Assembly (NCBI GenBank): GCA_048939015.1
Contig: JBHLPW010000001.1
Location: 32,001 to 96,000 of the forward strand
Length of the DNA stretch: 64,000 bases
Source: Promethearchaeota archaeon
GTDB taxonomy: Archaea; Asgardarchaeota; Lokiarchaeia; Sigyniarchaeales; SOKP01
Direction: 5' to 3'
Positions 1 through 64,000 of this stretch are shown piece by piece. Below the pieces are notes generated by a model that saw only the letters and a program-made list of their open reading frames with translations, ran no database searches and had not been told where the DNA came from. How positions within the stretch are numbered: position 1 is the stretch's first letter; every line of letters begins with the position of its first letter. The translations under genes were made by a program, and so were the position numbers.

Positions 1-2
1 TA

Positions 3-674
3 TTTGCTGCAATACTATTGATCCTCATTACAAGAAAATATTTTATTAAACGCCATAAACTTACACGGTTACTATTAATAATTTTCATAGCCTATTTTAT
101 AGCAATCTTCTTTTCTTGGTTATCAAAAATTTTTGTATTTTTAGGATTTACTGCCGTGCAAGACGGTTCTATAGGGGCTTGGTTATATAACATTATAACA
201 GATTTTAGATTAAGCGAATTTTTTGTGACTATCGCAATCTTTTTGTCTTACATTTTGAAAGTAAATGTGTTCGAAAAGGGATATAATACAGTACAAAAAT
301 ACGTAATTATTATTTACGGAGTATTTGCATGTGTGTATGTTTTATTTATTTATGTTTCGGGGAATACTCTATTAGACATATTGGCTTTTTTAATAGTTTT
401 TATATATATGGTAATGGTCTATGGACCATTTCTAAGAAGATCTATTGAATCCTATAAAGCTGTTGAAGGGAAAGCATATAGACAAGCATTTTTATCATTA
501 GCTATAATGTCAATTAGTTTTATGTTGATTTTTCTTAATTTTGCAATCGATAGACTACTAATCTTTTTAGGGAGTCCTGGTTTTACTGTGTTTTATTTTC
601 TTGCATGGATTTTTGCATTAATTGGAATTTTTGGAGCATACTATGGATATATTCGACCGAAAGCTACTGAATAA
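3..674 (+). CDS. Multi-pass membrane protein, 5'-truncated by the window edge
   Basis: About 6 hydrophobic segments. The frame is open back to position 3, so the true start lies outside the window. Confidence 0.8.
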   Translation, partial: FAAILLILITRKYFIKRHKLTRLLLIIFIAYFIAIFFSWLSKIFVFLGFTAVQDGSIGAWLYNIITDFRLSEFFVTIAIFLSYILKVNVFEKGYNTVQKYVIIIYGVFACVYVLFIYVSGNTLLDILAFLIVFIYMVMVYGPFLRRSIESYKAVEGKAYRQAFLSLAIMSISFMLIFLNFAIDRLLIFLGSPGFTVFYFLAWIFALIGIFGAYYGYIRPKATE

Positions 675-764
675 TTACCATCAATTTTTAAAACACTAAA
701 CATTAAAGATTTTATATTTATTTTTTCTTTACTAGTTTTAGAGTAAAAAGGAAAATATCAAGCA

Positions 765-1187
765 GTGATTTCTGTGGAAAAGATAATACAAGATATTTGG
801 ATATTAAACGATGCCGGAATTGTTTTATTCAGTCGAGTTTTTAATCCTAGAGTAGATGATCAGTTATTTGGAGGTCTTATGAGTGCTCTGAATACTTTTG
901 CAGAAAATATCTCTGATGGAGGTCTATCTAGTTTCATCATCAAGGATGTGAAGTATATAATTATGAAACAATATGGATTACTATTTATTGTAAATTCTTC
1001 AAAAAAAACTAAAGAGAAGAAAGTCAATGAAGAATTGAAGAGTATCGTAAGTAAATTCTTCAAATTATATCCAAAAGATATGTTTGAAACTTGGAATAGT
1101 GATATAAGTGTTTTTGCTGATTTCGAAAAACATATTCAAAATAGTCTACAGGATACTATAGACAAATTTGAAAGAGCTTTTTGGTAA
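765..1187 (+). CDS. Longin-like domain protein (sedlin/AP-sigma-like fold)
   Basis: IQDIWILNDAGIVLFSR...LFGGLMSALNTFA...LLFIV...ELKSIVSKF fits the longin beta-beta-alpha-beta-beta-beta-alpha-alpha pattern; 140 aa. Confidence 0.7.
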   Translation: MISVEKIIQDIWILNDAGIVLFSRVFNPRVDDQLFGGLMSALNTFAENISDGGLSSFIIKDVKYIIMKQYGLLFIVNSSKKTKEKKVNEELKSIVSKFFKLYPKDMFETWNSDISVFADFEKHIQNSLQDTIDKFERAFW

Positions 1188-1191
1188 TACA

Positions 1192-1962
1192 TTAAAACCA
1201 GTAATCTATCGTTGTATTCTTTAAAGGAACTTTTTTCTTGGGTATACGGCGCTTCCATTTTTTCAGCCTTTTTTCAGGCAAGTAAGGATGTTGTACTAAA
1301 ACATATTCATCAAACCTTTCGTCGTCATTTATCATCACTAATACATTTCCAAAATGACTTAATATCTTTCCTCCTTTCGGTCTGAAAAGAGAGTGTTCAT
1401 GTAAAGGCGCTGTTATAATAATAAGAGGTTTTGTCTTCTGGAGTATTCGTTTAATTCCATCTATCATTTTTAGCAGTTCTTCGAACGTTTGCTTTTCATA
1501 GCCTTCAAACATGGTTGTTATCCCTGAGATTAAGACCACTTTCACATCTTCAAGCATGGAGAGCCTGTTCTCTAAAATTTCAACCATTTGGTCAAAAGTG
1601 AAAGATCTACTTATGAGGATATTTTCTAATACTTTTCGAGGAGACAAATTCTGCGAAACCGCAAATTTGCTTACATCATAAGGGTTGAACCTATTATTTC
1701 CATCGATGAAAGCGACTTTAATGCCCTCTCCAAATCCTCCATTATCAATCGGTTTTTGGGCAATAACTGCAGTTGTTAGCAAAATGTTTGTCGTTAATTT
1801 CTTATCTCCATAGAGTAAGTACACTAAATCACGATGAAAACCTCCAGAAAGCAACTCATCTAGTGTGTGATCCCCACTTGAAATGAGTGGCAAATGATTG
1901 TTTCTTTTCAACACCATAAATCCATCATCATAAGGGAGTAAAGATTCTTCGAAAGTCATCAT
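1192..1962 (-). CDS. Inactivated RadA/RadB-like RecA-fold protein with C-terminal PIP-box-like motif
   Basis: ISSGDHTLDELLSGGF and KVAFIDGNNRFNPY...NILISRSFTFDQ are RadA-like. Walker A is degenerate (YGDKKLTT). Ends in NTTIDYWF. ATG at 1962/1959 is preferred over TTG 2025. Confidence 0.75.
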   Translation of the reverse strand: MMTFEESLLPYDDGFMVLKRNNHLPLISSGDHTLDELLSGGFHRDLVYLLYGDKKLTTNILLTTAVIAQKPIDNGGFGEGIKVAFIDGNNRFNPYDVSKFAVSQNLSPRKVLENILISRSFTFDQMVEILENRLSMLEDVKVVLISGITTMFEGYEKQTFEELLKMIDGIKRILQKTKPLIIITAPLHEHSLFRPKGGKILSHFGNVLVMINDDERFDEYVLVQHPYLPEKRLKKWKRRIPKKKVPLKNTTIDYWF

Positions 1963-2299
1963 ATGATTTAAAGATTCTTCAAAATAAAACAGCCATACAC
2001 CGACAATTTTCTGAAATAGATGCAATTTCTATCTAGTTTAGACATAATGTTTCTGTTCTCCAGAAGAAAGGTTCTCTTAAAAGAAATACTATTTCAGGGA
2101 GACTGAGAGGGGAGATTAAAAGTAAAAATAAAATATAAAAAAGTCTTTAACATGCTTTATAGGCTTTAAAATTGAGAATCTATAATTGATCATATTAGGA
2201 AATTTGGAGGATAACTAAAATCAAACTTTATAATAAGTGTTACAAAATTATTTATTATCAATAATTTAATTATAAAAATCAAAAAAAAATTGTTATAAA

Positions 2300-4006
2300 A
2301 TGTCATATAAAGATAGGTTTTGGAAGTCTAAATGGGACTCTCATGTTGTAGATCTAGAACCTCAAGAGTTTGAAACCTCTTTTACTCAAGCAATAAGGAG
2401 AACCTTCGAAGAACTTCCTGAGAAATTAGCTTTTGGTTTTTATGGAACAGAAATTTCATATGGAGAATTGGATAAATTATCAAATGAATTTGCTCATATG
2501 CTAATTGAGAACGGAATGAAAAAAGGAGACGTTTTAGGAGTAAATGTAGCTAATATTCCTGAATATATTATTGGAGTTTTAGGTGCAATGAAGGCTGGAA
2601 TAATAGTTTCTGGAGTTTCACCACTACTCTCCGCGATTCAAATACAATATCAATTAAACGATTTGGGATCTGAGGGAAAGAAGGTTGCACTTCTTACTTT
2701 AGATGCAATATTTGCCGGGCATATCACTAAAATTTACACGCAACTTCCTTCGTTAAAATTAGTCATTACAACAAGTGTAGGGGGATTTATGCCGAAAATG
2801 CTTGCAAAACTAGGGAAAATGGTAGGAAAAATACCCAAAGGTAAGGTTACTCCACTAGAGGGAAAAATAGTTCTTGAATATCATAAAGATGTCAAAGGAA
2901 AGTATTCTGATGCGCTTCCAGATGTTAAAATTACTCCAGATGATATAATATTTATTCAATATACTGGAGGAACAACAGGACCACCTAAGGGAGCAAAACT
3001 AAGTCATAGGAATTTCGTTGCTGATATAAAAATCTTCCAACACTGGCTTAGTTGGGGATTCGGAGCCGGTTTTGCATTATCTGGATTTCCATTTTTCCAT
3101 ATAGCAGGATTATTCACATGTGCGAATGTAATAATGTTAGGTTGGAGTCAGATATTAATCCCAAATCCAAGAGATACTGACCATATGATAAAAGAAATGT
3201 TGAAATACAGACCAACCGTTTTAGCAAACGTACCTACATTGTACCAATTGATAATTAAAAACCCAAAGTTCAAGAAGATTGATAAAGATATGATTGACTA
3301 TGCAATCTCAGCGGCAGCTCCATTTCCAAAAGAATCTCAAGAAATTTTTGAAAGTGTTATTGGTAAGGGAAAAATAATAGAACTTTATGGAATGACTGAA
3401 ACCTCACCATTAACAGTAGGGAATCCATCAAGGGGAAAAAAGAAATTGGGACATATTGGCTTACCATTCCCTAATGTAGAATTTAAATTATTAGATCCCG
3501 AATCTGGAAATGAAGTACCTTTAGGAGAAGCTGGTGAAATCTGTGTAAAAGGTCCAATGGTTATGGTAGGTTACCATAATAAACCAGAAGAAACTAAAAA
3601 GGCTATTGATTCAGATGGCTTCATGCATACTGGAGATGTTGGAATAATGGATGAAGAAGGTTATGTAAGGATTGCTGATCGAACAAAAGATATGATAATT
3701 GTAGGAGGTTTTAAAGTATTCTCGGCAAAATTAGAAGATACTCTTACTAAACACCCTGCTATTGAAATGGTTGCTACTATTGGAGTTCCTAATCCCGATA
3801 GACCTGGATCTGAATTGGTAAAGGCTATTATCCAAATTGCTCCAGATTATGAGTATAATAATGAAGAATCATTAAAAGAAGAAATAATTGCATTTGCCAA
3901 AGAAAAATGCTCTCCTTATGAAGTCCCCAAAATCATAGAATTTACAGAAGAGCTCCCACTAACAGTGGTGGGAAAGGTAGACAAGAAATTATTAAGAAAT
4001 AAGTGA
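2300..4006 (+). CDS. fadD: Long-chain acyl-CoA synthetase (AMP-forming)
   Basis: YTGGTTGPPKGA, YGMTE, HTGDVG, RTKDMII, GKVDKK adenylate-forming motifs. Confidence 0.92.
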   Translation: MSYKDRFWKSKWDSHVVDLEPQEFETSFTQAIRRTFEELPEKLAFGFYGTEISYGELDKLSNEFAHMLIENGMKKGDVLGVNVANIPEYIIGVLGAMKAGIIVSGVSPLLSAIQIQYQLNDLGSEGKKVALLTLDAIFAGHITKIYTQLPSLKLVITTSVGGFMPKMLAKLGKMVGKIPKGKVTPLEGKIVLEYHKDVKGKYSDALPDVKITPDDIIFIQYTGGTTGPPKGAKLSHRNFVADIKIFQHWLSWGFGAGFALSGFPFFHIAGLFTCANVIMLGWSQILIPNPRDTDHMIKEMLKYRPTVLANVPTLYQLIIKNPKFKKIDKDMIDYAISAAAPFPKESQEIFESVIGKGKIIELYGMTETSPLTVGNPSRGKKKLGHIGLPFPNVEFKLLDPESGNEVPLGEAGEICVKGPMVMVGYHNKPEETKKAIDSDGFMHTGDVGIMDEEGYVRIADRTKDMIIVGGFKVFSAKLEDTLTKHPAIEMVATIGVPNPDRPGSELVKAIIQIAPDYEYNNEESLKEEIIAFAKEKCSPYEVPKIIEFTEELPLTVVGKVDKKLLRNK

Positions 4007-4071
4007 TTCTCTTCGATGAAATAAGGTTTAACTTTAAAGAAATTAAAGATTTTTATTTTCTTTCTATTTAT

Positions 4072-5172
4072 TTAATTTCTACTAGCTAAAATCTTTTTAT
4101 GTAAAATCTGAAAGTCCTTTTCTGGTATTTTATCCTTTAAACCTTCTCTTAATACAATTTTAATTGCATCATTTGGGCACTTTGAAACACAAACACCACA
4201 CCCTATACACCAATCATTATCGATTACTGCGATATTATCCTCTAAATTTATGGCATCTGCTGGACAAACCTCAATACAATTACCACAGCCAACACACTTA
4301 TCATTCAAAGTTTCCCGGATAAAATATGTAGCAATTATTTCATCCCGGGGGATCATTCTTCTTCTTATTCGCCCTAAATTCCAACAAGAGCATCCACAAC
4401 AATTGCAATTCTGTTGCACATTATCAATAGCATTATCTGTAAAATGAACTAATCCCGCTTCTGAAGCTTTTCGACTAATTTCTAATGCTTCTTCAACACT
4501 AACTTCTCGAGCAAAACCTTTATCAATAATATAGCGTGCTAAATCATTAAATTTCATACAAACTTCTAAGGGATGATCGCAACCTCTGCCTATTAATTTC
4601 ATAGATTGGCGACAGATACAGTGAGCTACTGCTATAACTCTCGCTTTTTTTATAATTTCTCTCATTACTTGATAAGGTAAGATTGCTTGAGTATTTGGTT
4701 CAATAGTTTCCTCTATGGGGATAAATCTGAAAGGAATAGGTTCAGTACTATAAGCTTCTTTTGTTACTTCTGTATTAAAATATTTGAGTACTTGTTTTGC
4801 CATTTCTCTTGATTGAGGAGTGTTTTCACCCTTCCAAAAAAATACTTGAGGAAAACCAAACGCTGATTGTTGGAGAGCATACATAAGTTGTCCATTATTT
4901 TTATCTATGTAAGAAAATACTAGACCTCTACTAGCTAGATTTTCAAGAATTTCTTTTAGATGATGAAAAGGGATCTCTATTGACTTAGATATTTCATTAA
5001 TGGAAATTCCTTGAAAAGGTATTTTTTTTGAAGGTATTGAAAGGAGGATGTTGGCTTCCTCTTCACTAAAATTAGACTTCAAAATAGCGAGTAAGTCTTC
5101 TCTTGGTGGTGTCATCATTCCCATTTGAGAAAAATGAATCATTAATTTTTCATAGATATCTAATATTGTCAT
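4072..5172 (-). CDS. Fe-S protein: N-terminal helical/HTH region, Cys-rich middle domain, C-terminal 2x[4Fe-4S] ferredoxin
   Basis: [20 protein letters not shown], then [12 protein letters not shown] and [15 protein letters not shown] 5172 is preferred. Confidence 0.8.
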
Positions 5173-5363
5173 GATTAATCCCAACTATATTGTTTTAAGT
5201 TTAATTATTTGCTAAACTTCTATTTTTCTATTTTATCTTATACGTTTTTTATTGAGATCGAAAAAATAACATAATTATAATAAACTTTTTTAATAAAATG
5301 TAGCTTATTAAATATCACAATTCGATTTTGAATTGTACTTAATAACAAAAATGTGAAAAAAAA

Positions 5364-7079
5364 ATGTCAAATCCATACGAAAGTCGCTTTTGGATGAAAA
5401 ACTGGGATCCTGGAATGAAAGACATTCCTCCTGAAGAATTTGAAACTACCTATCCAGAAATGTTAAGACCAACATTTGAAAAATTTTCTGATAAAATGGC
5501 ACTTGCATATCAAGGATTAGAAATCAGCTTTGGTGAGGTTGATAAATATTCTAATCAATTTGCTAATATGTTGATTGAAAATGGATTTAAAAAAGGTGAT
5601 GTAGTTGGAATTAATCTAGCAAATATTCCCGAATACGTATATTCAGTTTTAGGCACACTTAAAGCGGGATGTATTGTTTCAGGCGTTAGTCCTCTTCTTT
5701 CTGATGTACAGATGCATTATCAATTGGATGATCTTGGAAAAGGTGGTAAAAAAGTAGCTTTAATCACTTTAGATGCTATTTTTCAACATAGATTGACTAA
5801 AATTGCGGATAAACTACCACAACTTAAAGTTGTAGTAGCAACAAGCGTAATTGGTTCATTCTCTAAAGAGGCACAAGCAAAAATTAAAGCTGTTCAAGAA
5901 ATCCCCTCAGGAGAAGTCACTCCTTTAGAGGGAAAAGTTGTCTATAATTTTCAGGATGACGTTTTGACAAAATTTTCTACTGATTTACCAAAAGTTGATA
6001 TATCTCCTGATGACCTTGGCTGGATTCAGTATACTGGTGGTACAACAGGTCCTCCGAAAGGCGCAATGTTAAGTCATAGAAACTATGTTTCAAATATGAA
6101 AGGGATTATTACCTGGCTTCAATGGGAACCGGGAAAAGGAGTATTACTATCAGGATTCCCTATGTTTCATATTGCTGGCTTAACAGTATGTCAAGGAGCT
6201 CTTTATAATGGAATGAGTCAAATTATTATTGCTAATCCGCGTGATGCACTCCATATTTGTAATGAAATGAAGAAATATAAACCAACAATGCTAGTAAATG
6301 TACCTTCCTTATATCAAATTTTAATCAATTTTCGCAAATTTAAAAGGTTAGATCATTCAAATTTAAGATTGTGCATCTCTGCAGCGGCTCCGTTCCCAAA
6401 AGAATCACAAGAGGCGTTAGAAAGCGTAGTAGGTGAAGGAAAACTATTAGAACTTTGGGGAATGACTGAACTTTCACCAGTTGCGAGTATGAATCCTTCT
6501 ATAGGTACGAAAAAATTAGGTACTGTAGGTTTACCGTTTCTAAATGTCGATTTAAAAATTGTTAATCCTGAAACGAATGAAGTAGTCTCAATAGGAGAAC
6601 CGGGAGAACTTTGTGTAAATGGTCCCTTAGTTATGCAAGGATACTATAATAAACCAGAAGAAACCGCAAAAGCCATAGATAAAGATGGTTACATGCATAC
6701 GGGGGATGTTGGAATTATGGATGAAGATGGTTACATTCGAATTGTCGATCGTACAAAAGATATGATAATAGTCGGGGGATTTAAAGTTTTTTCGGCAAAA
6801 GTTGAAGATACTCTGGCGAAACATCCAGCAATTGGGATGGTAGCATTAATTGGAGTCCCTAACCCTGATAGACCTGGATCCGAAATTGTAAAAGCATTCG
6901 TCCAAATCTCCCCAGACTATGAATTTGATGGAAATAAAGAAGCTTTAAAGGAAGATATAATAAGTTTTTCTAAAGATAACTTAGCCCCGTATGAAGTTCC
7001 CAAATTAATAGAATTTTCAGAAGAGCTTCCATTAACTGTCGTTGGAAAGATTGATAAGAAAATTTTAAGATCTAATTAA
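5364..7079 (+). CDS. fadD: Long-chain acyl-CoA synthetase, close paralogue of 2300..4006
   Basis: YTGGTTGPPKGA, WGMTE, HTGDVG; long near-identical stretches shared with the upstream copy. Confidence 0.92.
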   Translation: MSNPYESRFWMKNWDPGMKDIPPEEFETTYPEMLRPTFEKFSDKMALAYQGLEISFGEVDKYSNQFANMLIENGFKKGDVVGINLANIPEYVYSVLGTLKAGCIVSGVSPLLSDVQMHYQLDDLGKGGKKVALITLDAIFQHRLTKIADKLPQLKVVVATSVIGSFSKEAQAKIKAVQEIPSGEVTPLEGKVVYNFQDDVLTKFSTDLPKVDISPDDLGWIQYTGGTTGPPKGAMLSHRNYVSNMKGIITWLQWEPGKGVLLSGFPMFHIAGLTVCQGALYNGMSQIIIANPRDALHICNEMKKYKPTMLVNVPSLYQILINFRKFKRLDHSNLRLCISAAAPFPKESQEALESVVGEGKLLELWGMTELSPVASMNPSIGTKKLGTVGLPFLNVDLKIVNPETNEVVSIGEPGELCVNGPLVMQGYYNKPEETAKAIDKDGYMHTGDVGIMDEDGYIRIVDRTKDMIIVGGFKVFSAKVEDTLAKHPAIGMVALIGVPNPDRPGSEIVKAFVQISPDYEFDGNKEALKEDIISFSKDNLAPYEVPKLIEFSEELPLTVVGKIDKKILRSN

Positions 7080-7181
7080 TAAAATTTATTTTTTTCTAAT
7101 TATTATTTATTTGTTTCTTACTTTTCTATTTTTAAGTTAATTAATTTAGGAAAGTTTTTTTTAAAGGGAAATCATTAATTT

Positions 7182-7925
7182 TTGATGAAATTAAAAACAT
7201 CCTTTTTAAGCTTTATTTTAGTTTTCTTTTTGATTTTTTCCTGCATATTAAGCCCAGCTTTCGCTGTTTTTACTCTAGGTGATTCCTGCCTTCCCGTAGA
7301 TGAGGAAGGTTTCATCGAATATGATTTTGATAAATATACTGCTCCGGAACCATTAAGACTCAAAGTTGATTTTGTAGATTTATATAAAATGTACGAACCA
7401 GTTGAAGCTTTGGGAGTTAACATAACCGTGAGTGAGCTCAATTCAACTACTAATAATTATGAAATATCAATTGTTGATTCTATAAAATATCAAAATCATG
7501 TATTTTTAGCTTATAATAAAACACTTCAATTTTTTGTATATAATCAATGTATGAATAACCTTCTAATAAACGGCTATGGAGGTTATTTTATTATTCCGAA
7601 TGACCCTGTAGATGTAAATATTGTAAAAGTATTCATTGAGGGTTATACCATTTGGTCCGCGAGCGTTAATAACTACTCAGTAACTATTGATATTGCTAAT
7701 GATCAAGTTATTCTGACTTATAATCAAAAAGGAATATTGATAAAAGAAGAAGTTAAAAGCAATAATGTCACAATTTCAACTTTAACATTTATATCATATG
7801 CAGTAAATCAAAAAGACGATATCGGAGAGTTAGACGTCATCTTATTATTATCAATAATTACTCTAATATCAATAGCTTCGGTACTAATTAATAAAAATTC
7901 TATAAAAAAGATGGAATTCTCATAG
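7182..7925 (+). CDS. Exported/surface protein with signal peptide and C-terminal membrane anchor
   Basis: Hydrophobic N-terminus ending in AFA; C-terminal TM helix followed by a basic tail. Confidence 0.7.
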   Translation: MMKLKTSFLSFILVFFLIFSCILSPAFAVFTLGDSCLPVDEEGFIEYDFDKYTAPEPLRLKVDFVDLYKMYEPVEALGVNITVSELNSTTNNYEISIVDSIKYQNHVFLAYNKTLQFFVYNQCMNNLLINGYGGYFIIPNDPVDVNIVKVFIEGYTIWSASVNNYSVTIDIANDQVILTYNQKGILIKEEVKSNNVTISTLTFISYAVNQKDDIGELDVILLLSIITLISIASVLINKNSIKKMEFS

Positions 7926-8039
7926 CAGATATTTTTATTTTCTATATATCTAGAATAAATAATAAATCGCATTTAGTGCCTTAAGTGGTTTAAGTAAAAA
8001 AAAAATGTTTATTTTATTATTCTTTCGAGCTATCCTTAA

Positions 8040-8723
8040 TTACGTTTGTTCAATCTTCAAGTTTTTAAAGCTTCCTATCGCTAAACTTATACACCATAAA
8101 TAAAGTACGATTTTTTGCAATGTAACTTGGATAATTAAACCCTCAGGTGTTTGGTTACTCGGTCCTAAAAGGACAACAACCATAAAAACAACTAATGCAA
8201 TCGCAAAAATAATAAAGGGTAGAGCATATTTTTTTGGATATTTATCATTCAAATAAAGGATTATTGAATATAATATGCAAGGTAATAATGCCCAAAGAAA
8301 AGCACTTGCTGCAAAAAGGTTATGTTCATCAAAATAAAGATCTTGTGGAGTAAAAACAACGCCTATTAATGAAATAGCAGAAACCGCTGCGAAAATTAAT
8401 CCAATAAGACTTAGTTTTTTTTCTAATTTATTTTCTTTAAAAAGGAAAACTGCATTAATGAAAAAAAGTAGATATGAAAGAGCAAAAATTGATAAGGTTA
8501 TAGAAAATAACACAAACGAGATAAGATTATTTTCACCAGAATATGCAATTGTATTTCCTAAATCACTAAAATAATTAGAAAAGAAAGAATATCCAGAAAT
8601 ATTTGGATCAATGTACGTCCCTCCAGGATAAAATAACATTGCAATGAAAGTAATAATTATGAACTGTAAAGATCCAAATAAACTTATACGAGAAAGCCAT
8701 TCTATTCTGCTCTCCAACTTCAT
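8040..8723 (-). CDS. DUF998-like integral membrane protein
   Basis: YPGG...GYSFFSNYFSDLG motif, H-x-x-x-A in TM4, LQK in the last TM. Confidence 0.7.
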   Translation of the reverse strand: MKLESRIEWLSRISLFGSLQFIIITFIAMLFYPGGTYIDPNISGYSFFSNYFSDLGNTIAYSGENNLISFVLFSITLSIFALSYLLFFINAVFLFKENKLEKKLSLIGLIFAAVSAISLIGVVFTPQDLYFDEHNLFAASAFLWALLPCILYSIILYLNDKYPKKYALPFIIFAIALVVFMVVVLLGPSNQTPEGLIIQVTLQKIVLYLWCISLAIGSFKNLKIEQT

Positions 8724-8890
8724 ATGAATTTCACCTAGTTTTAAAAAAATATTTTATTTCCTAAAAAGTATAAAATCGTAATCATTATGAATTTTTAAAT
8801 ATTTCTTAATTTTAGCAATAAAGTAAAAGAACAAAAATAAATATAACCACAGATTTTCTATTTATCTTAAACCGTGTAATATCTAATTTT

Positions 8891-9664
8891 TTATTCTTTT
8901 CTTATCTGGTTCTCAACAAGAGAGAGGACTTTTGGAAGAACATCACCAATTTTTTCATGAATTACTACTTCTGCTAATGAATCCATATCAGTTTTTTGAA
9001 TATTTATAATCGCTAATTTTGCTCCAATTGACAGAGCTTTCTGAGGATAAAATGCAACTGGATAAACTACAAGAGAAGAACCAAGAACTAACAGCATATC
9101 ACATTCTGCAATCATATTATCTGCTGCTTCGAGCGTTTTTGACTCAAGTGCTTCTCCAAAAAATATAGCATTTGGTTTTAACATCCCTCGACATTTATCA
9201 CAGGAGGGAGAATAATTCCCTTTCATAACTTGATTTACCATAAATGTAATTTCGTAAACTTGTCCACATGTCATGCATTTTGCTTCATATGCATTCCCAT
9301 GAAATTCTACAATGTTTTTTGTCCTTGCTTTGTGATGTAACCTATCTATATTCTGGGTAAGAACTCCTTTTAGCTTTCCAAGTTTCTGAAGTTTCGTTAG
9401 TGCTTTATGGCCTCTATTGGGCCTTGCTTTAAAAATATTCCTTCCTGTTTCAAGCATGAATTCTAAATTTTTACCTGTATTAGCTACATATGAATGAATT
9501 GATGCGAATTCATAGGGATCCACTTTTTCCCATAAACCAGTTCCGGGTGTTCGAAAATCTGCAATCCCACTTTCGGTTGACATTCCCGCTCCTGTTAATG
9601 CTACTATATTTTTGGAGTCAATGATTAATTCTGCAAATTTCTCAATTTTTTCCCCTAATGACAT
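8891..9664 (-). CDS. cobB: Sir2-family NAD-dependent protein deacylase
   Basis: TGAGMSTESGIADFR, TQNID, FHG, CxxC...CxxC zinc ribbon, GSSLVVYP. Confidence 0.95.
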   Translation of the reverse strand: MSLGEKIEKFAELIIDSKNIVALTGAGMSTESGIADFRTPGTGLWEKVDPYEFASIHSYVANTGKNLEFMLETGRNIFKARPNRGHKALTKLQKLGKLKGVLTQNIDRLHHKARTKNIVEFHGNAYEAKCMTCGQVYEITFMVNQVMKGNYSPSCDKCRGMLKPNAIFFGEALESKTLEAADNMIAECDMLLVLGSSLVVYPVAFYPQKALSIGAKLAIINIQKTDMDSLAEVVIHEKIGDVLPKVLSLVENQIRKE

Positions 9665-9758
9665 AATTTATCCTTTGTTCGAAGTGTATAAACTGAATAT
9701 AATTAATATTCGAATTATTTTATAAAATATTTTATTGCCTTATGATTTTATTGTATTA

Positions 9759-10580
9759 ATGCTTGTTGAAGAATTTAAACAAATTAAGTATGAAAAAGAA
9801 GAAAATGGAATTGTAACAGTTACTTTAAACTGGGCAGAAAAAAAGAATGCTCTCTCTCCATTAGGCCTTTTGGAACTCTGGTATGCTGTAGATCATGCTG
9901 AAAAGGATAAGCAAATCAAAGTTATGATATTAACAGGTTGTGAAGAAGCAGGAGCGTTTTCTTCAGGAGGTTACTTTTCAGTAGAGATGTTGAAAGAAAT
10001 ACCTGAAAAGTATAGATCCGAGATCAATTTAAGAGATATGGCATCAAAAAGGTTATGTCTTAAGTTTTGGGATTTTTCTAAACCAGTGATATCTGTAATT
10101 AATGGATTTGCTGTGGGAGGAGGTTTTACACTTCCTGTAATTTGTTCAGATTTAGTTTATATGGCTGAAGACGCATGGTGGGCATTATTTTTTGTGAAAA
10201 GAGCGGTAATGCCTGATTTTGCCACTACTGTTCTTTTACCATTCATGATAGGAATGCATAAAGCAAAAGAGTTGTTTTACTTTGGTGATCGTATGACTTC
10301 TCACGATGCAGAAAGATTAGGTCTAGTCAATAAGGTGCTTCCTAAAGAAAAATTAATGAAATATGCACGAGATCAAGCTTTAAGACTTATTCCTCCCAAA
10401 GGACCATCATTATCAATTAAATTGATGAAAAAAACAATGCATACATATTTTAGGGAAATTATAGAATCACAATTAGATTTAGAAAATAAAATGTGGACCA
10501 AAGCGATTCAAAGTAAAGATTTTGGAGAGTCCCTAAAAGCTTTGAAGGAAAAAAGAGATCCAACTTTTATTGGAAGATAG
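9759..10580 (+). CDS. Enoyl-CoA hydratase/isomerase (crotonase) family
   Basis: KNAL, FSSGG, KPVISVINGFAVGGG, C-terminal EKRDPTFIGR. ATG 9759 is preferred. Confidence 0.9.
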   Translation: MLVEEFKQIKYEKEENGIVTVTLNWAEKKNALSPLGLLELWYAVDHAEKDKQIKVMILTGCEEAGAFSSGGYFSVEMLKEIPEKYRSEINLRDMASKRLCLKFWDFSKPVISVINGFAVGGGFTLPVICSDLVYMAEDAWWALFFVKRAVMPDFATTVLLPFMIGMHKAKELFYFGDRMTSHDAERLGLVNKVLPKEKLMKYARDQALRLIPPKGPSLSIKLMKKTMHTYFREIIESQLDLENKMWTKAIQSKDFGESLKALKEKRDPTFIGR

Positions 10581-10813
10581 TTCAAGATGATCTTCTAATA
10601 CGGATCTTAACTAATTTTTTGATGGTTTTCCTTAAAAAATCATTAAAGAAAAAGATTAATAACGATTATTTTTATTTATTGAATATATTATATTAATATT
10701 AAAAACACTCAAATATACAACTTTCATTATTTAATTAAATAGTAAAAAATTAAATTAATGGACTTGGACTAAGATTGAGTTGATCTACTTAACCAAAATG
10801 GTGATTCGGAGAG

Positions 10814-11359
10814 ATTAGTACTAGATCTTTCATTTATAAGGTGGTTGTGGTAGGCGATGGTGGTGTAGGAAAAACATCTATGGTTCTCCGCTACTGTGAG
10901 AATACCTTTAAAGAAAACTATATTATGACTATTGGTTCTAATTTCTCCACCAAGCAAGTTGATTTAGATGAATACCCAAACTTTTTGATTAAGCTCCAGT
11001 TATGGGATTTAGCAGGCCAGAAACATTTCAGTTTTGTTCGTCCACCATTTTATAGGGGAGCAACAGCCATTGTGTATGTCTTTGACCTTACGCGGAGGAG
11101 TTCTTTTCAGAACATACTAAATTGGAAAGCTGAAGTGGAAAAAGTAATTGGTGATGGAAAGCCAAGTATTTTAGTAGGAAATAAAATAGATTTAGCAGAA
11201 CAGGGACAAAGAGAAGTAGGAGAAGGGGATGGAGAAGCATTAAAAGAAGAATTAAATGCTATAAAATATTATGAAACAAGTGCTAAGAAAGATCTTAGAG
11301 TATCTCCAGTCTTCCAAGACATTACACGGGCTATCCTAGAGAAGAGTCAAAAGATCTAA
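10814..11359 (+). CDS. Rab-like small GTPase (probable ATT start at 10814; the track starts at GTG 10841)
   Basis: G1 GDGGVGKTS, G2 TIG, G3 WDLAGQ, G4 NKID, G5 ETSAK. RabF-like IGSNF/KLQLW/FYRGA/YVFDLT. No C-terminal Cys. Confidence 0.93.
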   Translation: MSTRSFIYKVVVVGDGGVGKTSMVLRYCENTFKENYIMTIGSNFSTKQVDLDEYPNFLIKLQLWDLAGQKHFSFVRPPFYRGATAIVYVFDLTRRSSFQNILNWKAEVEKVIGDGKPSILVGNKIDLAEQGQREVGEGDGEALKEELNAIKYYETSAKKDLRVSPVFQDITRAILEKSQKI

Positions 11360-11440
11360 CTTTTTATTATACATAAACCATAAATTAAAATTTAGTTGTA
11401 AATTTTAGAAGTATAAATCAAATAATATTAGGTAATTTAA

Positions 11441-12160
11441 ATGTTTGGAGCAGGACAAAGAGCTTACGATCGTGCACTTACTGTTTTTAGTCCAGAAGGA
11501 CGTTTATTTCAAGTAGAATATGCCTTAGAGGCTGTAAGAAGGGGAACACTTGCTGTAGCTGTTAAATCTAAAGAAGATGTGTGCCTTGCAGCTCAGATTA
11601 AAGTAGCATCTACATTGATGGATGCAGATTCAATTGACAAGATTTTTCAAATAGACGAGCATATAGGAGTGGCAATTTCAGGATTGCATGCGGATGCACG
11701 AGCACTGATAAATCATTCAAGAGTTCAAGCACAGTCATTTAGACTAACATATGACGAGCCTGTCCGTCTGAGTATGCTAACAAAAGCAATAGCAGATTTG
11801 AAACAGCAATATACGCAGTTTGGAGGTGTTCGACCATGGGGATGTGCACTTTTTTTCATCGGAATTGATGCTAGTGGAACACAAATTTATACTACATCTC
11901 CAAGTGGTATTTATCGTTCCTTTAAGGCATATGCTATTGGAACAGGAGAGGCATCTGCTAGAGAATATCTTACAGAACACTATAAAGAGGATATGACTTT
12001 CGAAGAATTGATTAATATGGCGTTAAATTCACTTAAAGAATCAATAGATGAAGATGTAACAAAAGAAAATGTTCGACTAGCATATATTAAAGGTGAAACT
12101 AAAGAGTTTCATATGTGTAATAAACAAGAAGTAGAAGAATTCCTAGCAAAATTAACATAA
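11441..12160 (+). CDS. psmA: 20S proteasome alpha subunit
   Basis: YDRALTVFSPEGRLFQVEYALEA signature; YTQFGGVRPWG. Confidence 0.97.
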   Translation: MFGAGQRAYDRALTVFSPEGRLFQVEYALEAVRRGTLAVAVKSKEDVCLAAQIKVASTLMDADSIDKIFQIDEHIGVAISGLHADARALINHSRVQAQSFRLTYDEPVRLSMLTKAIADLKQQYTQFGGVRPWGCALFFIGIDASGTQIYTTSPSGIYRSFKAYAIGTGEASAREYLTEHYKEDMTFEELINMALNSLKESIDEDVTKENVRLAYIKGETKEFHMCNKQEVEEFLAKLT

Positions 12161-12267
12161 TTCTATTTTTAACATCTTCATAAAAGGTTTTATTTTCTCA
12201 ATCTATATTATAGATATTAATATTACATCTAGAATTTTACTTAAAAACAAAAAGATAGTCGATTTTT

Positions 12268-12660
12268 ATGGCTAAGAAGAAGATTAGAGAAGAGTTTGAT
12301 AAACTTTTTAAGAAAGGAGATGAAAAAGCTATAAAGAAAATGTTAGATAAGAATCCCTGGCTTCTTAATGAAGTTTCAAATACTATGGATGCTGGTATGT
12401 TAGAACAGAATCAAGTAATAGCAGCATTAGGTGTAATGGAGGATGAACTTGGAGGACCTGTACCAATTGATGAAATTGTATTTAGCTTAAGAGTTGATTT
12501 TAATATTCGGAAAAGTGAAGATGAGATACATAGAATTTTAACTAGCAGTGAAGATCTTAATCTAGTTAAAAGAGAGGCTAATGGGTGGAGTTTAACTAGT
12601 GAAGGAGGGAGATTATGTGATGACTATCTTAACAAAAATTTGGGAAAGTTTGAATTATGA
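12268..12660 (+). CDS. Hypothetical protein with probable C-terminal winged-helix domain
   Basis: VPIDEIVFSL...EIHRIL...LVKREANGWSLTSEG resembles a wHTH wing. Confidence 0.6.
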   Translation: MAKKKIREEFDKLFKKGDEKAIKKMLDKNPWLLNEVSNTMDAGMLEQNQVIAALGVMEDELGGPVPIDEIVFSLRVDFNIRKSEDEIHRILTSSEDLNLVKREANGWSLTSEGGRLCDDYLNKNLGKFEL

Positions 12661-12772
12661 TTAATTAAATATTTATTTTGGCTTAATGATTTTTAAATTA
12701 AACTAACTAATTATTTTGAGATTTTTTGTTTATTAAGTTCATTCTAAATTCTTCTAAAAATAGTTGAGATAT

Positions 12773-15700
12773 ATGGAAGAGAAAAAAGAGGAAGAATTCG
12801 ACGACGAATTCGATGAGAACGGATTTGATCCTACAAAAGAGGCATTTTTTTCTGATATGATGGAAATGGAAGAAGAAATCGCTTCTGAAGCTTATGAATT
12901 GGTTGAACATGCTATTAATTTGATTCAATCTCAATATTATGATGATGGGATTGAAATTTTACGGCAAGCCATTGGGTTATATAGGCAAATCAATAGAGAA
13001 GAGGAAATTAATGCAATTAATGATAAAATATCAGAAATTTACATTCTCAAGGAACAGTCCTTCCGAGAAATAGAAACTAAACCTATAAGCGAAGGGGAGG
13101 TTATTGAGGAAGCTAAATTGATCGAGGAACATGAAGAGATTGATGAGTTGGAAGTTATTGAAGAAGCTGAGATTGTTGAAGATATTGAGACTGAAGCTAA
13201 AATGATTAGTGAAGCAGATAAGCTAATAGTTGAAGCTCATCAATTAACTAATTCTGGTCAGTTTGAAGATGCTCTTAATAAGTATGATGAAGCTGAAAAA
13301 ATTCTTGAGAAATTAAATAAATCAGAAGAAGTTGATAGATTATTTGTATTGATTGAAGAATGTTATAGTAGAAAGGCTGAATATTTACGTGGTGTTAAGA
13401 AAGAAGAAATAGAAGCGGATATGGAATTAGAGGTATCACTAAGCATAGAACAGAAAAAGGAACAAAAATTGGAACAATTTATGGAGGCTAAAAAGAGAGA
13501 AGAGGAAATTTCAACTGAGGCATACGAAATTTTAGATCAAGCAGTAGAAAAAGCTAAAATGTACGAGTATGATCAAGCTATAGAATTATATACAAAAGGA
13601 ATAAGTTTATTTGAGGAACTGAAATGGACATATGAGGTTAACAGAATTCAAGACACTGTTGAACAATTAGAAAAAGAAAAGATTAATCATCTTAAAGCTG
13701 TTGAGAAAGAAAGAATAGAGAGTCAGCAAAAAATTGAAGTTGAATTACAACAAGAGGAAATCATTGATCAGCATGCAAAAGAGATAGGTGAGCAGGAAAA
13801 ACTTGCACAAATGGAAAGGCTGAAAGGAATAGAATTTCAAAAAATGGAACAAGAATTCTTTAAGGCACAAATTGATAATATGGCAACAGAAGCAGTTAGG
13901 ATGGCACGTGAATATGAACTTGATATGCAGAAAGCGATTAAAGAGGGAAAATTAGTAGAGGAATGTATATATCCTAAAGTAATTGAGATTTATAAAAAAA
14001 TAAAAGATTTATTAATTGATAAAGGTTGGAATAAGGAAGCAGCTATTTATGATGATACAATTGATGTTTATATACAAAAATTCGAGAATGATAAAAAAAT
14101 AAGGCAAATTGAGGCAGAGAAAGCTAAAAAGCAAAAAGAGACTGAGGAATTATTAAAAGCCAAGGAACAAGAAGTAGAAGTTCGAATTAGTGAAGAACAA
14201 CAACAAATTCTAGAAAAACAACGTCAAAAAACAATAGAGATTGAGAATATTCGAAATGAAATTGATGAAATGACTAAAAAAGCTGAAAGAATTGCGAGAG
14301 AGTATGAAGTAGCATTAAGAAAGGGCAAATTTGAGCTGAAATGTCCTTATCCTAAAATTATAAGCATTTATGAAAGAGCTCAGCAAATGTCATTAGACAG
14401 AGGGTGGGAGACAGACGTTAAAATCTTTGCAAATCAGATTTATAATTATAAACAAAAGTTTGAGAAAGATAATCGATTAAGACAAGTAGAAGCTGAAAAA
14501 GCAAGAAAAAAAGAAGAGATTGAAGAAACATTAAAAGTGAGAAAAGAAGAAACTCATGTAGGACTAGATGTAGAAAAGTTAAAGCTTCTTGAAGAGCAAA
14601 AAAGATTAGAAGAAGAAAAAGAAGATTTTGATTCTACAATCGATATAATGGTAAATCGAGCTGAAAAAATGGTTCGAGAATATAATTCTGAAATGAAAAA
14701 AGCCATAAAAAAAGGTACATTAGCAGAAAACCCTCCTTTTTTGAAAATTATAGGAATATATGAAAGAGTTAAAAGAATGGTACTTGAAAGAGGGCGTGAA
14801 GAAGAAGCTAAAGCATATAGCACTCAGATTAATTTTTATACTCAAAAATTAGAACAGGATAATAAATTACGAGAAGTAGAGGCTAAAAAGGCACAGAGAG
14901 AAAAAGCACTCGAAGAAATGCATAAGATTGGTAAACAAATTGGTGTAGATGAGGATAAGTTAAGTGCAATAGAAAAAAAGAAAGAATTAGAAGATTTTGA
15001 AAAATATATTGATGAAAGTATAAATAGAGCCGAAAAATTGGTTCGAGATTATGAAATGGCTTTGAGAAAAGCTTTTAAGGATGGAGAAGTAATAAGAAGT
15101 ACTCCATATCCTGATGCTATTGAAATTTATAAAGAACTTCGAGAAAAAGTATATGCAAGAGGATGGAAAGATCAAGCTGAAGTGTATGCTAATCAGATTA
15201 AAATTTATCAAGAGAAATTAGATAAGCATGAGAAATTACTAGAAGTTGAGGCTCAAAAAGCTCAAAGAGAAAAAGAAATTGAAGCAATGCATAAGGTCGA
15301 GGGACAAGTTGAAGTTGATCATAAAAAACTAGAAATTATTGAAAGAGAAAGAGAGGAAAAAGAATTCCAGGAATATATTGCTGAAGAAATCAAGAAAGCA
15401 GGAAAACTTGAAAGAGAATTTGATTTAACTATGAAAAAAGCTATAAAAAAAGGAGAAATAATGGAACAAACACCTTATCCTGAAATAATTGAACTTTATA
15501 AAATATTACGAGAAAAAGTGTATGTAAGAGGATGGAGAGATCAAGCTGAAGTATATGCTAATCAGATTAAAATCTATCAAGAGAAGTTAGAGAAGCATGA
15601 GAGATTACTAGAAGTTGAGGCTCAAAAAGCCCAAAGAGAAAGAGACATTGAAGAGATGCATAAATCCGCAAAAGAAGTCGAAGTGGACCAGGAAAAACTA

Positions 15701-18700
15701 GTAAGTGTTGATATTAAGAAAGAAGAAAAAGAATTTCAGAAATTTATAACGGGAGAAGTAAATAAAGCAGAGAAACTTGAAAGAGAATTCGATTCAGTTA
15801 TGAAAAAAGCTATTAAAAAAGGCGAAATTTTAGAACAAACGCCCTATCTTGAAATAATAAACATATATAAAGAAATACGAGAAAAAGTGTATGCAAGAGG
15901 ATGGAGAGATCAAGCTGAAGTATATGCTAATCAGATTAAAATTTATCAAGAGAAGTTAGAGAAACATGAGAAATTACTAGAAGTTGAGGCTCAAAAAGCC
16001 CAAAAAGAAAGAGATATTGAAGAGATGCATAAGTTAGCAAAGGATATTCATGTAGATCAAAAGAAAATGGCTGTTCTTGACAAGAAAAAAGAGGAAAAAG
16101 ATTTTCAAGGTTATATAACAGGAGAAGTAAATAAAGCAGAGAAACTTGAAAGAGAATTCGATTCAGTTATGAAAAAAGCTATTAAAAAAGGCGAAATTTT
16201 AGAACAAACGCCCTATCTTGAAATAATAAACATATATAAAGAAATACGAGAAAAAGTGTATGCAAGAGGATGGAGAGATCAAGCTGAAGTATATGCTAAT
16301 CAGATTAAAATCTATCAAGAGAAGTTAGAGAAGCATGAGAGATTACTAGAAGTTGAGGCTCAAAAAGCCCAAAGAGAAAGAGACATTGAAGAGATGCATA
16401 AATCCGCAAAAGAAGTCGAAGTGGACCAGGAAAAACTAGTAAGTGTTGATATTAAGAAAGAAGAAAAAGAATTTCAGAAATTTATAACAGGAGAAGTAAA
16501 TAAAGCAGAGAAACTTGAAAGAGAATTCGATTCAGTTATGAAAAAAGCTATTAAAAAGGGGGAAGTTCTAGAACAAACGCCCTATCTTGAAATAATAAAC
16601 ATATATAAAGAAATACGAGAAAAAGTGTATGCAAGAGGATGGAAAGATCAAGCTGAAGTATATGCTAATCAGATTAAAATCTATCAAGAGAAGTTAGAGA
16701 AGCATGAGAGATTACTAGAAGTTGAGGCTCAAAAAGCCCAAAGAGAAAAAGAATTAGAAGAATTACAAAAAGCTGGAAGAAAAGAAGTCAAACCCTTTAA
16801 ACCTGAGAAATTAGAGGAACTTAAAGCTGAAAAAGAAGAGGATATATTAGTAGATAAAGCAATGAATCTCATTGATGAGGCAGAAAAGGATGTAAAGAGT
16901 TATGAATTAAGCATGAAGAAAGATATTTTAGCATATTCCAGTCCTTATGAGCAAGCAATATCAAATTATGAAGAAGCTCGAGAATTATTCAAAAAAGTTG
17001 GTTGGAATGATGAAGCTAATCGTTTGATTAATACAATCAATTTCTATAAAGATAAAAAAGAAAAAGATGAGAAATTAAGAGAAATAGAGGAAGAAAAATT
17101 AAAGAAACCTGAGTTTGAAATGATAGCAACTCAATATGATGTTGATAAAGATTTTCAAGAAAGACAAAAAAGACTATTAGAAATTCAACAGAAAAAGAAG
17201 GAAAGTGATGATATTGCTGCAGGAATTTTTAATATGATTCAAGATGCTGAAAGAATGGCTCAGGAATATGAATTAAATATAAAAAGTGGGATTTTTAATT
17301 TCGAGGCACCATATGAAACGATTATTGAAATTTATCGAGAAGCAAGAAAAGAATTCGAAAAAATAGATTGGAAAGAAGAATCAGCTAAACTAATCGAAAC
17401 GATTAATTTTTACAAGGAAAAATTAGCAAACGATAATAAAATACGTGCCTTAGAAGCTGAAAAAGTTAAGAAACGAGAAGAAGAGTTAATGCTTCAACAA
17501 AAATTGCTTGAACAAGCAAGAGTTGAACAAGAACAAATATTAAAACAACGAAAAGAGACTTTACATTTGAAAGAAGAACGAATAGCTCAATTTGAAACAA
17601 AAAAAGATAAAGCATTTCGTTTAATGGATCAAGCTAAGCGTGAATTAAGACAAAATCAATTTGATAAAGCGATTGAAATTTATAAAGAAAGTGAAGAAAT
17701 ATTTTCAGAAATAGAATGGCAAGAAGGAATCAGGATGGTTCGTGATTCGATTACAATGATTATGAATAAGAAAAAAGCTTATGAACTTGAACAAGAAGCA
17801 CTCGAAAAGAAAAAAGTTGAAAAACTCCTTATTGAAGAAAAATTGGAAGAAAAGTTAGTTGAGGCTCAAATTATAAAAGAGCGACAACAAGAAGAGAAAA
17901 GAAAGGAATTACTTAAAATTCAGAGAGCAAAGGAGCAGGAAAGAGAAATATCTGAAGAAGCATATGGACTTTTAGAAGAAGGCACCCGATTAATGGATCG
18001 AGGTAAATTTATTGAAGCATACGAGAATTATATAGCTGCGCGAGAATTATTTCAACAAATATCTTGGCAAAGAGAAGTTTCACGGATAAATAATGACCTT
18101 TTATTCAAACTTAAGAAGGAACAAAAGCAGGCTGAGATTCTAAAAGAAATTAAAATAAAGAAAATTGAAGAAGAAAAAGAAATGACTTTATTAAAGCAAC
18201 AAGCTAAAATAGAACGTAAAGAACTTGAAAAAAGAAAGAAGGAAGAGAAACGTAAACTTGCTAAAGAAGAACTTGAAAAAAAAATATCTATAAAATTAAA
18301 TAGAGCAAAAAGATTAATTGAAGAGTTTAGATACAACGAGGGAGTTTTAATTCTGAGAGAAGAAATCCAAAGATTAACGAAATTAGATAAACTAGCTGAA
18401 ATCGAAATGATAAACGAGCAAATTAGTAATATTAAAACTGAAACCCAAATTCCATTAATAACATATGATACACCTTTTGATCTTTTTGAAAATAAGAACT
18501 TTGAATCTGCCTATAAAGCGTTGGATAGAGCTCTTGTATCAATAAACAATAACCGTTTGAAAAAATCTATTTCTGAATTAAATGAGGCAAAATTCAAACT
18601 TGAAGAACTTAAATTTGGACAAAATTTTATTAATTTAATTAATGAAAAATTAATTGAGTTCAAAACTGAGATAAGTAAGAGCCCAATTAAAGAAATACAT

Positions 18701-18817
18701 GAAGTTAAAAAAGAAATTGTTATAGATGAGATGGAAGAACTTAGAAAACGTGTTGCTGCGAGAAGGGAAGAAAGAAGGAGAAAAGTTTTAGATTTATTGG
18801 GAAAGAGCGATGAATGA
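12773..18817 (+). CDS. Giant (about 2014 aa) E/K-rich alpha-helical repeat protein with about 13 modules of ~120-125 aa
   Basis: Uninterrupted 6 kb ORF. Recurrent AEK..REY/F...PY..II.IY....GW..A..Y..QI..Y..K motif separated by charged helices. ATG at 12773. Confidence 0.9.
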   Translation: MEEKKEEEFDDEFDENGFDPTKEAFFSDMMEMEEEIASEAYELVEHAINLIQSQYYDDGIEILRQAIGLYRQINREEEINAINDKISEIYILKEQSFREIETKPISEGEVIEEAKLIEEHEEIDELEVIEEAEIVEDIETEAKMISEADKLIVEAHQLTNSGQFEDALNKYDEAEKILEKLNKSEEVDRLFVLIEECYSRKAEYLRGVKKEEIEADMELEVSLSIEQKKEQKLEQFMEAKKREEEISTEAYEILDQAVEKAKMYEYDQAIELYTKGISLFEELKWTYEVNRIQDTVEQLEKEKINHLKAVEKERIESQQKIEVELQQEEIIDQHAKEIGEQEKLAQMERLKGIEFQKMEQEFFKAQIDNMATEAVRMAREYELDMQKAIKEGKLVEECIYPKVIEIYKKIKDLLIDKGWNKEAAIYDDTIDVYIQKFENDKKIRQIEAEKAKKQKETEELLKAKEQEVEVRISEEQQQILEKQRQKTIEIENIRNEIDEMTKKAERIAREYEVALRKGKFELKCPYPKIISIYERAQQMSLDRGWETDVKIFANQIYNYKQKFEKDNRLRQVEAEKARKKEEIEETLKVRKEETHVGLDVEKLKLLEEQKRLEEEKEDFDSTIDIMVNRAEKMVREYNSEMKKAIKKGTLAENPPFLKIIGIYERVKRMVLERGREEEAKAYSTQINFYTQKLEQDNKLREVEAKKAQREKALEEMHKIGKQIGVDEDKLSAIEKKKELEDFEKYIDESINRAEKLVRDYEMALRKAFKDGEVIRSTPYPDAIEIYKELREKVYARGWKDQAEVYANQIKIYQEKLDKHEKLLEVEAQKAQREKEIEAMHKVEGQVEVDHKKLEIIEREREEKEFQEYIAEEIKKAGKLEREFDLTMKKAIKKGEIMEQTPYPEIIELYKILREKVYVRGWRDQAEVYANQIKIYQEKLEKHERLLEVEAQKAQRERDIEEMHKSAKEVEVDQEKLVSVDIKKEEKEFQKFITGEVNKAEKLEREFDSVMKKAIKKGEILEQTPYLEIINIYKEIREKVYARGWRDQAEVYANQIKIYQEKLEKHEKLLEVEAQKAQKERDIEEMHKLAKDIHVDQKKMAVLDKKKEEKDFQGYITGEVNKAEKLEREFDSVMKKAIKKGEILEQTPYLEIINIYKEIREKVYARGWRDQAEVYANQIKIYQEKLEKHERLLEVEAQKAQRERDIEEMHKSAKEVEVDQEKLVSVDIKKEEKEFQKFITGEVNKAEKLEREFDSVMKKAIKKGEVLEQTPYLEIINIYKEIREKVYARGWKDQAEVYANQIKIYQEKLEKHERLLEVEAQKAQREKELEELQKAGRKEVKPFKPEKLEELKAEKEEDILVDKAMNLIDEAEKDVKSYELSMKKDILAYSSPYEQAISNYEEARELFKKVGWNDEANRLINTINFYKDKKEKDEKLREIEEEKLKKPEFEMIATQYDVDKDFQERQKRLLEIQQKKKESDDIAAGIFNMIQDAERMAQEYELNIKSGIFNFEAPYETIIEIYREARKEFEKIDWKEESAKLIETINFYKEKLANDNKIRALEAEKVKKREEELMLQQKLLEQARVEQEQILKQRKETLHLKEERIAQFETKKDKAFRLMDQAKRELRQNQFDKAIEIYKESEEIFSEIEWQEGIRMVRDSITMIMNKKKAYELEQEALEKKKVEKLLIEEKLEEKLVEAQIIKERQQEEKRKELLKIQRAKEQEREISEEAYGLLEEGTRLMDRGKFIEAYENYIAARELFQQISWQREVSRINNDLLFKLKKEQKQAEILKEIKIKKIEEEKEMTLLKQQAKIERKELEKRKKEEKRKLAKEELEKKISIKLNRAKRLIEEFRYNEGVLILREEIQRLTKLDKLAEIEMINEQISNIKTETQIPLITYDTPFDLFENKNFESAYKALDRALVSINNNRLKKSISELNEAKFKLEELKFGQNFINLINEKLIEFKTEISKSPIKEIHEVKKEIVIDEMEELRKRVAARREERRRKVLDLLGKSDE
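15135..16750 (+). repeat. Intragenic tandem repeat, 369-bp (123-codon) period, about 4.4 near-identical units
   Basis: TCAAGCTGAAGT(A/G)TATGCTAATCAGATTAAAAT starts at 15172, 15541, 15910, 16279 and 16648, spaced exactly 369 bp apart. Confidence 0.95.
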
Positions 18818-18867
18818 AATATTTATTATTTTAAGAAAATAATTTAAAAAAGAATAAAAAAATTTAG

Positions 18868-19098
18868 TTAGATTAATAAGTTTTCTTGAATCTCATTTTC
18901 TACTTCTGATTCTATTAAACTCGGTTCAATATTTCTATTTACTGATTCTTCTATTAGATACTCAGTTTTAATTAAATCTCTAATGGCGACTCGTATGGCT
19001 TCTGATCTATTTGGAAATTTCCCATCAATAACAAGTATCTCTAAGACTTTTAAATAAGATTCTGGTAAATTAACTGAAATTAATTTAATGTTAGACAC
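18868..19098 (-). CDS. Ribbon-helix-helix (CopG/MetJ-type) transcription regulator
   Basis: IKLISVNLPESYL...LVIDGKFPNRSEAIRVAIRDLI. The start is uncertain (TTG 19101, GTG 19098 or ATT 19089); ATG 19128 lies too close to the TATA box at 19142-19149. Confidence 0.88.
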   Translation of the reverse strand: MSNIKLISVNLPESYLKVLEILVIDGKFPNRSEAIRVAIRDLIKTEYLIEESVNRNIEPSLIESEVENEIQENLLI

Positions 19099-19307
19099 CA
19101 ATTTTTTTACATATTGATGAATATACATATCACCTTAATAATATTTAAAGGTTTAGTGGAAATTGACCCCAAGAAGTCCGACAGAATATCTAAATAAAAT
19201 TTTATAATAGTTTTGAATAATGTTTTTCTTGTTTTTCCGTAAAAAGTTATAGTCCAAAACCTATTTTGAATTCAGATTTTTAGACCAATCCAAAAATTTT
19301 TATATAG

Positions 19308-19328
19308 TGTTACATGTAACGTGTAACA
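19308..19328. promoter_or_regulatory. Palindromic operator candidate GTTACATGTAAC with an extra TGTAAC half-site
   Basis: Perfect 12-bp palindrome at 19309-19320, directly downstream of TTTATATA, between the divergent RHH gene and the 105-aa gene. Confidence 0.6.
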
Positions 19329-19394
19329 ATAGAATATATAAGTATTTCTAAAAAAAGATTACAAAAAGCAAATACCAAATTAGGAGGAAAAAAT

Positions 19395-19712
19395 ATGTCA
19401 AGTATTGAAAACCAATTAAAAGATCATTTAAAAAATGGAAATGATTGGGAAAAAATGGAGACCCCTGTTCCGGGTGTTTTTGTAGTAAAGGTGCCCGCAA
19501 CAAAAACGAAACCTGCATTACTCTTCTTAGAAATTAATCCTTTAAAGGACGATGGAAAACCTTTAAAAAAGAGAGGATTATTTGTAGGAAATAAAGAAAT
19601 GCTTTTAAAATTTAGTGAAGCATTGAATGATGATAAAACATTTCAATTAATTGGGGAATTAGAAAAAATTAATCCGGAATCAACGAAAAATACTAAAAAA
19701 CTAAAGATGTAA
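19395..19712 (+). CDS. Hypothetical protein (small, basic, beta-rich)
   Basis: Strong AGGAGG RBS; WEKMETPVPGVFVVKVP...LEINPL...KKRGLF. Confidence 0.8.
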   Translation: MSSIENQLKDHLKNGNDWEKMETPVPGVFVVKVPATKTKPALLFLEINPLKDDGKPLKKRGLFVGNKEMLLKFSEALNDDKTFQLIGELEKINPESTKNTKKLKM

Positions 19713-19918
19713 ACATAATATAGCTTAGATCTATTTCTTGATTTCAAAATTTTTTATAAGTGGTTTTTAGTTTTAAGAAAATATTTTATTTATAGATTTA
19801 TTATTACTTTAATATTCTACCCATAAATAATAAAGATTTTAATTAAATTAATTACTCAATATAAGAATAAAAAGGTCAAATCCAAATAATTATTAAAAGT
19901 TAGAGTTGAATTAAAGAA

Positions 19919-20203
19919 ATGTCTGAAGAGGATGGAGTTCACTGTATAGTGTGTGGAAAGGACTCCTTCAATCTTGCACACGATGAATGGATGCGAAGGG
20001 CTTTTCCATTTGTTGAACAAGGACAACTAAAGATGTGTTCTGGATGTGGAGCTAAATATCTTGTATGTGCAAATTGTGGAGGCTTGTATTGTCGAATTCA
20101 TCCCGCTCTCGAGAGTTGGGAACTTCCAGATAAATGTCCTAAATGTGGATGGGTAAATGAAAGTGTTAAAGCCTGGGATGGAACATCTGCTCGCCACTTT
20201 TAA
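19919..20203 (+). CDS. Multi-CxxC zinc-ribbon protein
   Basis: Four CxxC(G) motifs in 94 aa. Confidence 0.8.
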   Translation: MSEEDGVHCIVCGKDSFNLAHDEWMRRAFPFVEQGQLKMCSGCGAKYLVCANCGGLYCRIHPALESWELPDKCPKCGWVNESVKAWDGTSARHF

Positions 20204-20382
20204 CATTTTTGATTGTAAATATTTATTTTATTTTAATTTTTTTAAAAAAAGATCGTTTTAATGAAAAGATGTATTAAATATCATCTCACATGTTATTTTA
20301 TTAAATTTTAGTCAAGAAAATTTAAATTATAAAATAGCAATAATTACTTTAATACAAAATATATGACATTTACGAATGGATT

Positions 20383-20850
20383 ATGAGCTCAAATATTAAA
20401 GTTGAAGTAGCTTCACCGGATCACATTGAAGACTTAAAGGATTTAACTAAAGAATTAGTAGAAGGATTAGGACAAAAATTTGATCCCAAACGTTTTGACT
20501 GGGGAATTCGTCGTCGACTTTACGATCCACTACAGCGCCATGGTATATTAATAGCTATTGATGAATATTCAGAGGAGATTGCAGGAATGATTATTGCTGA
20601 ATTAAGAATTGACCCATTTGGTTCATCAGAAGGTTACATAAAACAATTTTTTTTGAAAAAACAATATCGAAAAAAAGGAACTGGTAGTCTATTATTAGAA
20701 AAAGCATTAGAACATTTAAAGAAAATCAAGGTAGAGAAAGTTAGAGTAAACATTAAGGAAAGGGCATTAGACGCTTCAAAACTCTATGAGAAAATGAAAT
20801 TCAAGAAAGTATATGAAGTCTTAGAATTGGACTTAATGGATGAGAGCTAA
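20383..20850 (+). CDS. GNAT-family N-acetyltransferase
   Basis: YRKKGTGSLLL acetyl-CoA motif A; ASKLYEKMKF. Confidence 0.88.
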   Translation: MSSNIKVEVASPDHIEDLKDLTKELVEGLGQKFDPKRFDWGIRRRLYDPLQRHGILIAIDEYSEEIAGMIIAELRIDPFGSSEGYIKQFFLKKQYRKKGTGSLLLEKALEHLKKIKVEKVRVNIKERALDASKLYEKMKFKKVYEVLELDLMDES

Positions 20851-20874
20851 TAAAATCATTGTTAGATTAAGAAT

Positions 20875-21840
20875 ATGAGCTTAGATACACCTTGGGTAGA
20901 AAAATATCGACCACACACATTTGAAGAAATTGTAAGTCAGAGTATTGCTATAAAAAATTTAAAAGAATTTGCAAAATCAACTAATATTCCTCATATCATT
21001 TTTGCTGGTCCAGCAGGAACTGGAAAAACTAGTACAGCTTTAATAATAGCAAGGTATTTTCTTAAAGAAGAGGAATTTGAAACAAATCTCTTAGAATTAA
21101 ATGCTTCAGATACCGTTAGAATTGATTTTGTTAGGAGTATTCTTAAAAATTTTGTCAATCAAAATATAATTAGAAATGGTGCGATAAAATTTGTAATTTT
21201 AGATGAAGCTGATAATATACCTGGACAAGTTCAACAAGCTCTTAGAAGAATTATAGAAAAAGCATCTATTAATGTTAAATTCATTTTTTTATGCAATTAT
21301 ATCAATAAAATAATAGATCCAATCGTTTCTCGATGTGCAGTATTTAGATTTGTAAACTTACCAAAAGAAAGCATAATAGATAGACTAAAATATATTACTC
21401 AACAAGAAAAGTTAAAAATCCCTTCTAAAAAAGCCGAACAGTTTTACAATCAATTATTTTTTATTTCAGGAGGAGATTTAAGAAAAGCAATTAATACTCT
21501 TCAGATGGCTGTGTCTCTAGAACTTTTGGAAAATTTAGATTTAAACGAAATATTAAGAATTTCTGGATTTTTAGATAAAGATACGTTAAATAACTTAATT
21601 TCAACATTAAAAAGTAAAGATTTTAAGAGTTCAAAAGATATTATAGATTCAATTGAAATTCTTGACTGTAACAATTTCATAAGACAAATATCAGAAGTTT
21701 TATCGCTATTACCTTTAGATCCCAGAAATTTAAGTAATTTAAAGACATATTTAGGGGAAATTGATTTTCGATTAAGTCAAGGTGCTGATGAAAAAATCCA
21801 AATTACAGCACTTTTAGCAGAAATTATTGAAAATTTATAA
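20875..21840 (+). CDS. rfcS: Replication factor C small subunit (canonical)
   Basis: PWVEKYRP, GPAGTGKT, ELNASD, LDEAD, SRC, GDLRKAIN. Confidence 0.95.
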   Translation: MSLDTPWVEKYRPHTFEEIVSQSIAIKNLKEFAKSTNIPHIIFAGPAGTGKTSTALIIARYFLKEEEFETNLLELNASDTVRIDFVRSILKNFVNQNIIRNGAIKFVILDEADNIPGQVQQALRRIIEKASINVKFIFLCNYINKIIDPIVSRCAVFRFVNLPKESIIDRLKYITQQEKLKIPSKKAEQFYNQLFFISGGDLRKAINTLQMAVSLELLENLDLNEILRISGFLDKDTLNNLISTLKSKDFKSSKDIIDSIEILDCNNFIRQISEVLSLLPLDPRNLSNLKTYLGEIDFRLSQGADEKIQITALLAEIIENL

Positions 21841-21885
21841 GATTTAGAAATATTTAAAAAAAAATTAATCTTAAGGTTAAGAGAT

Positions 21886-22932
21886 TTGACTGAAGAGATT
21901 CCAATTTGGCGAATAAAATACCATCCTAAGAATTTGGATAAAATTTATGGAAGAGAAACGGTTAAAAACATTTTAAAACATATTATTCAACGAAATAATT
22001 TCCCTCATTTATTGTTTGTAGGAGTGAAAGGTATAGGCAAAACTACAATTGCTCAATTATTTTCAAAAGAATTTTTAGATAAAGATTATGATGCTAATTT
22101 TAAATTAGTTTATGCGAATGTTCCTTTAACTGATGAAGAAAGAAAACAAGCAAGATCTGATGCATATGTTTCTACAAATAAAATTGGTAGTAGTGCAGGA
22201 AGGAGAATTACAACACCAGCGTTTATTCAAGCAAGAATAAAGCCATTTGTTCAATTAAAAGTGTTAGGTAATGCTCCTTTCAAGATTCTTGTCGTAAAAA
22301 ACTTCGAAGCTTTAGGATCTAATCAACAAGGTTTTAGAAGATTGATGGAAATATATGGTACAAATTGTAGGATGATTTTAATAACATCTAAAATATCGAG
22401 TGTTATTAATCCTATAGTCAGTAGATGTCAAATCATTTTATTCTCTCGTGTAAAATTCAATGAATTTAAAGAACTGATTCAAATTATTGCTAAACAAGAA
22501 TCCTTAGATATTAAAGATGAGATTATAGAGATTTTATATCGTATATCCGATGCTAAAATCTCTCAGGCAATTGATCTTTTACAATTATGTAGTATTACTG
22601 GAAATATTATTAATACTGAAAGTCTGTATGAAAACGTTCAGAAATTTCATACGGATCTTATAAAGAGTCTTTTATTAGTCGCTCTTAAAGGAGATTTTCC
22701 GAAAACACGGGAATTAGCACGCAAAATCCTTTCGAATTATAAATTTAGTGCTCATGATTTGTATAAACTTTTGCTTATTGAAATTAATAAATTACCACTA
22801 AGTAAATTTACGAGGATTAATTTAATTAATCTCATTGCAGATTCTGACTTTAGAACTCTTGATGGTAGAGATATTGATATTCAAATATCTGCTCTTCTGT
22901 CGAAAATTTGTCTGTTTTCTGAAAATTTATGA
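21886..22932 (+). CDS. Second RFC small subunit with degenerate Walker B
   Basis: IWRIKYHP, FPHLLFVGVKGIGKT, FKILVVKNFEAL in place of DEAD, retained SRC. Confidence 0.85.
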   Translation: MTEEIPIWRIKYHPKNLDKIYGRETVKNILKHIIQRNNFPHLLFVGVKGIGKTTIAQLFSKEFLDKDYDANFKLVYANVPLTDEERKQARSDAYVSTNKIGSSAGRRITTPAFIQARIKPFVQLKVLGNAPFKILVVKNFEALGSNQQGFRRLMEIYGTNCRMILITSKISSVINPIVSRCQIILFSRVKFNEFKELIQIIAKQESLDIKDEIIEILYRISDAKISQAIDLLQLCSITGNIINTESLYENVQKFHTDLIKSLLLVALKGDFPKTRELARKILSNYKFSAHDLYKLLLIEINKLPLSKFTRINLINLIADSDFRTLDGRDIDIQISALLSKICLFSENL

Positions 22933-22961
22933 TAAAGATAATATTTATGTGAGTAATATAA

Positions 22962-24317
22962 ATGTCAAAAAAAGATTCAGATATTCCATGGGTGGAGAAA
23001 TATAGACCAAAAAGCATTAAGGAAATGGCTTTGCCCACAGCTAGACTTGGTAGACAACGAGTGAAATTAGATGAAGAATTAGAGCGTTTTTTAAGAAATT
23101 TCTTTAAAGAAAGAAAAAAAATTAATTTAGAAAATAAGGAAATTCGAGAATTTAATAGAAGAGTTATTGAAAAAGAGCAAAAAGAAGAAAAGCAAATATC
23201 TCCTGAGGCTGCCGCAGTTCTTTTGGAAGGACCCCCAGGTATTGGAAAGACATCCATTGTTTATGCTCTTGCTAATGATTTTAATATGGAAGTTATAGAA
23301 ACTAATGCCTCTGACACACGAACGAGGAGTACATTGGAAAAAAGATTAAAGGAAACCACCAAATCTCGTGGAATCATGGATTTTATTATGGAATCAAAAG
23401 AAAAATTAATATTAATTGATGAAATTGATGGAATTTATGGAGTTCAAGATCGAGGGGCAATTCCAACTGTATTGGAATTAATTCAAAACACTCAGTTCCC
23501 AATCATAATGTGTTCAAATGAATATAAAACAAATCTACAACCTTTATATAATAAGATAAAGAGGTATGAGGTTCAACCCTTACACAAGAATGAAGTAATC
23601 AAAATAGCTAAAGATATTCTAAAAAAGGAAAATATTACTAATCTTAAATCCGATGATTTAGAGTTAATTATAGATAAAAATAATGGAGATTTAAGAGGTG
23701 TGATTAATGATATTCAAGGCATTGGTCAAAGTAAGATAGATCAAAATGTTCGGGAATTAATTCTAAATTTACATCGTGATACTCTAGAAGAGATTTTCTC
23801 ACTAATTAGAGACTTATTTAAAGTATCATCTTTAAGAGAAGCTCGAAGTTTAGCTGATAAGTCCGATGTCGATTACAATTTTTTGTATAAATGGATAAAT
23901 GAAAATCTACTTTCTTTCATAAAATCAAACAGGGATCTAGTTAATGCTTTTGAGAATCTCTCATTGGCAGATGAAATTTTTGGGAGAATCAATTCTACTC
24001 AATATTGGGGATTATTACCATACTTTTTTGATCTATTCGCTGGTGGAGTTGCTTTATCGCGAAAAGATACGACTATATCAAAAGGATTTCAAAGAGTTGT
24101 ATTTCCAAGATATACAACTGGAACATATTTTTCTTTAACAAATGTTGAAATGGAATTCTTTGAAAAGATTACTAAAAAGTATGAAATCTCTCAAATTGAT
24201 TTCATCCAAAATTTTCTTCCGTTTTTAAAAGTTTTATGTGGTTCCTCAAGAAAGCAACTTAAGAATGTAAGTGATTGGCTAGAATTAGATGCTAAAGAAA
24301 AAAAAGTGTTAAAATGA
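22962..24317 (+). CDS. rfcL: Replication factor C large subunit
   Basis: PWVEKYRPKS, GPPGIGKT, ETNASDTR, LIDEIDG, GDLRGVIN, LSLADEIFGRI...YWGLLPY. Confidence 0.93.
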   Translation: MSKKDSDIPWVEKYRPKSIKEMALPTARLGRQRVKLDEELERFLRNFFKERKKINLENKEIREFNRRVIEKEQKEEKQISPEAAAVLLEGPPGIGKTSIVYALANDFNMEVIETNASDTRTRSTLEKRLKETTKSRGIMDFIMESKEKLILIDEIDGIYGVQDRGAIPTVLELIQNTQFPIIMCSNEYKTNLQPLYNKIKRYEVQPLHKNEVIKIAKDILKKENITNLKSDDLELIIDKNNGDLRGVINDIQGIGQSKIDQNVRELILNLHRDTLEEIFSLIRDLFKVSSLREARSLADKSDVDYNFLYKWINENLLSFIKSNRDLVNAFENLSLADEIFGRINSTQYWGLLPYFFDLFAGGVALSRKDTTISKGFQRVVFPRYTTGTYFSLTNVEMEFFEKITKKYEISQIDFIQNFLPFLKVLCGSSRKQLKNVSDWLELDAKEKKVLK

Positions 24318-24610
24318 AATACATTTAATGCTAATTTTTCTTAATTTGAAGAATTAGTAAATATCTCCAAAAATGCGTAGATTAAAAGTTGGAAATAATT
24401 TGCTCTTTATTAAAATATAATGAATTTAACATCTAAGTTACCGAGATATGCAAGAATTTTAACAATATTTAATATAAAGTCGTAAACTTATGATTTAGTT
24501 ATATTTGCTAAGTGTAATTTATTAAGTATATATTACCTAAAACAATTTAAATACTAAAGTACAAATTATCATTAGAATATAATATGAAAATTCACGCTTA
24601 AAGAAGAAAA

Positions 24611-25234
24611 ATGACTGAAACTGAATTTAATGAAGAAAAAGAGACAGAAACTTTTTTATCTAAAAGCACAAGATTAATACTGCAAATTGTTGGGGCTGCT
24701 ATTTTTGGAGCACTATCTTTAATTTTATCTCTTTATGTTGTACCATATTTACCAAGAACCCCACAGGGTTTTGCATATTTTGATCCCGTTTCAATAATAT
24801 GGTTTACATGTTTTTTAATATTTGGCCCATTAGCAGGAATTTTGTGTTGTGTAATTGGAATGTTAGTACTTTTTCCTTTTGATCCTTTTACTCCAATTGG
24901 TCCTCTTATGAAGTTTTCAGCCACATTTTCCTTAATGATTGTCCCTATATTACTATTATATCTTATTAATCGGAAAGGAGGAGGGCGAAAGAGCCAAAAA
25001 TTAAAAAAACCGAAAACTTACATAATTTATGGGGCATTAGGTATATTAGTTAGAATAATTGTAATGGTAATTTTAAATATCGTGGTTTATCTAGCTTTCT
25101 ATGGATCAGATGGATTAGAATATTGGATTATAATAGTTATTCTGCTTAACGCTTTAACGAGTGTATGGGATTTATTAGTTCCCTATTTACTAGTTTTCAT
25201 TCCAAAACTCGATCAAAAATTCGAAATTTGGTAA
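24611..25234 (+). CDS. ECF transporter S-component-like membrane protein
   Basis: About 6 TM segments; AIFGALS...YFDPVSI...FGPLAG pattern. Confidence 0.7.
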   Translation: MTETEFNEEKETETFLSKSTRLILQIVGAAIFGALSLILSLYVVPYLPRTPQGFAYFDPVSIIWFTCFLIFGPLAGILCCVIGMLVLFPFDPFTPIGPLMKFSATFSLMIVPILLLYLINRKGGGRKSQKLKKPKTYIIYGALGILVRIIVMVILNIVVYLAFYGSDGLEYWIIIVILLNALTSVWDLLVPYLLVFIPKLDQKFEIW

Positions 25235-25335
25235 AATATTTTATTATATTCCACTTTTTTCTTTTTTAAACTCATTCTAATTAAAAATCGAATGAAATTT
25301 ATTTTTTTAACCAAAATATATCTTAATAATTTAAT

Positions 25336-26148
25336 TTGGAGACGATTCAGATTTTAAATACAAATTTTAAGGATATAAGATATGCGTTTAAGCAGGGGAT
25401 TGCGAAAATTACTATAAATCGTCCAGATAAGTTGAATGCTTTACAGTACCCTCTACTAATGGAAATTGCAGACGTTTTAAGCTCAATTAAGAAAAAGAAA
25501 GTTATTCGTGTTATCACTATTGAAGGAGCGGGTGAAAATTTTAGCTCTGGTGATGATATGAAAAGTATGGGACCTGAGGGCGTCAAATTCACACCATTAG
25601 ATGATGGCTCACGTATGCCTCATCATAAAGTTGTTAGTTTAATACGGGAAATACAAAAACCCGTAATAGCTCTACTGAAAGGTTATTGTTTAGGGGCAGG
25701 ATTTGATATTGCACTTGCATGTGATTTTCGATTAGCAGCTGATAATTTAAAAATTGGAGATCATCGTACAAAAAGAGCTCATTGTATTTTAAGTGGAGCT
25801 AGTTGGTTCTTGCCTCGGATTATAGGATTTGGAAGAGCAACAGAAATAATTTTAACTGGGCGTCATCTTGATGCAAAGGAAGCTTTTGATATCGGATTAG
25901 TAACTAAAGTTTATCCACTAAATGAATTTAAAGAAAAATCAGACGAATTCATAGAAGAAATCGCAGAGATGCCGACAAAATGCTTAGGATATAATAAGAC
26001 TATGTTGAACTTTTCCCAAATTAATGATTTATTTCCATCTTTACAAAATGAGTTTAGATTGTATTGTAAAAATATAAGGACTTACGATTTTGGAGAAGGA
26101 ATGAAATCTTTTATGAAAAAAAGAGAACCAAAATTCAGAGGACGATGA
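25336..26148 (+). CDS. Enoyl-CoA hydratase/isomerase family
   Basis: NRPDKLNAL, FSSGDD, KPVIA, LACDFR, KREPKFRGR. Confidence 0.9.
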   Translation: METIQILNTNFKDIRYAFKQGIAKITINRPDKLNALQYPLLMEIADVLSSIKKKKVIRVITIEGAGENFSSGDDMKSMGPEGVKFTPLDDGSRMPHHKVVSLIREIQKPVIALLKGYCLGAGFDIALACDFRLAADNLKIGDHRTKRAHCILSGASWFLPRIIGFGRATEIILTGRHLDAKEAFDIGLVTKVYPLNEFKEKSDEFIEEIAEMPTKCLGYNKTMLNFSQINDLFPSLQNEFRLYCKNIRTYDFGEGMKSFMKKREPKFRGR

Positions 26149-26208
26149 ATATTCATTCTTTTAAGGGGAATTATCTAACTTTAAAATTTAAGATTAATTT
26201 TTCTTGAT

Positions 26209-27471
26209 ATGGAATTAACAAAAACAATTCAAGAATTTTTACTAAAAGATGCTCTAGAACGATTTTTAAGATATGTTAAGGTTTGGACTACTTCAGATGA
26301 GAGTGTAGAAACTGTACCCACCACAACAAACCAACTAGAGCTTGGAAAGTTGCTAGTCAATGAATTAAAAAAGTTAGACTTAGAAAATATAATTCTTGAT
26401 GAGTTTGGGAATGTATATGCCTTTTTACCTCCAAGTAAAGGGTTTGAAGGTATAGAACCTATTGGTTTTTTAGCTCATGTTGATACTGCACCTACAGTAA
26501 GTGGAAAAGATGTAAAGCCTGTAATTCACAGGAATTATAATGGAAATGAGATAAAATTCTCTCAAAATAAGGATCTAGTTTTAAATATTGAAGATTCTCC
26601 TATCTTAGAAGAATATAAAGGTTTAGATATAATCACTTCTGAAGGTGATACACTACTTGGAGCAGATGATAAAGCAGGTATCGCTGAAATAATGGCCGCA
26701 TGTGCAGCTTGGAAAAAATTTAACGAATTAAAACATGGCCCTCTCTTCATTTGTTTTACCACAGATGAAGAAACAGGTTTAGGAATTGATATGGTTGATT
26801 TGAAGAGGCTTCCTAAAATTTGTTATACTGTAGATGGTGGTGAAATGGGTGAATTAGAATATGAATGCTTCGATGCTTGGTTAGCTCAAACAAAATTTAT
26901 TGGTTTAAATGTTCATCCTGGAGAAGCTAAAAATAAAATGATTAATGCAATTCAGATTGCTTCTAGATTTTTTAGTGAACTTCCTGAATCAGAATCACCC
27001 ACCCATACAGAAGAGAGGGAAGGTTTTTTTCATCTAACAAAATTACAGGGTACGGCAGAAGAAGCCACATCAAGAATGTTAATAAGAGATTTTTTAGAAG
27101 AAAATAACCATAGAAGAATGGAGTATCTAAAAAATTTAAAGAAAGCCTATGAAATTCGTTATCCAGGATTGAAAATTGAGTTAAATCTTAAACACCAATA
27201 TCAAAACATGATTGTTTATCTAGAAAAAAATACTAAAGTGGTTGATTTAGCTAAACAAGCTATTGAAAAGGTAGGATTAGAATTGAAAGTTCATCCTATT
27301 AGAGGCGGTACAGATGGAGCCCGGTTAAGTGCTAAAGGAATTCCAACCCCAAATATATTTTCTGGAGGTTTATTATTTCATTCTAGAAAAGAATTCATCC
27401 CAACATTAGCCTTGCAAAAAGCCTCTGAAGTTTTGATATATCTTTCCTACTTATGGACACAATATGAATAG
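26209..27471 (+). CDS. pepT: Peptidase T (M20B tripeptidase)
   Basis: AHVDT, LLGADDKAG, DEE, HPG.AK..M.NA, PIRGGTDGA, FHSRKE. Confidence 0.95.
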   Translation: MELTKTIQEFLLKDALERFLRYVKVWTTSDESVETVPTTTNQLELGKLLVNELKKLDLENIILDEFGNVYAFLPPSKGFEGIEPIGFLAHVDTAPTVSGKDVKPVIHRNYNGNEIKFSQNKDLVLNIEDSPILEEYKGLDIITSEGDTLLGADDKAGIAEIMAACAAWKKFNELKHGPLFICFTTDEETGLGIDMVDLKRLPKICYTVDGGEMGELEYECFDAWLAQTKFIGLNVHPGEAKNKMINAIQIASRFFSELPESESPTHTEEREGFFHLTKLQGTAEEATSRMLIRDFLEENNHRRMEYLKNLKKAYEIRYPGLKIELNLKHQYQNMIVYLEKNTKVVDLAKQAIEKVGLELKVHPIRGGTDGARLSAKGIPTPNIFSGGLLFHSRKEFIPTLALQKASEVLIYLSYLWTQYE

Positions 27472-27485
27472 AATTGGTAAATCCA

Positions 27486-28286
27486 TTATAATCTATCTAT
27501 TTCTAACATAGCAGATAATGCAATATCTCCTTCCAATTCGACACATTTTCTATATCGGTTTTCATTCCAAGAAATATGCCACCCTTCAAGAGGATTATAA
27601 TAACTATAAAAAAAAGCACCGAAATTTATCTTATTTTTATTACATATGGTTGCAAGAACATTGAGTTCTCCATTTTCCATAGAAATACAGCCCCTTTTCT
27701 GTAATTCAAAAATTTCTGACTTATTAATACGATAGAATGCTTCTTTACAAAAATTCTTCCCAATATGGTATTTTTCAGTTCTTTTTTTAGTTTCTTCGAT
27801 AAAAATTTCTACAATCTCCTTTTTTAAATCAATATCTTCATTTGATTCTCTACCATAATGAGTACTTGTTCCATCCATCCCTAAGCCATGGGTAGGAATG
27901 AGATAATCAAGTAAGGTCACTTTATTACCTATTCCCCAAGAACCACAAACTAATAAAATAGTTTTTGCTCCACAATAGATTAAATCTTCAGCAATTGAAG
28001 CTATAGGGGATGCTCCCATGGGAGGTATCAAAACTGTAAGTTGGATATCTTGATATTTGCTTCGATAAATGTATTCTGGTGCACTATAGGGATGAAATGG
28101 TAATAACCATTCAATTTGGCTCAATTTAATTTTTTCCATTAAGTAATTCACAAGAAATCGAGAAAAAACAATCATAACACAGGGATCAACATTAAAATCT
28201 TCCGGACTTTTACCAGAAGATCTTATAGCTGCTTGAATTACATCCTTTGATGTACAACATAAATTATTTTTCATTAAAAAAATCAC
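27486..28286 (-). CDS. Nucleoside phosphorylase (PNP/UDP family)
   Basis: MGASPIASIAEDL, GSWG, DGTSTHY, EAFYR, SME. Confidence 0.8.
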   Translation of the reverse strand: MIFLMKNNLCCTSKDVIQAAIRSSGKSPEDFNVDPCVMIVFSRFLVNYLMEKIKLSQIEWLLPFHPYSAPEYIYRSKYQDIQLTVLIPPMGASPIASIAEDLIYCGAKTILLVCGSWGIGNKVTLLDYLIPTHGLGMDGTSTHYGRESNEDIDLKKEIVEIFIEETKKRTEKYHIGKNFCKEAFYRINKSEIFELQKRGCISMENGELNVLATICNKNKINFGAFFYSYYNPLEGWHISWNENRYRKCVELEGDIALSAMLEIDRL

Positions 28287-28470
28287 TTAAAGTAAATAAA
28301 TGATCATATGTTCTTTTACCTCTTCTATATTTATAGATTATTCTTATCTTAGATAGTGTTGAGGGAATTTGTATTAAAAAATCTAGAAGAAGCATTGTAT
28401 TGATTATTATTTTTATTAAAAAATTAAAAAAAAAAATTATTAGAAATTTTGAATTTTTACCATTTCATTT

Positions 28471-30189
28471 CTATATATTCAAATAGTAGCAGTCTCTGAC
28501 CCAATAATTGCCTTGGATGTTATAGCAGACTTCCTTTAGATCTGCATCATGTACATACATTACCATGTCATTTCCAACAGCTAACTCAACATAGAGTTCA
28601 TTAAGTGCTCTATTTTGAATTTTATATAGTAAATTAGCTCTTGTAGCTGTATCCAATGGATCAGTTTCTTGATATTGAGTTAACCAATCCAAAATTTGTT
28701 GATCGTTGAGTTGTATGTGATTTGCGCTAGATGCATTATTCAATAAAGGTTCAATCATATTGAATGGATCTAAGTAATCTGGACCCCATCCAGTATGGAA
28801 TAATTCAAGTCTATCTTCGTTGTGGGTTGATACCCAAATGTAGGTCTCCCAGTCCATGATATCTGATACAAGGGAGATACCAATTTTGTCCAAGTCTTGT
28901 CTGAAAGCTTCATTCATCTCTATACCTGTGGTCCATCCTTCATGTTCTAAGACCATATATGTGGCAAAAGTTTTGGCAGACCAGGCTGCATCATTAGTAG
29001 GATTAACTCCAACTGCTTCAGCTGTGAGTCCAGTTGCATCCCAACCCATGTCAGCACAAGCAGCTAACATTGCTTGTCTAGCAATACCTGTATCATGGTG
29101 TGGTGCTTTAAATGATGCATTATAATATGGAAATCCTGGTGGTAGGAATTGTTCAGCTCGAATCATAAAGCCAAGACGGATTATATCGATATAATAGGAA
29201 TAATTATAAGCGTAAGCAATAGCTTTTCTTACATTTGTATTGTTGATCTTATGGTTATTAATACCCCAATATCTGTAAATAGTACTAGTATTTAAATTTA
29301 CAAATTTTATATCTGGATCTGCTTGAAATGTAGCAATAAGAGATGTTAATGGGCCTCCAAGATAATCAACCTCTCCACCTAACATAGCATTGTTAGCGGT
29401 TAAATCATCAGGGTAATACACCCAGATTATCTCATCCCAATAGGTAGAAGGCCCCCAATACATATCAAAGCGTTTAAACTTTAATTCTTCACCTGGTATG
29501 TAGTGTACATATTCAAAAGGACCAGTTCCTACTAAAATATCATCTCCAAGGGTTAAATATTCTGTTGCAGAAGTAGATTCGGGAGATAGAATTGCGCAAG
29601 CATCATAAGATAATAAAGGAATAAACACACCATTTGGTTTATTCAAAACAAAAGTAACATTATAATCATCATTAACAATGGTTTCATTAAGAATTGGATC
29701 ACCTTTCATATCGAAAAATAAGCTGGAAGGATCACATACATGAGAAGTATCAGGTAAAGTCCCAGACCAATTTGTAAAGTACATAATCCTGTCAAAGGTA
29801 AATTTTACAGCATCTGCGTTAAATAGAGTTCCATCATGGAAATACACATTTTCTCTTAAAATGACGGTTAATTCAGTTTGAGTTGCATCCCAGGTAGGAT
29901 ATTCTGCGGCTAATCGCATTTCAAGAGCAAAATCTGGATCATATAAGTCATAGTACCATAAATTATCACAAATATGTCTTATCATATCGTTTGATACACT
30001 ATCCCATGAATCGGCTGGATCCAATACTGCAGGTCCTGAAGTTTCTGCATCTGCGTCTCTAAGTACATTCTTTTTTTCTGGTTGTCTTACTGTACCTGCA
30101 CTTATTCCTAGGATAATATTTCCAACACCAGAAGCAGCAAGAACAATAGCTAAAATTATTATGGCTAAATTTTTTTTCTCCATTTCCAT
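28471..30189 (-). CDS. ABC transporter substrate-binding protein, family 5 (peptide/nickel), N-terminally anchored
   Basis: LRENVYFHDGTLFNADAVKFTFDR, VGTGPF, VRKAIAYA, GWGPDYLDP. Confidence 0.93.
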   Translation of the reverse strand: MEMEKKNLAIIILAIVLAASGVGNIILGISAGTVRQPEKKNVLRDADAETSGPAVLDPADSWDSVSNDMIRHICDNLWYYDLYDPDFALEMRLAAEYPTWDATQTELTVILRENVYFHDGTLFNADAVKFTFDRIMYFTNWSGTLPDTSHVCDPSSLFFDMKGDPILNETIVNDDYNVTFVLNKPNGVFIPLLSYDACAILSPESTSATEYLTLGDDILVGTGPFEYVHYIPGEELKFKRFDMYWGPSTYWDEIIWVYYPDDLTANNAMLGGEVDYLGGPLTSLIATFQADPDIKFVNLNTSTIYRYWGINNHKINNTNVRKAIAYAYNYSYYIDIIRLGFMIRAEQFLPPGFPYYNASFKAPHHDTGIARQAMLAACADMGWDATGLTAEAVGVNPTNDAAWSAKTFATYMVLEHEGWTTGIEMNEAFRQDLDKIGISLVSDIMDWETYIWVSTHNEDRLELFHTGWGPDYLDPFNMIEPLLNNASSANHIQLNDQQILDWLTQYQETDPLDTATRANLLYKIQNRALNELYVELAVGNDMVMYVHDADLKEVCYNIQGNYWVRDCYYLNI

Positions 30190-30476
30190 AACAATTACAC
30201 TTTTTTTTGTTTGTTTAGTTGTTTTTATATATATAGTAAAAAAAATTGCTCTTTTTTACTTAGTTTTTTAAATCTAAATTTTAGATTAATTAAAACACGC
30301 TTTTCTCCTATATAAGGTTTTTATTTATTGTTTTTAGCAAATGTAATTTTCCAAAGTTTCGAGATACTATGTAAAAATTGATTTTTCCAATATTTCAAGA
30401 TATTAGAGAATATATAAAAATCTTCACATTATTCATATATGTCAAGAAATTATGAATAATTAGAAATACCTAAAAA

Positions 30477-30595
30477 TTGAAGAATTCTCCTAGAAGCAAT
30501 ACTTCTAGGAGAAGAGTAATCATTCTTCAATATAAAAATGGAAAAGAAAAGGGAGAGTTGATAAAATAATAAACATAAACCTAATTTTATCAACT
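30477..30595. other. Two inverted-repeat (hairpin) elements in a 755-bp intergenic region
   Basis: TTCTCCTAGAAG-caata-CTTCTAGGAGAA (30485-30513) nested within TTGAAGAAT/ATTCTTCAA; AGTTGATAAAAT-N16-ATTTTATCAACT (30556-30595). Confidence 0.6.
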
Positions 30596-30945
30596 TATTA
30601 GCGTCAGGATATGTATATTTCGATTTCATTAGTTCACATTAATATTAATTTTGTTTATTTTTTATCTAATATAACTAATTTAGTTTCAAAGACTAATTCT
30701 ATATTTCAAGTTTTACTTAAATTAAAACAACCCAATCTGCTATTTAAATCCCGATTATAACATTTCTCAGAAATTTTTATTTTTTAAAATATCATGATAT
30801 CAAAAAGTACATAGTTTTTCAGATTATTCACAATATTAAAGAATTTTAAACTTTTTTAGGATATATTCAATCTGAACTGATATATTATATCACGTCAAAA
30901 TATTTGGACTATAGGTTTTTAGACTTTATTATGGTTTGAGAGTAA

Positions 30946-32196
30946 TTATTTTTTTTCTATAATTCTCGAAAAATCTGTTCTGATAAAGACAAAAATACAT
31001 AAAGATAGTAATAGTGAAATATAGAAAAATGCCCAAAAAAAAGAGAATAGATCATAAATTAATCCAAAAAGTAGGGATTCACTTAATGAGATAAGTCCCA
31101 CAGAAAGGTAATAATAACCATATGCTCTACCTCTCTTGTTTTTACCCGCTAAATCAGCGATATATGCCCTTGAGATAGGATCCACTGATGCTAAATAAAA
31201 ACCATATAATCCATAAATGATAGTAATTATAATAAGTGAAAATAATGAAGATTCTATTGGAATCGCTAAAATTATTGAAGAAAGTAAAAGAGTAGATAAT
31301 CCGCTAACAATTATAGGTTTACGACCGATTTTATCTGATAAAGAGCCCATTACAGGTGATAAAACCATATAAACTATGTTTGTTAACAAATAAAAGATAG
31401 GTATGAGAAATATTAATTCGGAAAAAATATAGTCTCTTGACCTAGCTTGAAGAAATACAATATCTAAACTCGCAAATTCAATTACTCCTAGAATTACAAT
31501 GAGTTTAATAAAATTCTTATCTAATTTATCCATTTTAGGTTCACTATGATGTTGTAATTTTGTTTCATCTATTTTAGTCGGATCAACGTCCTTAATAAAA
31601 AAAATTAATACAATCGCACAGATACCAGGAAAGATAGAAAAGAATATAATTTCAGAATAACTCCATGTCCAAAATAAAAATAAAAATGCAAGAAGAGATC
31701 CAACAACAGCCCCTAATGTATCCATTGCACGATGTACTCCAAAAGCTTTTCCTTTCTCTACTGCATAATAAGATATAAGGGTATCTCTTGAAGATGTTCT
31801 AAGTCCTTTCCCAAATCTATCAGTTGCTTTCAATCCCAAAACCAATTCCCAAGAAGGGCTAAAGCCTATAAAAGGTTTAGAAAGATTTGATATAGAATAT
31901 CCTGCTACAACAAAGGGCTTTCTTCTATTAATTTTATCACTCATCCAACCAGATACACCTTTTAAAATATTAGCTAAAGCCGTTGTGATTCCTGCGATTA
32001 AACCTAAGATAAGTGTAGGATTTTTTTCTACAAGATCTATAATAAATAGGGGGAAAATACTCTGGATCGTCTCACTGGAGACATCAGTGAAAAACGATAC
32101 TAGTCCCATAATAAAAACTGGAACTGATACCCCTAAAATCATTCTTTTTTTCTGAAAATTTTTTTTATTTAGATCATTATTTTCAGATCGGGACAT
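30946..32196 (-). CDS. MFS transporter
   Basis: About 12 TM; GWMSDKINRRKP, DRFGKGLR, GSLSDKIGRKP, RGRAYG. Confidence 0.93.
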   Translation of the reverse strand: MSRSENNDLNKKNFQKKRMILGVSVPVFIMGLVSFFTDVSSETIQSIFPLFIIDLVEKNPTLILGLIAGITTALANILKGVSGWMSDKINRRKPFVVAGYSISNLSKPFIGFSPSWELVLGLKATDRFGKGLRTSSRDTLISYYAVEKGKAFGVHRAMDTLGAVVGSLLAFLFLFWTWSYSEIIFFSIFPGICAIVLIFFIKDVDPTKIDETKLQHHSEPKMDKLDKNFIKLIVILGVIEFASLDIVFLQARSRDYIFSELIFLIPIFYLLTNIVYMVLSPVMGSLSDKIGRKPIIVSGLSTLLLSSIILAIPIESSLFSLIIITIIYGLYGFYLASVDPISRAYIADLAGKNKRGRAYGYYYLSVGLISLSESLLFGLIYDLFSFFWAFFYISLLLSLCIFVFIRTDFSRIIEKK

Positions 32197-32245
32197 ATTT
32201 GATCAGGTAAACCAATCATACGTTTATTATAATGAATTTATTTAA

Positions 32246-32273
32246 TATCGATTACCGATATCGATAATCGATA
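32246..32273. promoter_or_regulatory. 28-bp near-perfect palindrome, probable PadR operator
   Basis: TATCGATTACCGATATCGATAATCGATA has one mismatched pair and lies between the divergent MFS and PadR genes. Confidence 0.7.
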
Positions 32274-32325
32274 ATATTAAATTTGAGTGATAATTTATTA
32301 ATATTATTAATTTTCTATTTTTTTA

Positions 32326-32658
32326 ATGTATAAAATGAATCGAAAAATCAGATCGATAAATCCTTTAAGGAGATTTCAAAAGATTTCCATTTTAGTCTAT
32401 ATATTGTATCATGCGAGTAAAGAACCATTCTATGGTTCTTGGTTAAAAAAGATATTAATTCAAAATGATTACAATATTTCTGATGGGACATTATATCCTT
32501 GGTTGAATAGACTAACATTTTCAGGTCTTTTATCTTTAGAAGAACTAAATGTTAATGGAAAAATAAGGAAATATTATTCTCTCACAGAATTGGGAAAAAA
32601 TCATTTTGAAAAAATTAAGGAGTATCTTAGAGAACTTTATAATGATGTTAAAAGCTAA
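32326..32658 (+). CDS. PadR-family transcriptional regulator
   Basis: EPFYG, ISDGTLYPWLNRL, RKYYSLTELGK. Confidence 0.92.
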   Translation: MYKMNRKIRSINPLRRFQKISILVYILYHASKEPFYGSWLKKILIQNDYNISDGTLYPWLNRLTFSGLLSLEELNVNGKIRKYYSLTELGKNHFEKIKEYLRELYNDVKS

Positions 32659-32774
32659 TATAAATATAAAAATAGATTCCTCTGAATTAATCTCAACTTT
32701 TCTATTTTTATATAAGTTTAATATAAGACAATAAATTTTTTATACTAAATAATAAAAAATTTTTAGTGATTCCA

Positions 32775-33461
32775 ATGTCAGATGAAAAAAAGACGTTAAA
32801 TGTTATTGATAAGACGATTCATGCTGCTGAATCGAGTTTTAAGGAATTCATTGAAGTATTAGAAACCTCACGAAGCGCTTTATTAAACCTTGAAAACGAT
32901 AAAATAGAATTAAGTAATATAAAAGAGACTCTTGAAAAGGAAAAAATACTTTTAGAAGAAGAAAAAGCTAAATTAGAAACTGAAAAACAACAACTAGAGA
33001 TCGATAAAAAAAAATTAGAAGAAGAAACAAAAAAACTTGAAATCGAGAAAAGTGAAAGAGATCAAAAGATAGGATCCCTAACAGAAGAGCAGATGAAACT
33101 ATTAGATGAGTACCAAAAAGTTAAGGTTGAATTGGAAAAATTTATGCAAGCTGCATCTGAAGCGGAAGAAGCGGAATATAATTTTGAGAAAGTTCGTGCA
33201 TTACTTTCAATTTATACAGTCTTAGTATCGGAAATATGGCAAGGACAACCACATTATAGAATTTTAATGACATTGCATGGAGAAAAGGAAGAAATGACAA
33301 GGGATCAAATAAAAACTACAACAGGAATTGGAGGGGCTTTTGTATTACATTCAGTCCAAGAATTAGCAAAAGTAGGGTTAGTGGAATATAACATGGATAC
33401 AAGTATGGTAAAATTAAAAAAACGTCTCTTTCCAAAAAAAGCTTTAGAGGAAAAAAAGTAA
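32775..33461 (+). CDS. Coiled-coil protein with C-terminal winged-helix domain
   Basis: LExEKxx heptad run, then RILMTLHG...MTRDQIKTTTGI...VQELAKVGLVEY. ATG 32775. Confidence 0.75.
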   Translation: MSDEKKTLNVIDKTIHAAESSFKEFIEVLETSRSALLNLENDKIELSNIKETLEKEKILLEEEKAKLETEKQQLEIDKKKLEEETKKLEIEKSERDQKIGSLTEEQMKLLDEYQKVKVELEKFMQAASEAEEAEYNFEKVRALLSIYTVLVSEIWQGQPHYRILMTLHGEKEEMTRDQIKTTTGIGGAFVLHSVQELAKVGLVEYNMDTSMVKLKKRLFPKKALEEKK

Positions 33462-33485
33462 TTTCTCAGATATTTCATTATTTTT

Positions 33486-34532
33486 TTATTTAGTTATAAC
33501 CATCTCGTGAAGTGTACTTCCTGTTTCTAATTCCGATTTTCCTTCAAATGATATATTAAGTTCAAATTTAGAGTTTAATCGAAAATAACCTGGTCTTAAT
33601 TTTAAAAGATTTTTAGCAAGAAAACGTGTAATGGGCCCAAATTCATAAAGTAAATTATCAGCATCTATGATTTCTTGAACCCTAAGAGTAATTTCATATT
33701 GATTTTCTACATTAAACCTTAAGAACTTTGGATAACTATTGTCCGCTTCATCATTATATTCAAAATTTTCTTGTATTAATTCGTATTCACCAGTACTAAG
33801 AATAATGCTTTCATTTTTAGCTAGCATTAAAACTTGTATTGGATAATTTTCCATTTTCTTGTTACATTTTATATAAGCAAAGATTACTGTATAATTCTCA
33901 GAATAAATCCTACCCCAGTACCAATAATCGATTATCATCGCAAAATTGAAATTTAACCAATTATGATCATGGTAACCAATACCTTGTACATGAATCGTTT
34001 CATTGTTAACCTTTATAGTTCCTTCAACGTCTGCTCGAGGTAGAGCTACGACCCAACCAAATTGATTTGACTTTCCGAACTCAATATATCCATTTCCAGG
34101 TTTCCAACCGTAGACCTTAGCCGTATATTTTAAATGAAATCCATACTCACCCTCATCAATAAAAACTTCATAGATGGGTAGTTCCTTATTTGAGTAATCA
34201 ACTTTAATATAATTCTTACCAATTCGCAAATCTGGAGTATCTTTCGAAGCCGTAAAATCTGAATGGAGATAATCAATTACATTCTGTATTTTTTCTCCAT
34301 CAGGTTTATATATCGTAACTTCTACTCCTGTTTTACCAGTTCGTTCATGTTTTGCTCGAAAAAACCCTACCACCGTATAACCATTATCAAGTCGAGCATC
34401 AAAATACCACCATTCTCGGGTTCCCTTCTTTTGCATATCAATGTGTAATGCATCATCTTTAGCTATGATTGGTTTAATTTGGCTATCCTTTCTACCTGGT
34501 CCTAACCAGGCTTCTATAATTTTTGAACTCAT
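33486..34532 (-). CDS. CrtC/tocopherol cyclase/lipocalin-like family protein
   Basis: EWWYFDA, GIGYHDHNW, WYWGR motifs. Confidence 0.75.
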   Translation of the reverse strand: MSSKIIEAWLGPGRKDSQIKPIIAKDDALHIDMQKKGTREWWYFDARLDNGYTVVGFFRAKHERTGKTGVEVTIYKPDGEKIQNVIDYLHSDFTASKDTPDLRIGKNYIKVDYSNKELPIYEVFIDEGEYGFHLKYTAKVYGWKPGNGYIEFGKSNQFGWVVALPRADVEGTIKVNNETIHVQGIGYHDHNWLNFNFAMIIDYWYWGRIYSENYTVIFAYIKCNKKMENYPIQVLMLAKNESIILSTGEYELIQENFEYNDEADNSYPKFLRFNVENQYEITLRVQEIIDADNLLYEFGPITRFLAKNLLKLRPGYFRLNSKFELNISFEGKSELETGSTLHEMVITK

Positions 34533-34574
34533 AATTATTCTTTTTCGTATTATTATTAATATTTAATATCCTTT

Positions 34575-34991
34575 TTACTCGCTATCACTTGTTAAAAATT
34601 TAAATATCTTTAATAAAATGAGTAATTTTCTAATCCCCCGCATTTTTACTTTACGGGTTAACCACAATTTCGCAACCCCTAGTAATGAAAGACGATTCAT
34701 AGCAATAGCAAGAAAAGTTTGTGTATCCATTTCTAAGAAGGCATTCCAGCCTATTTTTTGCTTTTTTAAATTTTCTTTTGGTTTGTTTGGAACACTCTCA
34801 ACTTTTATTACTCCCCTATCAATTACAATTATTGCGGCATGATTTAGATTGGAGGCGTTTAAGAGAATTTTAACGTGAATATTGCTAAATTTAATTTTAA
34901 ATTTTTCATTTTCATTTAGAGGTGTTAAAATACTATTGATAAGAACTGCAAAACCTCTTAATTTTTCATTCTCTTGGTTAGATTCTACCAT
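34575..34991 (-). CDS. SCP2 (sterol carrier)-like lipid-binding protein
   Basis: LEMDTQTFLAIAMNRLS...LWLTRKVKMRG. ATG 34991 avoids the overlap with the upstream gene. Confidence 0.7.
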   Translation of the reverse strand: MVESNQENEKLRGFAVLINSILTPLNENEKFKIKFSNIHVKILLNASNLNHAAIIVIDRGVIKVESVPNKPKENLKKQKIGWNAFLEMDTQTFLAIAMNRLSLLGVAKLWLTRKVKMRGIRKLLILLKIFKFLTSDSE

Positions 34992-35016
34992 GATATTGAT
35001 CCTAATCAAAAAATTT

Positions 35017-36585
35017 TTATTTGGTTTTTGGTGAAATGTAAAATCCAGAATCTGATATATTATTTGGGTCAAAAGCTTCTTTAATTTTTCTTAACCATGT
35101 ATGGTAATTAGACATATGAGGGCCGAATAATTCATGCATACGTGTACCCTCTACGAAGAACGGAGCCCCGAGATGTTTTAATAAATCTAATTGGTTACTC
35201 TTCTCCATATATTCCGCCGTCCCTTTTACGCTGTGTTCTTTAGTTTGATCAAACATTGTAGGGGACTCCATATGAAAATAATGACCTGACTCATATGATG
35301 TCATCCAGGTTCCCTCTCCAAAATCATTTGCAATTACTTCTTTTTTGATAAAATCTTTTTTTAATGATATATTTGATTTAGTACTGCGAAGACATACTGC
35401 GGGAGTATCAGCAACTCCTTTTGACGATTGAAATCCTCCAGTAGCTATAAAACCATGTAATCCTAAATTTGAACGGAGGGCTTCAGCGTAGAAGATAGGA
35501 TTTGGTGTATATATCTTTCCAATAATATTATTTAATTTAAATTTCTGTAGTAGAGAATCCATTACTTTTTGTTTATAATCAAATTCTCCTTTGGTACGTG
35601 CAGCTATTATTACAACTATAGGTGCCTTCATCTGCCCTATTGGGATTTTATCCATTAAACTTTCAATAGAATTAGAAAAAATTGCCATTACAGCAAAACC
35701 CGATAAGAAACTGCACATGAAAGAAATTTCTTTTTCTTCTATTTTCAACATGACTTTTTCGACTTTATTGAAATTGCCACAATCCATAACATATAATTTC
35801 ATAAAATCAGGTGCTTCAAAATCATAGTTGGGAGAATATCCTTTAATATTAAAGTCTGTTTTACAAGGATAAGGAAAAAGTTTTACCGCGACTTTAGTAA
35901 ATACACCGAGACCTGATTTAGTACCAGCCCAACCTCTCATAATGCCACGTAAACTGGGTCCTGGTCCATCTCCATGAAAAAAATCTGGATTGTTTTTTAG
36001 ACCGAAAGCTCCTAATTTCATAATTTCTCCGTTTGGTAATACCCATTCAACAGCTAAAACGTTTCTGGAACTATGTCCCGTCGAAGGAGACGTAAAACCT
36101 GGACCGTTCATTGATGTTGCGCTAGCTAGAGGAGAAACTTGAGGTCCTGCACCAGGCATATGGCAATTAAGCCCATATTTCATTATTTCAACTTGTAGCT
36201 GAGACCCACTCACATAAGGTTCAACTACAGCATACAGGTTTTTTTCATCAATTTTCACAATTTTATTCATTCGACGTAGATCTAAAATAATAGAGTTATC
36301 TACAGAAGGTTGATTCCATGGGCCAAGTCCTGTACTTTGAGCTTTAAATGTAATACCGTATTTATTACATAATTTTATTATTTGTTGAACTTCTTCGGTA
36401 GTTGATGGTAAAATAACCGCTTTAGGAATTGGAGAAAAGGGAATTGGCTCTTTATCTTCCATATAATTAAAAATTTCCATACACCAGTTATATGCATATA
36501 CATTAGTCATAACTTCACTGTCGTCAATATATCCTACTCCAACTACATCCTCAAATTCTTTAAATTTTTCTTTCTCCAGAACCAT
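35017..36585 (-). CDS. FAD-binding oxidoreductase (VAO/GlcD-type FAD_binding_4)
   Basis: PSTTEEVQQII, LDLRRMNKI, VEPYV, VEWVLPNGEI, LGVFTK, IKEAFDPNNI. Confidence 0.88.
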   Translation of the reverse strand: MVLEKEKFKEFEDVVGVGYIDDSEVMTNVYAYNWCMEIFNYMEDKEPIPFSPIPKAVILPSTTEEVQQIIKLCNKYGITFKAQSTGLGPWNQPSVDNSIILDLRRMNKIVKIDEKNLYAVVEPYVSGSQLQVEIMKYGLNCHMPGAGPQVSPLASATSMNGPGFTSPSTGHSSRNVLAVEWVLPNGEIMKLGAFGLKNNPDFFHGDGPGPSLRGIMRGWAGTKSGLGVFTKVAVKLFPYPCKTDFNIKGYSPNYDFEAPDFMKLYVMDCGNFNKVEKVMLKIEEKEISFMCSFLSGFAVMAIFSNSIESLMDKIPIGQMKAPIVVIIAARTKGEFDYKQKVMDSLLQKFKLNNIIGKIYTPNPIFYAEALRSNLGLHGFIATGGFQSSKGVADTPAVCLRSTKSNISLKKDFIKKEVIANDFGEGTWMTSYESGHYFHMESPTMFDQTKEHSVKGTAEYMEKSNQLDLLKHLGAPFFVEGTRMHELFGPHMSNYHTWLRKIKEAFDPNNISDSGFYISPKTK

Positions 36586-37890
36586 TTAAGCTGCCTCACC
36601 TACAGATTCCTTAATTGATTTCTTTTGTGACCTGATCGCCATTAACAATAACTCACTTATATCATAAAACTTCAAATTAGACCCTTTTTCAGTAATACCA
36701 TCTTTTAAATTTGTAGAACAAAAAGGACAAGCAGAAATTAATGCTTCTGCTCCTGTATCCTCTGCTTCTTCAATCCTTTTCTTAGCAGTATTAATCGCAA
36801 ATTCTGGAAATGCTGATTTTACACCTCCTCCTGCACCACAACAATAAGAATACTCTTTTATTCTTTCCATTTCAACGAAATTAAGGCCTGGTATTTTATT
36901 TAACAAATCTCTTGGAGAATCATATATACCATATTTTCCACATCTTTTAGGTTTTTCAGGCATATTAATAGATACAAGAGGCATCATTTGCAATGAATCT
37001 CCATCCCATTCTTCATATGGCTCACAATTACGTCCTAAATGGCAAGGATCATGATAAGTAACTTTAAATGGTATTTCCTTTGTTAATTTTAATTGTTCAT
37101 TATCGAGTAATTCATTGAATAATTCTGAAGTATGAAGTACCTTAAAATCATAATTCCGTTCTAAAGGATAATCGACTTTAAATGTATCATAACATCCAGC
37201 ACAACTAAAAACCACAGTTTCTATTTTTTCTTTTTCGATTATTTCAATATTTTTGTTCAATTGGTCTATAAATGAATTTTTATCTCCTGTTCTTAAAATT
37301 GGACTTCCACAACAAAACTCATTTTTACTTAGAATTTTAAATGGATAGTTTGCAGCATTCAATACTCGTGCTGTAGCAATTGCTATTTCTTTTCTTCTGT
37401 AGGATGATGTACATCCCACAAAATAGAGCGTTTTTGCTTTAGGATCGATTTTAATATCAGTTGGTAACCATTCTACCCGTTTTTCATGAGGTTCATTATA
37501 TGGATTATTTTTATTTTTTATAGATCCAATATATTGTTGCTGTTTAGGCATTGGTCCATATCCAGAAGAGACTAATTTTTCTCTAAGTTTAGTAATAATT
37601 TCAAGTGGTTCCAAAGTATTTAGAAACTTACAGGAAATAGCACAACCTCCACATTCAGTGCATTTATAAACAATTTCGATTAATTCTTTGGAGGGTTCAA
37701 GGCGTCCCATCTCTAACGCTAAAGCAATAATTATACGTCCACCCCCACTATATGCATGGTAATTGTACATATCTATCGAAGGACAAATAGTTGCATATTT
37801 CTGACTCTTAATTTGCAGTTGTGGTATCCATTTACATATAGAACAACGTAAGCAGCGTTTAATCATTTGGTTATATTCAGATTCATTCAA
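36586..37890 (-). CDS. Fe-S oxidoreductase with two CCG domains (GlcF/HdrD-like)
   Basis: CLRCSIC, CTECGGC, FVGC, CCG, YHDPCHLGR, CCGAGGG, ACPFC. Confidence 0.92.
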   Translation of the reverse strand: MNESEYNQMIKRCLRCSICKWIPQLQIKSQKYATICPSIDMYNYHAYSGGGRIIIALALEMGRLEPSKELIEIVYKCTECGGCAISCKFLNTLEPLEIITKLREKLVSSGYGPMPKQQQYIGSIKNKNNPYNEPHEKRVEWLPTDIKIDPKAKTLYFVGCTSSYRRKEIAIATARVLNAANYPFKILSKNEFCCGSPILRTGDKNSFIDQLNKNIEIIEKEKIETVVFSCAGCYDTFKVDYPLERNYDFKVLHTSELFNELLDNEQLKLTKEIPFKVTYHDPCHLGRNCEPYEEWDGDSLQMMPLVSINMPEKPKRCGKYGIYDSPRDLLNKIPGLNFVEMERIKEYSYCCGAGGGVKSAFPEFAINTAKKRIEEAEDTGAEALISACPFCSTNLKDGITEKGSNLKFYDISELLLMAIRSQKKSIKESVGEAA

Positions 37891-38036
37891 TAAAGTAAAA
37901 AATCCCCTTTTTATAAAATATTTAACAAATGCTTGAAATCAAAAGTGATTAATCAAATAAAATGGTATCTATAAAAATCTTATCGCTTTTACTTTTAAAT
38001 ATCAAGCTATAAAGAATTGGTATTTAAGGTTTATAT

Positions 38037-38921
38037 TTAAACAATTTGAGAAAGTTCGTCCCAATATTGTTTTATATTCCATTCTCTTTTTGTCTTTATA
38101 TTTAAAGCAATCTTTTTTAAGATGTCTCTGATTCTTTCTGAGTTCAGATAATGAAAGTTTGGGGTTATAGCACATACCATAAATGTTCCTTTTCCACTTT
38201 TGGGAGCAATTATTGAATTTTCTTCCATTTTATCTATTAAACCATACGCATCAATCAGATCCTTAACAATCCTCATAATAAATTGGTTTTTTTCGAGAAC
38301 TTGTTCAAACTCATATATTTTTATTAGAGTTGAATACAATTGAGTAGTAAGTTCTTCAAGATTAAGTGATGGAATTAGATTTTTTGGAAAATAATCCAAT
38401 ATTACTGGTCCTTTTCCATCATCCCAACTCATATAAAAAAGATAATAAAAGTCAGCTTTACTACGTGCTTCAAGAGATGGTTCCTCATACTTTAAAATGT
38501 CCTTTAGCTTTTCCTCAAGTATTTTTGAGCTTTTTTTAATTTCTCTACTTTCTTTAATTTTTTTTGATATTTTTTCCAATAAAGCCATAGGGCTAAAAGG
38601 TTTTGTAATATAATCATCTGCTCCAAGCATTTTTCCAAATCTGACATCATCAGGTTCTACTTTACCAGATAAAAAGAAAAATGGAATTCTTGACCATTCT
38701 GTATTTTCGGAAACCTTCATATAAAAGTCATAGCCATCCATTATTGGCATTAGAATGTCACTTATTATAATATCAGGAGGATGATCTAAATTTGAAAGAA
38801 CTTCCAGCGCTTTTTTACCATTTATAGCTGTTATCAAATCATAATCATTCATTTCTAGAAATATTTTGAAATTCGTTACAAGAACTTCATCATCTTCAAC
38901 CAAGAATACGAGAGGGTTCAT
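38037..38921 (-). CDS. Response-regulator receiver fused to a probable uDENN/longin-like domain
   Basis: VEDD, IISDILMPIMDG, FLSG, YITKPF (intact receiver); C-terminal LFYMSWDDGKGPVILDYFP. ATG 38921. Confidence 0.85.
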   Translation of the reverse strand: MNPLVFLVEDDEVLVTNFKIFLEMNDYDLITAINGKKALEVLSNLDHPPDIIISDILMPIMDGYDFYMKVSENTEWSRIPFFFLSGKVEPDDVRFGKMLGADDYITKPFSPMALLEKISKKIKESREIKKSSKILEEKLKDILKYEEPSLEARSKADFYYLFYMSWDDGKGPVILDYFPKNLIPSLNLEELTTQLYSTLIKIYEFEQVLEKNQFIMRIVKDLIDAYGLIDKMEENSIIAPKSGKGTFMVCAITPNFHYLNSERIRDILKKIALNIKTKREWNIKQYWDELSQIV

Positions 38922-39074
38922 TATTAAAAACTCGTCTAAAAGATATTGATAATTTTGATACTCTCTTATAATAAAACTAGAGATATTTAATATTTTTGAA
39001 ATCGAAAATAAAGCCAAACTCAATCTAATTTTTGTCAAAAAGTTTCTAAATAGAAATAAGGAAATTTAATTAAT

Positions 39075-40541
39075 TTACGGATCAAAACATAACACTCCAG
39101 GATTTAACACATTATTAGGATCGAATATTTTTTTCACTTTTTTTAAAGCCATTTGGACGTTATCTTCTTGTCTCTTAAAAACCTCCTTTGACCAAACACC
39201 ATAAGGACGATTAAAAAATGCTCCTGAATCCATTAAATCGATACTAATTTTAGCATACTTTTCTTTTATTAAACTTGACTCGATCTTATTATTTGGGTCG
39301 TAAAAAAGATCAAATTCACAATGATATGAGGTTCCTTGATTTATTGCTTGAATATATATACCAACATCATCAGAAATTTCATTCTGAACCTTACTGATAA
39401 ATTTATGAATTCTCTCATAATTCGTGATAAAGAAAATATCTTGAAAGCCACCTTTTAATCTATTTCGCCATGAGTATAAAGTAGGTTCATTTAAAGCATG
39501 AATAATTTCACTTTTACTGATTGGGCTTTCTTTTTTTAACAAATAGTTGAGTTTAAGATCTTCAATCATTTGAAATATATCATCTTCTTGATAAGATATT
39601 TTATCATTTGCTAAACTACCACGACCAGCTAAAACAAAAATTAAGTTCCATTCAGCTAATGAATTTTTTAAATGTTCTATTTGGTCTAAATCTTTCTCAA
39701 CTAAACATGCAATGTTAATATTATTGAGAATTAATATTTCATCTCCTAATCGGTATTTTAATAATTGATGTTGAAGATTTAATAAATCTAGAAGATTTTC
39801 TGATTGAAGATGAAAAACTTTTTGAATTGTAGGTTTTAATTCTAATTTTAAGGTCGCCCATGTAACTATTCCCAGACTTCCTTGAGCACCTTGTATTAAT
39901 CTATAAGGACTAAATTGTGTTGGCCCCATTGGATTAACTTGTGCTTGACCGGATTTTTTTTGTTGCTTAATGGATCCAGGACCTGCGGCAGTACCAGTCC
40001 TAAAAAGATCTCCTGTACCAAAAACAACCTCAGTACACAATAATGGATCGGAACTATCCCATTGATAACGAGGAATTGTAGTTGGGGATCTTTCAAGAGC
40101 TGCTGTTAGAATAGATTTATCCTCTCGTGGAAGGAGAGGTAACAATAGCCGTAAACCTTTCTTTTGAAGGATCAGAAGTAATTGTCCAAATGTAACACCG
40201 GGTTCAATCATTATAACTCTATTTTTTCTATCAATACTTAAGATTTTGTTCATTCGGGAAAGGTCAATAATAATACAGTTACCTTTTTGCGGAATTGTGT
40301 CTCCATGATAACGTTCAGGGGAACTTGAGCTCACTGGAATAACTGAAAATTCTAATGAATTAGCTAATTTTATGACTTTTTCAATTTGTTTTGTTTTATA
40401 TAGCCATATTACATATATTGGTTTTGTACCTTTAACAAAACTTAAATCAGCAGAATAATCATCTAACAAATCTGGATCATTTGAAATATTCTTAGAACCA
40501 CAAATTTTAACTAATTCCTGAAATATATGTTCTTCATTCAT
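39075..40541 (-). CDS. FAD-binding oxidoreductase (VAO/GlcD-type)
   Basis: IDLSRMNKIL, IEPGVTF, EVVFGTGDLFRTG, GSLGIVT, KIFDPNNVLNPG. ATG 40541. Confidence 0.88.
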   Translation of the reverse strand: MNEEHIFQELVKICGSKNISNDPDLLDDYSADLSFVKGTKPIYVIWLYKTKQIEKVIKLANSLEFSVIPVSSSSPERYHGDTIPQKGNCIIIDLSRMNKILSIDRKNRVIMIEPGVTFGQLLLILQKKGLRLLLPLLPREDKSILTAALERSPTTIPRYQWDSSDPLLCTEVVFGTGDLFRTGTAAGPGSIKQQKKSGQAQVNPMGPTQFSPYRLIQGAQGSLGIVTWATLKLELKPTIQKVFHLQSENLLDLLNLQHQLLKYRLGDEILILNNINIACLVEKDLDQIEHLKNSLAEWNLIFVLAGRGSLANDKISYQEDDIFQMIEDLKLNYLLKKESPISKSEIIHALNEPTLYSWRNRLKGGFQDIFFITNYERIHKFISKVQNEISDDVGIYIQAINQGTSYHCEFDLFYDPNNKIESSLIKEKYAKISIDLMDSGAFFNRPYGVWSKEVFKRQEDNVQMALKKVKKIFDPNNVLNPGVLCFDP

Positions 40542-40657
40542 AATTAAAAAGTATGAAAGCAAATCTTTTCTTCTAAAAATATTTCTCTCTATTAAGATAT
40601 TACCATTTATAATAAAATGAATTTGAAATTTGGTAAAAAAAGAGAACTAAAAAGCTA

Positions 40658-42685
40658 TTAATTTTTCAATTTTAAATCTGTAAATCCATATACACCATAA
40701 ATGCGAAATTGTTCTATTACATTATTGTTCAGGATTTTTACCAAACCGGTTAATTTTTGATTAGGAAAATCTAATTTTAATCTATATACATTTTCATAAA
40801 ATCTTTCAGATGCCCTAAATGTCTCAAGATTTATCAAATCTTTCAAATCTTGGTCTGAATGAACTTTCTTTATATTTATTTCACCATTTTGAATTGAAAT
40901 TGACGGTTGTTGGTTAATAGATATCGAGGGTACTGTTTTTTCATCTTCATTTTTTAAATTAATAATTTCCTTTACCATTGAGGTTATAAATCCAATATTA
41001 GGATGGTATAATATTATGTTCTTATCTGTTAAGGATATTTTTTGGGTTAGATCGTTATCAAAATACCCTTTTCCAGAAATATTAATAGAATTATCATTAA
41101 AATCCAAAATAATAGATATGTCACCATCTGGAGATATAAGTCTAAATGTAGCTTCTTTTAATTTTGATAAAGAATTATATATTAAATACCCTTGATAATC
41201 ACTCTCATCATCCTTTCCATAATAGTAGTGGATGATATTGTCATTTGATTTTTGAATAGCCAATTGCTCTCCAAAACATTTTGTTTTAATAAAAAGACCA
41301 TCGTATTTTAAAATTTTCTCTGGTTCTTTTATTTGAAATTCTTTTTCAATTAAATTATGATAATCTTTAACCTGTTTAAATGATTCTGTAAGTTTCTCTA
41401 ATTGATCATTTAAGTATTCTTGCGAAATCCATCTTCCTCGAAATACTAAACCAAATCTTTTCTTAGTATTCGTAATTATTTCTATGGGATTTGCATTTAA
41501 TATTAATAAATCAGCTCTTTTACCCACAGAAACAGTTCCAACTTTATCTAAACACCCTATAAATTCAGCAGCATTCTTAGTAGCACATTTTAGAGTTTCA
41601 TAGGGAGAAATCCCACTTGATACAAATCTTTCAAGTTCATCATGAAATGCAAAACCTGGTATTGTATGAGGATTTAAAGCATCTGTTCCGACTAAGATTT
41701 TTCCTTTACTTTGATATAATTTACCAAGTATAGATGATTTCAATTCTATTGATTTACGTGTAAATTCTACCCATTCCTTACTCTTAAACTTTTGGTTAAG
41801 CCTTGGATTCTTCTTCAAATCCCATGCATCTAATATTTCTGGAGAAATAAATCTTGTCTCAGGTCGACTAAGTAATCTTTCTTGTTCCTCAAATTCCAAT
41901 AGAAAATGGACAACTAAAGTAGGACAATGCCACACACCTGCATCTACTGCTTTTTTGATAATAGACGGTATACGTGATTCATCTAAATAATCAAAGCTTT
42001 GTATCCAGATATTCATATCTGTTGTATATTTAGGAGGTGCATCTTCCGGCAAAAAGGATAAAAGATAGCCGTCTAAATGAGATATAGCATATTGTCTCTT
42101 TTGTAAGGCATGTTCTAAACCTACTGCCCAAGGTACATGACCTACAATTGGGATATTATGTTCTCTTCCAGCATCAATCAAGGCATCATAGACTTCTCTT
42201 GTGAGATTAAAATAAATTTTGATTTGTTTATATCCTAGGTCTTTAAATATTTTAACTAATTTTTTAGCGTTATCAGGTGTATTAACAATCGCACAATTTG
42301 GCCAATAGGGTTTGGCATCTATTATAGGACTTGTAGTGAAAATATTAGGACATAATAAATCACCATGCTCTATTCTTTCTTGCCATTTCAAATGTCGTGG
42401 AAAACCCCACATATTTCGAATGGTAGTTATCCCATTAGCAAGATATAGAATCATCTGGTTTTCGTCCATAAGATGCACATGCATATCCATTAAACCAGGA
42501 AGTGTATATCTATTTGTACCATCTACTATCAATTGTTCTGAGCTTAGTTCAATTTTACCAGTTGGCTGAATCTCTTTTATTATTTCATTTTCGATTAAAA
42601 TATCATGATTGTAGAGGACATCTTCAGATTCCATAGTTATAATATTAGTATTTTTAATTAGTATCAAATTACTTTGATTTAACAT
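40658..42685 (-). CDS. Amidohydrolase-family protein with C-terminal extension
   Basis: LPGLMDMHVH, GH, SH, VGTD, GTVSVGKRADLLIL. Confidence 0.88.
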   Translation of the reverse strand: MLNQSNLILIKNTNIITMESEDVLYNHDILIENEIIKEIQPTGKIELSSEQLIVDGTNRYTLPGLMDMHVHLMDENQMILYLANGITTIRNMWGFPRHLKWQERIEHGDLLCPNIFTTSPIIDAKPYWPNCAIVNTPDNAKKLVKIFKDLGYKQIKIYFNLTREVYDALIDAGREHNIPIVGHVPWAVGLEHALQKRQYAISHLDGYLLSFLPEDAPPKYTTDMNIWIQSFDYLDESRIPSIIKKAVDAGVWHCPTLVVHFLLEFEEQERLLSRPETRFISPEILDAWDLKKNPRLNQKFKSKEWVEFTRKSIELKSSILGKLYQSKGKILVGTDALNPHTIPGFAFHDELERFVSSGISPYETLKCATKNAAEFIGCLDKVGTVSVGKRADLLILNANPIEIITNTKKRFGLVFRGRWISQEYLNDQLEKLTESFKQVKDYHNLIEKEFQIKEPEKILKYDGLFIKTKCFGEQLAIQKSNDNIIHYYYGKDDESDYQGYLIYNSLSKLKEATFRLISPDGDISIILDFNDNSINISGKGYFDNDLTQKISLTDKNIILYHPNIGFITSMVKEIINLKNEDEKTVPSISINQQPSISIQNGEINIKKVHSDQDLKDLINLETFRASERFYENVYRLKLDFPNQKLTGLVKILNNNVIEQFRIYGVYGFTDLKLKN

Positions 42686-42878
42686 TCATTTCACCTTCTA
42701 TTTTCTCAATACTCAATTAAACAAATAACTTAAATAAATTTTTGTTTGAAAAAACCCTTTTCATTCTACGATAGATGGGAATTATGATGGTTACCTCCAA
42801 AAAACCAAATTTTTAAATATCTGATGAGTATTATAAAACAAATAATAATTCTAAAAGATTATAAAAAAAGAGATTCAA

Positions 42879-44288
42879 ATGAAAGATTTTGATTTAATCA
42901 TTGTAGGTGCTGGACCTGGAGGATCGATGGCAGCAAAAACTGCTGTAGAAAAAGGATTAAAAACAATTTTTTTTGAACGCAGTCGTAAGCCTGGTGAAAA
43001 AAATTCTTCTGGGTGTGGATTAGGACCACGTATGTTTAGAGATTTTCCTGAAATGATGAAAAATTTAACTCCCGATAAGTGTCCTTCAATGAGAGCTGGA
43101 GCTGCTTCACGTAACTATTTTATAAATGAAGATGATATTGTGGCAGGATATATTATGGCTCGGCCTACAGAATCTGTTTCATACGAACCTGCTAAATCTT
43201 GGATTACAATGAATGTGTATCGTAGTGAATTTGACCCCTGGATTGCAAAGTTTGCGACCGATGCAGGTGCTGAATTAAAAACTTCAACGTTAATTGTAGA
43301 TCTATTAAAAGAGGATGGTAGAGTGTGTGGTGTGATTGACGAAAAAGGAGAAAAATATAAGGCTCCACTTGTTATTGGAGCAGATGGTGTTATTTCAATT
43401 GTTGCTCAAAAATCTGGATTGAGGAATAAATGGGCTCAAAATCAGGTAACACTAGTACCCCAATATGATTTTCAAGCACCACCAGATAAGATTGATGATA
43501 TTATGGGTGATGAAACCTTAGGTATCTGGTGGGGTTCAACATTTCCATCATCATACCAAGTCTTTTTTAATGATGGATTCCATCAAGGATTAGGAAATTG
43601 GATGAATTGGTGGGACCGGAATCCATTATATTATTTAAATCGTGTTATTAATCTAAAATATTATCAAAGATTGTTAAAACTCCTTGATGCTAAACCACGT
43701 GAACTTCAAGCTCATCTACTCCCATGGTTAGATTATCCTAATAATACGCATACTGATGGTGTTATATTAATTGGAGATGCTGGTGGTTTTCCATGTCCTC
43801 TTGAGGCCGAGGGAATATATCCTGCTATGGTTACAGGAAAGGTTGCCGCAGAAGTAGCCTCTGAACTGGTATCATCTGAAGATGTATCCAAATCAACACT
43901 CAAAAAATTTGATGAGAAGTGGCAACAAACTAGTATTGGCAAAGAGTTTGAGGCGGGATTTGAGCTATACAATATTTGGAAAGCACTACCCTTTAGCCCA
44001 AAAGAAACTATGTCATGGTTCGTACCAATGATAATGGAAATCATTGGAGGTATTTTTGATTGGTCTCAACCTCATGCTTTAAGAGTAAGACAAATTATAA
44101 GTCATGTAAAGTCATATATGCCTAAAGCGACACCTTTTATAATGGCATATGTATTTCCCCTATTAGCTAAGGTTTTCGAAGATGATTTAGATAAGTTAAT
44201 GGATCCTAAGAAAATTATGAAGGTATTACCTAAACTATTAGAAATGCTCCCACAGAAAAAGAAAAAAAGAGGCGGAGAACAAAAATGA
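42879..44288 (+). CDS. FAD-dependent oxidoreductase, FixC/geranylgeranyl-reductase family
   Basis: VGAGPGG, PGEKNSSG, RSEFDPW, IGADG, LIGDAGG, EGIYPA. Confidence 0.88.
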   Translation: MKDFDLIIVGAGPGGSMAAKTAVEKGLKTIFFERSRKPGEKNSSGCGLGPRMFRDFPEMMKNLTPDKCPSMRAGAASRNYFINEDDIVAGYIMARPTESVSYEPAKSWITMNVYRSEFDPWIAKFATDAGAELKTSTLIVDLLKEDGRVCGVIDEKGEKYKAPLVIGADGVISIVAQKSGLRNKWAQNQVTLVPQYDFQAPPDKIDDIMGDETLGIWWGSTFPSSYQVFFNDGFHQGLGNWMNWWDRNPLYYLNRVINLKYYQRLLKLLDAKPRELQAHLLPWLDYPNNTHTDGVILIGDAGGFPCPLEAEGIYPAMVTGKVAAEVASELVSSEDVSKSTLKKFDEKWQQTSIGKEFEAGFELYNIWKALPFSPKETMSWFVPMIMEIIGGIFDWSQPHALRVRQIISHVKSYMPKATPFIMAYVFPLLAKVFEDDLDKLMDPKKIMKVLPKLLEMLPQKKKKRGGEQK

Positions 44289-44554
44289 ATATTGAATTAG
44301 ATGGTTTGACAAAACGAATTACAGATACGGGAAACTTTATTTCAATAGATAATGATAAATGTAATAATTGTGGACGCTGTTTAGTTATATGTGTTATGAA
44401 TTTATGGCGTAAAAAAGAAGGAAAAATCTATATAATAGACAATTATCAAACAAAATGTTTAGAATGTGCTGCTTGTTATCAAGTATGTGATGCTGGGGCA
44501 ATTAGTTTTAAATATCCTAAAGGTGGTACAGGTATAGTTATTGAAAAAGGATGA
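44285..44554 (+). CDS. FixX-like ferredoxin
   Basis: CNNCGRCLVIC, CLECAACYQVC, YPKGGTGI; 4-nt overlap with the upstream gene. Confidence 0.88.
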   Translation: MNIELDGLTKRITDTGNFISIDNDKCNNCGRCLVICVMNLWRKKEGKIYIIDNYQTKCLECAACYQVCDAGAISFKYPKGGTGIVIEKG

Positions 44555-44583
44555 ATCAAATTTAAAGGAAGGAATTTTTTGCA

Positions 44584-45567
44584 TTATAAAATAAATTTCG
44601 CTTGTTCAGCTGAGCCTAAAGTATTTTTGTTTCTTTCTTTAATCATATCAATTAACTCTTGACGGGCTAAGCCTAAATATTTTCTAGGACCAATTTGCTC
44701 TGGATGCTCCGCAAAATATTTTCTAATCATTGCTGTAAAAACCATTCGACTATCTGTAGCAATATTGATCTTGCATACCCCATATTGAGTTGCTTTCTTT
44801 AACTGAGCTTCTGGTATTCCAAATGCTTTTGATAAAGTACCTCCAAATTCATTAATAATGTTAGCATATTTCTGGGGTATTGAAGATGAACCATGTAAAA
44901 CAATTGGAAACTCTCCTAACCGTTTCCTTATTTCCTGAAGAATATCAAACCGTAATTCTGGTATATCTTCTACCTTTTCTACCTTAAATTTATAAGCTCC
45001 ATGTGAAGTACCAATCGCAATTGCTAATGAATCACATCTAGTTCGATTTACAAAATCCTCTACTTGATCGGGATCAGTATAAAAATGCTCAGTCGATTTT
45101 ACATGACCTTCAATACCGGCAATAACTCCTAGTTCTGCTTCCACACTTACTTCACGCTCATGAGCATATAAAACTATCTTTTTAGTTATTTTAATATTTT
45201 CTTCATATGCTAAATGACTTCCATCAAACATAACACTTGAAAAACCATTATCTACACAGTCTTTTGCTAATTCAAATGAATTGCCATGATCCAAATGTAA
45301 AGCTATTGGTATATTATAGCCCAAATTTTGTGCCATTACCACTGCGCCCTTTGCTAAATATCTTACCATTGCCCGATTTGCATATTCACCCGCCGCTGGA
45401 CTATTTTGAAGTATTACTGGAGAATTTGTCTCTCCACACCCTATAATAATAGCTTGTAATTGCTCTAAATTGCTAAAATTGTATCCTGGAACAGCAAATT
45501 TTCTTTTTAAAGCAACTTCAAACATTCTTTTTGTATTTGATAATCCTAATTCTTTATAAGAAACCAT
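44584..45567 (-). CDS. fba: Fructose-1,6-bisphosphate aldolase, class II
   Basis: LHLDHG, SVMFDGS, VEAELG, GTSHGAYK, VLHGSS, KINIATD. Confidence 0.95.
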   Translation of the reverse strand: MVSYKELGLSNTKRMFEVALKRKFAVPGYNFSNLEQLQAIIIGCGETNSPVILQNSPAAGEYANRAMVRYLAKGAVVMAQNLGYNIPIALHLDHGNSFELAKDCVDNGFSSVMFDGSHLAYEENIKITKKIVLYAHEREVSVEAELGVIAGIEGHVKSTEHFYTDPDQVEDFVNRTRCDSLAIAIGTSHGAYKFKVEKVEDIPELRFDILQEIRKRLGEFPIVLHGSSSIPQKYANIINEFGGTLSKAFGIPEAQLKKATQYGVCKINIATDSRMVFTAMIRKYFAEHPEQIGPRKYLGLARQELIDMIKERNKNTLGSAEQAKFIL

Positions 45568-45780
45568 TTTTTCTTCAATACATTTTGTCTTTAATTCAAA
45601 TGTTGTATTGATATTGAAATATCTATCCTAATATAAATATAGATGCCTAATTATATGTTAAAAGGATTATAAAATTAATTTTAAGCAGAAATTGTGAAAA
45701 CAAGTTAGAAAAAAGAGTATACTATAAATATATGTTTCATGCTACAGCAGTATATATAATAAAAAATTTTTTTGTAGTTT

Positions 45781-46674
45781 CTAAGTTGGTAATGTAATTT
45801 GTAGTTTATTCTTCAATTCCTTGTATCTTGAACGAAGAGTTACTTCAGTTATCCCTACTGATTCTACAATTTGTTGTTGGGTAGTTTCTTTATTTTTTAT
45901 TCTGCTGGCTAGATATATAGCCCCAGCACATAAACCCTTAGGGTCTTTTCCACTAACAGAATATTTAGATCTATAAGCCTTTAGAATTTTAGTTGTTAAT
46001 TGTTCGATTTCTGAATCTAATCCTAACTCATTTATATATCTAGGAATAAGGGATACAGGATCGGTTGATGGAGATTTTAAATTAAATTCTTGGATCAAAG
46101 TAGTATAACTTCTCCTTACATCCTTGGCATTTGCTGATGCTTCATTTGTTATCTCTTGAAGAGTTCTTGGTATTTTCTTTCTTCTACATGCTAGATATAA
46201 GCATGCAGCAACCATTGCATTAATGGATCTACCTCTTAATAATTTATTTTTAAAGGCTTCCTTATATAAGCGCATAGCATCCTCTCTTACATAGTTAGGT
46301 AAATTCAAATTAGTGCTTATTCTTTTTAATTCTGTGGATGCTATTAGTAAATTTCTTTTTTGCCATGTTATACGCGTATTCCATTTAGCAGCTCTTTTTA
46401 AATCAGGATTACTTATTTTACTTCTGTCTATAACAGTGCTTAATCCCATATCTGGTAATAAAATTGAAATTGGAGCACCAGTTTGTTCTCTATTATGTTT
46501 TTCTTGATTAGTATATGCTCTCCTCCCATTATGTGAAAAATCTACATTTTTTTCGTCAATGACTAATCCACACTGATTACATACAACATCTCCAGTGTTA
46601 ATTAATTGAATTATTGATCCACCACATTCGGGACAAACATTTACCAAAACATTATTTTTAGTATTTAACCCCAA
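45781..46674 (-). CDS. tfb: Transcription initiation factor IIB (TFB) paralogue
   Basis: CPECG...CNQCG zinc ribbon, LLRGRSI, PRTLQEI, GKDPKGLCAGAIY, ITEVTLRSRYKEL. Confidence 0.95.
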   Translation of the reverse strand: MGLNTKNNVLVNVCPECGGSIIQLINTGDVVCNQCGLVIDEKNVDFSHNGRRAYTNQEKHNREQTGAPISILLPDMGLSTVIDRSKISNPDLKRAAKWNTRITWQKRNLLIASTELKRISTNLNLPNYVREDAMRLYKEAFKNKLLRGRSINAMVAACLYLACRRKKIPRTLQEITNEASANAKDVRRSYTTLIQEFNLKSPSTDPVSLIPRYINELGLDSEIEQLTTKILKAYRSKYSVSGKDPKGLCAGAIYLASRIKNKETTQQQIVESVGITEVTLRSRYKELKNKLQITLPT

Positions 46675-46776
46675 TATAATAACCTCAATATAATAATTTT
46701 AAATAAAATAATAAAACAATTGTAGACCAATTCTTATCTTTTCTATAATAATTAATTTTTTAATTCTAAAAATTAA

Positions 46777-47787
46777 TTAAACACCTAATACTTGTAATTT
46801 TTCTAATAATTCTCTCTGATTCTTATTCAATTTCTGAGGGACTTTAATTTTGATTTTTATCATTAAATTCCCTCTTTGATTTGAATTTATTTTATAAAAA
46901 CCTTGATTTTTTAATCTAAGTAAGGATGAGTCATTAGTTCCTGCAGGTACTGATACATTTAATATATTTTCTACTCCACTGACTTGAATTTTCCCTCCAA
47001 GTGCCGCTGTTGTAAAAGGAACTTCTTGCTCAATATAGATATCATCATCTTTTCTTTCAAATTTAGGATGTTTTTTAATATGTATAGCTATATAAAGATC
47101 TCCTATAGAACCTCCATTTTCACCAGGCATTCCTTTACCCTTTAACCGTAATTTTTGATCATCTTTAATACCTCTTGGAATGTTTACATTTAAATTTTTC
47201 ATTTGACCAGAAACAGGATCTTTATACTGAACTTTTTTTTTACTCCCATTAAAGGCATCCATGAAATCGATTTCCATATCATATCTCAGATCGTCTCCTT
47301 CTCTAGGAACATTATTATAATTTGGAGATCTTGCCCTAGTGCTTCCCCTTCCCCCTCTATTAAAAACATCAAATATATCTCCTAAATCGTTAAAAAAATC
47401 GAATCCACCACCTCTACTTCCAGAATTATTACGATTGCCAAAAATTTCACTGAAATCAAAACCTCCCGGTGAACCCGATGTAGAATAATAATAGGTTGTG
47501 CCATCTGGACTTTGATGAACTCTTCCTCCTCCCGGAACCCCACTCCAATTTTGATATGAAGATGTATCTCCTTCTACAACACCAAATCTATCATACATAT
47601 CTCTTTTTTTGTCATCGCTTAATATTGTATAAGCTTCGTTTATCTCTTTAAATTTCTCTCCTGATTTTGGCTCATCTGGATTTACATCTGGATGATATTT
47701 TCGAGCCATTTTACGAAAGGCTCTCTTAATCTCTTCTTTTGAAGCTCCTTTATTTATTCCTAAAATTTTATAATAATCTTTTGCCAT
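46777..47787 (-). CDS. dnaJ: DnaJ-family co-chaperone lacking the zinc finger (class B/CbpA-like)
   Basis: J domain with HPD, G/F region, C-terminal domains; no CxxCxGxG repeats. Confidence 0.9.
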
Positions 47788-47872
47788 AATTTACAACCTC
47801 ATCATGTAATCATGAAAAATAATTTGGTAAACAATAGTTTATAAAAAAATAAAAAAATAAAAAAAATTGAAC

Positions 47873-49786
47873 TTAGTCATATTCAGCATCAACTACATTA
47901 TCATCTTGACCTGTTGCTTTTCGGAATTGTTCTTCTTCGATTTCATCTTGAGATTTACCTTGGTATCCATATGTTGCCCCCGGTGGAACATCTCCCATAC
48001 CTCCAGGGGGAGCTCCTTGATATGCTCCTTGATAAGGACCTTGTTGTTGACCATATATACGAGATGAAACTTCATGTAATGAATTCTGTAAAGCTTCTGT
48101 AGCACTCTTAATTCTACTGACATCATCAGATTCCATCGCACTTCTTAAGTCAGAAATTTTATCGAGTATTTTTGATTTTAAGTCACCGATTACACTTTCA
48201 TTTTCTTTAAGTAGTTTTTCTGTTTGGTAAATTAATGATTCTCCATGATTTTTTGCCTCGGTTAGCTCTTGGAATTTACGATCTTCTTCCGCGTTTCTCT
48301 CAGCTTCTCGAATCTTTTGGCTTATTTCATCATCAGACATCTTAGTAGAAGCAGTAATTGTTATGGACTGACTTTTTCCAGTACCTTTATCTTTCGCTGA
48401 CACATTAAGAATTCCGTTTTGATCAATATCAAAAGTTACTTCGATCTGTGGTACTCCCCTTGGAGCTGGTGGAATCCCATTCAAGTGAAACTTTCCTAAA
48501 GTTATATTATCGACTGCTCTTGGTCGTTCACCTTGTAACACATGAATCTCTACTGCTGGTTGATTATCTGCCGCTGTTGAAAATGTTTCAGTCTTTTTTG
48601 TTGGAATTGTAGTGTTTCTTTCGATTAATTTCGTAAAAACACCACCTAATGTCTCAACACCTAAGGATAATGGTGTAACATCTAATAATAACAAATCTTC
48701 AACTTCACCAGTTAACACGCCTCCTTGAACTGAGGCACCCATAGCAACACATTCCATTGGATCGATACTGCGTTCTGGAGCTTTACCAAGTAAATTTTCG
48801 AATTTCTTCTGTACAACAGGCATTCTTGTTGGACCTCCAACTAAAATTATTTTATCAATTTCTCCTCTTGCCATTCCAGCATCTTGCAAGGCTTTTAAAA
48901 TTGATGTATCTAATCTCTTTAATACTGGTTCAATGAGTTGTTCCAATTTAGCTCTTGTTAATGACATGTTAAGATGCTTTGGACCATTACTAGTTGCCGT
49001 TATATATGGTAAATTAATATCAGTTGTAATTGATGTAGATAATTCAATTTTAGCTTTCTCTGCCGCCTCTCGAATTCGTTGCATTGCCATGGAATCTCCT
49101 CGTAAATCTACACCTTGATCTTTCTGAAATTCTGAAACTAAATAGTCAACAAGAATTTTATCCATATCTGTACCTCCTAGTTGAGTGTCACCCGCAGTAG
49201 AGATCACTTCGAATACTTGATTATCCATTTCCATTATAGTGACATCAAAAGTACCTCCACCAAGATCTAATACGGCAATCTTTAATCTTGCATTTTTCTT
49301 ATCTAATCCATAAGCTACGGCTGCGGCAGTGGGTTCGTTAATTAAACGTTTCACATTCAATCCTGCGATCCTTCCCGCATCTTTTGTAGCTTGTCTTTGA
49401 TTATCGTTAAAATATGCTGGTACTGTAATAATCACATCAGATACTTCTTCACCTAAATAGGCACTAGCATCTTCTTTGATTTTTCTTAGAATCATTGCCG
49501 AAATTTCTTGAGGTGTATAATCCTTACCATCAATTGTTACCTTGTAAGATGTACCCATCTTTCTTTTGATAGCTGTAATTGTGCGATCTGGATTTGAAAT
49601 TGCTTGCCTTCTTGCTGGTTCTCCTACTAGTCTCTGGCCATCCTTCGTAAAAGCAACCACAGAAGGAAATGCCTTTCCACCCAAGGTTAATCCCTCAGCA
49701 CTTGGAATTATTGTTGGCTTACCACCAATTAATACCGCTGCTGCTGAATTTGATGTTCCTAAGTCAATTCCTATTATTTTTCCCAT
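47873..49786 (-). CDS. dnaK: Chaperone DnaK (Hsp70)
   Basis: [41 protein letters not shown]. Confidence 0.98.
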
Positions 49787-49789
49787 AGT

Positions 49790-49798
49790 TTAGCACTC
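49790..49798. promoter_or_regulatory. CIRCE half-site (TTAGCACTC) overlapping the dnaK RBS
   Basis: The minus strand reads AGGAGTGCTAAACT-ATG. The partner half-site 9 nt away is absent. Confidence 0.3.
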
Positions 49799-49834
49799 CT
49801 TTTTTTAAATTTATTTGTAATATTTTGATTTTTT

Positions 49835-50563
49835 TTAATTTTCGTTTAATTTTTTTAATTTTGATTTTTTTGAGATTTTGACCTTTGCAGGTCTTAAAAT
49901 TCTATCTTTAATATAATAACCTTTAGTTATTTCTTCTAATATTGTGTTTTCCGGGAGATCATCTCTACCATCTTCAACTAGTATAGCTTCATGTTTGTAT
50001 GGATCAAATTTCTCACCTTCTGAATTCATTAGTTTCACACCCTCTTCGAAAAGTATTTTTTCAAATTTCTTCACTATTATTTCGAAACCATTTTTAATGC
50101 CTTCCATGTTTTCAACCATCTTAATTAAGTTCATTGCTCGAACTAAATCATCATAATGATCGATTAATTTTTTCAAAATTGTTTCAGTAACAAATTCTTT
50201 ATATTTGTTGTTTTCTCGTTCTGAACGCTTTTTATAATTCTCAAAATCTGCACGTATTCTTAAAAGAGAGTTCAAGAATTTTTCCTTTTCTTCCAGTAAT
50301 TCCTTGAATTTTCGACTGTCCTCCTTCATATCATCAAGCTCCTTGAGTAAACGGTCATTTTGAGTTTTAATTTTTTTATGCTCTTCCACTAATGCTTCAT
50401 ATTTTTCTGCCTTTGCTTTGAGAACCTTATACTCATTTCTAGGAACTAATATTTGATTTGATAATTCGCGTGAAAAACCACGATTACCATTATATCTATT
50501 AAAATATTCTTCAAATGTCATAGGTCGTATATCTCCCATCTCATTTATTAAACTATATGCCAT
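49835..50563 (-). CDS. grpE: Nucleotide exchange factor GrpE
   Basis: RADFENYKKR, GEKFDPYKHEA, KGYYIKDRILRPAKV. Confidence 0.95.
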   Translation of the reverse strand: MAYSLINEMGDIRPMTFEEYFNRYNGNRGFSRELSNQILVPRNEYKVLKAKAEKYEALVEEHKKIKTQNDRLLKELDDMKEDSRKFKELLEEKEKFLNSLLRIRADFENYKKRSERENNKYKEFVTETILKKLIDHYDDLVRAMNLIKMVENMEGIKNGFEIIVKKFEKILFEEGVKLMNSEGEKFDPYKHEAILVEDGRDDLPENTILEEITKGYYIKDRILRPAKVKISKKSKLKKLNEN

Positions 50564-50599
50564 TTCTTTATTTTTTGAGTTTTAAACCCCATATTTTTG

Positions 50600-50695
50600 T
50601 ATGTAATGTTTTCTTGTCAAGATAAACTTTACATATCTTAATATAACAATATTAATTTGCCTATTTAAAGATTACGTTTTTGAAAAAAAACGTAA
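50600..50695 (-). promoter_or_regulatory. grpE-dnaK-dnaJ promoter: TATA box flanked by two inverted repeats
   Basis: TTTAAATA (minus strand, 50662-50669); TTACGTTTTT-gaaa-AAAAACGTAA (50672-50695); imperfect IR TATGTAA..TCTTG-t-CAAGA..TTACATA (50600-50635). Confidence 0.6.
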
Positions 50696-50918
50696 GGTAC
50701 AGTTTAATGAGGAGGAGAAAGAAATTTTCTAGATTAATATTCGGTTTTAGTATTATTTTTTCTATTTATTTCAAATTATCATAAATATTATCAGATCAAT
50801 TAGGGAGAAAACTTAATTCAAGTTTCAGGACTTCACTTTTAAAATATAGTAATAATTAACTTTTTTTTTATAATTTTTAGATGTCTCATTAAAAAATTCA
50901 GATTTTTGTCATTATAAT

Positions 50919-51476
50919 ATGGATTATGTAAAGATTAATGGTAAAAAAGTTGCAATTGGTCAAAATACATTGTATTTAGAGAGTTTTAGCATAAATAGTA
51001 TTAGTGATATAAAAAGATTAAAGAAACTTACTAATTTGAGAGGGCTCTATTTAGAAAAGAATAATATTAAGACAATCGAAGGTTTAGACAATCTTATAAA
51101 TTTAAGAAAACTTCATTTAGAGGCAAATCATATTATAGAAATCAAAGGGTTAGAATCACTCGTTAATTTAGAAGAGTTAGAATTAAGAGGAAATAAAATT
51201 TTAAAAATTGAAGGCTTGGATAACTTAATCGAATTACAACACTTGGATTTAAGCAGAAATAAAATAAGTAGAATGGATGGATTAAATAATTTACATAAAC
51301 TTGAAAGGTTAGATCTAAGTGACAATGAAGTTGAGATTATTCCAGAATTCACGAGTAATCTTTATTCTCTAAAATATTTAGATTTAAGTTCAAATCCCAT
51401 AAAGAGGGATCAAAAAAATGCCAAAATTCTTGATGAAATGAAAAACAATGGAACTGAAATAATTCTAAACAATTGA
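50919..51476 (+). CDS. Leucine-rich repeat protein (SDS22-like)
   Basis: About six 22-aa LxxLxLxxNxIxxIEGLxxLxx repeats. Confidence 0.92.
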   Translation: MDYVKINGKKVAIGQNTLYLESFSINSISDIKRLKKLTNLRGLYLEKNNIKTIEGLDNLINLRKLHLEANHIIEIKGLESLVNLEELELRGNKILKIEGLDNLIELQHLDLSRNKISRMDGLNNLHKLERLDLSDNEVEIIPEFTSNLYSLKYLDLSSNPIKRDQKNAKILDEMKNNGTEIILNN

Positions 51477-51517
51477 TATCCTTTTTTTATAAAAAAAATT
51501 TAGAAAAAAATTATATT

Positions 51518-52291
51518 TTATAATATTTTTTTCTCTCGAATAATTAAATATACAATTCCTACTAGTATTAGAGTTCCAGAAATAATCGCAGTTATAGCAA
51601 TGGTTAAATTGAGTGTTATTTGCTTTATAAAAATCCCCAATAATGCCCAAACTACCACGAAACTGTAAAAATAATCTTTCCGTAATAAAAGCATAGCATA
51701 TGTTATAAGTACAGCCACTACAATTACAACAATAGTTAAAATCTCTGCTAATAAACCAAAACTACTAACACCAAGAACAACAAATACTGCTGTTACATTA
51801 GCTATAGTTGCAACAGTTATCCAACCTAAGTAAATACTAAATGGTATGTGTGTAGCAATTTTTTCCATTTTGGAGACATCTGATTTCCCGATATTTAACT
51901 TTGTATAAATCAGTAACAACGAGATCAGTAGGATAATCATAAAAACAAGAGATAGCGGTACTAATTTATAATGCCATACAATAATCCATATAACATTAGC
52001 TAGGCTTCCGATAATAAAAAAATATCCGATTTCATCTAAGTATTTCATTTCAATCTTGTCTTTTTTGAATATATCTCTAATTTGATATATTGAAAAAAGT
52101 CCTAGAAAGAGATAGATAACGCTCCAAATTGAAAAGGTAATTCCTGCTGGTACAAACAAGTTTGGGATTGCATCAGATAACTCTTCAGTAGTTCCAAGTC
52201 CAATTGGTAAAGTAACTGCTAGAAAATTTACAATAACGGTTGCAATATATCCAATAAGATTTAAAATCTGTAAAATTTCTTTCTTTAACAT
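51518..52291 (-). CDS. TspO-related (tryptophan-rich sensory) membrane protein
   Basis: PAGITFSIWSVIY, PFSIYLGWITVATIAN, VVWALLGI. Confidence 0.8.
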   Translation of the reverse strand: MLKKEILQILNLIGYIATVIVNFLAVTLPIGLGTTEELSDAIPNLFVPAGITFSIWSVIYLFLGLFSIYQIRDIFKKDKIEMKYLDEIGYFFIIGSLANVIWIIVWHYKLVPLSLVFMIILLISLLLIYTKLNIGKSDVSKMEKIATHIPFSIYLGWITVATIANVTAVFVVLGVSSFGLLAEILTIVVIVVAVLITYAMLLLRKDYFYSFVVVWALLGIFIKQITLNLTIAITAIISGTLILVGIVYLIIREKKIL

Positions 52292-52605
52292 TCCAAAAAT
52301 TGACTCCGTTTTGTTATTTACATTTATTATTTTAATATTGATTTAAGGATATCTAATTAATTTTAACCGTTCATATTATTTATCAATTCTACTTGTATTA
52401 AATAAAAAAAATAAGGCAAATTAGAGATTTGGAAAGGAATTCTATATCTCTTATTTATAATCTAAAAATTGGTAATTAATTAAATTTTGACAAAATTTTG
52501 TTTAATAAATATTGTGAATTGTTATTTTTTACATGAAAGATTTAAAAGAGAAGTTAATACTTACGTACATAATTTCTCAATCTTAAATTTTAAAGGCTGT
52601 TTTAT

Positions 52606-53091
52606 ATGACTTTTAAATTAGATGCGTATTGTGGTCTTTATTGTGGAGCATGTTTTATTATGACTGCTTATAACCAGAACCGTACAGATTGTATACCAAT
52701 TGAGTGGAAAAGCAGAATTCAAAATATGGATTTGAAATGTTATGGGTGCAAAAGCGATACTTTATTTGAAAATTGTCGAGGATGTAATATTCGCAAATGT
52801 GCTGAATCAAAGAATATAGAATTTTGCAACAAATGTTCTGAGTATCCTTGTGAGGAATTTAAAAGAATAGAAAAATATAATTTGCCACATCACAATGTTT
52901 CAGTTTATAGTTTTGATAGTATTAAAAAGATTGGAGTTAAAAAATGGTTAGAGCAACAAAAAGAACGATGGTTATGTTCCAAATGTAAAAATCCTTTTTC
53001 ATGGTATGAAGAAAATTGTATTAAATGTGGAAGTGATTTATACAATAGTGTTAAAGAATTTGAAAAACTAAAACATAATTCAAGAAGATAA
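52606..53091 (+). CDS. DUF3795-like Cys-rich protein
   Basis: AYCGLYCGAC, CYGC, CNIRKC, FCNKCSEYPC, C-terminal zinc ribbon. Confidence 0.82.
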   Translation: MTFKLDAYCGLYCGACFIMTAYNQNRTDCIPIEWKSRIQNMDLKCYGCKSDTLFENCRGCNIRKCAESKNIEFCNKCSEYPCEEFKRIEKYNLPHHNVSVYSFDSIKKIGVKKWLEQQKERWLCSKCKNPFSWYEENCIKCGSDLYNSVKEFEKLKHNSRR

Positions 53092-53223
53092 AATAAAATT
53101 CATACAAACTGAGTGAAAAAATTCAACTTTTTTTTTTATTCCTAACAGCTAATTCATGGAAAAGTTAAAAATTTAGATTTAATTTAATTTTAGCAAATTT
53201 GATAAAATTATAGGAGATTAATT

Positions 53224-53739
53224 ATGGAATTTTATGCAGTAGTTAGAAAACGGAGGAGTTTTCGAGCTTATCAACCAGAAATGCCAGAAAAAGAAAAAAT
53301 TGATAGAATTTTAGAAGCAGCGCGCCTAGCACCAACATGGGCCAATCTACAGGGTGTTCACTATATCCTGGTACAGAAACCAGAAAATGTAAAAGCTGTT
53401 TGGAATGCAATTGAACAAGACACTAAGTTTATCGAAGCACCAATGTTTATAATTGGAACTATTGCCCCCAGTGGATCAGGTACGAATAAGAGTGGTGAAC
53501 CATACTATGGTGTTGACTTTGGGATTTGTTTTGAGCACTTAATTTTAGCAGCAACTGTTGAAGGATTAGCAACTTGTTGGATCGGTTATTTTAATGAGGA
53601 GAAGATTAAAAAATTATTAAAGATCCCAAAAAAATATAAAGTAATGGGAATAACACCTCTAGGATATTCAATTAAGCCAAAAGGAGAAGTAAAAGAAAGA
53701 AAATCTATTGAGAAAATTGTTCATTATGAGCAATTTTAA
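53224..53739 (+). CDS. Nitroreductase family protein
   Basis: RRSFRAY, ILEAARLAPTWANLQ, LAATVEGLATCWIG. Confidence 0.93.
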   Translation: MEFYAVVRKRRSFRAYQPEMPEKEKIDRILEAARLAPTWANLQGVHYILVQKPENVKAVWNAIEQDTKFIEAPMFIIGTIAPSGSGTNKSGEPYYGVDFGICFEHLILAATVEGLATCWIGYFNEEKIKKLLKIPKKYKVMGITPLGYSIKPKGEVKERKSIEKIVHYEQF

Positions 53740-53777
53740 TTTAATTAATATTTTTTTATATAAGTTTTATTTTACCT

Positions 53778-53960
53778 ATGCGAATAAGAAAATGTTTTAG
53801 ATGTGGAAAAGATTTGGATTATGAGAGTTATATTAAAAATGGTAATTCTAACGATATCGAACATTTAACCGAAATTTGGGAATGCAATTATATTGAATTA
53901 TTTTGTTGTCATTGTTATTGCTTGAAAATAAAATATCAATCAAATATAAAAAAAGAATAA
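53778..53960 (+). CDS. Small Cys-rich zinc-finger protein
   Basis: CFRCG...W....IELFCCHCY; 60 aa. Confidence 0.65.
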   Translation: MRIRKCFRCGKDLDYESYIKNGNSNDIEHLTEIWECNYIELFCCHCYCLKIKYQSNIKKE

Positions 53961-54044
53961 CTCTATAATTAAATAAAGACAGAATATTGATTTCCATTTA
54001 TTTAAATTATTTTCCTTTAAATAGTTCTAATTTTAATTTATTTC

Positions 54045-54326
54045 ATGAAAAATAAGTCTGAAGTTCTTTGTGAAATAATTTACATTGACCATAAATATAA
54101 TCGCTTAACGAGTCGAATTGGGACTGTTAATAAGCATCAATTAAATGATTATTCCAAAAATTCAAATGATTTTATCATTTTTAATGAAAAATATAACGCT
54201 CCAATTTTGAAATCTGATATTAAAGAAATAATTATTCATCAAGATAATAGGCCAACTTCCTTTAAAATAGAAGATTTAAGAATAAATAAATATACAAAAG
54301 TTCAGAGAACTGGAAAAGTTAGTTAA
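54045..54326 (+). CDS. Hypothetical protein
   Basis: 93-aa ORF filling the gap, with an upstream TTTAAATA. Confidence 0.5.
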   Translation: MKNKSEVLCEIIYIDHKYNRLTSRIGTVNKHQLNDYSKNSNDFIIFNEKYNAPILKSDIKEIIIHQDNRPTSFKIEDLRINKYTKVQRTGKVS

Positions 54327-54373
54327 TAAGTAAAAATCCATAGTAATTTCCATTATCTTCTAAAATCATTAAA

Positions 54374-54778
54374 TTATTTATTTTTAAGTTTAAAAAGGAT
54401 TTCTTCCAGTATTTTTATTACCTTTTCTGTGTACTTTTGTTGATTTGGATAATTATAACTGAAATTTTTCCAATATGGTCGCTTATGCCCGATTTTAAAT
54501 TTAACTCCTTTCATAGAAGTCATATAAGAATTATTATCAATTTTAGTAGCAATCTGATCAGCAATTATATACCAGTGAAATTTAGTATTAATAGCCGCTC
54601 CTGTATTATTAGGTGCAGACTTATTCCTTTTTTTTATACTCTCGAATTTAAAATTCCATTTATCAGGTTCTATTTTAGTTTCATACCATTTTGCATTGGT
54701 ATAATTCCAGAAATGAGAATTCCCTATTTTCATTCCAGTATATATTTTATTATTAAACTTTTTGAGAGTATTATACAT
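54374..54778 (-). CDS. Hypothetical protein (Trp/aromatic, basic, beta-rich)
   Basis: YTGMKIGNSHFWNY...W.ETK..PDKW...FHWYIIADQ...FKIGHKRP reads as a folded, conserved-type sequence. Confidence 0.75.
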   Translation of the reverse strand: MYNTLKKFNNKIYTGMKIGNSHFWNYTNAKWYETKIEPDKWNFKFESIKKRNKSAPNNTGAAINTKFHWYIIADQIATKIDNNSYMTSMKGVKFKIGHKRPYWKNFSYNYPNQQKYTEKVIKILEEILFKLKNK

Positions 54779-54898
54779 TATGCGATCAAGTAATTCGATA
54801 TTAAAACATATGTCAAAAAAACAAGATCATATAAAAACAATAATAGTCCTAAAATTTTTTATTTAAAATAAAAAAAAATTATTAAGAGAATTTATTAA

Positions 54899-55333
54899 TT
54901 ATTTTTCAGTTTTCCATTTATATTGTTTTGGGCCAGCAAATATTAAGACCAATGCGGGTATTATGATTGCAAATCCACCCCATCCATATCCTAACACTTC
55001 TATAATTATTCCCCATAAAAGCATCCATGGGAATCTTATACTTCCAAGTGGTAATATCCACTCATATAAACCATCCCAATCTTTATTAGCACATTTATTT
55101 GAGAATTTAGGCCTAATTACAAAAAATGAGATTAATATTACTAAAATTCCAGCTATGATCCACCAAATAGGATATCCCATACCTGCTGCTCCTATACCAT
55201 ATGGTAAAGCTGCAAGTAGGGTAATAGTAGGAATAGATATTACAATGTCGATAATTCCACTCACAATTCCTATTATCCAAGCCCATTTCCCTAGAGTTGA
55301 TACCCATGATGCATGCTTCCATTCTGTACTCAT
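54899..55333 (-). CDS. Small integral membrane protein
   Basis: 3-4 TM segments, Trp/Gly-rich, GAGGT RBS. Confidence 0.75.
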   Translation of the reverse strand: MSTEWKHASWVSTLGKWAWIIGIVSGIIDIVISIPTITLLAALPYGIGAAGMGYPIWWIIAGILVILISFFVIRPKFSNKCANKDWDGLYEWILPLGSIRFPWMLLWGIIIEVLGYGWGGFAIIIPALVLIFAGPKQYKWKTEK

Positions 55334-55511
55334 ATCTTGTACCTCAATCCTTATTTTTTTATATTTGATAATTGATTTTTCAAAGTAAAAAAAAATCTAT
55401 TCCTTACTAGAATTAAAAATAATTTAAATAGTATTTAGTTATAACTCAGTATCCATATTGGGTAACTAAAAATTGAAAATTTGAATTAAATTAGCTCTTT
55501 TTCTTATAGAT

Positions 55512-56978
55512 TTAAGTTTTCGATTCGAGTATTTCTCCTACATAGTATAACCCTACTAAGTTTCCTCTACGCTCAAATTTCCTTGAGACTAATAGAATTA
55601 TTACATGCTCATTCTCATCCAATAATTTATTGTCAACAGCATGTTTTACAGATTGTTCTATGATTTCTTCAGCATCCATATTAAAGAAATCTATATTTTC
55701 AATATGAATTGCTTGGACGGCCCATACCAAATTTAATTCTCGTGCAGTTCTTTTATAGGGGGTTATTGCAATTATTGGTAAGGGAGGTCTATATTTCGCA
55801 ATCATTCTTGCTCCATACCCCTTTCTCGTAATCACCAAAATTTTTCCTCTAAAGTTTAATTCTTCCATTTCAGTTGCCAATGAATGAATAGCATGACCTA
55901 AAGTTTGAGTATGAGTTAATCTATCAGAATCGTATTTATCAGGTGTCCTTTTAGGCATGTTTTCAGTTGCAGTTTTAGCGATTTGATTCATATATTGGAC
56001 AGCATTAATTGGATATTTTCCGACCGCAGTCTCTGCTGAGAGCATTACTGCATCAGCTCCATCCATTACTGCATTATATACATCATTAGCCTCCGCTCTG
56101 GTTGGGATAGGATTAGAAACCATCGATTCAAGCATTTGAGTTGCAACAATAATAGGTTTTCCTTCACGATTACTTTTATAAATCATTTCCTTCTGCCATA
56201 ATGGGACTTTATCTGGATCTATCTCAACGCCTAAGTCCCCTCTAGCAACCATTATTCCGTCGCTTACTTCGAGTATCTGATCAAAGTTGGTTAAAGCTAT
56301 AGGTCGTTCAATTTTAGAAATTAATTTAATTTTAGAATTACCATAGTTTTCAAGTAATCTTTTAACATGTAATACATCATCCCCTCCTGAGACAAAGGAT
56401 ATTGCAACATATTCAGGATTAATTTTTGCAATAAATTCAAGATCTTTAACATCCTTTTCAGTTGGGACTTTTTGAGATAATTCTCCAGCAGGAATATTAA
56501 CACCCTTTCTATTACTAATTGTACCTCCCGCTAAAACCTCTCCTACTATATGATCGGATTCTTTCACAATAACTTTAATTTTAATAATTCCATCATTTAC
56601 AAAAAAAGAATCGCCTATATTCATTGAATTAAGAAAACCAGTTAATGGAACGGAGAATTGATTTTGATCACCTTCAATATCTTTCTCAAAGACTTTTACT
56701 TTTTGGCCAATTCCTAAGTTATAGGCTTTATCTTCCTTAAATTTTCCAACCCTAATTTTCGGTCCTTGAATATCAGCCAAAATGCCTATATGTTTAACAT
56801 TCTCACTTACTTCTCTAATTCTTTCAGCTAATTCTCTTTTTTCTTCATGAGTTCCATGTGAGAAATTCAATCTAAAAATATCAACTCCGGTGTCTATTAA
56901 TTTTCTAAGCATTTCTTTTGAACTTGAGGCTGGACCAAGCGTACTTACTATTTTCACTGTATTTTCTCTAAATGACAT
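55512..56978 (-). CDS. pyk: Pyruvate kinase
   Basis: KIVSTLGPAS, RLNFSHG, ISKIE, MVARGDLG, ATQMLESM, PTRAE. Confidence 0.97.
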   Translation of the reverse strand: MSFRENTVKIVSTLGPASSSKEMLRKLIDTGVDIFRLNFSHGTHEEKRELAERIREVSENVKHIGILADIQGPKIRVGKFKEDKAYNLGIGQKVKVFEKDIEGDQNQFSVPLTGFLNSMNIGDSFFVNDGIIKIKVIVKESDHIVGEVLAGGTISNRKGVNIPAGELSQKVPTEKDVKDLEFIAKINPEYVAISFVSGGDDVLHVKRLLENYGNSKIKLISKIERPIALTNFDQILEVSDGIMVARGDLGVEIDPDKVPLWQKEMIYKSNREGKPIIVATQMLESMVSNPIPTRAEANDVYNAVMDGADAVMLSAETAVGKYPINAVQYMNQIAKTATENMPKRTPDKYDSDRLTHTQTLGHAIHSLATEMEELNFRGKILVITRKGYGARMIAKYRPPLPIIAITPYKRTARELNLVWAVQAIHIENIDFFNMDAEEIIEQSVKHAVDNKLLDENEHVIILLVSRKFERRGNLVGLYYVGEILESKT

Positions 56979-57072
56979 TATTTTAACCTTATTATAATTT
57001 TAAAATTAGTTTGGAATTTGAAATCTAAACTATTAAAGTGATTAATATAATTATTGTGTTTATGCTTAAAAA

Positions 57073-57543
57073 TTATTCATTTTCTACTATATTCCTTATT
57101 TTATCTAACTTATTACGATATTCTGTCCTATATGATTTCAGTCTTTCGATTAGATTAATAAAATCTTTAATTTCCTTAATTTCTTTTAATAACAGCAATT
57201 GTATTCGAAAAGTTTTTGGAAAAATTGAATATTGAATCAGCTTTAAATCATTTTTTATAGCAATGTTTCGTGCTATTTGAACTAACAAATCAGAACTACT
57301 ATTTGCTAATGTAATAGCTAAAAAATACCTTAATTTTGGTGTTTTGGCGAAATTTTTTACACTAAAAAAATAATAATTTCTATATTTATTCCTTAAATCG
57401 TAAATATTTTCTATGGTTAAGGTTTTAGACGTACTATCAACAATCTCAGAGATCGGAGCATGTTTTCCTTTTATTTTTTTAGCGTTTTTAATTATTTCAT
57501 TCTTAATGAATGATTTCAAATCCGGTTTGATTGAATTTTGCAT
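57073..57543 (-). CDS. Hypothetical protein
   Basis: 156-aa ORF, co-oriented between aor and pyk. Confidence 0.65.
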   Translation of the reverse strand: MQNSIKPDLKSFIKNEIIKNAKKIKGKHAPISEIVDSTSKTLTIENIYDLRNKYRNYYFFSVKNFAKTPKLRYFLAITLANSSSDLLVQIARNIAIKNDLKLIQYSIFPKTFRIQLLLLKEIKEIKDFINLIERLKSYRTEYRNKLDKIRNIVENE

Positions 57544-57613
57544 TTTTTATTTTCCTAATCTGTTTAAAAATAAAACTTAAACCTCTTTAACTATAGTCTT
57601 ATAAAAACATGAG

Positions 57614-59584
57614 TCAATATAAATCCTTTATAACAAAATCCAAATTAAGTTCTTTAAGAGTTTGTTTTAAAGGATATCCATTCTCAGGATTCCACCCCAT
57701 TTCATTACAATATCCTTTATAAAATTCTTCATATTCAATGGATATACCTTTTGTGGGTCCCTTTTTATCTGGAGGATGTCCAGTAACTCTCCCAGGTAAT
57801 TTATTGGCTGCAATTTCTATCCCTTCACGTAAAGTAAATGCTTGACGAAGAGTTTGAATTCTTAACCCTATCTTTATTAATTCATTAACAGACACTTTCC
57901 AACCAGTGAGATTATTAATCAAATCGATAAAAGGATATTGACCAAATAGAGTAGAAAATATACATAAACCAGCGCTATTAATAACTTGATGAATACAAGT
58001 CGTTAACATTTGTCCTATGTGTTTTTTTCTTTCATTTTTTTTCCAACCTTTTGGTAGCCTAAATCCTTTCTGAAATCTATTGATGGGACCTATATCAATG
58101 AAATCAATACTAGCAGCGGTATGTCTTCCTGGCGTAGGATCATAATTATAAGTGAAAGCTAAGGAAGGGAAAACTCTTGGATTATGCATTGCAATTTCAG
58201 AACCTAGAGAAGTAATAGCATAGTTTATTGACTCTTTTCCAATTTTTTCTGCTGCGGTTTTACATCCATCAGCTAAGATGTCTCCAATACCCTCCCGTTG
58301 AATAATTTTTTTTACTAATTCAATAATGGCATTTGAGTTGCCCCAGGTTAATTTTAAACCATCTGTATCTTTTTCAGTTAAAATTCCATTTTCAAAGCAC
58401 TCTATTGCAAATGCTACCGTTGCACCAGTAGAAATTGTATCTATAGCCGCTCTATTGCATATCTCATTTAACTCAAAGATAGATAGTAAATCATGATTAA
58501 GTAAAAGTGCACCAAATGAACAACAAGTTTCATATTCGGGGAGATGCGTTTCATCTAGATTGAGTTCTGGAACTTTTAATATTCCACCACATTGAACTGG
58601 ACAGCTAAAACAACCAAATTCTCTAATTTTATATTTTTGTATCTTTATTGCGGATAAATCCTGTGATTTTTTGAAAGAATAGTCATACATTCCAATCCCA
58701 GACCAATTTTTTATCGGAGAATCGTTTATTTCAGCCGAAATAGTGTTTGCGACGCTAGTTCCAAATAATTTATAGATTTCTCTTATCATTTTTGGAGGTC
58801 CTGCAAATCCTATTCTAAATCTGCGTATTGTTTTAGCTAATTTTGGTACATTTTTTAATATTGATCTAATTAATTTATTTGGTTCTTGATACGTTCCGCT
58901 TTCATTATAGTTTTTTACTAACTCTAAAAATTTTACTCGATTATTGATATTAATCCTCTTATTTCCTTTCAATACAAGTGCTTTCAATTTTTTTGATCCC
59001 ATAATTGATCCCAATCCTGCTCGAGCGGCAATTCGACCTTTATCATTTGCTATACCTGAAATTTTTGATAAATTTTCTCCAGCTTGCCCAATTGCAGCGG
59101 TTTTAATAAATTTGCCATGTTTCTCCTTCAATCTTGATTCTGTTTCAATAATGTCTAACCCCCAAATATCTGAAGCATCTAAAATCTTCATTTTATCTTC
59201 TTGAATTAAAACATATTTGGGTGTTTTAGCTGCTCCTTTAAAAATTATAGCATCGTAACCACTTTTTTTTATCTCTGGACCAAAATTCCCTCCACTATTA
59301 GAATCGCCCCAAGTTCCTGTTAAAGGTGATTTCCCTGCAATCATATACCTTCCTGAAAATGGTGCGGCCGTACCAGTTAATAAACCTGGAAAAAAACCAA
59401 AAATTGATTTCGGATCTAATGGATTAATACTCCCCAACATATTCTCATAAATTAGTTTTACAGCTAATCCATATCCTCCAAGATATTGGCGATATATCTC
59501 TTCTGGTATTGATTGGTCTTTAAAACTTTCTTCTGTAAGATTGATCCATAACACTTTTCCAAAAAAACCAGAACCCATATTCAT
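57614..59584 (-). CDS. aor: Aldehyde:ferredoxin oxidoreductase (tungstopterin AOR family)
   Basis: YLGGYG, KSPLTG, AIGQAGE, GSKKLKA, CFSCPVQC, PEYET, DTIS. Confidence 0.93.
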   Translation of the reverse strand: MNMGSGFFGKVLWINLTEESFKDQSIPEEIYRQYLGGYGLAVKLIYENMLGSINPLDPKSIFGFFPGLLTGTAAPFSGRYMIAGKSPLTGTWGDSNSGGNFGPEIKKSGYDAIIFKGAAKTPKYVLIQEDKMKILDASDIWGLDIIETESRLKEKHGKFIKTAAIGQAGENLSKISGIANDKGRIAARAGLGSIMGSKKLKALVLKGNKRININNRVKFLELVKNYNESGTYQEPNKLIRSILKNVPKLAKTIRRFRIGFAGPPKMIREIYKLFGTSVANTISAEINDSPIKNWSGIGMYDYSFKKSQDLSAIKIQKYKIREFGCFSCPVQCGGILKVPELNLDETHLPEYETCCSFGALLLNHDLLSIFELNEICNRAAIDTISTGATVAFAIECFENGILTEKDTDGLKLTWGNSNAIIELVKKIIQREGIGDILADGCKTAAEKIGKESINYAITSLGSEIAMHNPRVFPSLAFTYNYDPTPGRHTAASIDFIDIGPINRFQKGFRLPKGWKKNERKKHIGQMLTTCIHQVINSAGLCIFSTLFGQYPFIDLINNLTGWKVSVNELIKIGLRIQTLRQAFTLREGIEIAANKLPGRVTGHPPDKKGPTKGISIEYEEFYKGYCNEMGWNPENGYPLKQTLKELNLDFVIKDLY

Positions 59585-59967
59585 CTTTTAGATTTCTTTT
59601 AAATTTTAATAAAATTAGTATTAAAAAATTTATCGAAATTGAGTCTTCTAATTATCATATCTTAATTTTTATAATGATTTTAAAAAAGTATTCAATAATT
59701 ATCGGTTTTATTAAAAAACCTATGGATTATTAAGTTTCTTTAATAGGAAGCTATAAATTATGTTAAGCGATTAATCTTGCCTTAAATACTAGTAAGGAAA
59801 CATTTAAATATACAATTTATTATACAACTAATGGTACAGAGTTCAGCGATCATTTAGAAATAATCATCTTTCTATTATTTCAGTACAATTTTAGCGTTCA
59901 TTAAGGGTTTGCATAAGTAGTTTATATTTTAATAAAAAACGAATAAATTTCTTTACAAATTAGAAAA

Positions 59968-60189
59968 ATGGCTATGTCATTACTCCCAACAATAAAAAAA
60001 AATCAAATTTCAATACAAAAATTCATTGATTGGGATAAATTTGAGAATGTTTTTTATAATAATTTTTACCTAGATAAATTTAAAATAGTTATCAAGATGC
60101 CTCTTATTCCTATAGAAGAAGGAAAAGATGATATTAAAATAAAGAAGTTTAATCTTGAGAAATATACTTTTCTTATTTCATATGATTGA
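59968..60189 (+). CDS. Hypothetical small protein
   Basis: 73-aa ORF in an otherwise empty interval; no recognisable motif. Confidence 0.45.
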   Translation: MAMSLLPTIKKNQISIQKFIDWDKFENVFYNNFYLDKFKIVIKMPLIPIEEGKDDIKIKKFNLEKYTFLISYD

Positions 60190-60214
60190 AGAATTATTTA
60201 AATGGACTTAATAC

Positions 60215-60352
60215 TCATTTATCCTTTGTTTTCTTACTTTTTACTCTATTATGTTTATTCCAACAAGAAAAGCAAATGAAAGTTCCATTTTCTAAAAGAA
60301 CTAAATCTTTTGTTGCTCGTATCATTCCACATTTGTGGCAGGTTTCAATCAT
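60215..60352 (-). CDS. 45-aa C4 zinc-finger microprotein (not in the ORF track)
   Basis: Manual translation: MIETCHKCGMIRATKDLVLLENGTFICFSCWNKHNRVKSKKTKDK*, starting 30 nt after the acyl-CoA synthetase stop. Confidence 0.7.
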   Translation of the reverse strand: MIETCHKCGMIRATKDLVLLENGTFICFSCWNKHNRVKSKKTKDK

Positions 60353-60382
60353 AAAACGAATAAATGACTTTTCTTTATATTA

Positions 60383-61993
60383 TTATATATTGATAGATTC
60401 AGCAAGTTTCTTGATTTCGTTTCTATCAAGCTTTCCAGCTTTGGTTAGAGGTAATGAATCAATAAAATTTACAATTCGGGGTTTTTTATATGAGGCAATA
60501 TTGGAAGCACAAAAATCAGACACTTCAGATGAGGTCATTGTTTTACCTGGTTCAAGTGTGATGAAAGCAATAATGATTTGGCCCCATTTATCATCTTGTT
60601 TACCTGATATCGCTACGTTATTGATTTTAGGATGTGTTCTTAAAAAATCCTCAATTTCTCCAGGAAATATCTTTTCTCCACCTGATATTATTAGTTCACT
60701 CGTTCTTCCCACATAGTATACATTACCTTCATTATCCATTTTACAAAGATCTCCTGAACGAAGCCATCCTTCTTCATCGATAACTTCTCTGGTTTTTTCA
60801 TCATCTTTATAATAACCTTTCATTATACTTCTCCCTTTATAGATCATTTCACCAACTATACCAACAGGAACATTTTCACCTTCTTCATTAACAACTCTCA
60901 TTTTAACACCAGTGACTATCTGTCCAATATAACCTTTTTTGATTTTAGGAATATTATCATGAGTCATAAATGCAATTGTAGAAGTACCTATTGTTTCAGT
61001 ACTACCATAACCATCTACAAGAACTTTATCGGGGAATTTCTCTAAAATTTCAATTTTCATATCTTTTGACATTTTCGCTCCACCAGAAGTAATCATTGTA
61101 AGTGAACTTAAATCAAATTTATCTAAATCAGAAAAATCTAACCAGAGTCGATACATAGTAGGAACCATGAAAACAGTAGTAATTTTTTCATCTTGTATTA
61201 TCTGGCATATTTCTTTTGGATCGAAACTCTTACTAACAGGGAAAATCATTAAATGTCTCATTCCAAGATTTGTTAGAACGGGCATTAGACCACTCACATG
61301 AAATATCGGTGTAGGAATTAAAAATTTCATTATCATACCAGGTGGAGGGATTAATGTTTTAGCAGGAATCTTCTTTTTTTTTACTAATTTCATTCCATGT
61401 GTAGGAGTCAAATAGGTTGCATTATACAGATTAGAGTGAGTTAGCATAGCACCTTTAGGCAATCCGGTTGTACCCCCTGTATAAAGTAATAATCCGATTC
61501 CATCATCATCCACTTGAAGTTCAAGATTAGTTGTTTCTTTATCTTTAATAATTTGCTCATAGTTTAACATTCCATTAAACTTTTCTTCTATATCCGCTCC
61601 TACAACGAAAATATGATTGAAATTTTCAAATTTGTACTCGTCAATAATTTTAAGTGTGATTCCAATAAAATTTTTATCTATAAACACTCCTTTTATGTCT
61701 GCATTTTCATATATATATCTGAATTCTGTCGATCCGTATTTTACATTTATAGGTACAGGAATAACTTCGATTTTTTGGAGTCCAAACATTATTTCAAGAT
61801 ATTCTGGTGAGTTATAAAGTAAAATACCATACTTATCACCTTTTTTTGCACCTAACTTCAAAAATGTTCTAGCGATTTGATTTGCTCGGTTATTTAGTGT
61901 ATCGTATGAGTAGACTTTTTTTCCGTGTTTTACAATCTCAAGATCGCCAAAATTTTCTGCTAATTTTTCTAGTACTTTATTTGCATATCCCAT
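60383..61993 (-). CDS. Acyl-CoA synthetase (AMP-forming)
   Basis: LYTGGTTGLPKGA, GYGSTE, RSGDL, IISGGEKIFP, GKLDR. Confidence 0.92.
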   Translation of the reverse strand: MGYANKVLEKLAENFGDLEIVKHGKKVYSYDTLNNRANQIARTFLKLGAKKGDKYGILLYNSPEYLEIMFGLQKIEVIPVPINVKYGSTEFRYIYENADIKGVFIDKNFIGITLKIIDEYKFENFNHIFVVGADIEEKFNGMLNYEQIIKDKETTNLELQVDDDGIGLLLYTGGTTGLPKGAMLTHSNLYNATYLTPTHGMKLVKKKKIPAKTLIPPPGMIMKFLIPTPIFHVSGLMPVLTNLGMRHLMIFPVSKSFDPKEICQIIQDEKITTVFMVPTMYRLWLDFSDLDKFDLSSLTMITSGGAKMSKDMKIEILEKFPDKVLVDGYGSTETIGTSTIAFMTHDNIPKIKKGYIGQIVTGVKMRVVNEEGENVPVGIVGEMIYKGRSIMKGYYKDDEKTREVIDEEGWLRSGDLCKMDNEGNVYYVGRTSELIISGGEKIFPGEIEDFLRTHPKINNVAISGKQDDKWGQIIIAFITLEPGKTMTSSEVSDFCASNIASYKKPRIVNFIDSLPLTKAGKLDRNEIKKLAESINI

Positions 61994-62004
61994 AATAATT
62001 TATC

Positions 62005-62424
62005 TTATTTGATAATTTTAAAAATATTGAATTTCAAGCCTGAAGCTTTAATTAAATATAATGAAATAATAGCAAAAAATAAATCAATCAATCCAAAAAT
62101 CAATAATCCTAGTCCAATAGTGGGAATTAGAACTATATTTATATAAATTACAATCTGGATGGCTAAGCGTAATATAATTATTAATAATATATTAAGTAAA
62201 TACTTCTCTACATTGAAAGCCGAGAATGATAACATTAAACCAATAATGATTGCTAGCAAACCAGCAGTTTGAGCAAAAATAGGGTAGTCTAATCGATTTA
62301 TATCTAAACCTAACAAATTTAATAATGGTACAATAAAAAATGTTAATAAGAAACCGAAAATGATTTCGTAAATACCTCCGATGAGAGATACTAACTTGAG
62401 TTTCTTGATTTTACTTTCTGTCAT
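62005..62424 (-). CDS. Four-TM membrane protein
   Basis: Four hydrophobic helices; sits within the lipid-metabolism operon. Confidence 0.75.
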   Translation of the reverse strand: MTESKIKKLKLVSLIGGIYEIIFGFLLTFFIVPLLNLLGLDINRLDYPIFAQTAGLLAIIIGLMLSFSAFNVEKYLLNILLIIILRLAIQIVIYINIVLIPTIGLGLLIFGLIDLFFAIISLYLIKASGLKFNIFKIIK

Positions 62425-62444
62425 TTTTTTTTCCCAATTCTGGC

Positions 62445-63263
62445 TTATCGCCCTAAAAATTTTGGTTCTCTTTTTTCGAAGAAAGCAAGTAATCCTTCTG
62501 TAAAATCCTCAGAATCAAACGCTTTAAATAGACTTTCAGCTTCTCTATCAAGAGCTTCGACAGTTTTTTGTTCAAGTGTTTTATTTATTGCAAGTTTTGC
62601 CAACCCAATCGAAAATGTTGGGCCTTTTGCTAATTTTTCTGCGATTTTTAAAACATTATCCATGAACTTATTATCAGGAAATACACCATTAATTAAACCC
62701 ATCTCTAGGGCTTTTTGTGAGCTAAATCGATCACCAAAGAAAATCAATTCTTTTGCTTTATGGATACCAATTATTCGTGGTAAAATATACGTTGATGACA
62801 TTTCAGGAATAATTGCTCGCTTCATGAAAAAGGTACCTAATTCTGCTGCATCTGAAGCGTAAATTAAATCGCAGTTTAAAGCTACATTCAATCCACCACC
62901 TAAGGCCAAACCATTAATGGCTGCAATTAGAGGTTTTGGTGTGTTTTGCATCTTTAGTACTAATCTCTTTTGAGAAACATCTATCTCCATCTCTCCTGAT
63001 TGCATTTTTCCGCCATCCTCGATTTTATCAACATCACCAGCCATGCCTTCACTTGCTTGATTAAAATCACCTCCGGTAGAAAAAGCTCTACCTTTTCCTG
63101 TGATTATAGCTACTCTAATTTCATTATTGCTCGCAACTTCATCCAATGCTTCATATATTTCATCAAACATTTTGCCATTTATCGCATTCAATTTGTATTC
63201 CCTATTGAAAGTGATAATTGCAACATTCTTCTTAATTTCAAATAAGAGGTACTTGAATTCCAT
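62445..63263 (-). CDS. Enoyl-CoA hydratase/isomerase family (PaaG-like)
   Basis: KLNAI, AFSTGGD, PKPLIAAINGLALGGG, EKREPKFLGR. Confidence 0.92.
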   Translation of the reverse strand: MEFKYLLFEIKKNVAIITFNREYKLNAINGKMFDEIYEALDEVASNNEIRVAIITGKGRAFSTGGDFNQASEGMAGDVDKIEDGGKMQSGEMEIDVSQKRLVLKMQNTPKPLIAAINGLALGGGLNVALNCDLIYASDAAELGTFFMKRAIIPEMSSTYILPRIIGIHKAKELIFFGDRFSSQKALEMGLINGVFPDNKFMDNVLKIAEKLAKGPTFSIGLAKLAINKTLEQKTVEALDREAESLFKAFDSEDFTEGLLAFFEKREPKFLGR

Positions 63264-63324
63264 TTTCTAATTACTTCTACTTACTAATTATTATAAAATA
63301 AAAAAAAATAGTTTATTTATCTAT

Positions 63325-63654
63325 TCATTTCATCAACATCTGTAATTTCAGCATATCATTCATGGGTCCTTTTGCTTTAATTTTACCTCCCATAAAGGCT
63401 TTTGTTGGGCTCAGTTCTCCATCCATGATATCAATAATTACTTCACTAGTGGTTGTAATAATCATATCAGGTTCTTCAATCTCACCCTCTTTTATTTCGC
63501 ATTTCGCATTTTTGAATACGAGATAATAATTATCAGTATCAGTGAAATTGAATTGTAATATTTTATCAAAATCTTTAAAACGATCTTGATATGCTGGATC
63601 ATCCAACTTGCTAACCATTTTTTTAATTCCTTCAACTAATTCTTCATTTCCCAA
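63325..63654 (-). CDS. SCP2 sterol-binding domain protein
   Basis: PDMIITTTSEVIIDIMDGELSPTKAFMGGKIKAKG. GGAGGT RBS points to a TTG start at 63654. Confidence 0.9.
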   Translation of the reverse strand: MGNEELVEGIKKMVSKLDDPAYQDRFKDFDKILQFNFTDTDNYYLVFKNAKCEIKEGEIEEPDMIITTTSEVIIDIMDGELSPTKAFMGGKIKAKGPMNDMLKLQMLMK

Positions 63655-63691
63655 AATAATAACCTCCATTTACTTATTATGTTTATGTTCT

Positions 63692-64000
63692 CTATTTTCC
63701 TTTCCATTTCGGCTCTCTATTTCCTTCCATGAAAGCGGTGAAACCTTCAATTACGTCTTCACTATGAAACAATTCTTGAAACGGTTCCCATAAGCTGCCA
63801 ATCGCTCTGGTTCTAGTGAAATGATATCCTTGCTGAAACCATTTCTTTGTCCATTTGTGACTTAGAGGGGCTACTTTTTTCATTTCTTCTGCCATTTCTA
63901 TTGCTGCCTGCATTAACTCATCGTGGGGGACTACTTTATTTAGCAATCCCATCCTAAAGGCTTCATCAGCGGAAATAACTTTACCAGTTAATAATAATTC
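63692..64000 (-). CDS. Enoyl-CoA hydratase/isomerase, C-terminal part (5'-truncated by the window edge)
   Basis: The frame is open to 64000: ELLLTGKVISADEAFRMGLLNKVVP...EGFTAF...REPKWKGK. Confidence 0.88.
   Translation of the reverse strand, partial: ELLLTGKVISADEAFRMGLLNKVVPHDELMQAAIEMAEEMKKVAPLSHKWTKKWFQQGYHFTRTRAIGSLWEPFQELFHSEDVIEGFTAFMEGNREPKWKGK

Follow-up and report, generated by a model that had tools for sequence, protein, structure and literature searches.

In eukaryotes, Rag and Arf GTPases are controlled by pairs of longin proteins, one member of which carries a catalytic arginine, and this control is central to nutrient sensing and membrane traffic. Among these proteins the arginine finger is present in FLCN, NPRL2 and SMCR8, and absent from C9orf72, FNIP and NPRL3 (PMC12290439). 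A GP motif reported in FLCN, NPRL2, SMCR8 and C9orf72 is regarded as the hallmark of GAP longins; it is present in Asgard longins, absent from DENND proteins, and stands in C9orf72 as W33-D34...G38-P39 (PMC12290439). In the C9orf72-SMCR8 complex W33 and D34 of C9orf72 contact ARF1, the W33G/D34K substitution nearly abolishes GAP activity, and Arg147 is supplied by SMCR8 (PMC8213707).

Asgard archaea possess the parts of Rag/Arf-longin control. Proteins that join an NPRL2-like longin to domains of two-component signal transduction have been described in this group (Liu et al., bioRxiv 10.1101/2020.10.19.343400, section 10, Fig. 5c). Thus, a hybrid system in which a receiver is joined to a longin is not new, the fusion class being already present in that 2020 preprint. 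The gene described below belongs with it, and departs from the rest of its family in ways that bear on what such a protein may do.

The gene lies in a stretch of 64,000 nucleotides from a Promethearchaeota archaeon of the Loki type (contig JBHLPW010000001.1 of assembly GCA_048939015.1), which is referred to as the window and to which all positions refer. Its features, all on the minus strand, are the following.

38037..38921, minus strand: whole gene of a response regulator with a predicted longin output domain (ORF list and translation)
38562..38915, minus strand: receiver (REC) domain, residues 3-120 (Pfam PF00072 and AlphaFold (beta-alpha)5)
38757..38759, minus strand: GAC codon of D55, the predicted phospho-acceptor aspartate (sequence reading)
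38445..38561, minus strand: linker, residues 121-159 (AlphaFold and alignment)
38040..38444, minus strand: output domain with predicted longin fold, residues 160-294 (AlphaFold topology and VIA-align)
38406..38426, minus strand: W166-D167-D-G-K-G171-P172, the WD and GP motifs in the beta1-beta2 turn (sequence reading)
38199..38201, minus strand: AAA codon of K241 in the beta4-beta5 loop, in a column that is mostly arginine in the family (family alignment)
38922..39074, minus strand: upstream intergenic region of 153 nt, A+T-rich with TATA-like runs, probably holding the promoter (sequence)

The product is 294 aa long, with its stop codon at 38037..38039. The longest frame in the ORF list, 38037..39038, begins at a TTG, but a Met matching the ATG at 38921 is the start in 22/22 aligned homologues, so that this ATG is likely to be the true start and 38037..38921 (294 aa plus the stop) the likely extent of the gene, the same limits as had been given in a preliminary description of this DNA. 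Column identity averages 77% across 23 homologues with the linker counted in, which indicates that the gene is not decaying. Gaps of about 150 nt lie on either side, suggesting that it forms its own transcription unit, and gaps of comparable size flank the regulator gene in relatives. The upstream gap is probably the gene's own promoter region, as judged from its composition; a scan for bacterial-type promoters and terminators around the gene gave nothing above shuffled sequences.

The protein has three parts, a receiver, a long helix and a 135-aa C-terminal domain, and is modelled at full length by AlphaFold with a pLDDT of 88.9 and a pTM of 0.85. The preliminary description had put forward a search for this architecture in Asgard genomes as a check; 62 homologue clusters share it, and every named one is labelled Asgard. 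Residues 5-118 match Pfam Response_reg (PF00072) with an E-value of 8.6e-21 and a score of 74.6 bits, where the cut-off is 30.2, and are modelled as a (beta-alpha)5 fold with pLDDT mostly 84-98, falling to 72 at residues 91-100. The acidic pocket (E9-D10-D11), the predicted phospho-acceptor D55 (in ISDILMP), S85, the aromatic switch Y104 and K107-P108 stand at CheY-like spacing and are invariant or almost so among 23 homologues, and D55 itself is at least 90% conserved in the homologue alignment, the exceptions being truncated rows. The successive intervals between D55, S85, Y104 and K107 (30, 19 and 3) are those of CheY, in which the counterparts are D57, T87, Y106 and K109. The domain had been described from the sequence as a complete phosphorylatable receiver, followed by a helical linker, and both statements hold. 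A single predicted helix spans residues 111-142 as an extension of REC helix 5, and an E146-E147-P148 segment stands after it; L139, K140, I142, L143, K144, E146, E147 and P148 show no variation among 23 homologues.

The C-terminal domain is a longin fold, to judge from its predicted structure. AlphaFold places strands at residues 160-167 and 171-178, a helix at 188-206, strands at 213-220, 223-231 and 246-253, and helices at 258-276 and 283-293. This b-b-a-b-b-b-a-a topology, with the same order of elements in models made from two alignments, contains exactly the helix, three strands and helix that had been read from the sequence, preceded by an opening hairpin. The best solved match in VIA-align is a Lokiarchaeal longin (8yqg_B; Z 13.2, rmsd 2.8 A over 124-127 residues), and other matches include Lst4 (Z 12.1-12.5), Ykt6 and VAMP7 (both 11.5), FLCN (11.2), DENND1A/B (10.5-11.0) and GATOR1 chains (10.0-10.9); the best 50 rows are all longin or roadblock proteins. 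The top ranks in Foldseek are held by SEA-complex/GATOR1, DENND1B, the Loki longin, Lst4 and FLCN-FNIP2, and the nearest predicted-structure clusters in the atlas are eukaryotic Avl9, DENND11, Afi1/SPA and uDENN (the last at TM 0.62) and Asgard NPR2-like proteins, over a TM range of 0.59-0.64. The domain is therefore assigned by both comparisons to the longins and not to PAS, GAF or HTH folds. A PAS/LOV reading was considered and rejected: LOV domains reach no more than TM 0.2-0.35 in Foldseek, with low probability, and none is found among the best 50 VIA-align rows.

Kinship to solved longins is visible only at the level of the modelled structure. Pfam and NCBIfam assign no family to the C-terminal half, the chance-level matches being DUF5623, FtsK_gamma and V-SNARE (E 0.07-0.2), and when 82 family members were run against Pfam the domain was left uncovered by any family, with a single Folliculin match at E 0.018. 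Among PDB sequences, a profile from a narrow alignment finds only ribonucleotide reductase (E 0.04, read as chance), and one from a 50-row alignment finds nothing up to E 10. A search of the ESM Atlas by features returned Promethearchaeota clusters only, with scores of at most 0.79, under the level where chance matches end.

Sub-typing of the longin by structure alone was rejected, since Z is about 9.8-13 whether the longin is of the SNARE, sedlin, adaptin, DENN or GAP class, and such scores do not separate the classes; the sub-type consequently rests on the motif. The preliminary description had pointed to a hydrophobic strand followed by F or W, D or H, three residues and G-P, and W166-D167-x3-G171-P172, with P179 after it, is indeed intact in the protein. 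Across 50 diverse family members the motif is kept (W in 48/50, G in 44/50, P172 in 47/50, P179 in 46/50). From this motif the domain had been named uDENN/longin, of which the longin part is borne out by the fold and by both structural searches and the uDENN part is not: the GP motif is one that DENND proteins do not have (PMC12290439), and the protein has neither DENN nor dDENN. Its last residue, 294, comes directly after the second C-terminal longin helix, which leaves no room for DENN/dDENN; an NPRL2-specific domain following the longin is likewise absent, and the Pfam uDENN, DENN, Avl9 and NPR2 models (PF03456, PF02141 and PF03455 for the uDENN/DENN module) give no match up to E 10. The likeness in fold to the uDENN and DENND1 structures noted above is nevertheless genuine.

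There is a close relationship between the REC-longin family, small GTPases and two-component signalling, evident in the fusions and operons that its genes form. Fusion partners seen in the family are Ras (P0129), Arf (P0136) and HK-REC (P0112, P0114), and among the paralogues in the window's own genome are one that joins Ras to a longin and one with the composition Arf-longin-PAS-kinase. The same genome holds two GTPase/kinase/REC-longin cassettes, one (C103) in the order ArsR / Rag-like GTPase / MASE3 kinase / REC-longin and the other (C77) in the order kinase | REC-longin / Rag-like GTPase; their GTPases are encoded at L013:1251-1799 and L014:6040-6594. At 40 sampled paralogue loci, a histidine kinase lies within 300 nt of 34/42 genes, a Rag/Arf/Ras-like GTPase lies within 5 kb of 31/42, and 40/42 products carry an arginine in the beta4-beta5 loop, counts that overstate the independent support because most of these loci are orthologues of each other. 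Literature searches on Asgard histidine kinases with a small GTPase and a longin, and on Roadblock-Longin proteins in Lokiarchaeota, found no paper.

The window's gene stands apart from these arrangements. Neither a kinase nor a GTPase lies within 5 kb of it; among the eight loci of its clade that were examined none has a kinase within that distance, and a GTPase is found at one only (L001, 4.6 kb away). A Ras-like GTPase is encoded elsewhere in the window, at 10841..11359. The window had been said to contain no histidine kinase, and this is confirmed, all 48 HATPase_c matches of the genome falling outside the contig to which the window belongs (C12). The further proposal that a phosphorelay is wired here to eukaryote-like GTPase regulation is supported for the family by its fusions and operons, but not for this gene, which has no loop arginine, no adjacent kinase and no conserved GTPase neighbour, so that a role in GTPase regulation is carried over to it from its relatives.

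The arginine itself follows the tree. Its column holds R in 35/49 family rows, and while 0/27 rows of the window's clade have R, 39/44 of the remaining rows do, the clade of 27 rows being well supported, with an SH-aLRT of 100 and a stem of 1.34. We infer that this column corresponds to the finger provided by FLCN R164, NPRL2 R78 and SMCR8 R147, an equivalence that rests on position (in the loop that precedes beta5, some 70 residues beyond GP) and that leans also on what has been stated of other Asgard longins (PMC12290439). On that equivalence the window's protein would have no catalytic arginine finger, K241 occupying the column. By its sequence and neighbourhood the gene is a diverged orphan that lacks both the arginine of its family and kinase or GTPase neighbours, and a catalytic GAP role for its product appears unlikely.

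The reading that we favour, with moderate confidence, is that of an orphan response regulator with a GP-motif-type longin output, which would act as a phospho-controlled, non-catalytic platform of the C9orf72/NPRL3 kind. An unlinked histidine kinase, one of about 48 in the genome, would phosphorylate D55; the resulting change at the alpha4-beta5-alpha5 face would travel along the extended alpha5 helix and alter the pairing of the longin or the exposure of its helical/WD face. The longin would serve as a platform without catalysis, as C9orf72, NPRL3 and FNIP do within the GAP complexes that eukaryotes build from longins, either holding a small GTPase or pairing with an arginine-bearing longin paralogue, and would supply no catalytic arginine of its own.

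A different target is hinted at by the place that the gene keeps inside an FAD-oxidase/CCG cluster. Five of the eight clade loci lie in or near such a gene cluster for FAD oxidases and CCG Fe-S proteins, and the gene order of the window, FAD_binding_4 / regulator / CCG-Fer4_8 / FAD_binding_4, recurs at L001, which belongs to a closed Loki genome, and at L002 and L004, on contigs that carry the labels Thor and Hermod, while a clade member with 45% identity (L055) lies 3 kb off the same cluster. The longin might accordingly be aimed at the neighbouring redox enzymes (the two FAD_binding_4 oxidases, the CCG/4Fe-4S subunit and a FixC/FixX-like pair), such that phosphorylation tunes a metabolic complex and no small GTPase takes part, a proposal with which the lack of a conserved GTPase or kinase nearby agrees. 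Yet the regulator is retained at L005/L006, which have lost the FAD/CCG genes, and persists in a different neighbourhood at L059, and the gaps around it speak for separate transcription. Moreover, synteny covers the whole stretch from Hsp70 to an MFS transporter, so that adjacency may reflect inherited order and not function, and all informative fusions and operons of the family point to GTPases and kinases. Regulation of the redox enzymes is thus unlikely, although it is the best placed of the alternatives.

Less probable still is that the protein is an active GAP or GEF for a GTPase encoded elsewhere, working through K241, K244, the invariant R217 or the GTPase's own machinery. Roadblock and longin regulators such as MglB do work with no arginine finger, the window's protein has its WD and GP motifs fully intact, and the genome offers about 94 Ras-superfamily matches from which a partner might come. 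Against this, the loop residue differs from one close orthologue to another (K, E, Q, H, G or S), and the glycine of GP has decayed within the clade, where it is kept in 18/27 rows as compared with 44/44 elsewhere, as would be expected after loss of catalysis. The least probable reading is a phosphate sink or competitor that drains the kinases of the paralogous GTPase/kinase/REC-longin cassettes and uses its longin for dimerisation only, for which an orphan regulator with an intact receiver would be suited in a genome that also has two REC-longin paralogues linked to kinases, but in which the longin and linker would not need to be conserved as strongly as the receiver, which in the homologue alignment they are.

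The favoured reading, that of a non-catalytic platform, has a bolder extension to which we give a slim chance: an arginine-less 'holder' and an arginine-bearing REC-longin might together form a heterodimeric Rag/Arf-like GAP, with their pairing set by Asp phosphorylation. If true, the split between catalytic and non-catalytic subunits that GATOR1, FLCN-FNIP and C9orf72-SMCR8 display would have a prokaryotic forerunner here. The REC-longin family offers clonable partners, since kinase, REC-longin and Rag-like GTPase occur in a single cassette, and the window's gene is a natural arginine-less counterpart to the cassette copies. Comparison of the paralogues bears on whether Asgard longins are GAPs, and on whether the split between catalytic and non-catalytic longins is older than eukaryotes. 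The value of the system lies in its testability and not in a new concept, the general idea having already been published.

Compared with the systems described so far, the protein has the architecture of the class of Liu et al., a receiver with an NPRL2/FLCN-kind longin in an Asgard archaeon, and the meaning proposed is also the same, namely two-component input to eukaryote-like GTPase regulators. Section 10 of that preprint gives the class a single sentence and one figure and reports no biochemistry, and the text examined makes no mention of the arginine-less, orphan status of the window's clade. The cassette REC-longins, from C103, C77 and the 40 sampled loci, are homologous over their full length, with a profile E-value of 3e-21 between subgroups; they differ from the window's clade in the loop arginine and adjacent kinase that most of them have and the clade does not, and in how often a GTPase is close by. 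The best structural match, the Lokiarchaeal Roadblock-Longin protein of PDB 8yqg, comes from the same phylum but is only 10% identical, was missed by the sequence profile, and has its longin fused to a roadblock domain and not to a receiver.

A prokaryotic precedent for receiver proteins and roadblock/longin-superfamily regulators that act on a Ras-like GTPase is found in the Frz-RomR/MglB/MglC system on MglA of Myxococcus xanthus, and MglB (Z 8.7-9.2) and MglC (Z 7.6) are matched by the window's domain in VIA-align. As that system is described, however, one protein carries the receiver and another the roadblock, whose fold, with its N-terminal helix, is not that of a longin, so that no homology is implied.

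Among eukaryotic proteins, C9orf72 of the C9orf72-SMCR8-WDR41 Arf GAP complex resembles the window's protein in its longin (Z 9.8-10.2 to chains of the complex), in the identical W-D-x3-G-P spacing and in having no arginine finger either; in that complex C9orf72 holds the GTPase and its partner gives the arginine (PMC8213707; PMC12290439). The likeness is one of structure, an HMM search of PDB sequences having seen no sequence similarity, and the window's protein differs in that no DENN follows the longin and in the receiver N-terminal to it, which no eukaryotic member has. With the Rag GAPs, GATOR1 NPRL2-NPRL3 and FLCN-FNIP (Lst7-Lst4), it has the longin fold in common and, with FLCN and NPRL2, the GP motif, and REC-longin paralogues are encoded beside Gtr1/RagA-like GTPases. 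Unlike FLCN and NPRL2 it is without the arginine and without an NPRL2-specific or DENN domain, and its control, in place of the nutrient-sensing complexes that govern the Rag GAPs, would be phosphorylation of an aspartate.

The regulator gene lies in A+T-rich DNA (G+C of the window about 30%) on one contig of a 4.86-Mb, 125-contig assembly, and its named homologues are exclusively Asgard (labels Promethearchaeota/Loki, Thor, Hermod, Hod and Odin). Elsewhere in the window, a 2017-aa ORF (12764..18817, plus strand), for which Pfam gave no match at E 0.001, lies in DNA strongly skewed towards G over C (GC skew 0.34-0.39) and towards A over T (AT skew as high as 0.36).

38037..38921, minus strand: response regulator with longin output, 294 residues from ATG 38921

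The longest open frame starts at TTG 39038; the methionine of ATG 38921 is the first residue in all aligned homologues. Residues 5-118 match Pfam Response_reg (E 8.6e-21; 74.6 bits, cut-off 30.2), and NCBIfam gave receiver-level matches only, to many regulator families. The acidic pocket (E9/D10/D11), acceptor D55, S85, Y104 and K107-P108 are all present and the catalytic residues are conserved across 23 homologues, bearing out the complete phosphorylatable receiver of the preliminary description. In a full-length AlphaFold model based on an alignment of 82 relatives (mean pLDDT 88.9, pTM 0.85), the last helix of the (beta-alpha)5 receiver extends to residue 142. The linker segment L139-K140-x-I-L-K-x-E-E-P148 is invariant in the 23 homologues; the linker is thus under selection, as expected for signal transmission.

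Sequence methods found neither a Pfam family nor a PDB sequence match for the output domain. Two independent models agree on the order strand-strand-helix-strand-strand-strand-helix-helix, and as modelled the domain is a longin. An all-against-representatives structural search placed the longin of a Lokiarchaeal Roadblock-Longin protein first (8yqg; Z 13.2, rmsd 2.8 A over 127 residues), followed by Lst4 (12.1), VAMP7 (11.3), FLCN (11.2), DENND1A (11.0) and sedlin (10.9), all 50 matches listed being longin or roadblock proteins. Foldseek, whose ranking takes sequence into account as well as structure, put first a SEA-complex chain, DENND1B, GATOR1 chains, the Loki longin, Lst4 and FLCN-FNIP2 (E 6e-4 to 1e-2), and a second look at its candidates agrees. 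The comparison with longin and uDENN folds proposed earlier therefore returned longin by both routes. The nearest predicted-structure clusters (TM 0.59-0.64) comprise Promethearchaeota hypotheticals, eukaryotic DENND11/Avl9/Afi1-SPA/uDENN families and one Asgard cluster with some NPR2 annotation. A PAS/LOV fold was rejected (TM 0.2-0.35).

Because structural Z is 9.8-12.5 for every longin sub-type, structure alone cannot settle the sub-type, and the motif decides. The domain begins W166-D167-x3-G171-P172, with P179 seven residues further on; among 50 diverse relatives W is kept in 48, G in 44, P172 in 47 and P179 in 46. A "GP motif" in the turn between beta1 and beta2 is specific to FLCN, NPRL2, SMCR8 and C9orf72, in the last of which W33-D34 is described as adjacent to it, and is missing from FNIP2, NPRL3, adaptins, TRAPP and DENND proteins (PMC12290439). 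In the complex with ARF1, W33/D34 of C9orf72 touch the GTPase, and mutating both nearly abolishes GAP activity, while Arg147 comes from SMCR8 (PMC8213707). Given this specificity, this role and the family conservation, the motif reasoning of the preliminary description was sound; its uDENN label was not, since GP is absent from DENND proteins, and the proper label is FLCN/NPRL2/C9orf72-type longin. That Asgard longins can carry GP is already known, and some reportedly combine it with an arginine finger, arranged as in eukaryotes (PMC12290439).

Searching 1.84 billion representatives with a profile recovered 117 clusters of this family, most with the longin C-terminal behind a receiver in a protein of about 295 aa; the receiver is present in 64 of 82 members scanned. 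Other architectures are PAS-HisKA-HATPase-REC-longin, Ras-longin, Arf-longin, RsbRD_N-longin and DUF1638-longin. Metagenomic relatives P0083, P0092, P0099, P0107 and P0165 include RsbRD_N-longin and DUF1638-longin forms, and REC-longin forms that continue past the longin for about 120-130 further residues without domain assignment. The window's own genome carries four more members, two REC-longin genes and two fusions.

L008:1486-2736 (contig C46), minus strand: 416-aa Ras-longin fusion, with a linker of about 90 residues between Ras-family GTPase and longin
L012:2647-6039 (contig C64), minus strand: 1130-aa protein with Arf-family GTPase (153-314), longin, two PAS and C-terminal HATPase_c

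The 416-aa fusion, which has relatives in other metagenomes (P0129, Ras-longin; P0136, Arf-longin), retains WD, GP and the arginine in its longin. The 1130-aa protein, whose N-terminal 150 aa have no domain assignment, retains the arginine with GL replacing GP, and unites GTPase, putative regulator and sensor kinase in one chain. Both REC-longin paralogues lie in cassettes.

L013 (contig C103:1-8000), co-directional, intergenic gaps 39-113 nt
876-1211, plus strand: ArsR-type HTH
1251-1799, plus strand: Gtr1/RagA-Arf-like small GTPase
1913-4087, plus strand: MASE3-PAS-HisKA-HATPase kinase
4137-5063, plus strand: arginine-bearing REC-longin
L014 (contig C77:46500-54500)
3279-4964, minus strand: divergent histidine kinase
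5050-5943, plus strand: REC-longin with arginine
6040-6594, plus strand: Rag-like GTPase

Upstream of the second cassette are one more kinase and a lone receiver (1663-3152, minus strand). Forty further paralogue loci, taken from 301 sampled genomes of the phylum, were scored with custom-built profiles; most repeat the gene order of the C103 cassette. A kinase lies within 300 nt of 34 of 42 REC-longin genes and a small GTPase within 5 kb of 31 of 42, GTPase-kinase-REC-longin being the usual arrangement; these counts are not independent, because many loci are orthologous to each other. With about 94 small-GTPase (Ras-superfamily) and 48 kinase matches in the 4.86-Mb genome, chance adjacency would be far lower. 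The best Pfam match of ten cassette GTPases was Gtr1_RagA/Arf for six and Ras for four. [quoted passage not shown]

About 70 residues past GP, in the beta4-beta5 loop just before strand 5, one column is arginine in 35 of 49 family rows. From this position and the work on Asgard longins (PMC12290439), we read it as a putative GAP arginine finger. It is present in 40 of 42 sampled cassette genes. So read, and judged by sequence, gene context and structure prediction, their products are candidate GAPs, controlled by phosphorylation, for the Rag/Arf-like GTPases encoded with them. At this position the window's protein instead has K241. In a maximum-likelihood tree of 71 domains it falls in a 27-row clade (SH-aLRT 100) whose stem is long (1.34), with the arginine in 0/27 rows inside versus 39/44 outside and the G of GP in 18/27 versus 44/44. 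The eight clade loci examined include none with a kinase within 5 kb and only one with a GTPase (L001, a Loki genome, 4.6 kb away). As noted earlier, the window holds no histidine kinase, nor does any other part of its contig; its sole small GTPase (172-aa Ras-family, 10841..11359, plus strand; Pfam E 2.1e-48) lies 27 kb away from the regulator gene. Asgard longins resembling NPRL2 and joined to two-component signalling domains have already been reported by Liu et al. (bioRxiv 10.1101/2020.10.19.343400). What may be new is that the family divides cleanly into cassette copies that carry the arginine and an orphan clade that lacks it; in literature outside subscription journals, no paper bringing together longins, small GTPases and histidine kinases in Asgard archaea was found.

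Instead of kinase or GTPase, the regulator adjoins redox genes.

39075..40562: FAD_binding_4 oxidase, on one side
36586..37890: CCG/4Fe-4S protein, on the other side, then a second FAD_binding_4 gene

The order FAD_binding_4, regulator, CCG, FAD_binding_4 is shared by a closed Loki genome and Thor- and Hermod-labelled contigs, and a clade member of 45% identity is found 3 kb away from this cluster. That the output is directed at these enzymes would fit such an arrangement but is unlikely, two other lineages retaining the regulator without the cluster. The conserved redox/lipid-like cluster (33486..44288) also contains a FixC-like FAD_binding_3 gene (plus strand), a 165-aa unknown and a CrtC/tocopherol-cyclase-like gene, and in relatives a small FixX-like ferredoxin. 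A 675-aa amidohydrolase (40658..42685) is absent from L002 (Thor-labelled) and L004 (Hermod-labelled), and L001 has a 310-aa Amidohydro_2 gene nearby. It is doubtful that the regulator, with lysine in the arginine column, is a GAP or GEF working independently of arginine, and quite improbable that it is a phosphate sink.

Sequence, structure and context together somewhat favour a phosphorylation-controlled, non-catalytic longin platform, predicted to bind a GTPase or an arginine-bearing paralogue. Among known systems the protein is most like the non-catalytic subunits C9orf72, NPRL3 and FNIP, keeping WD and GP while having neither the arginine nor dedicated partners.
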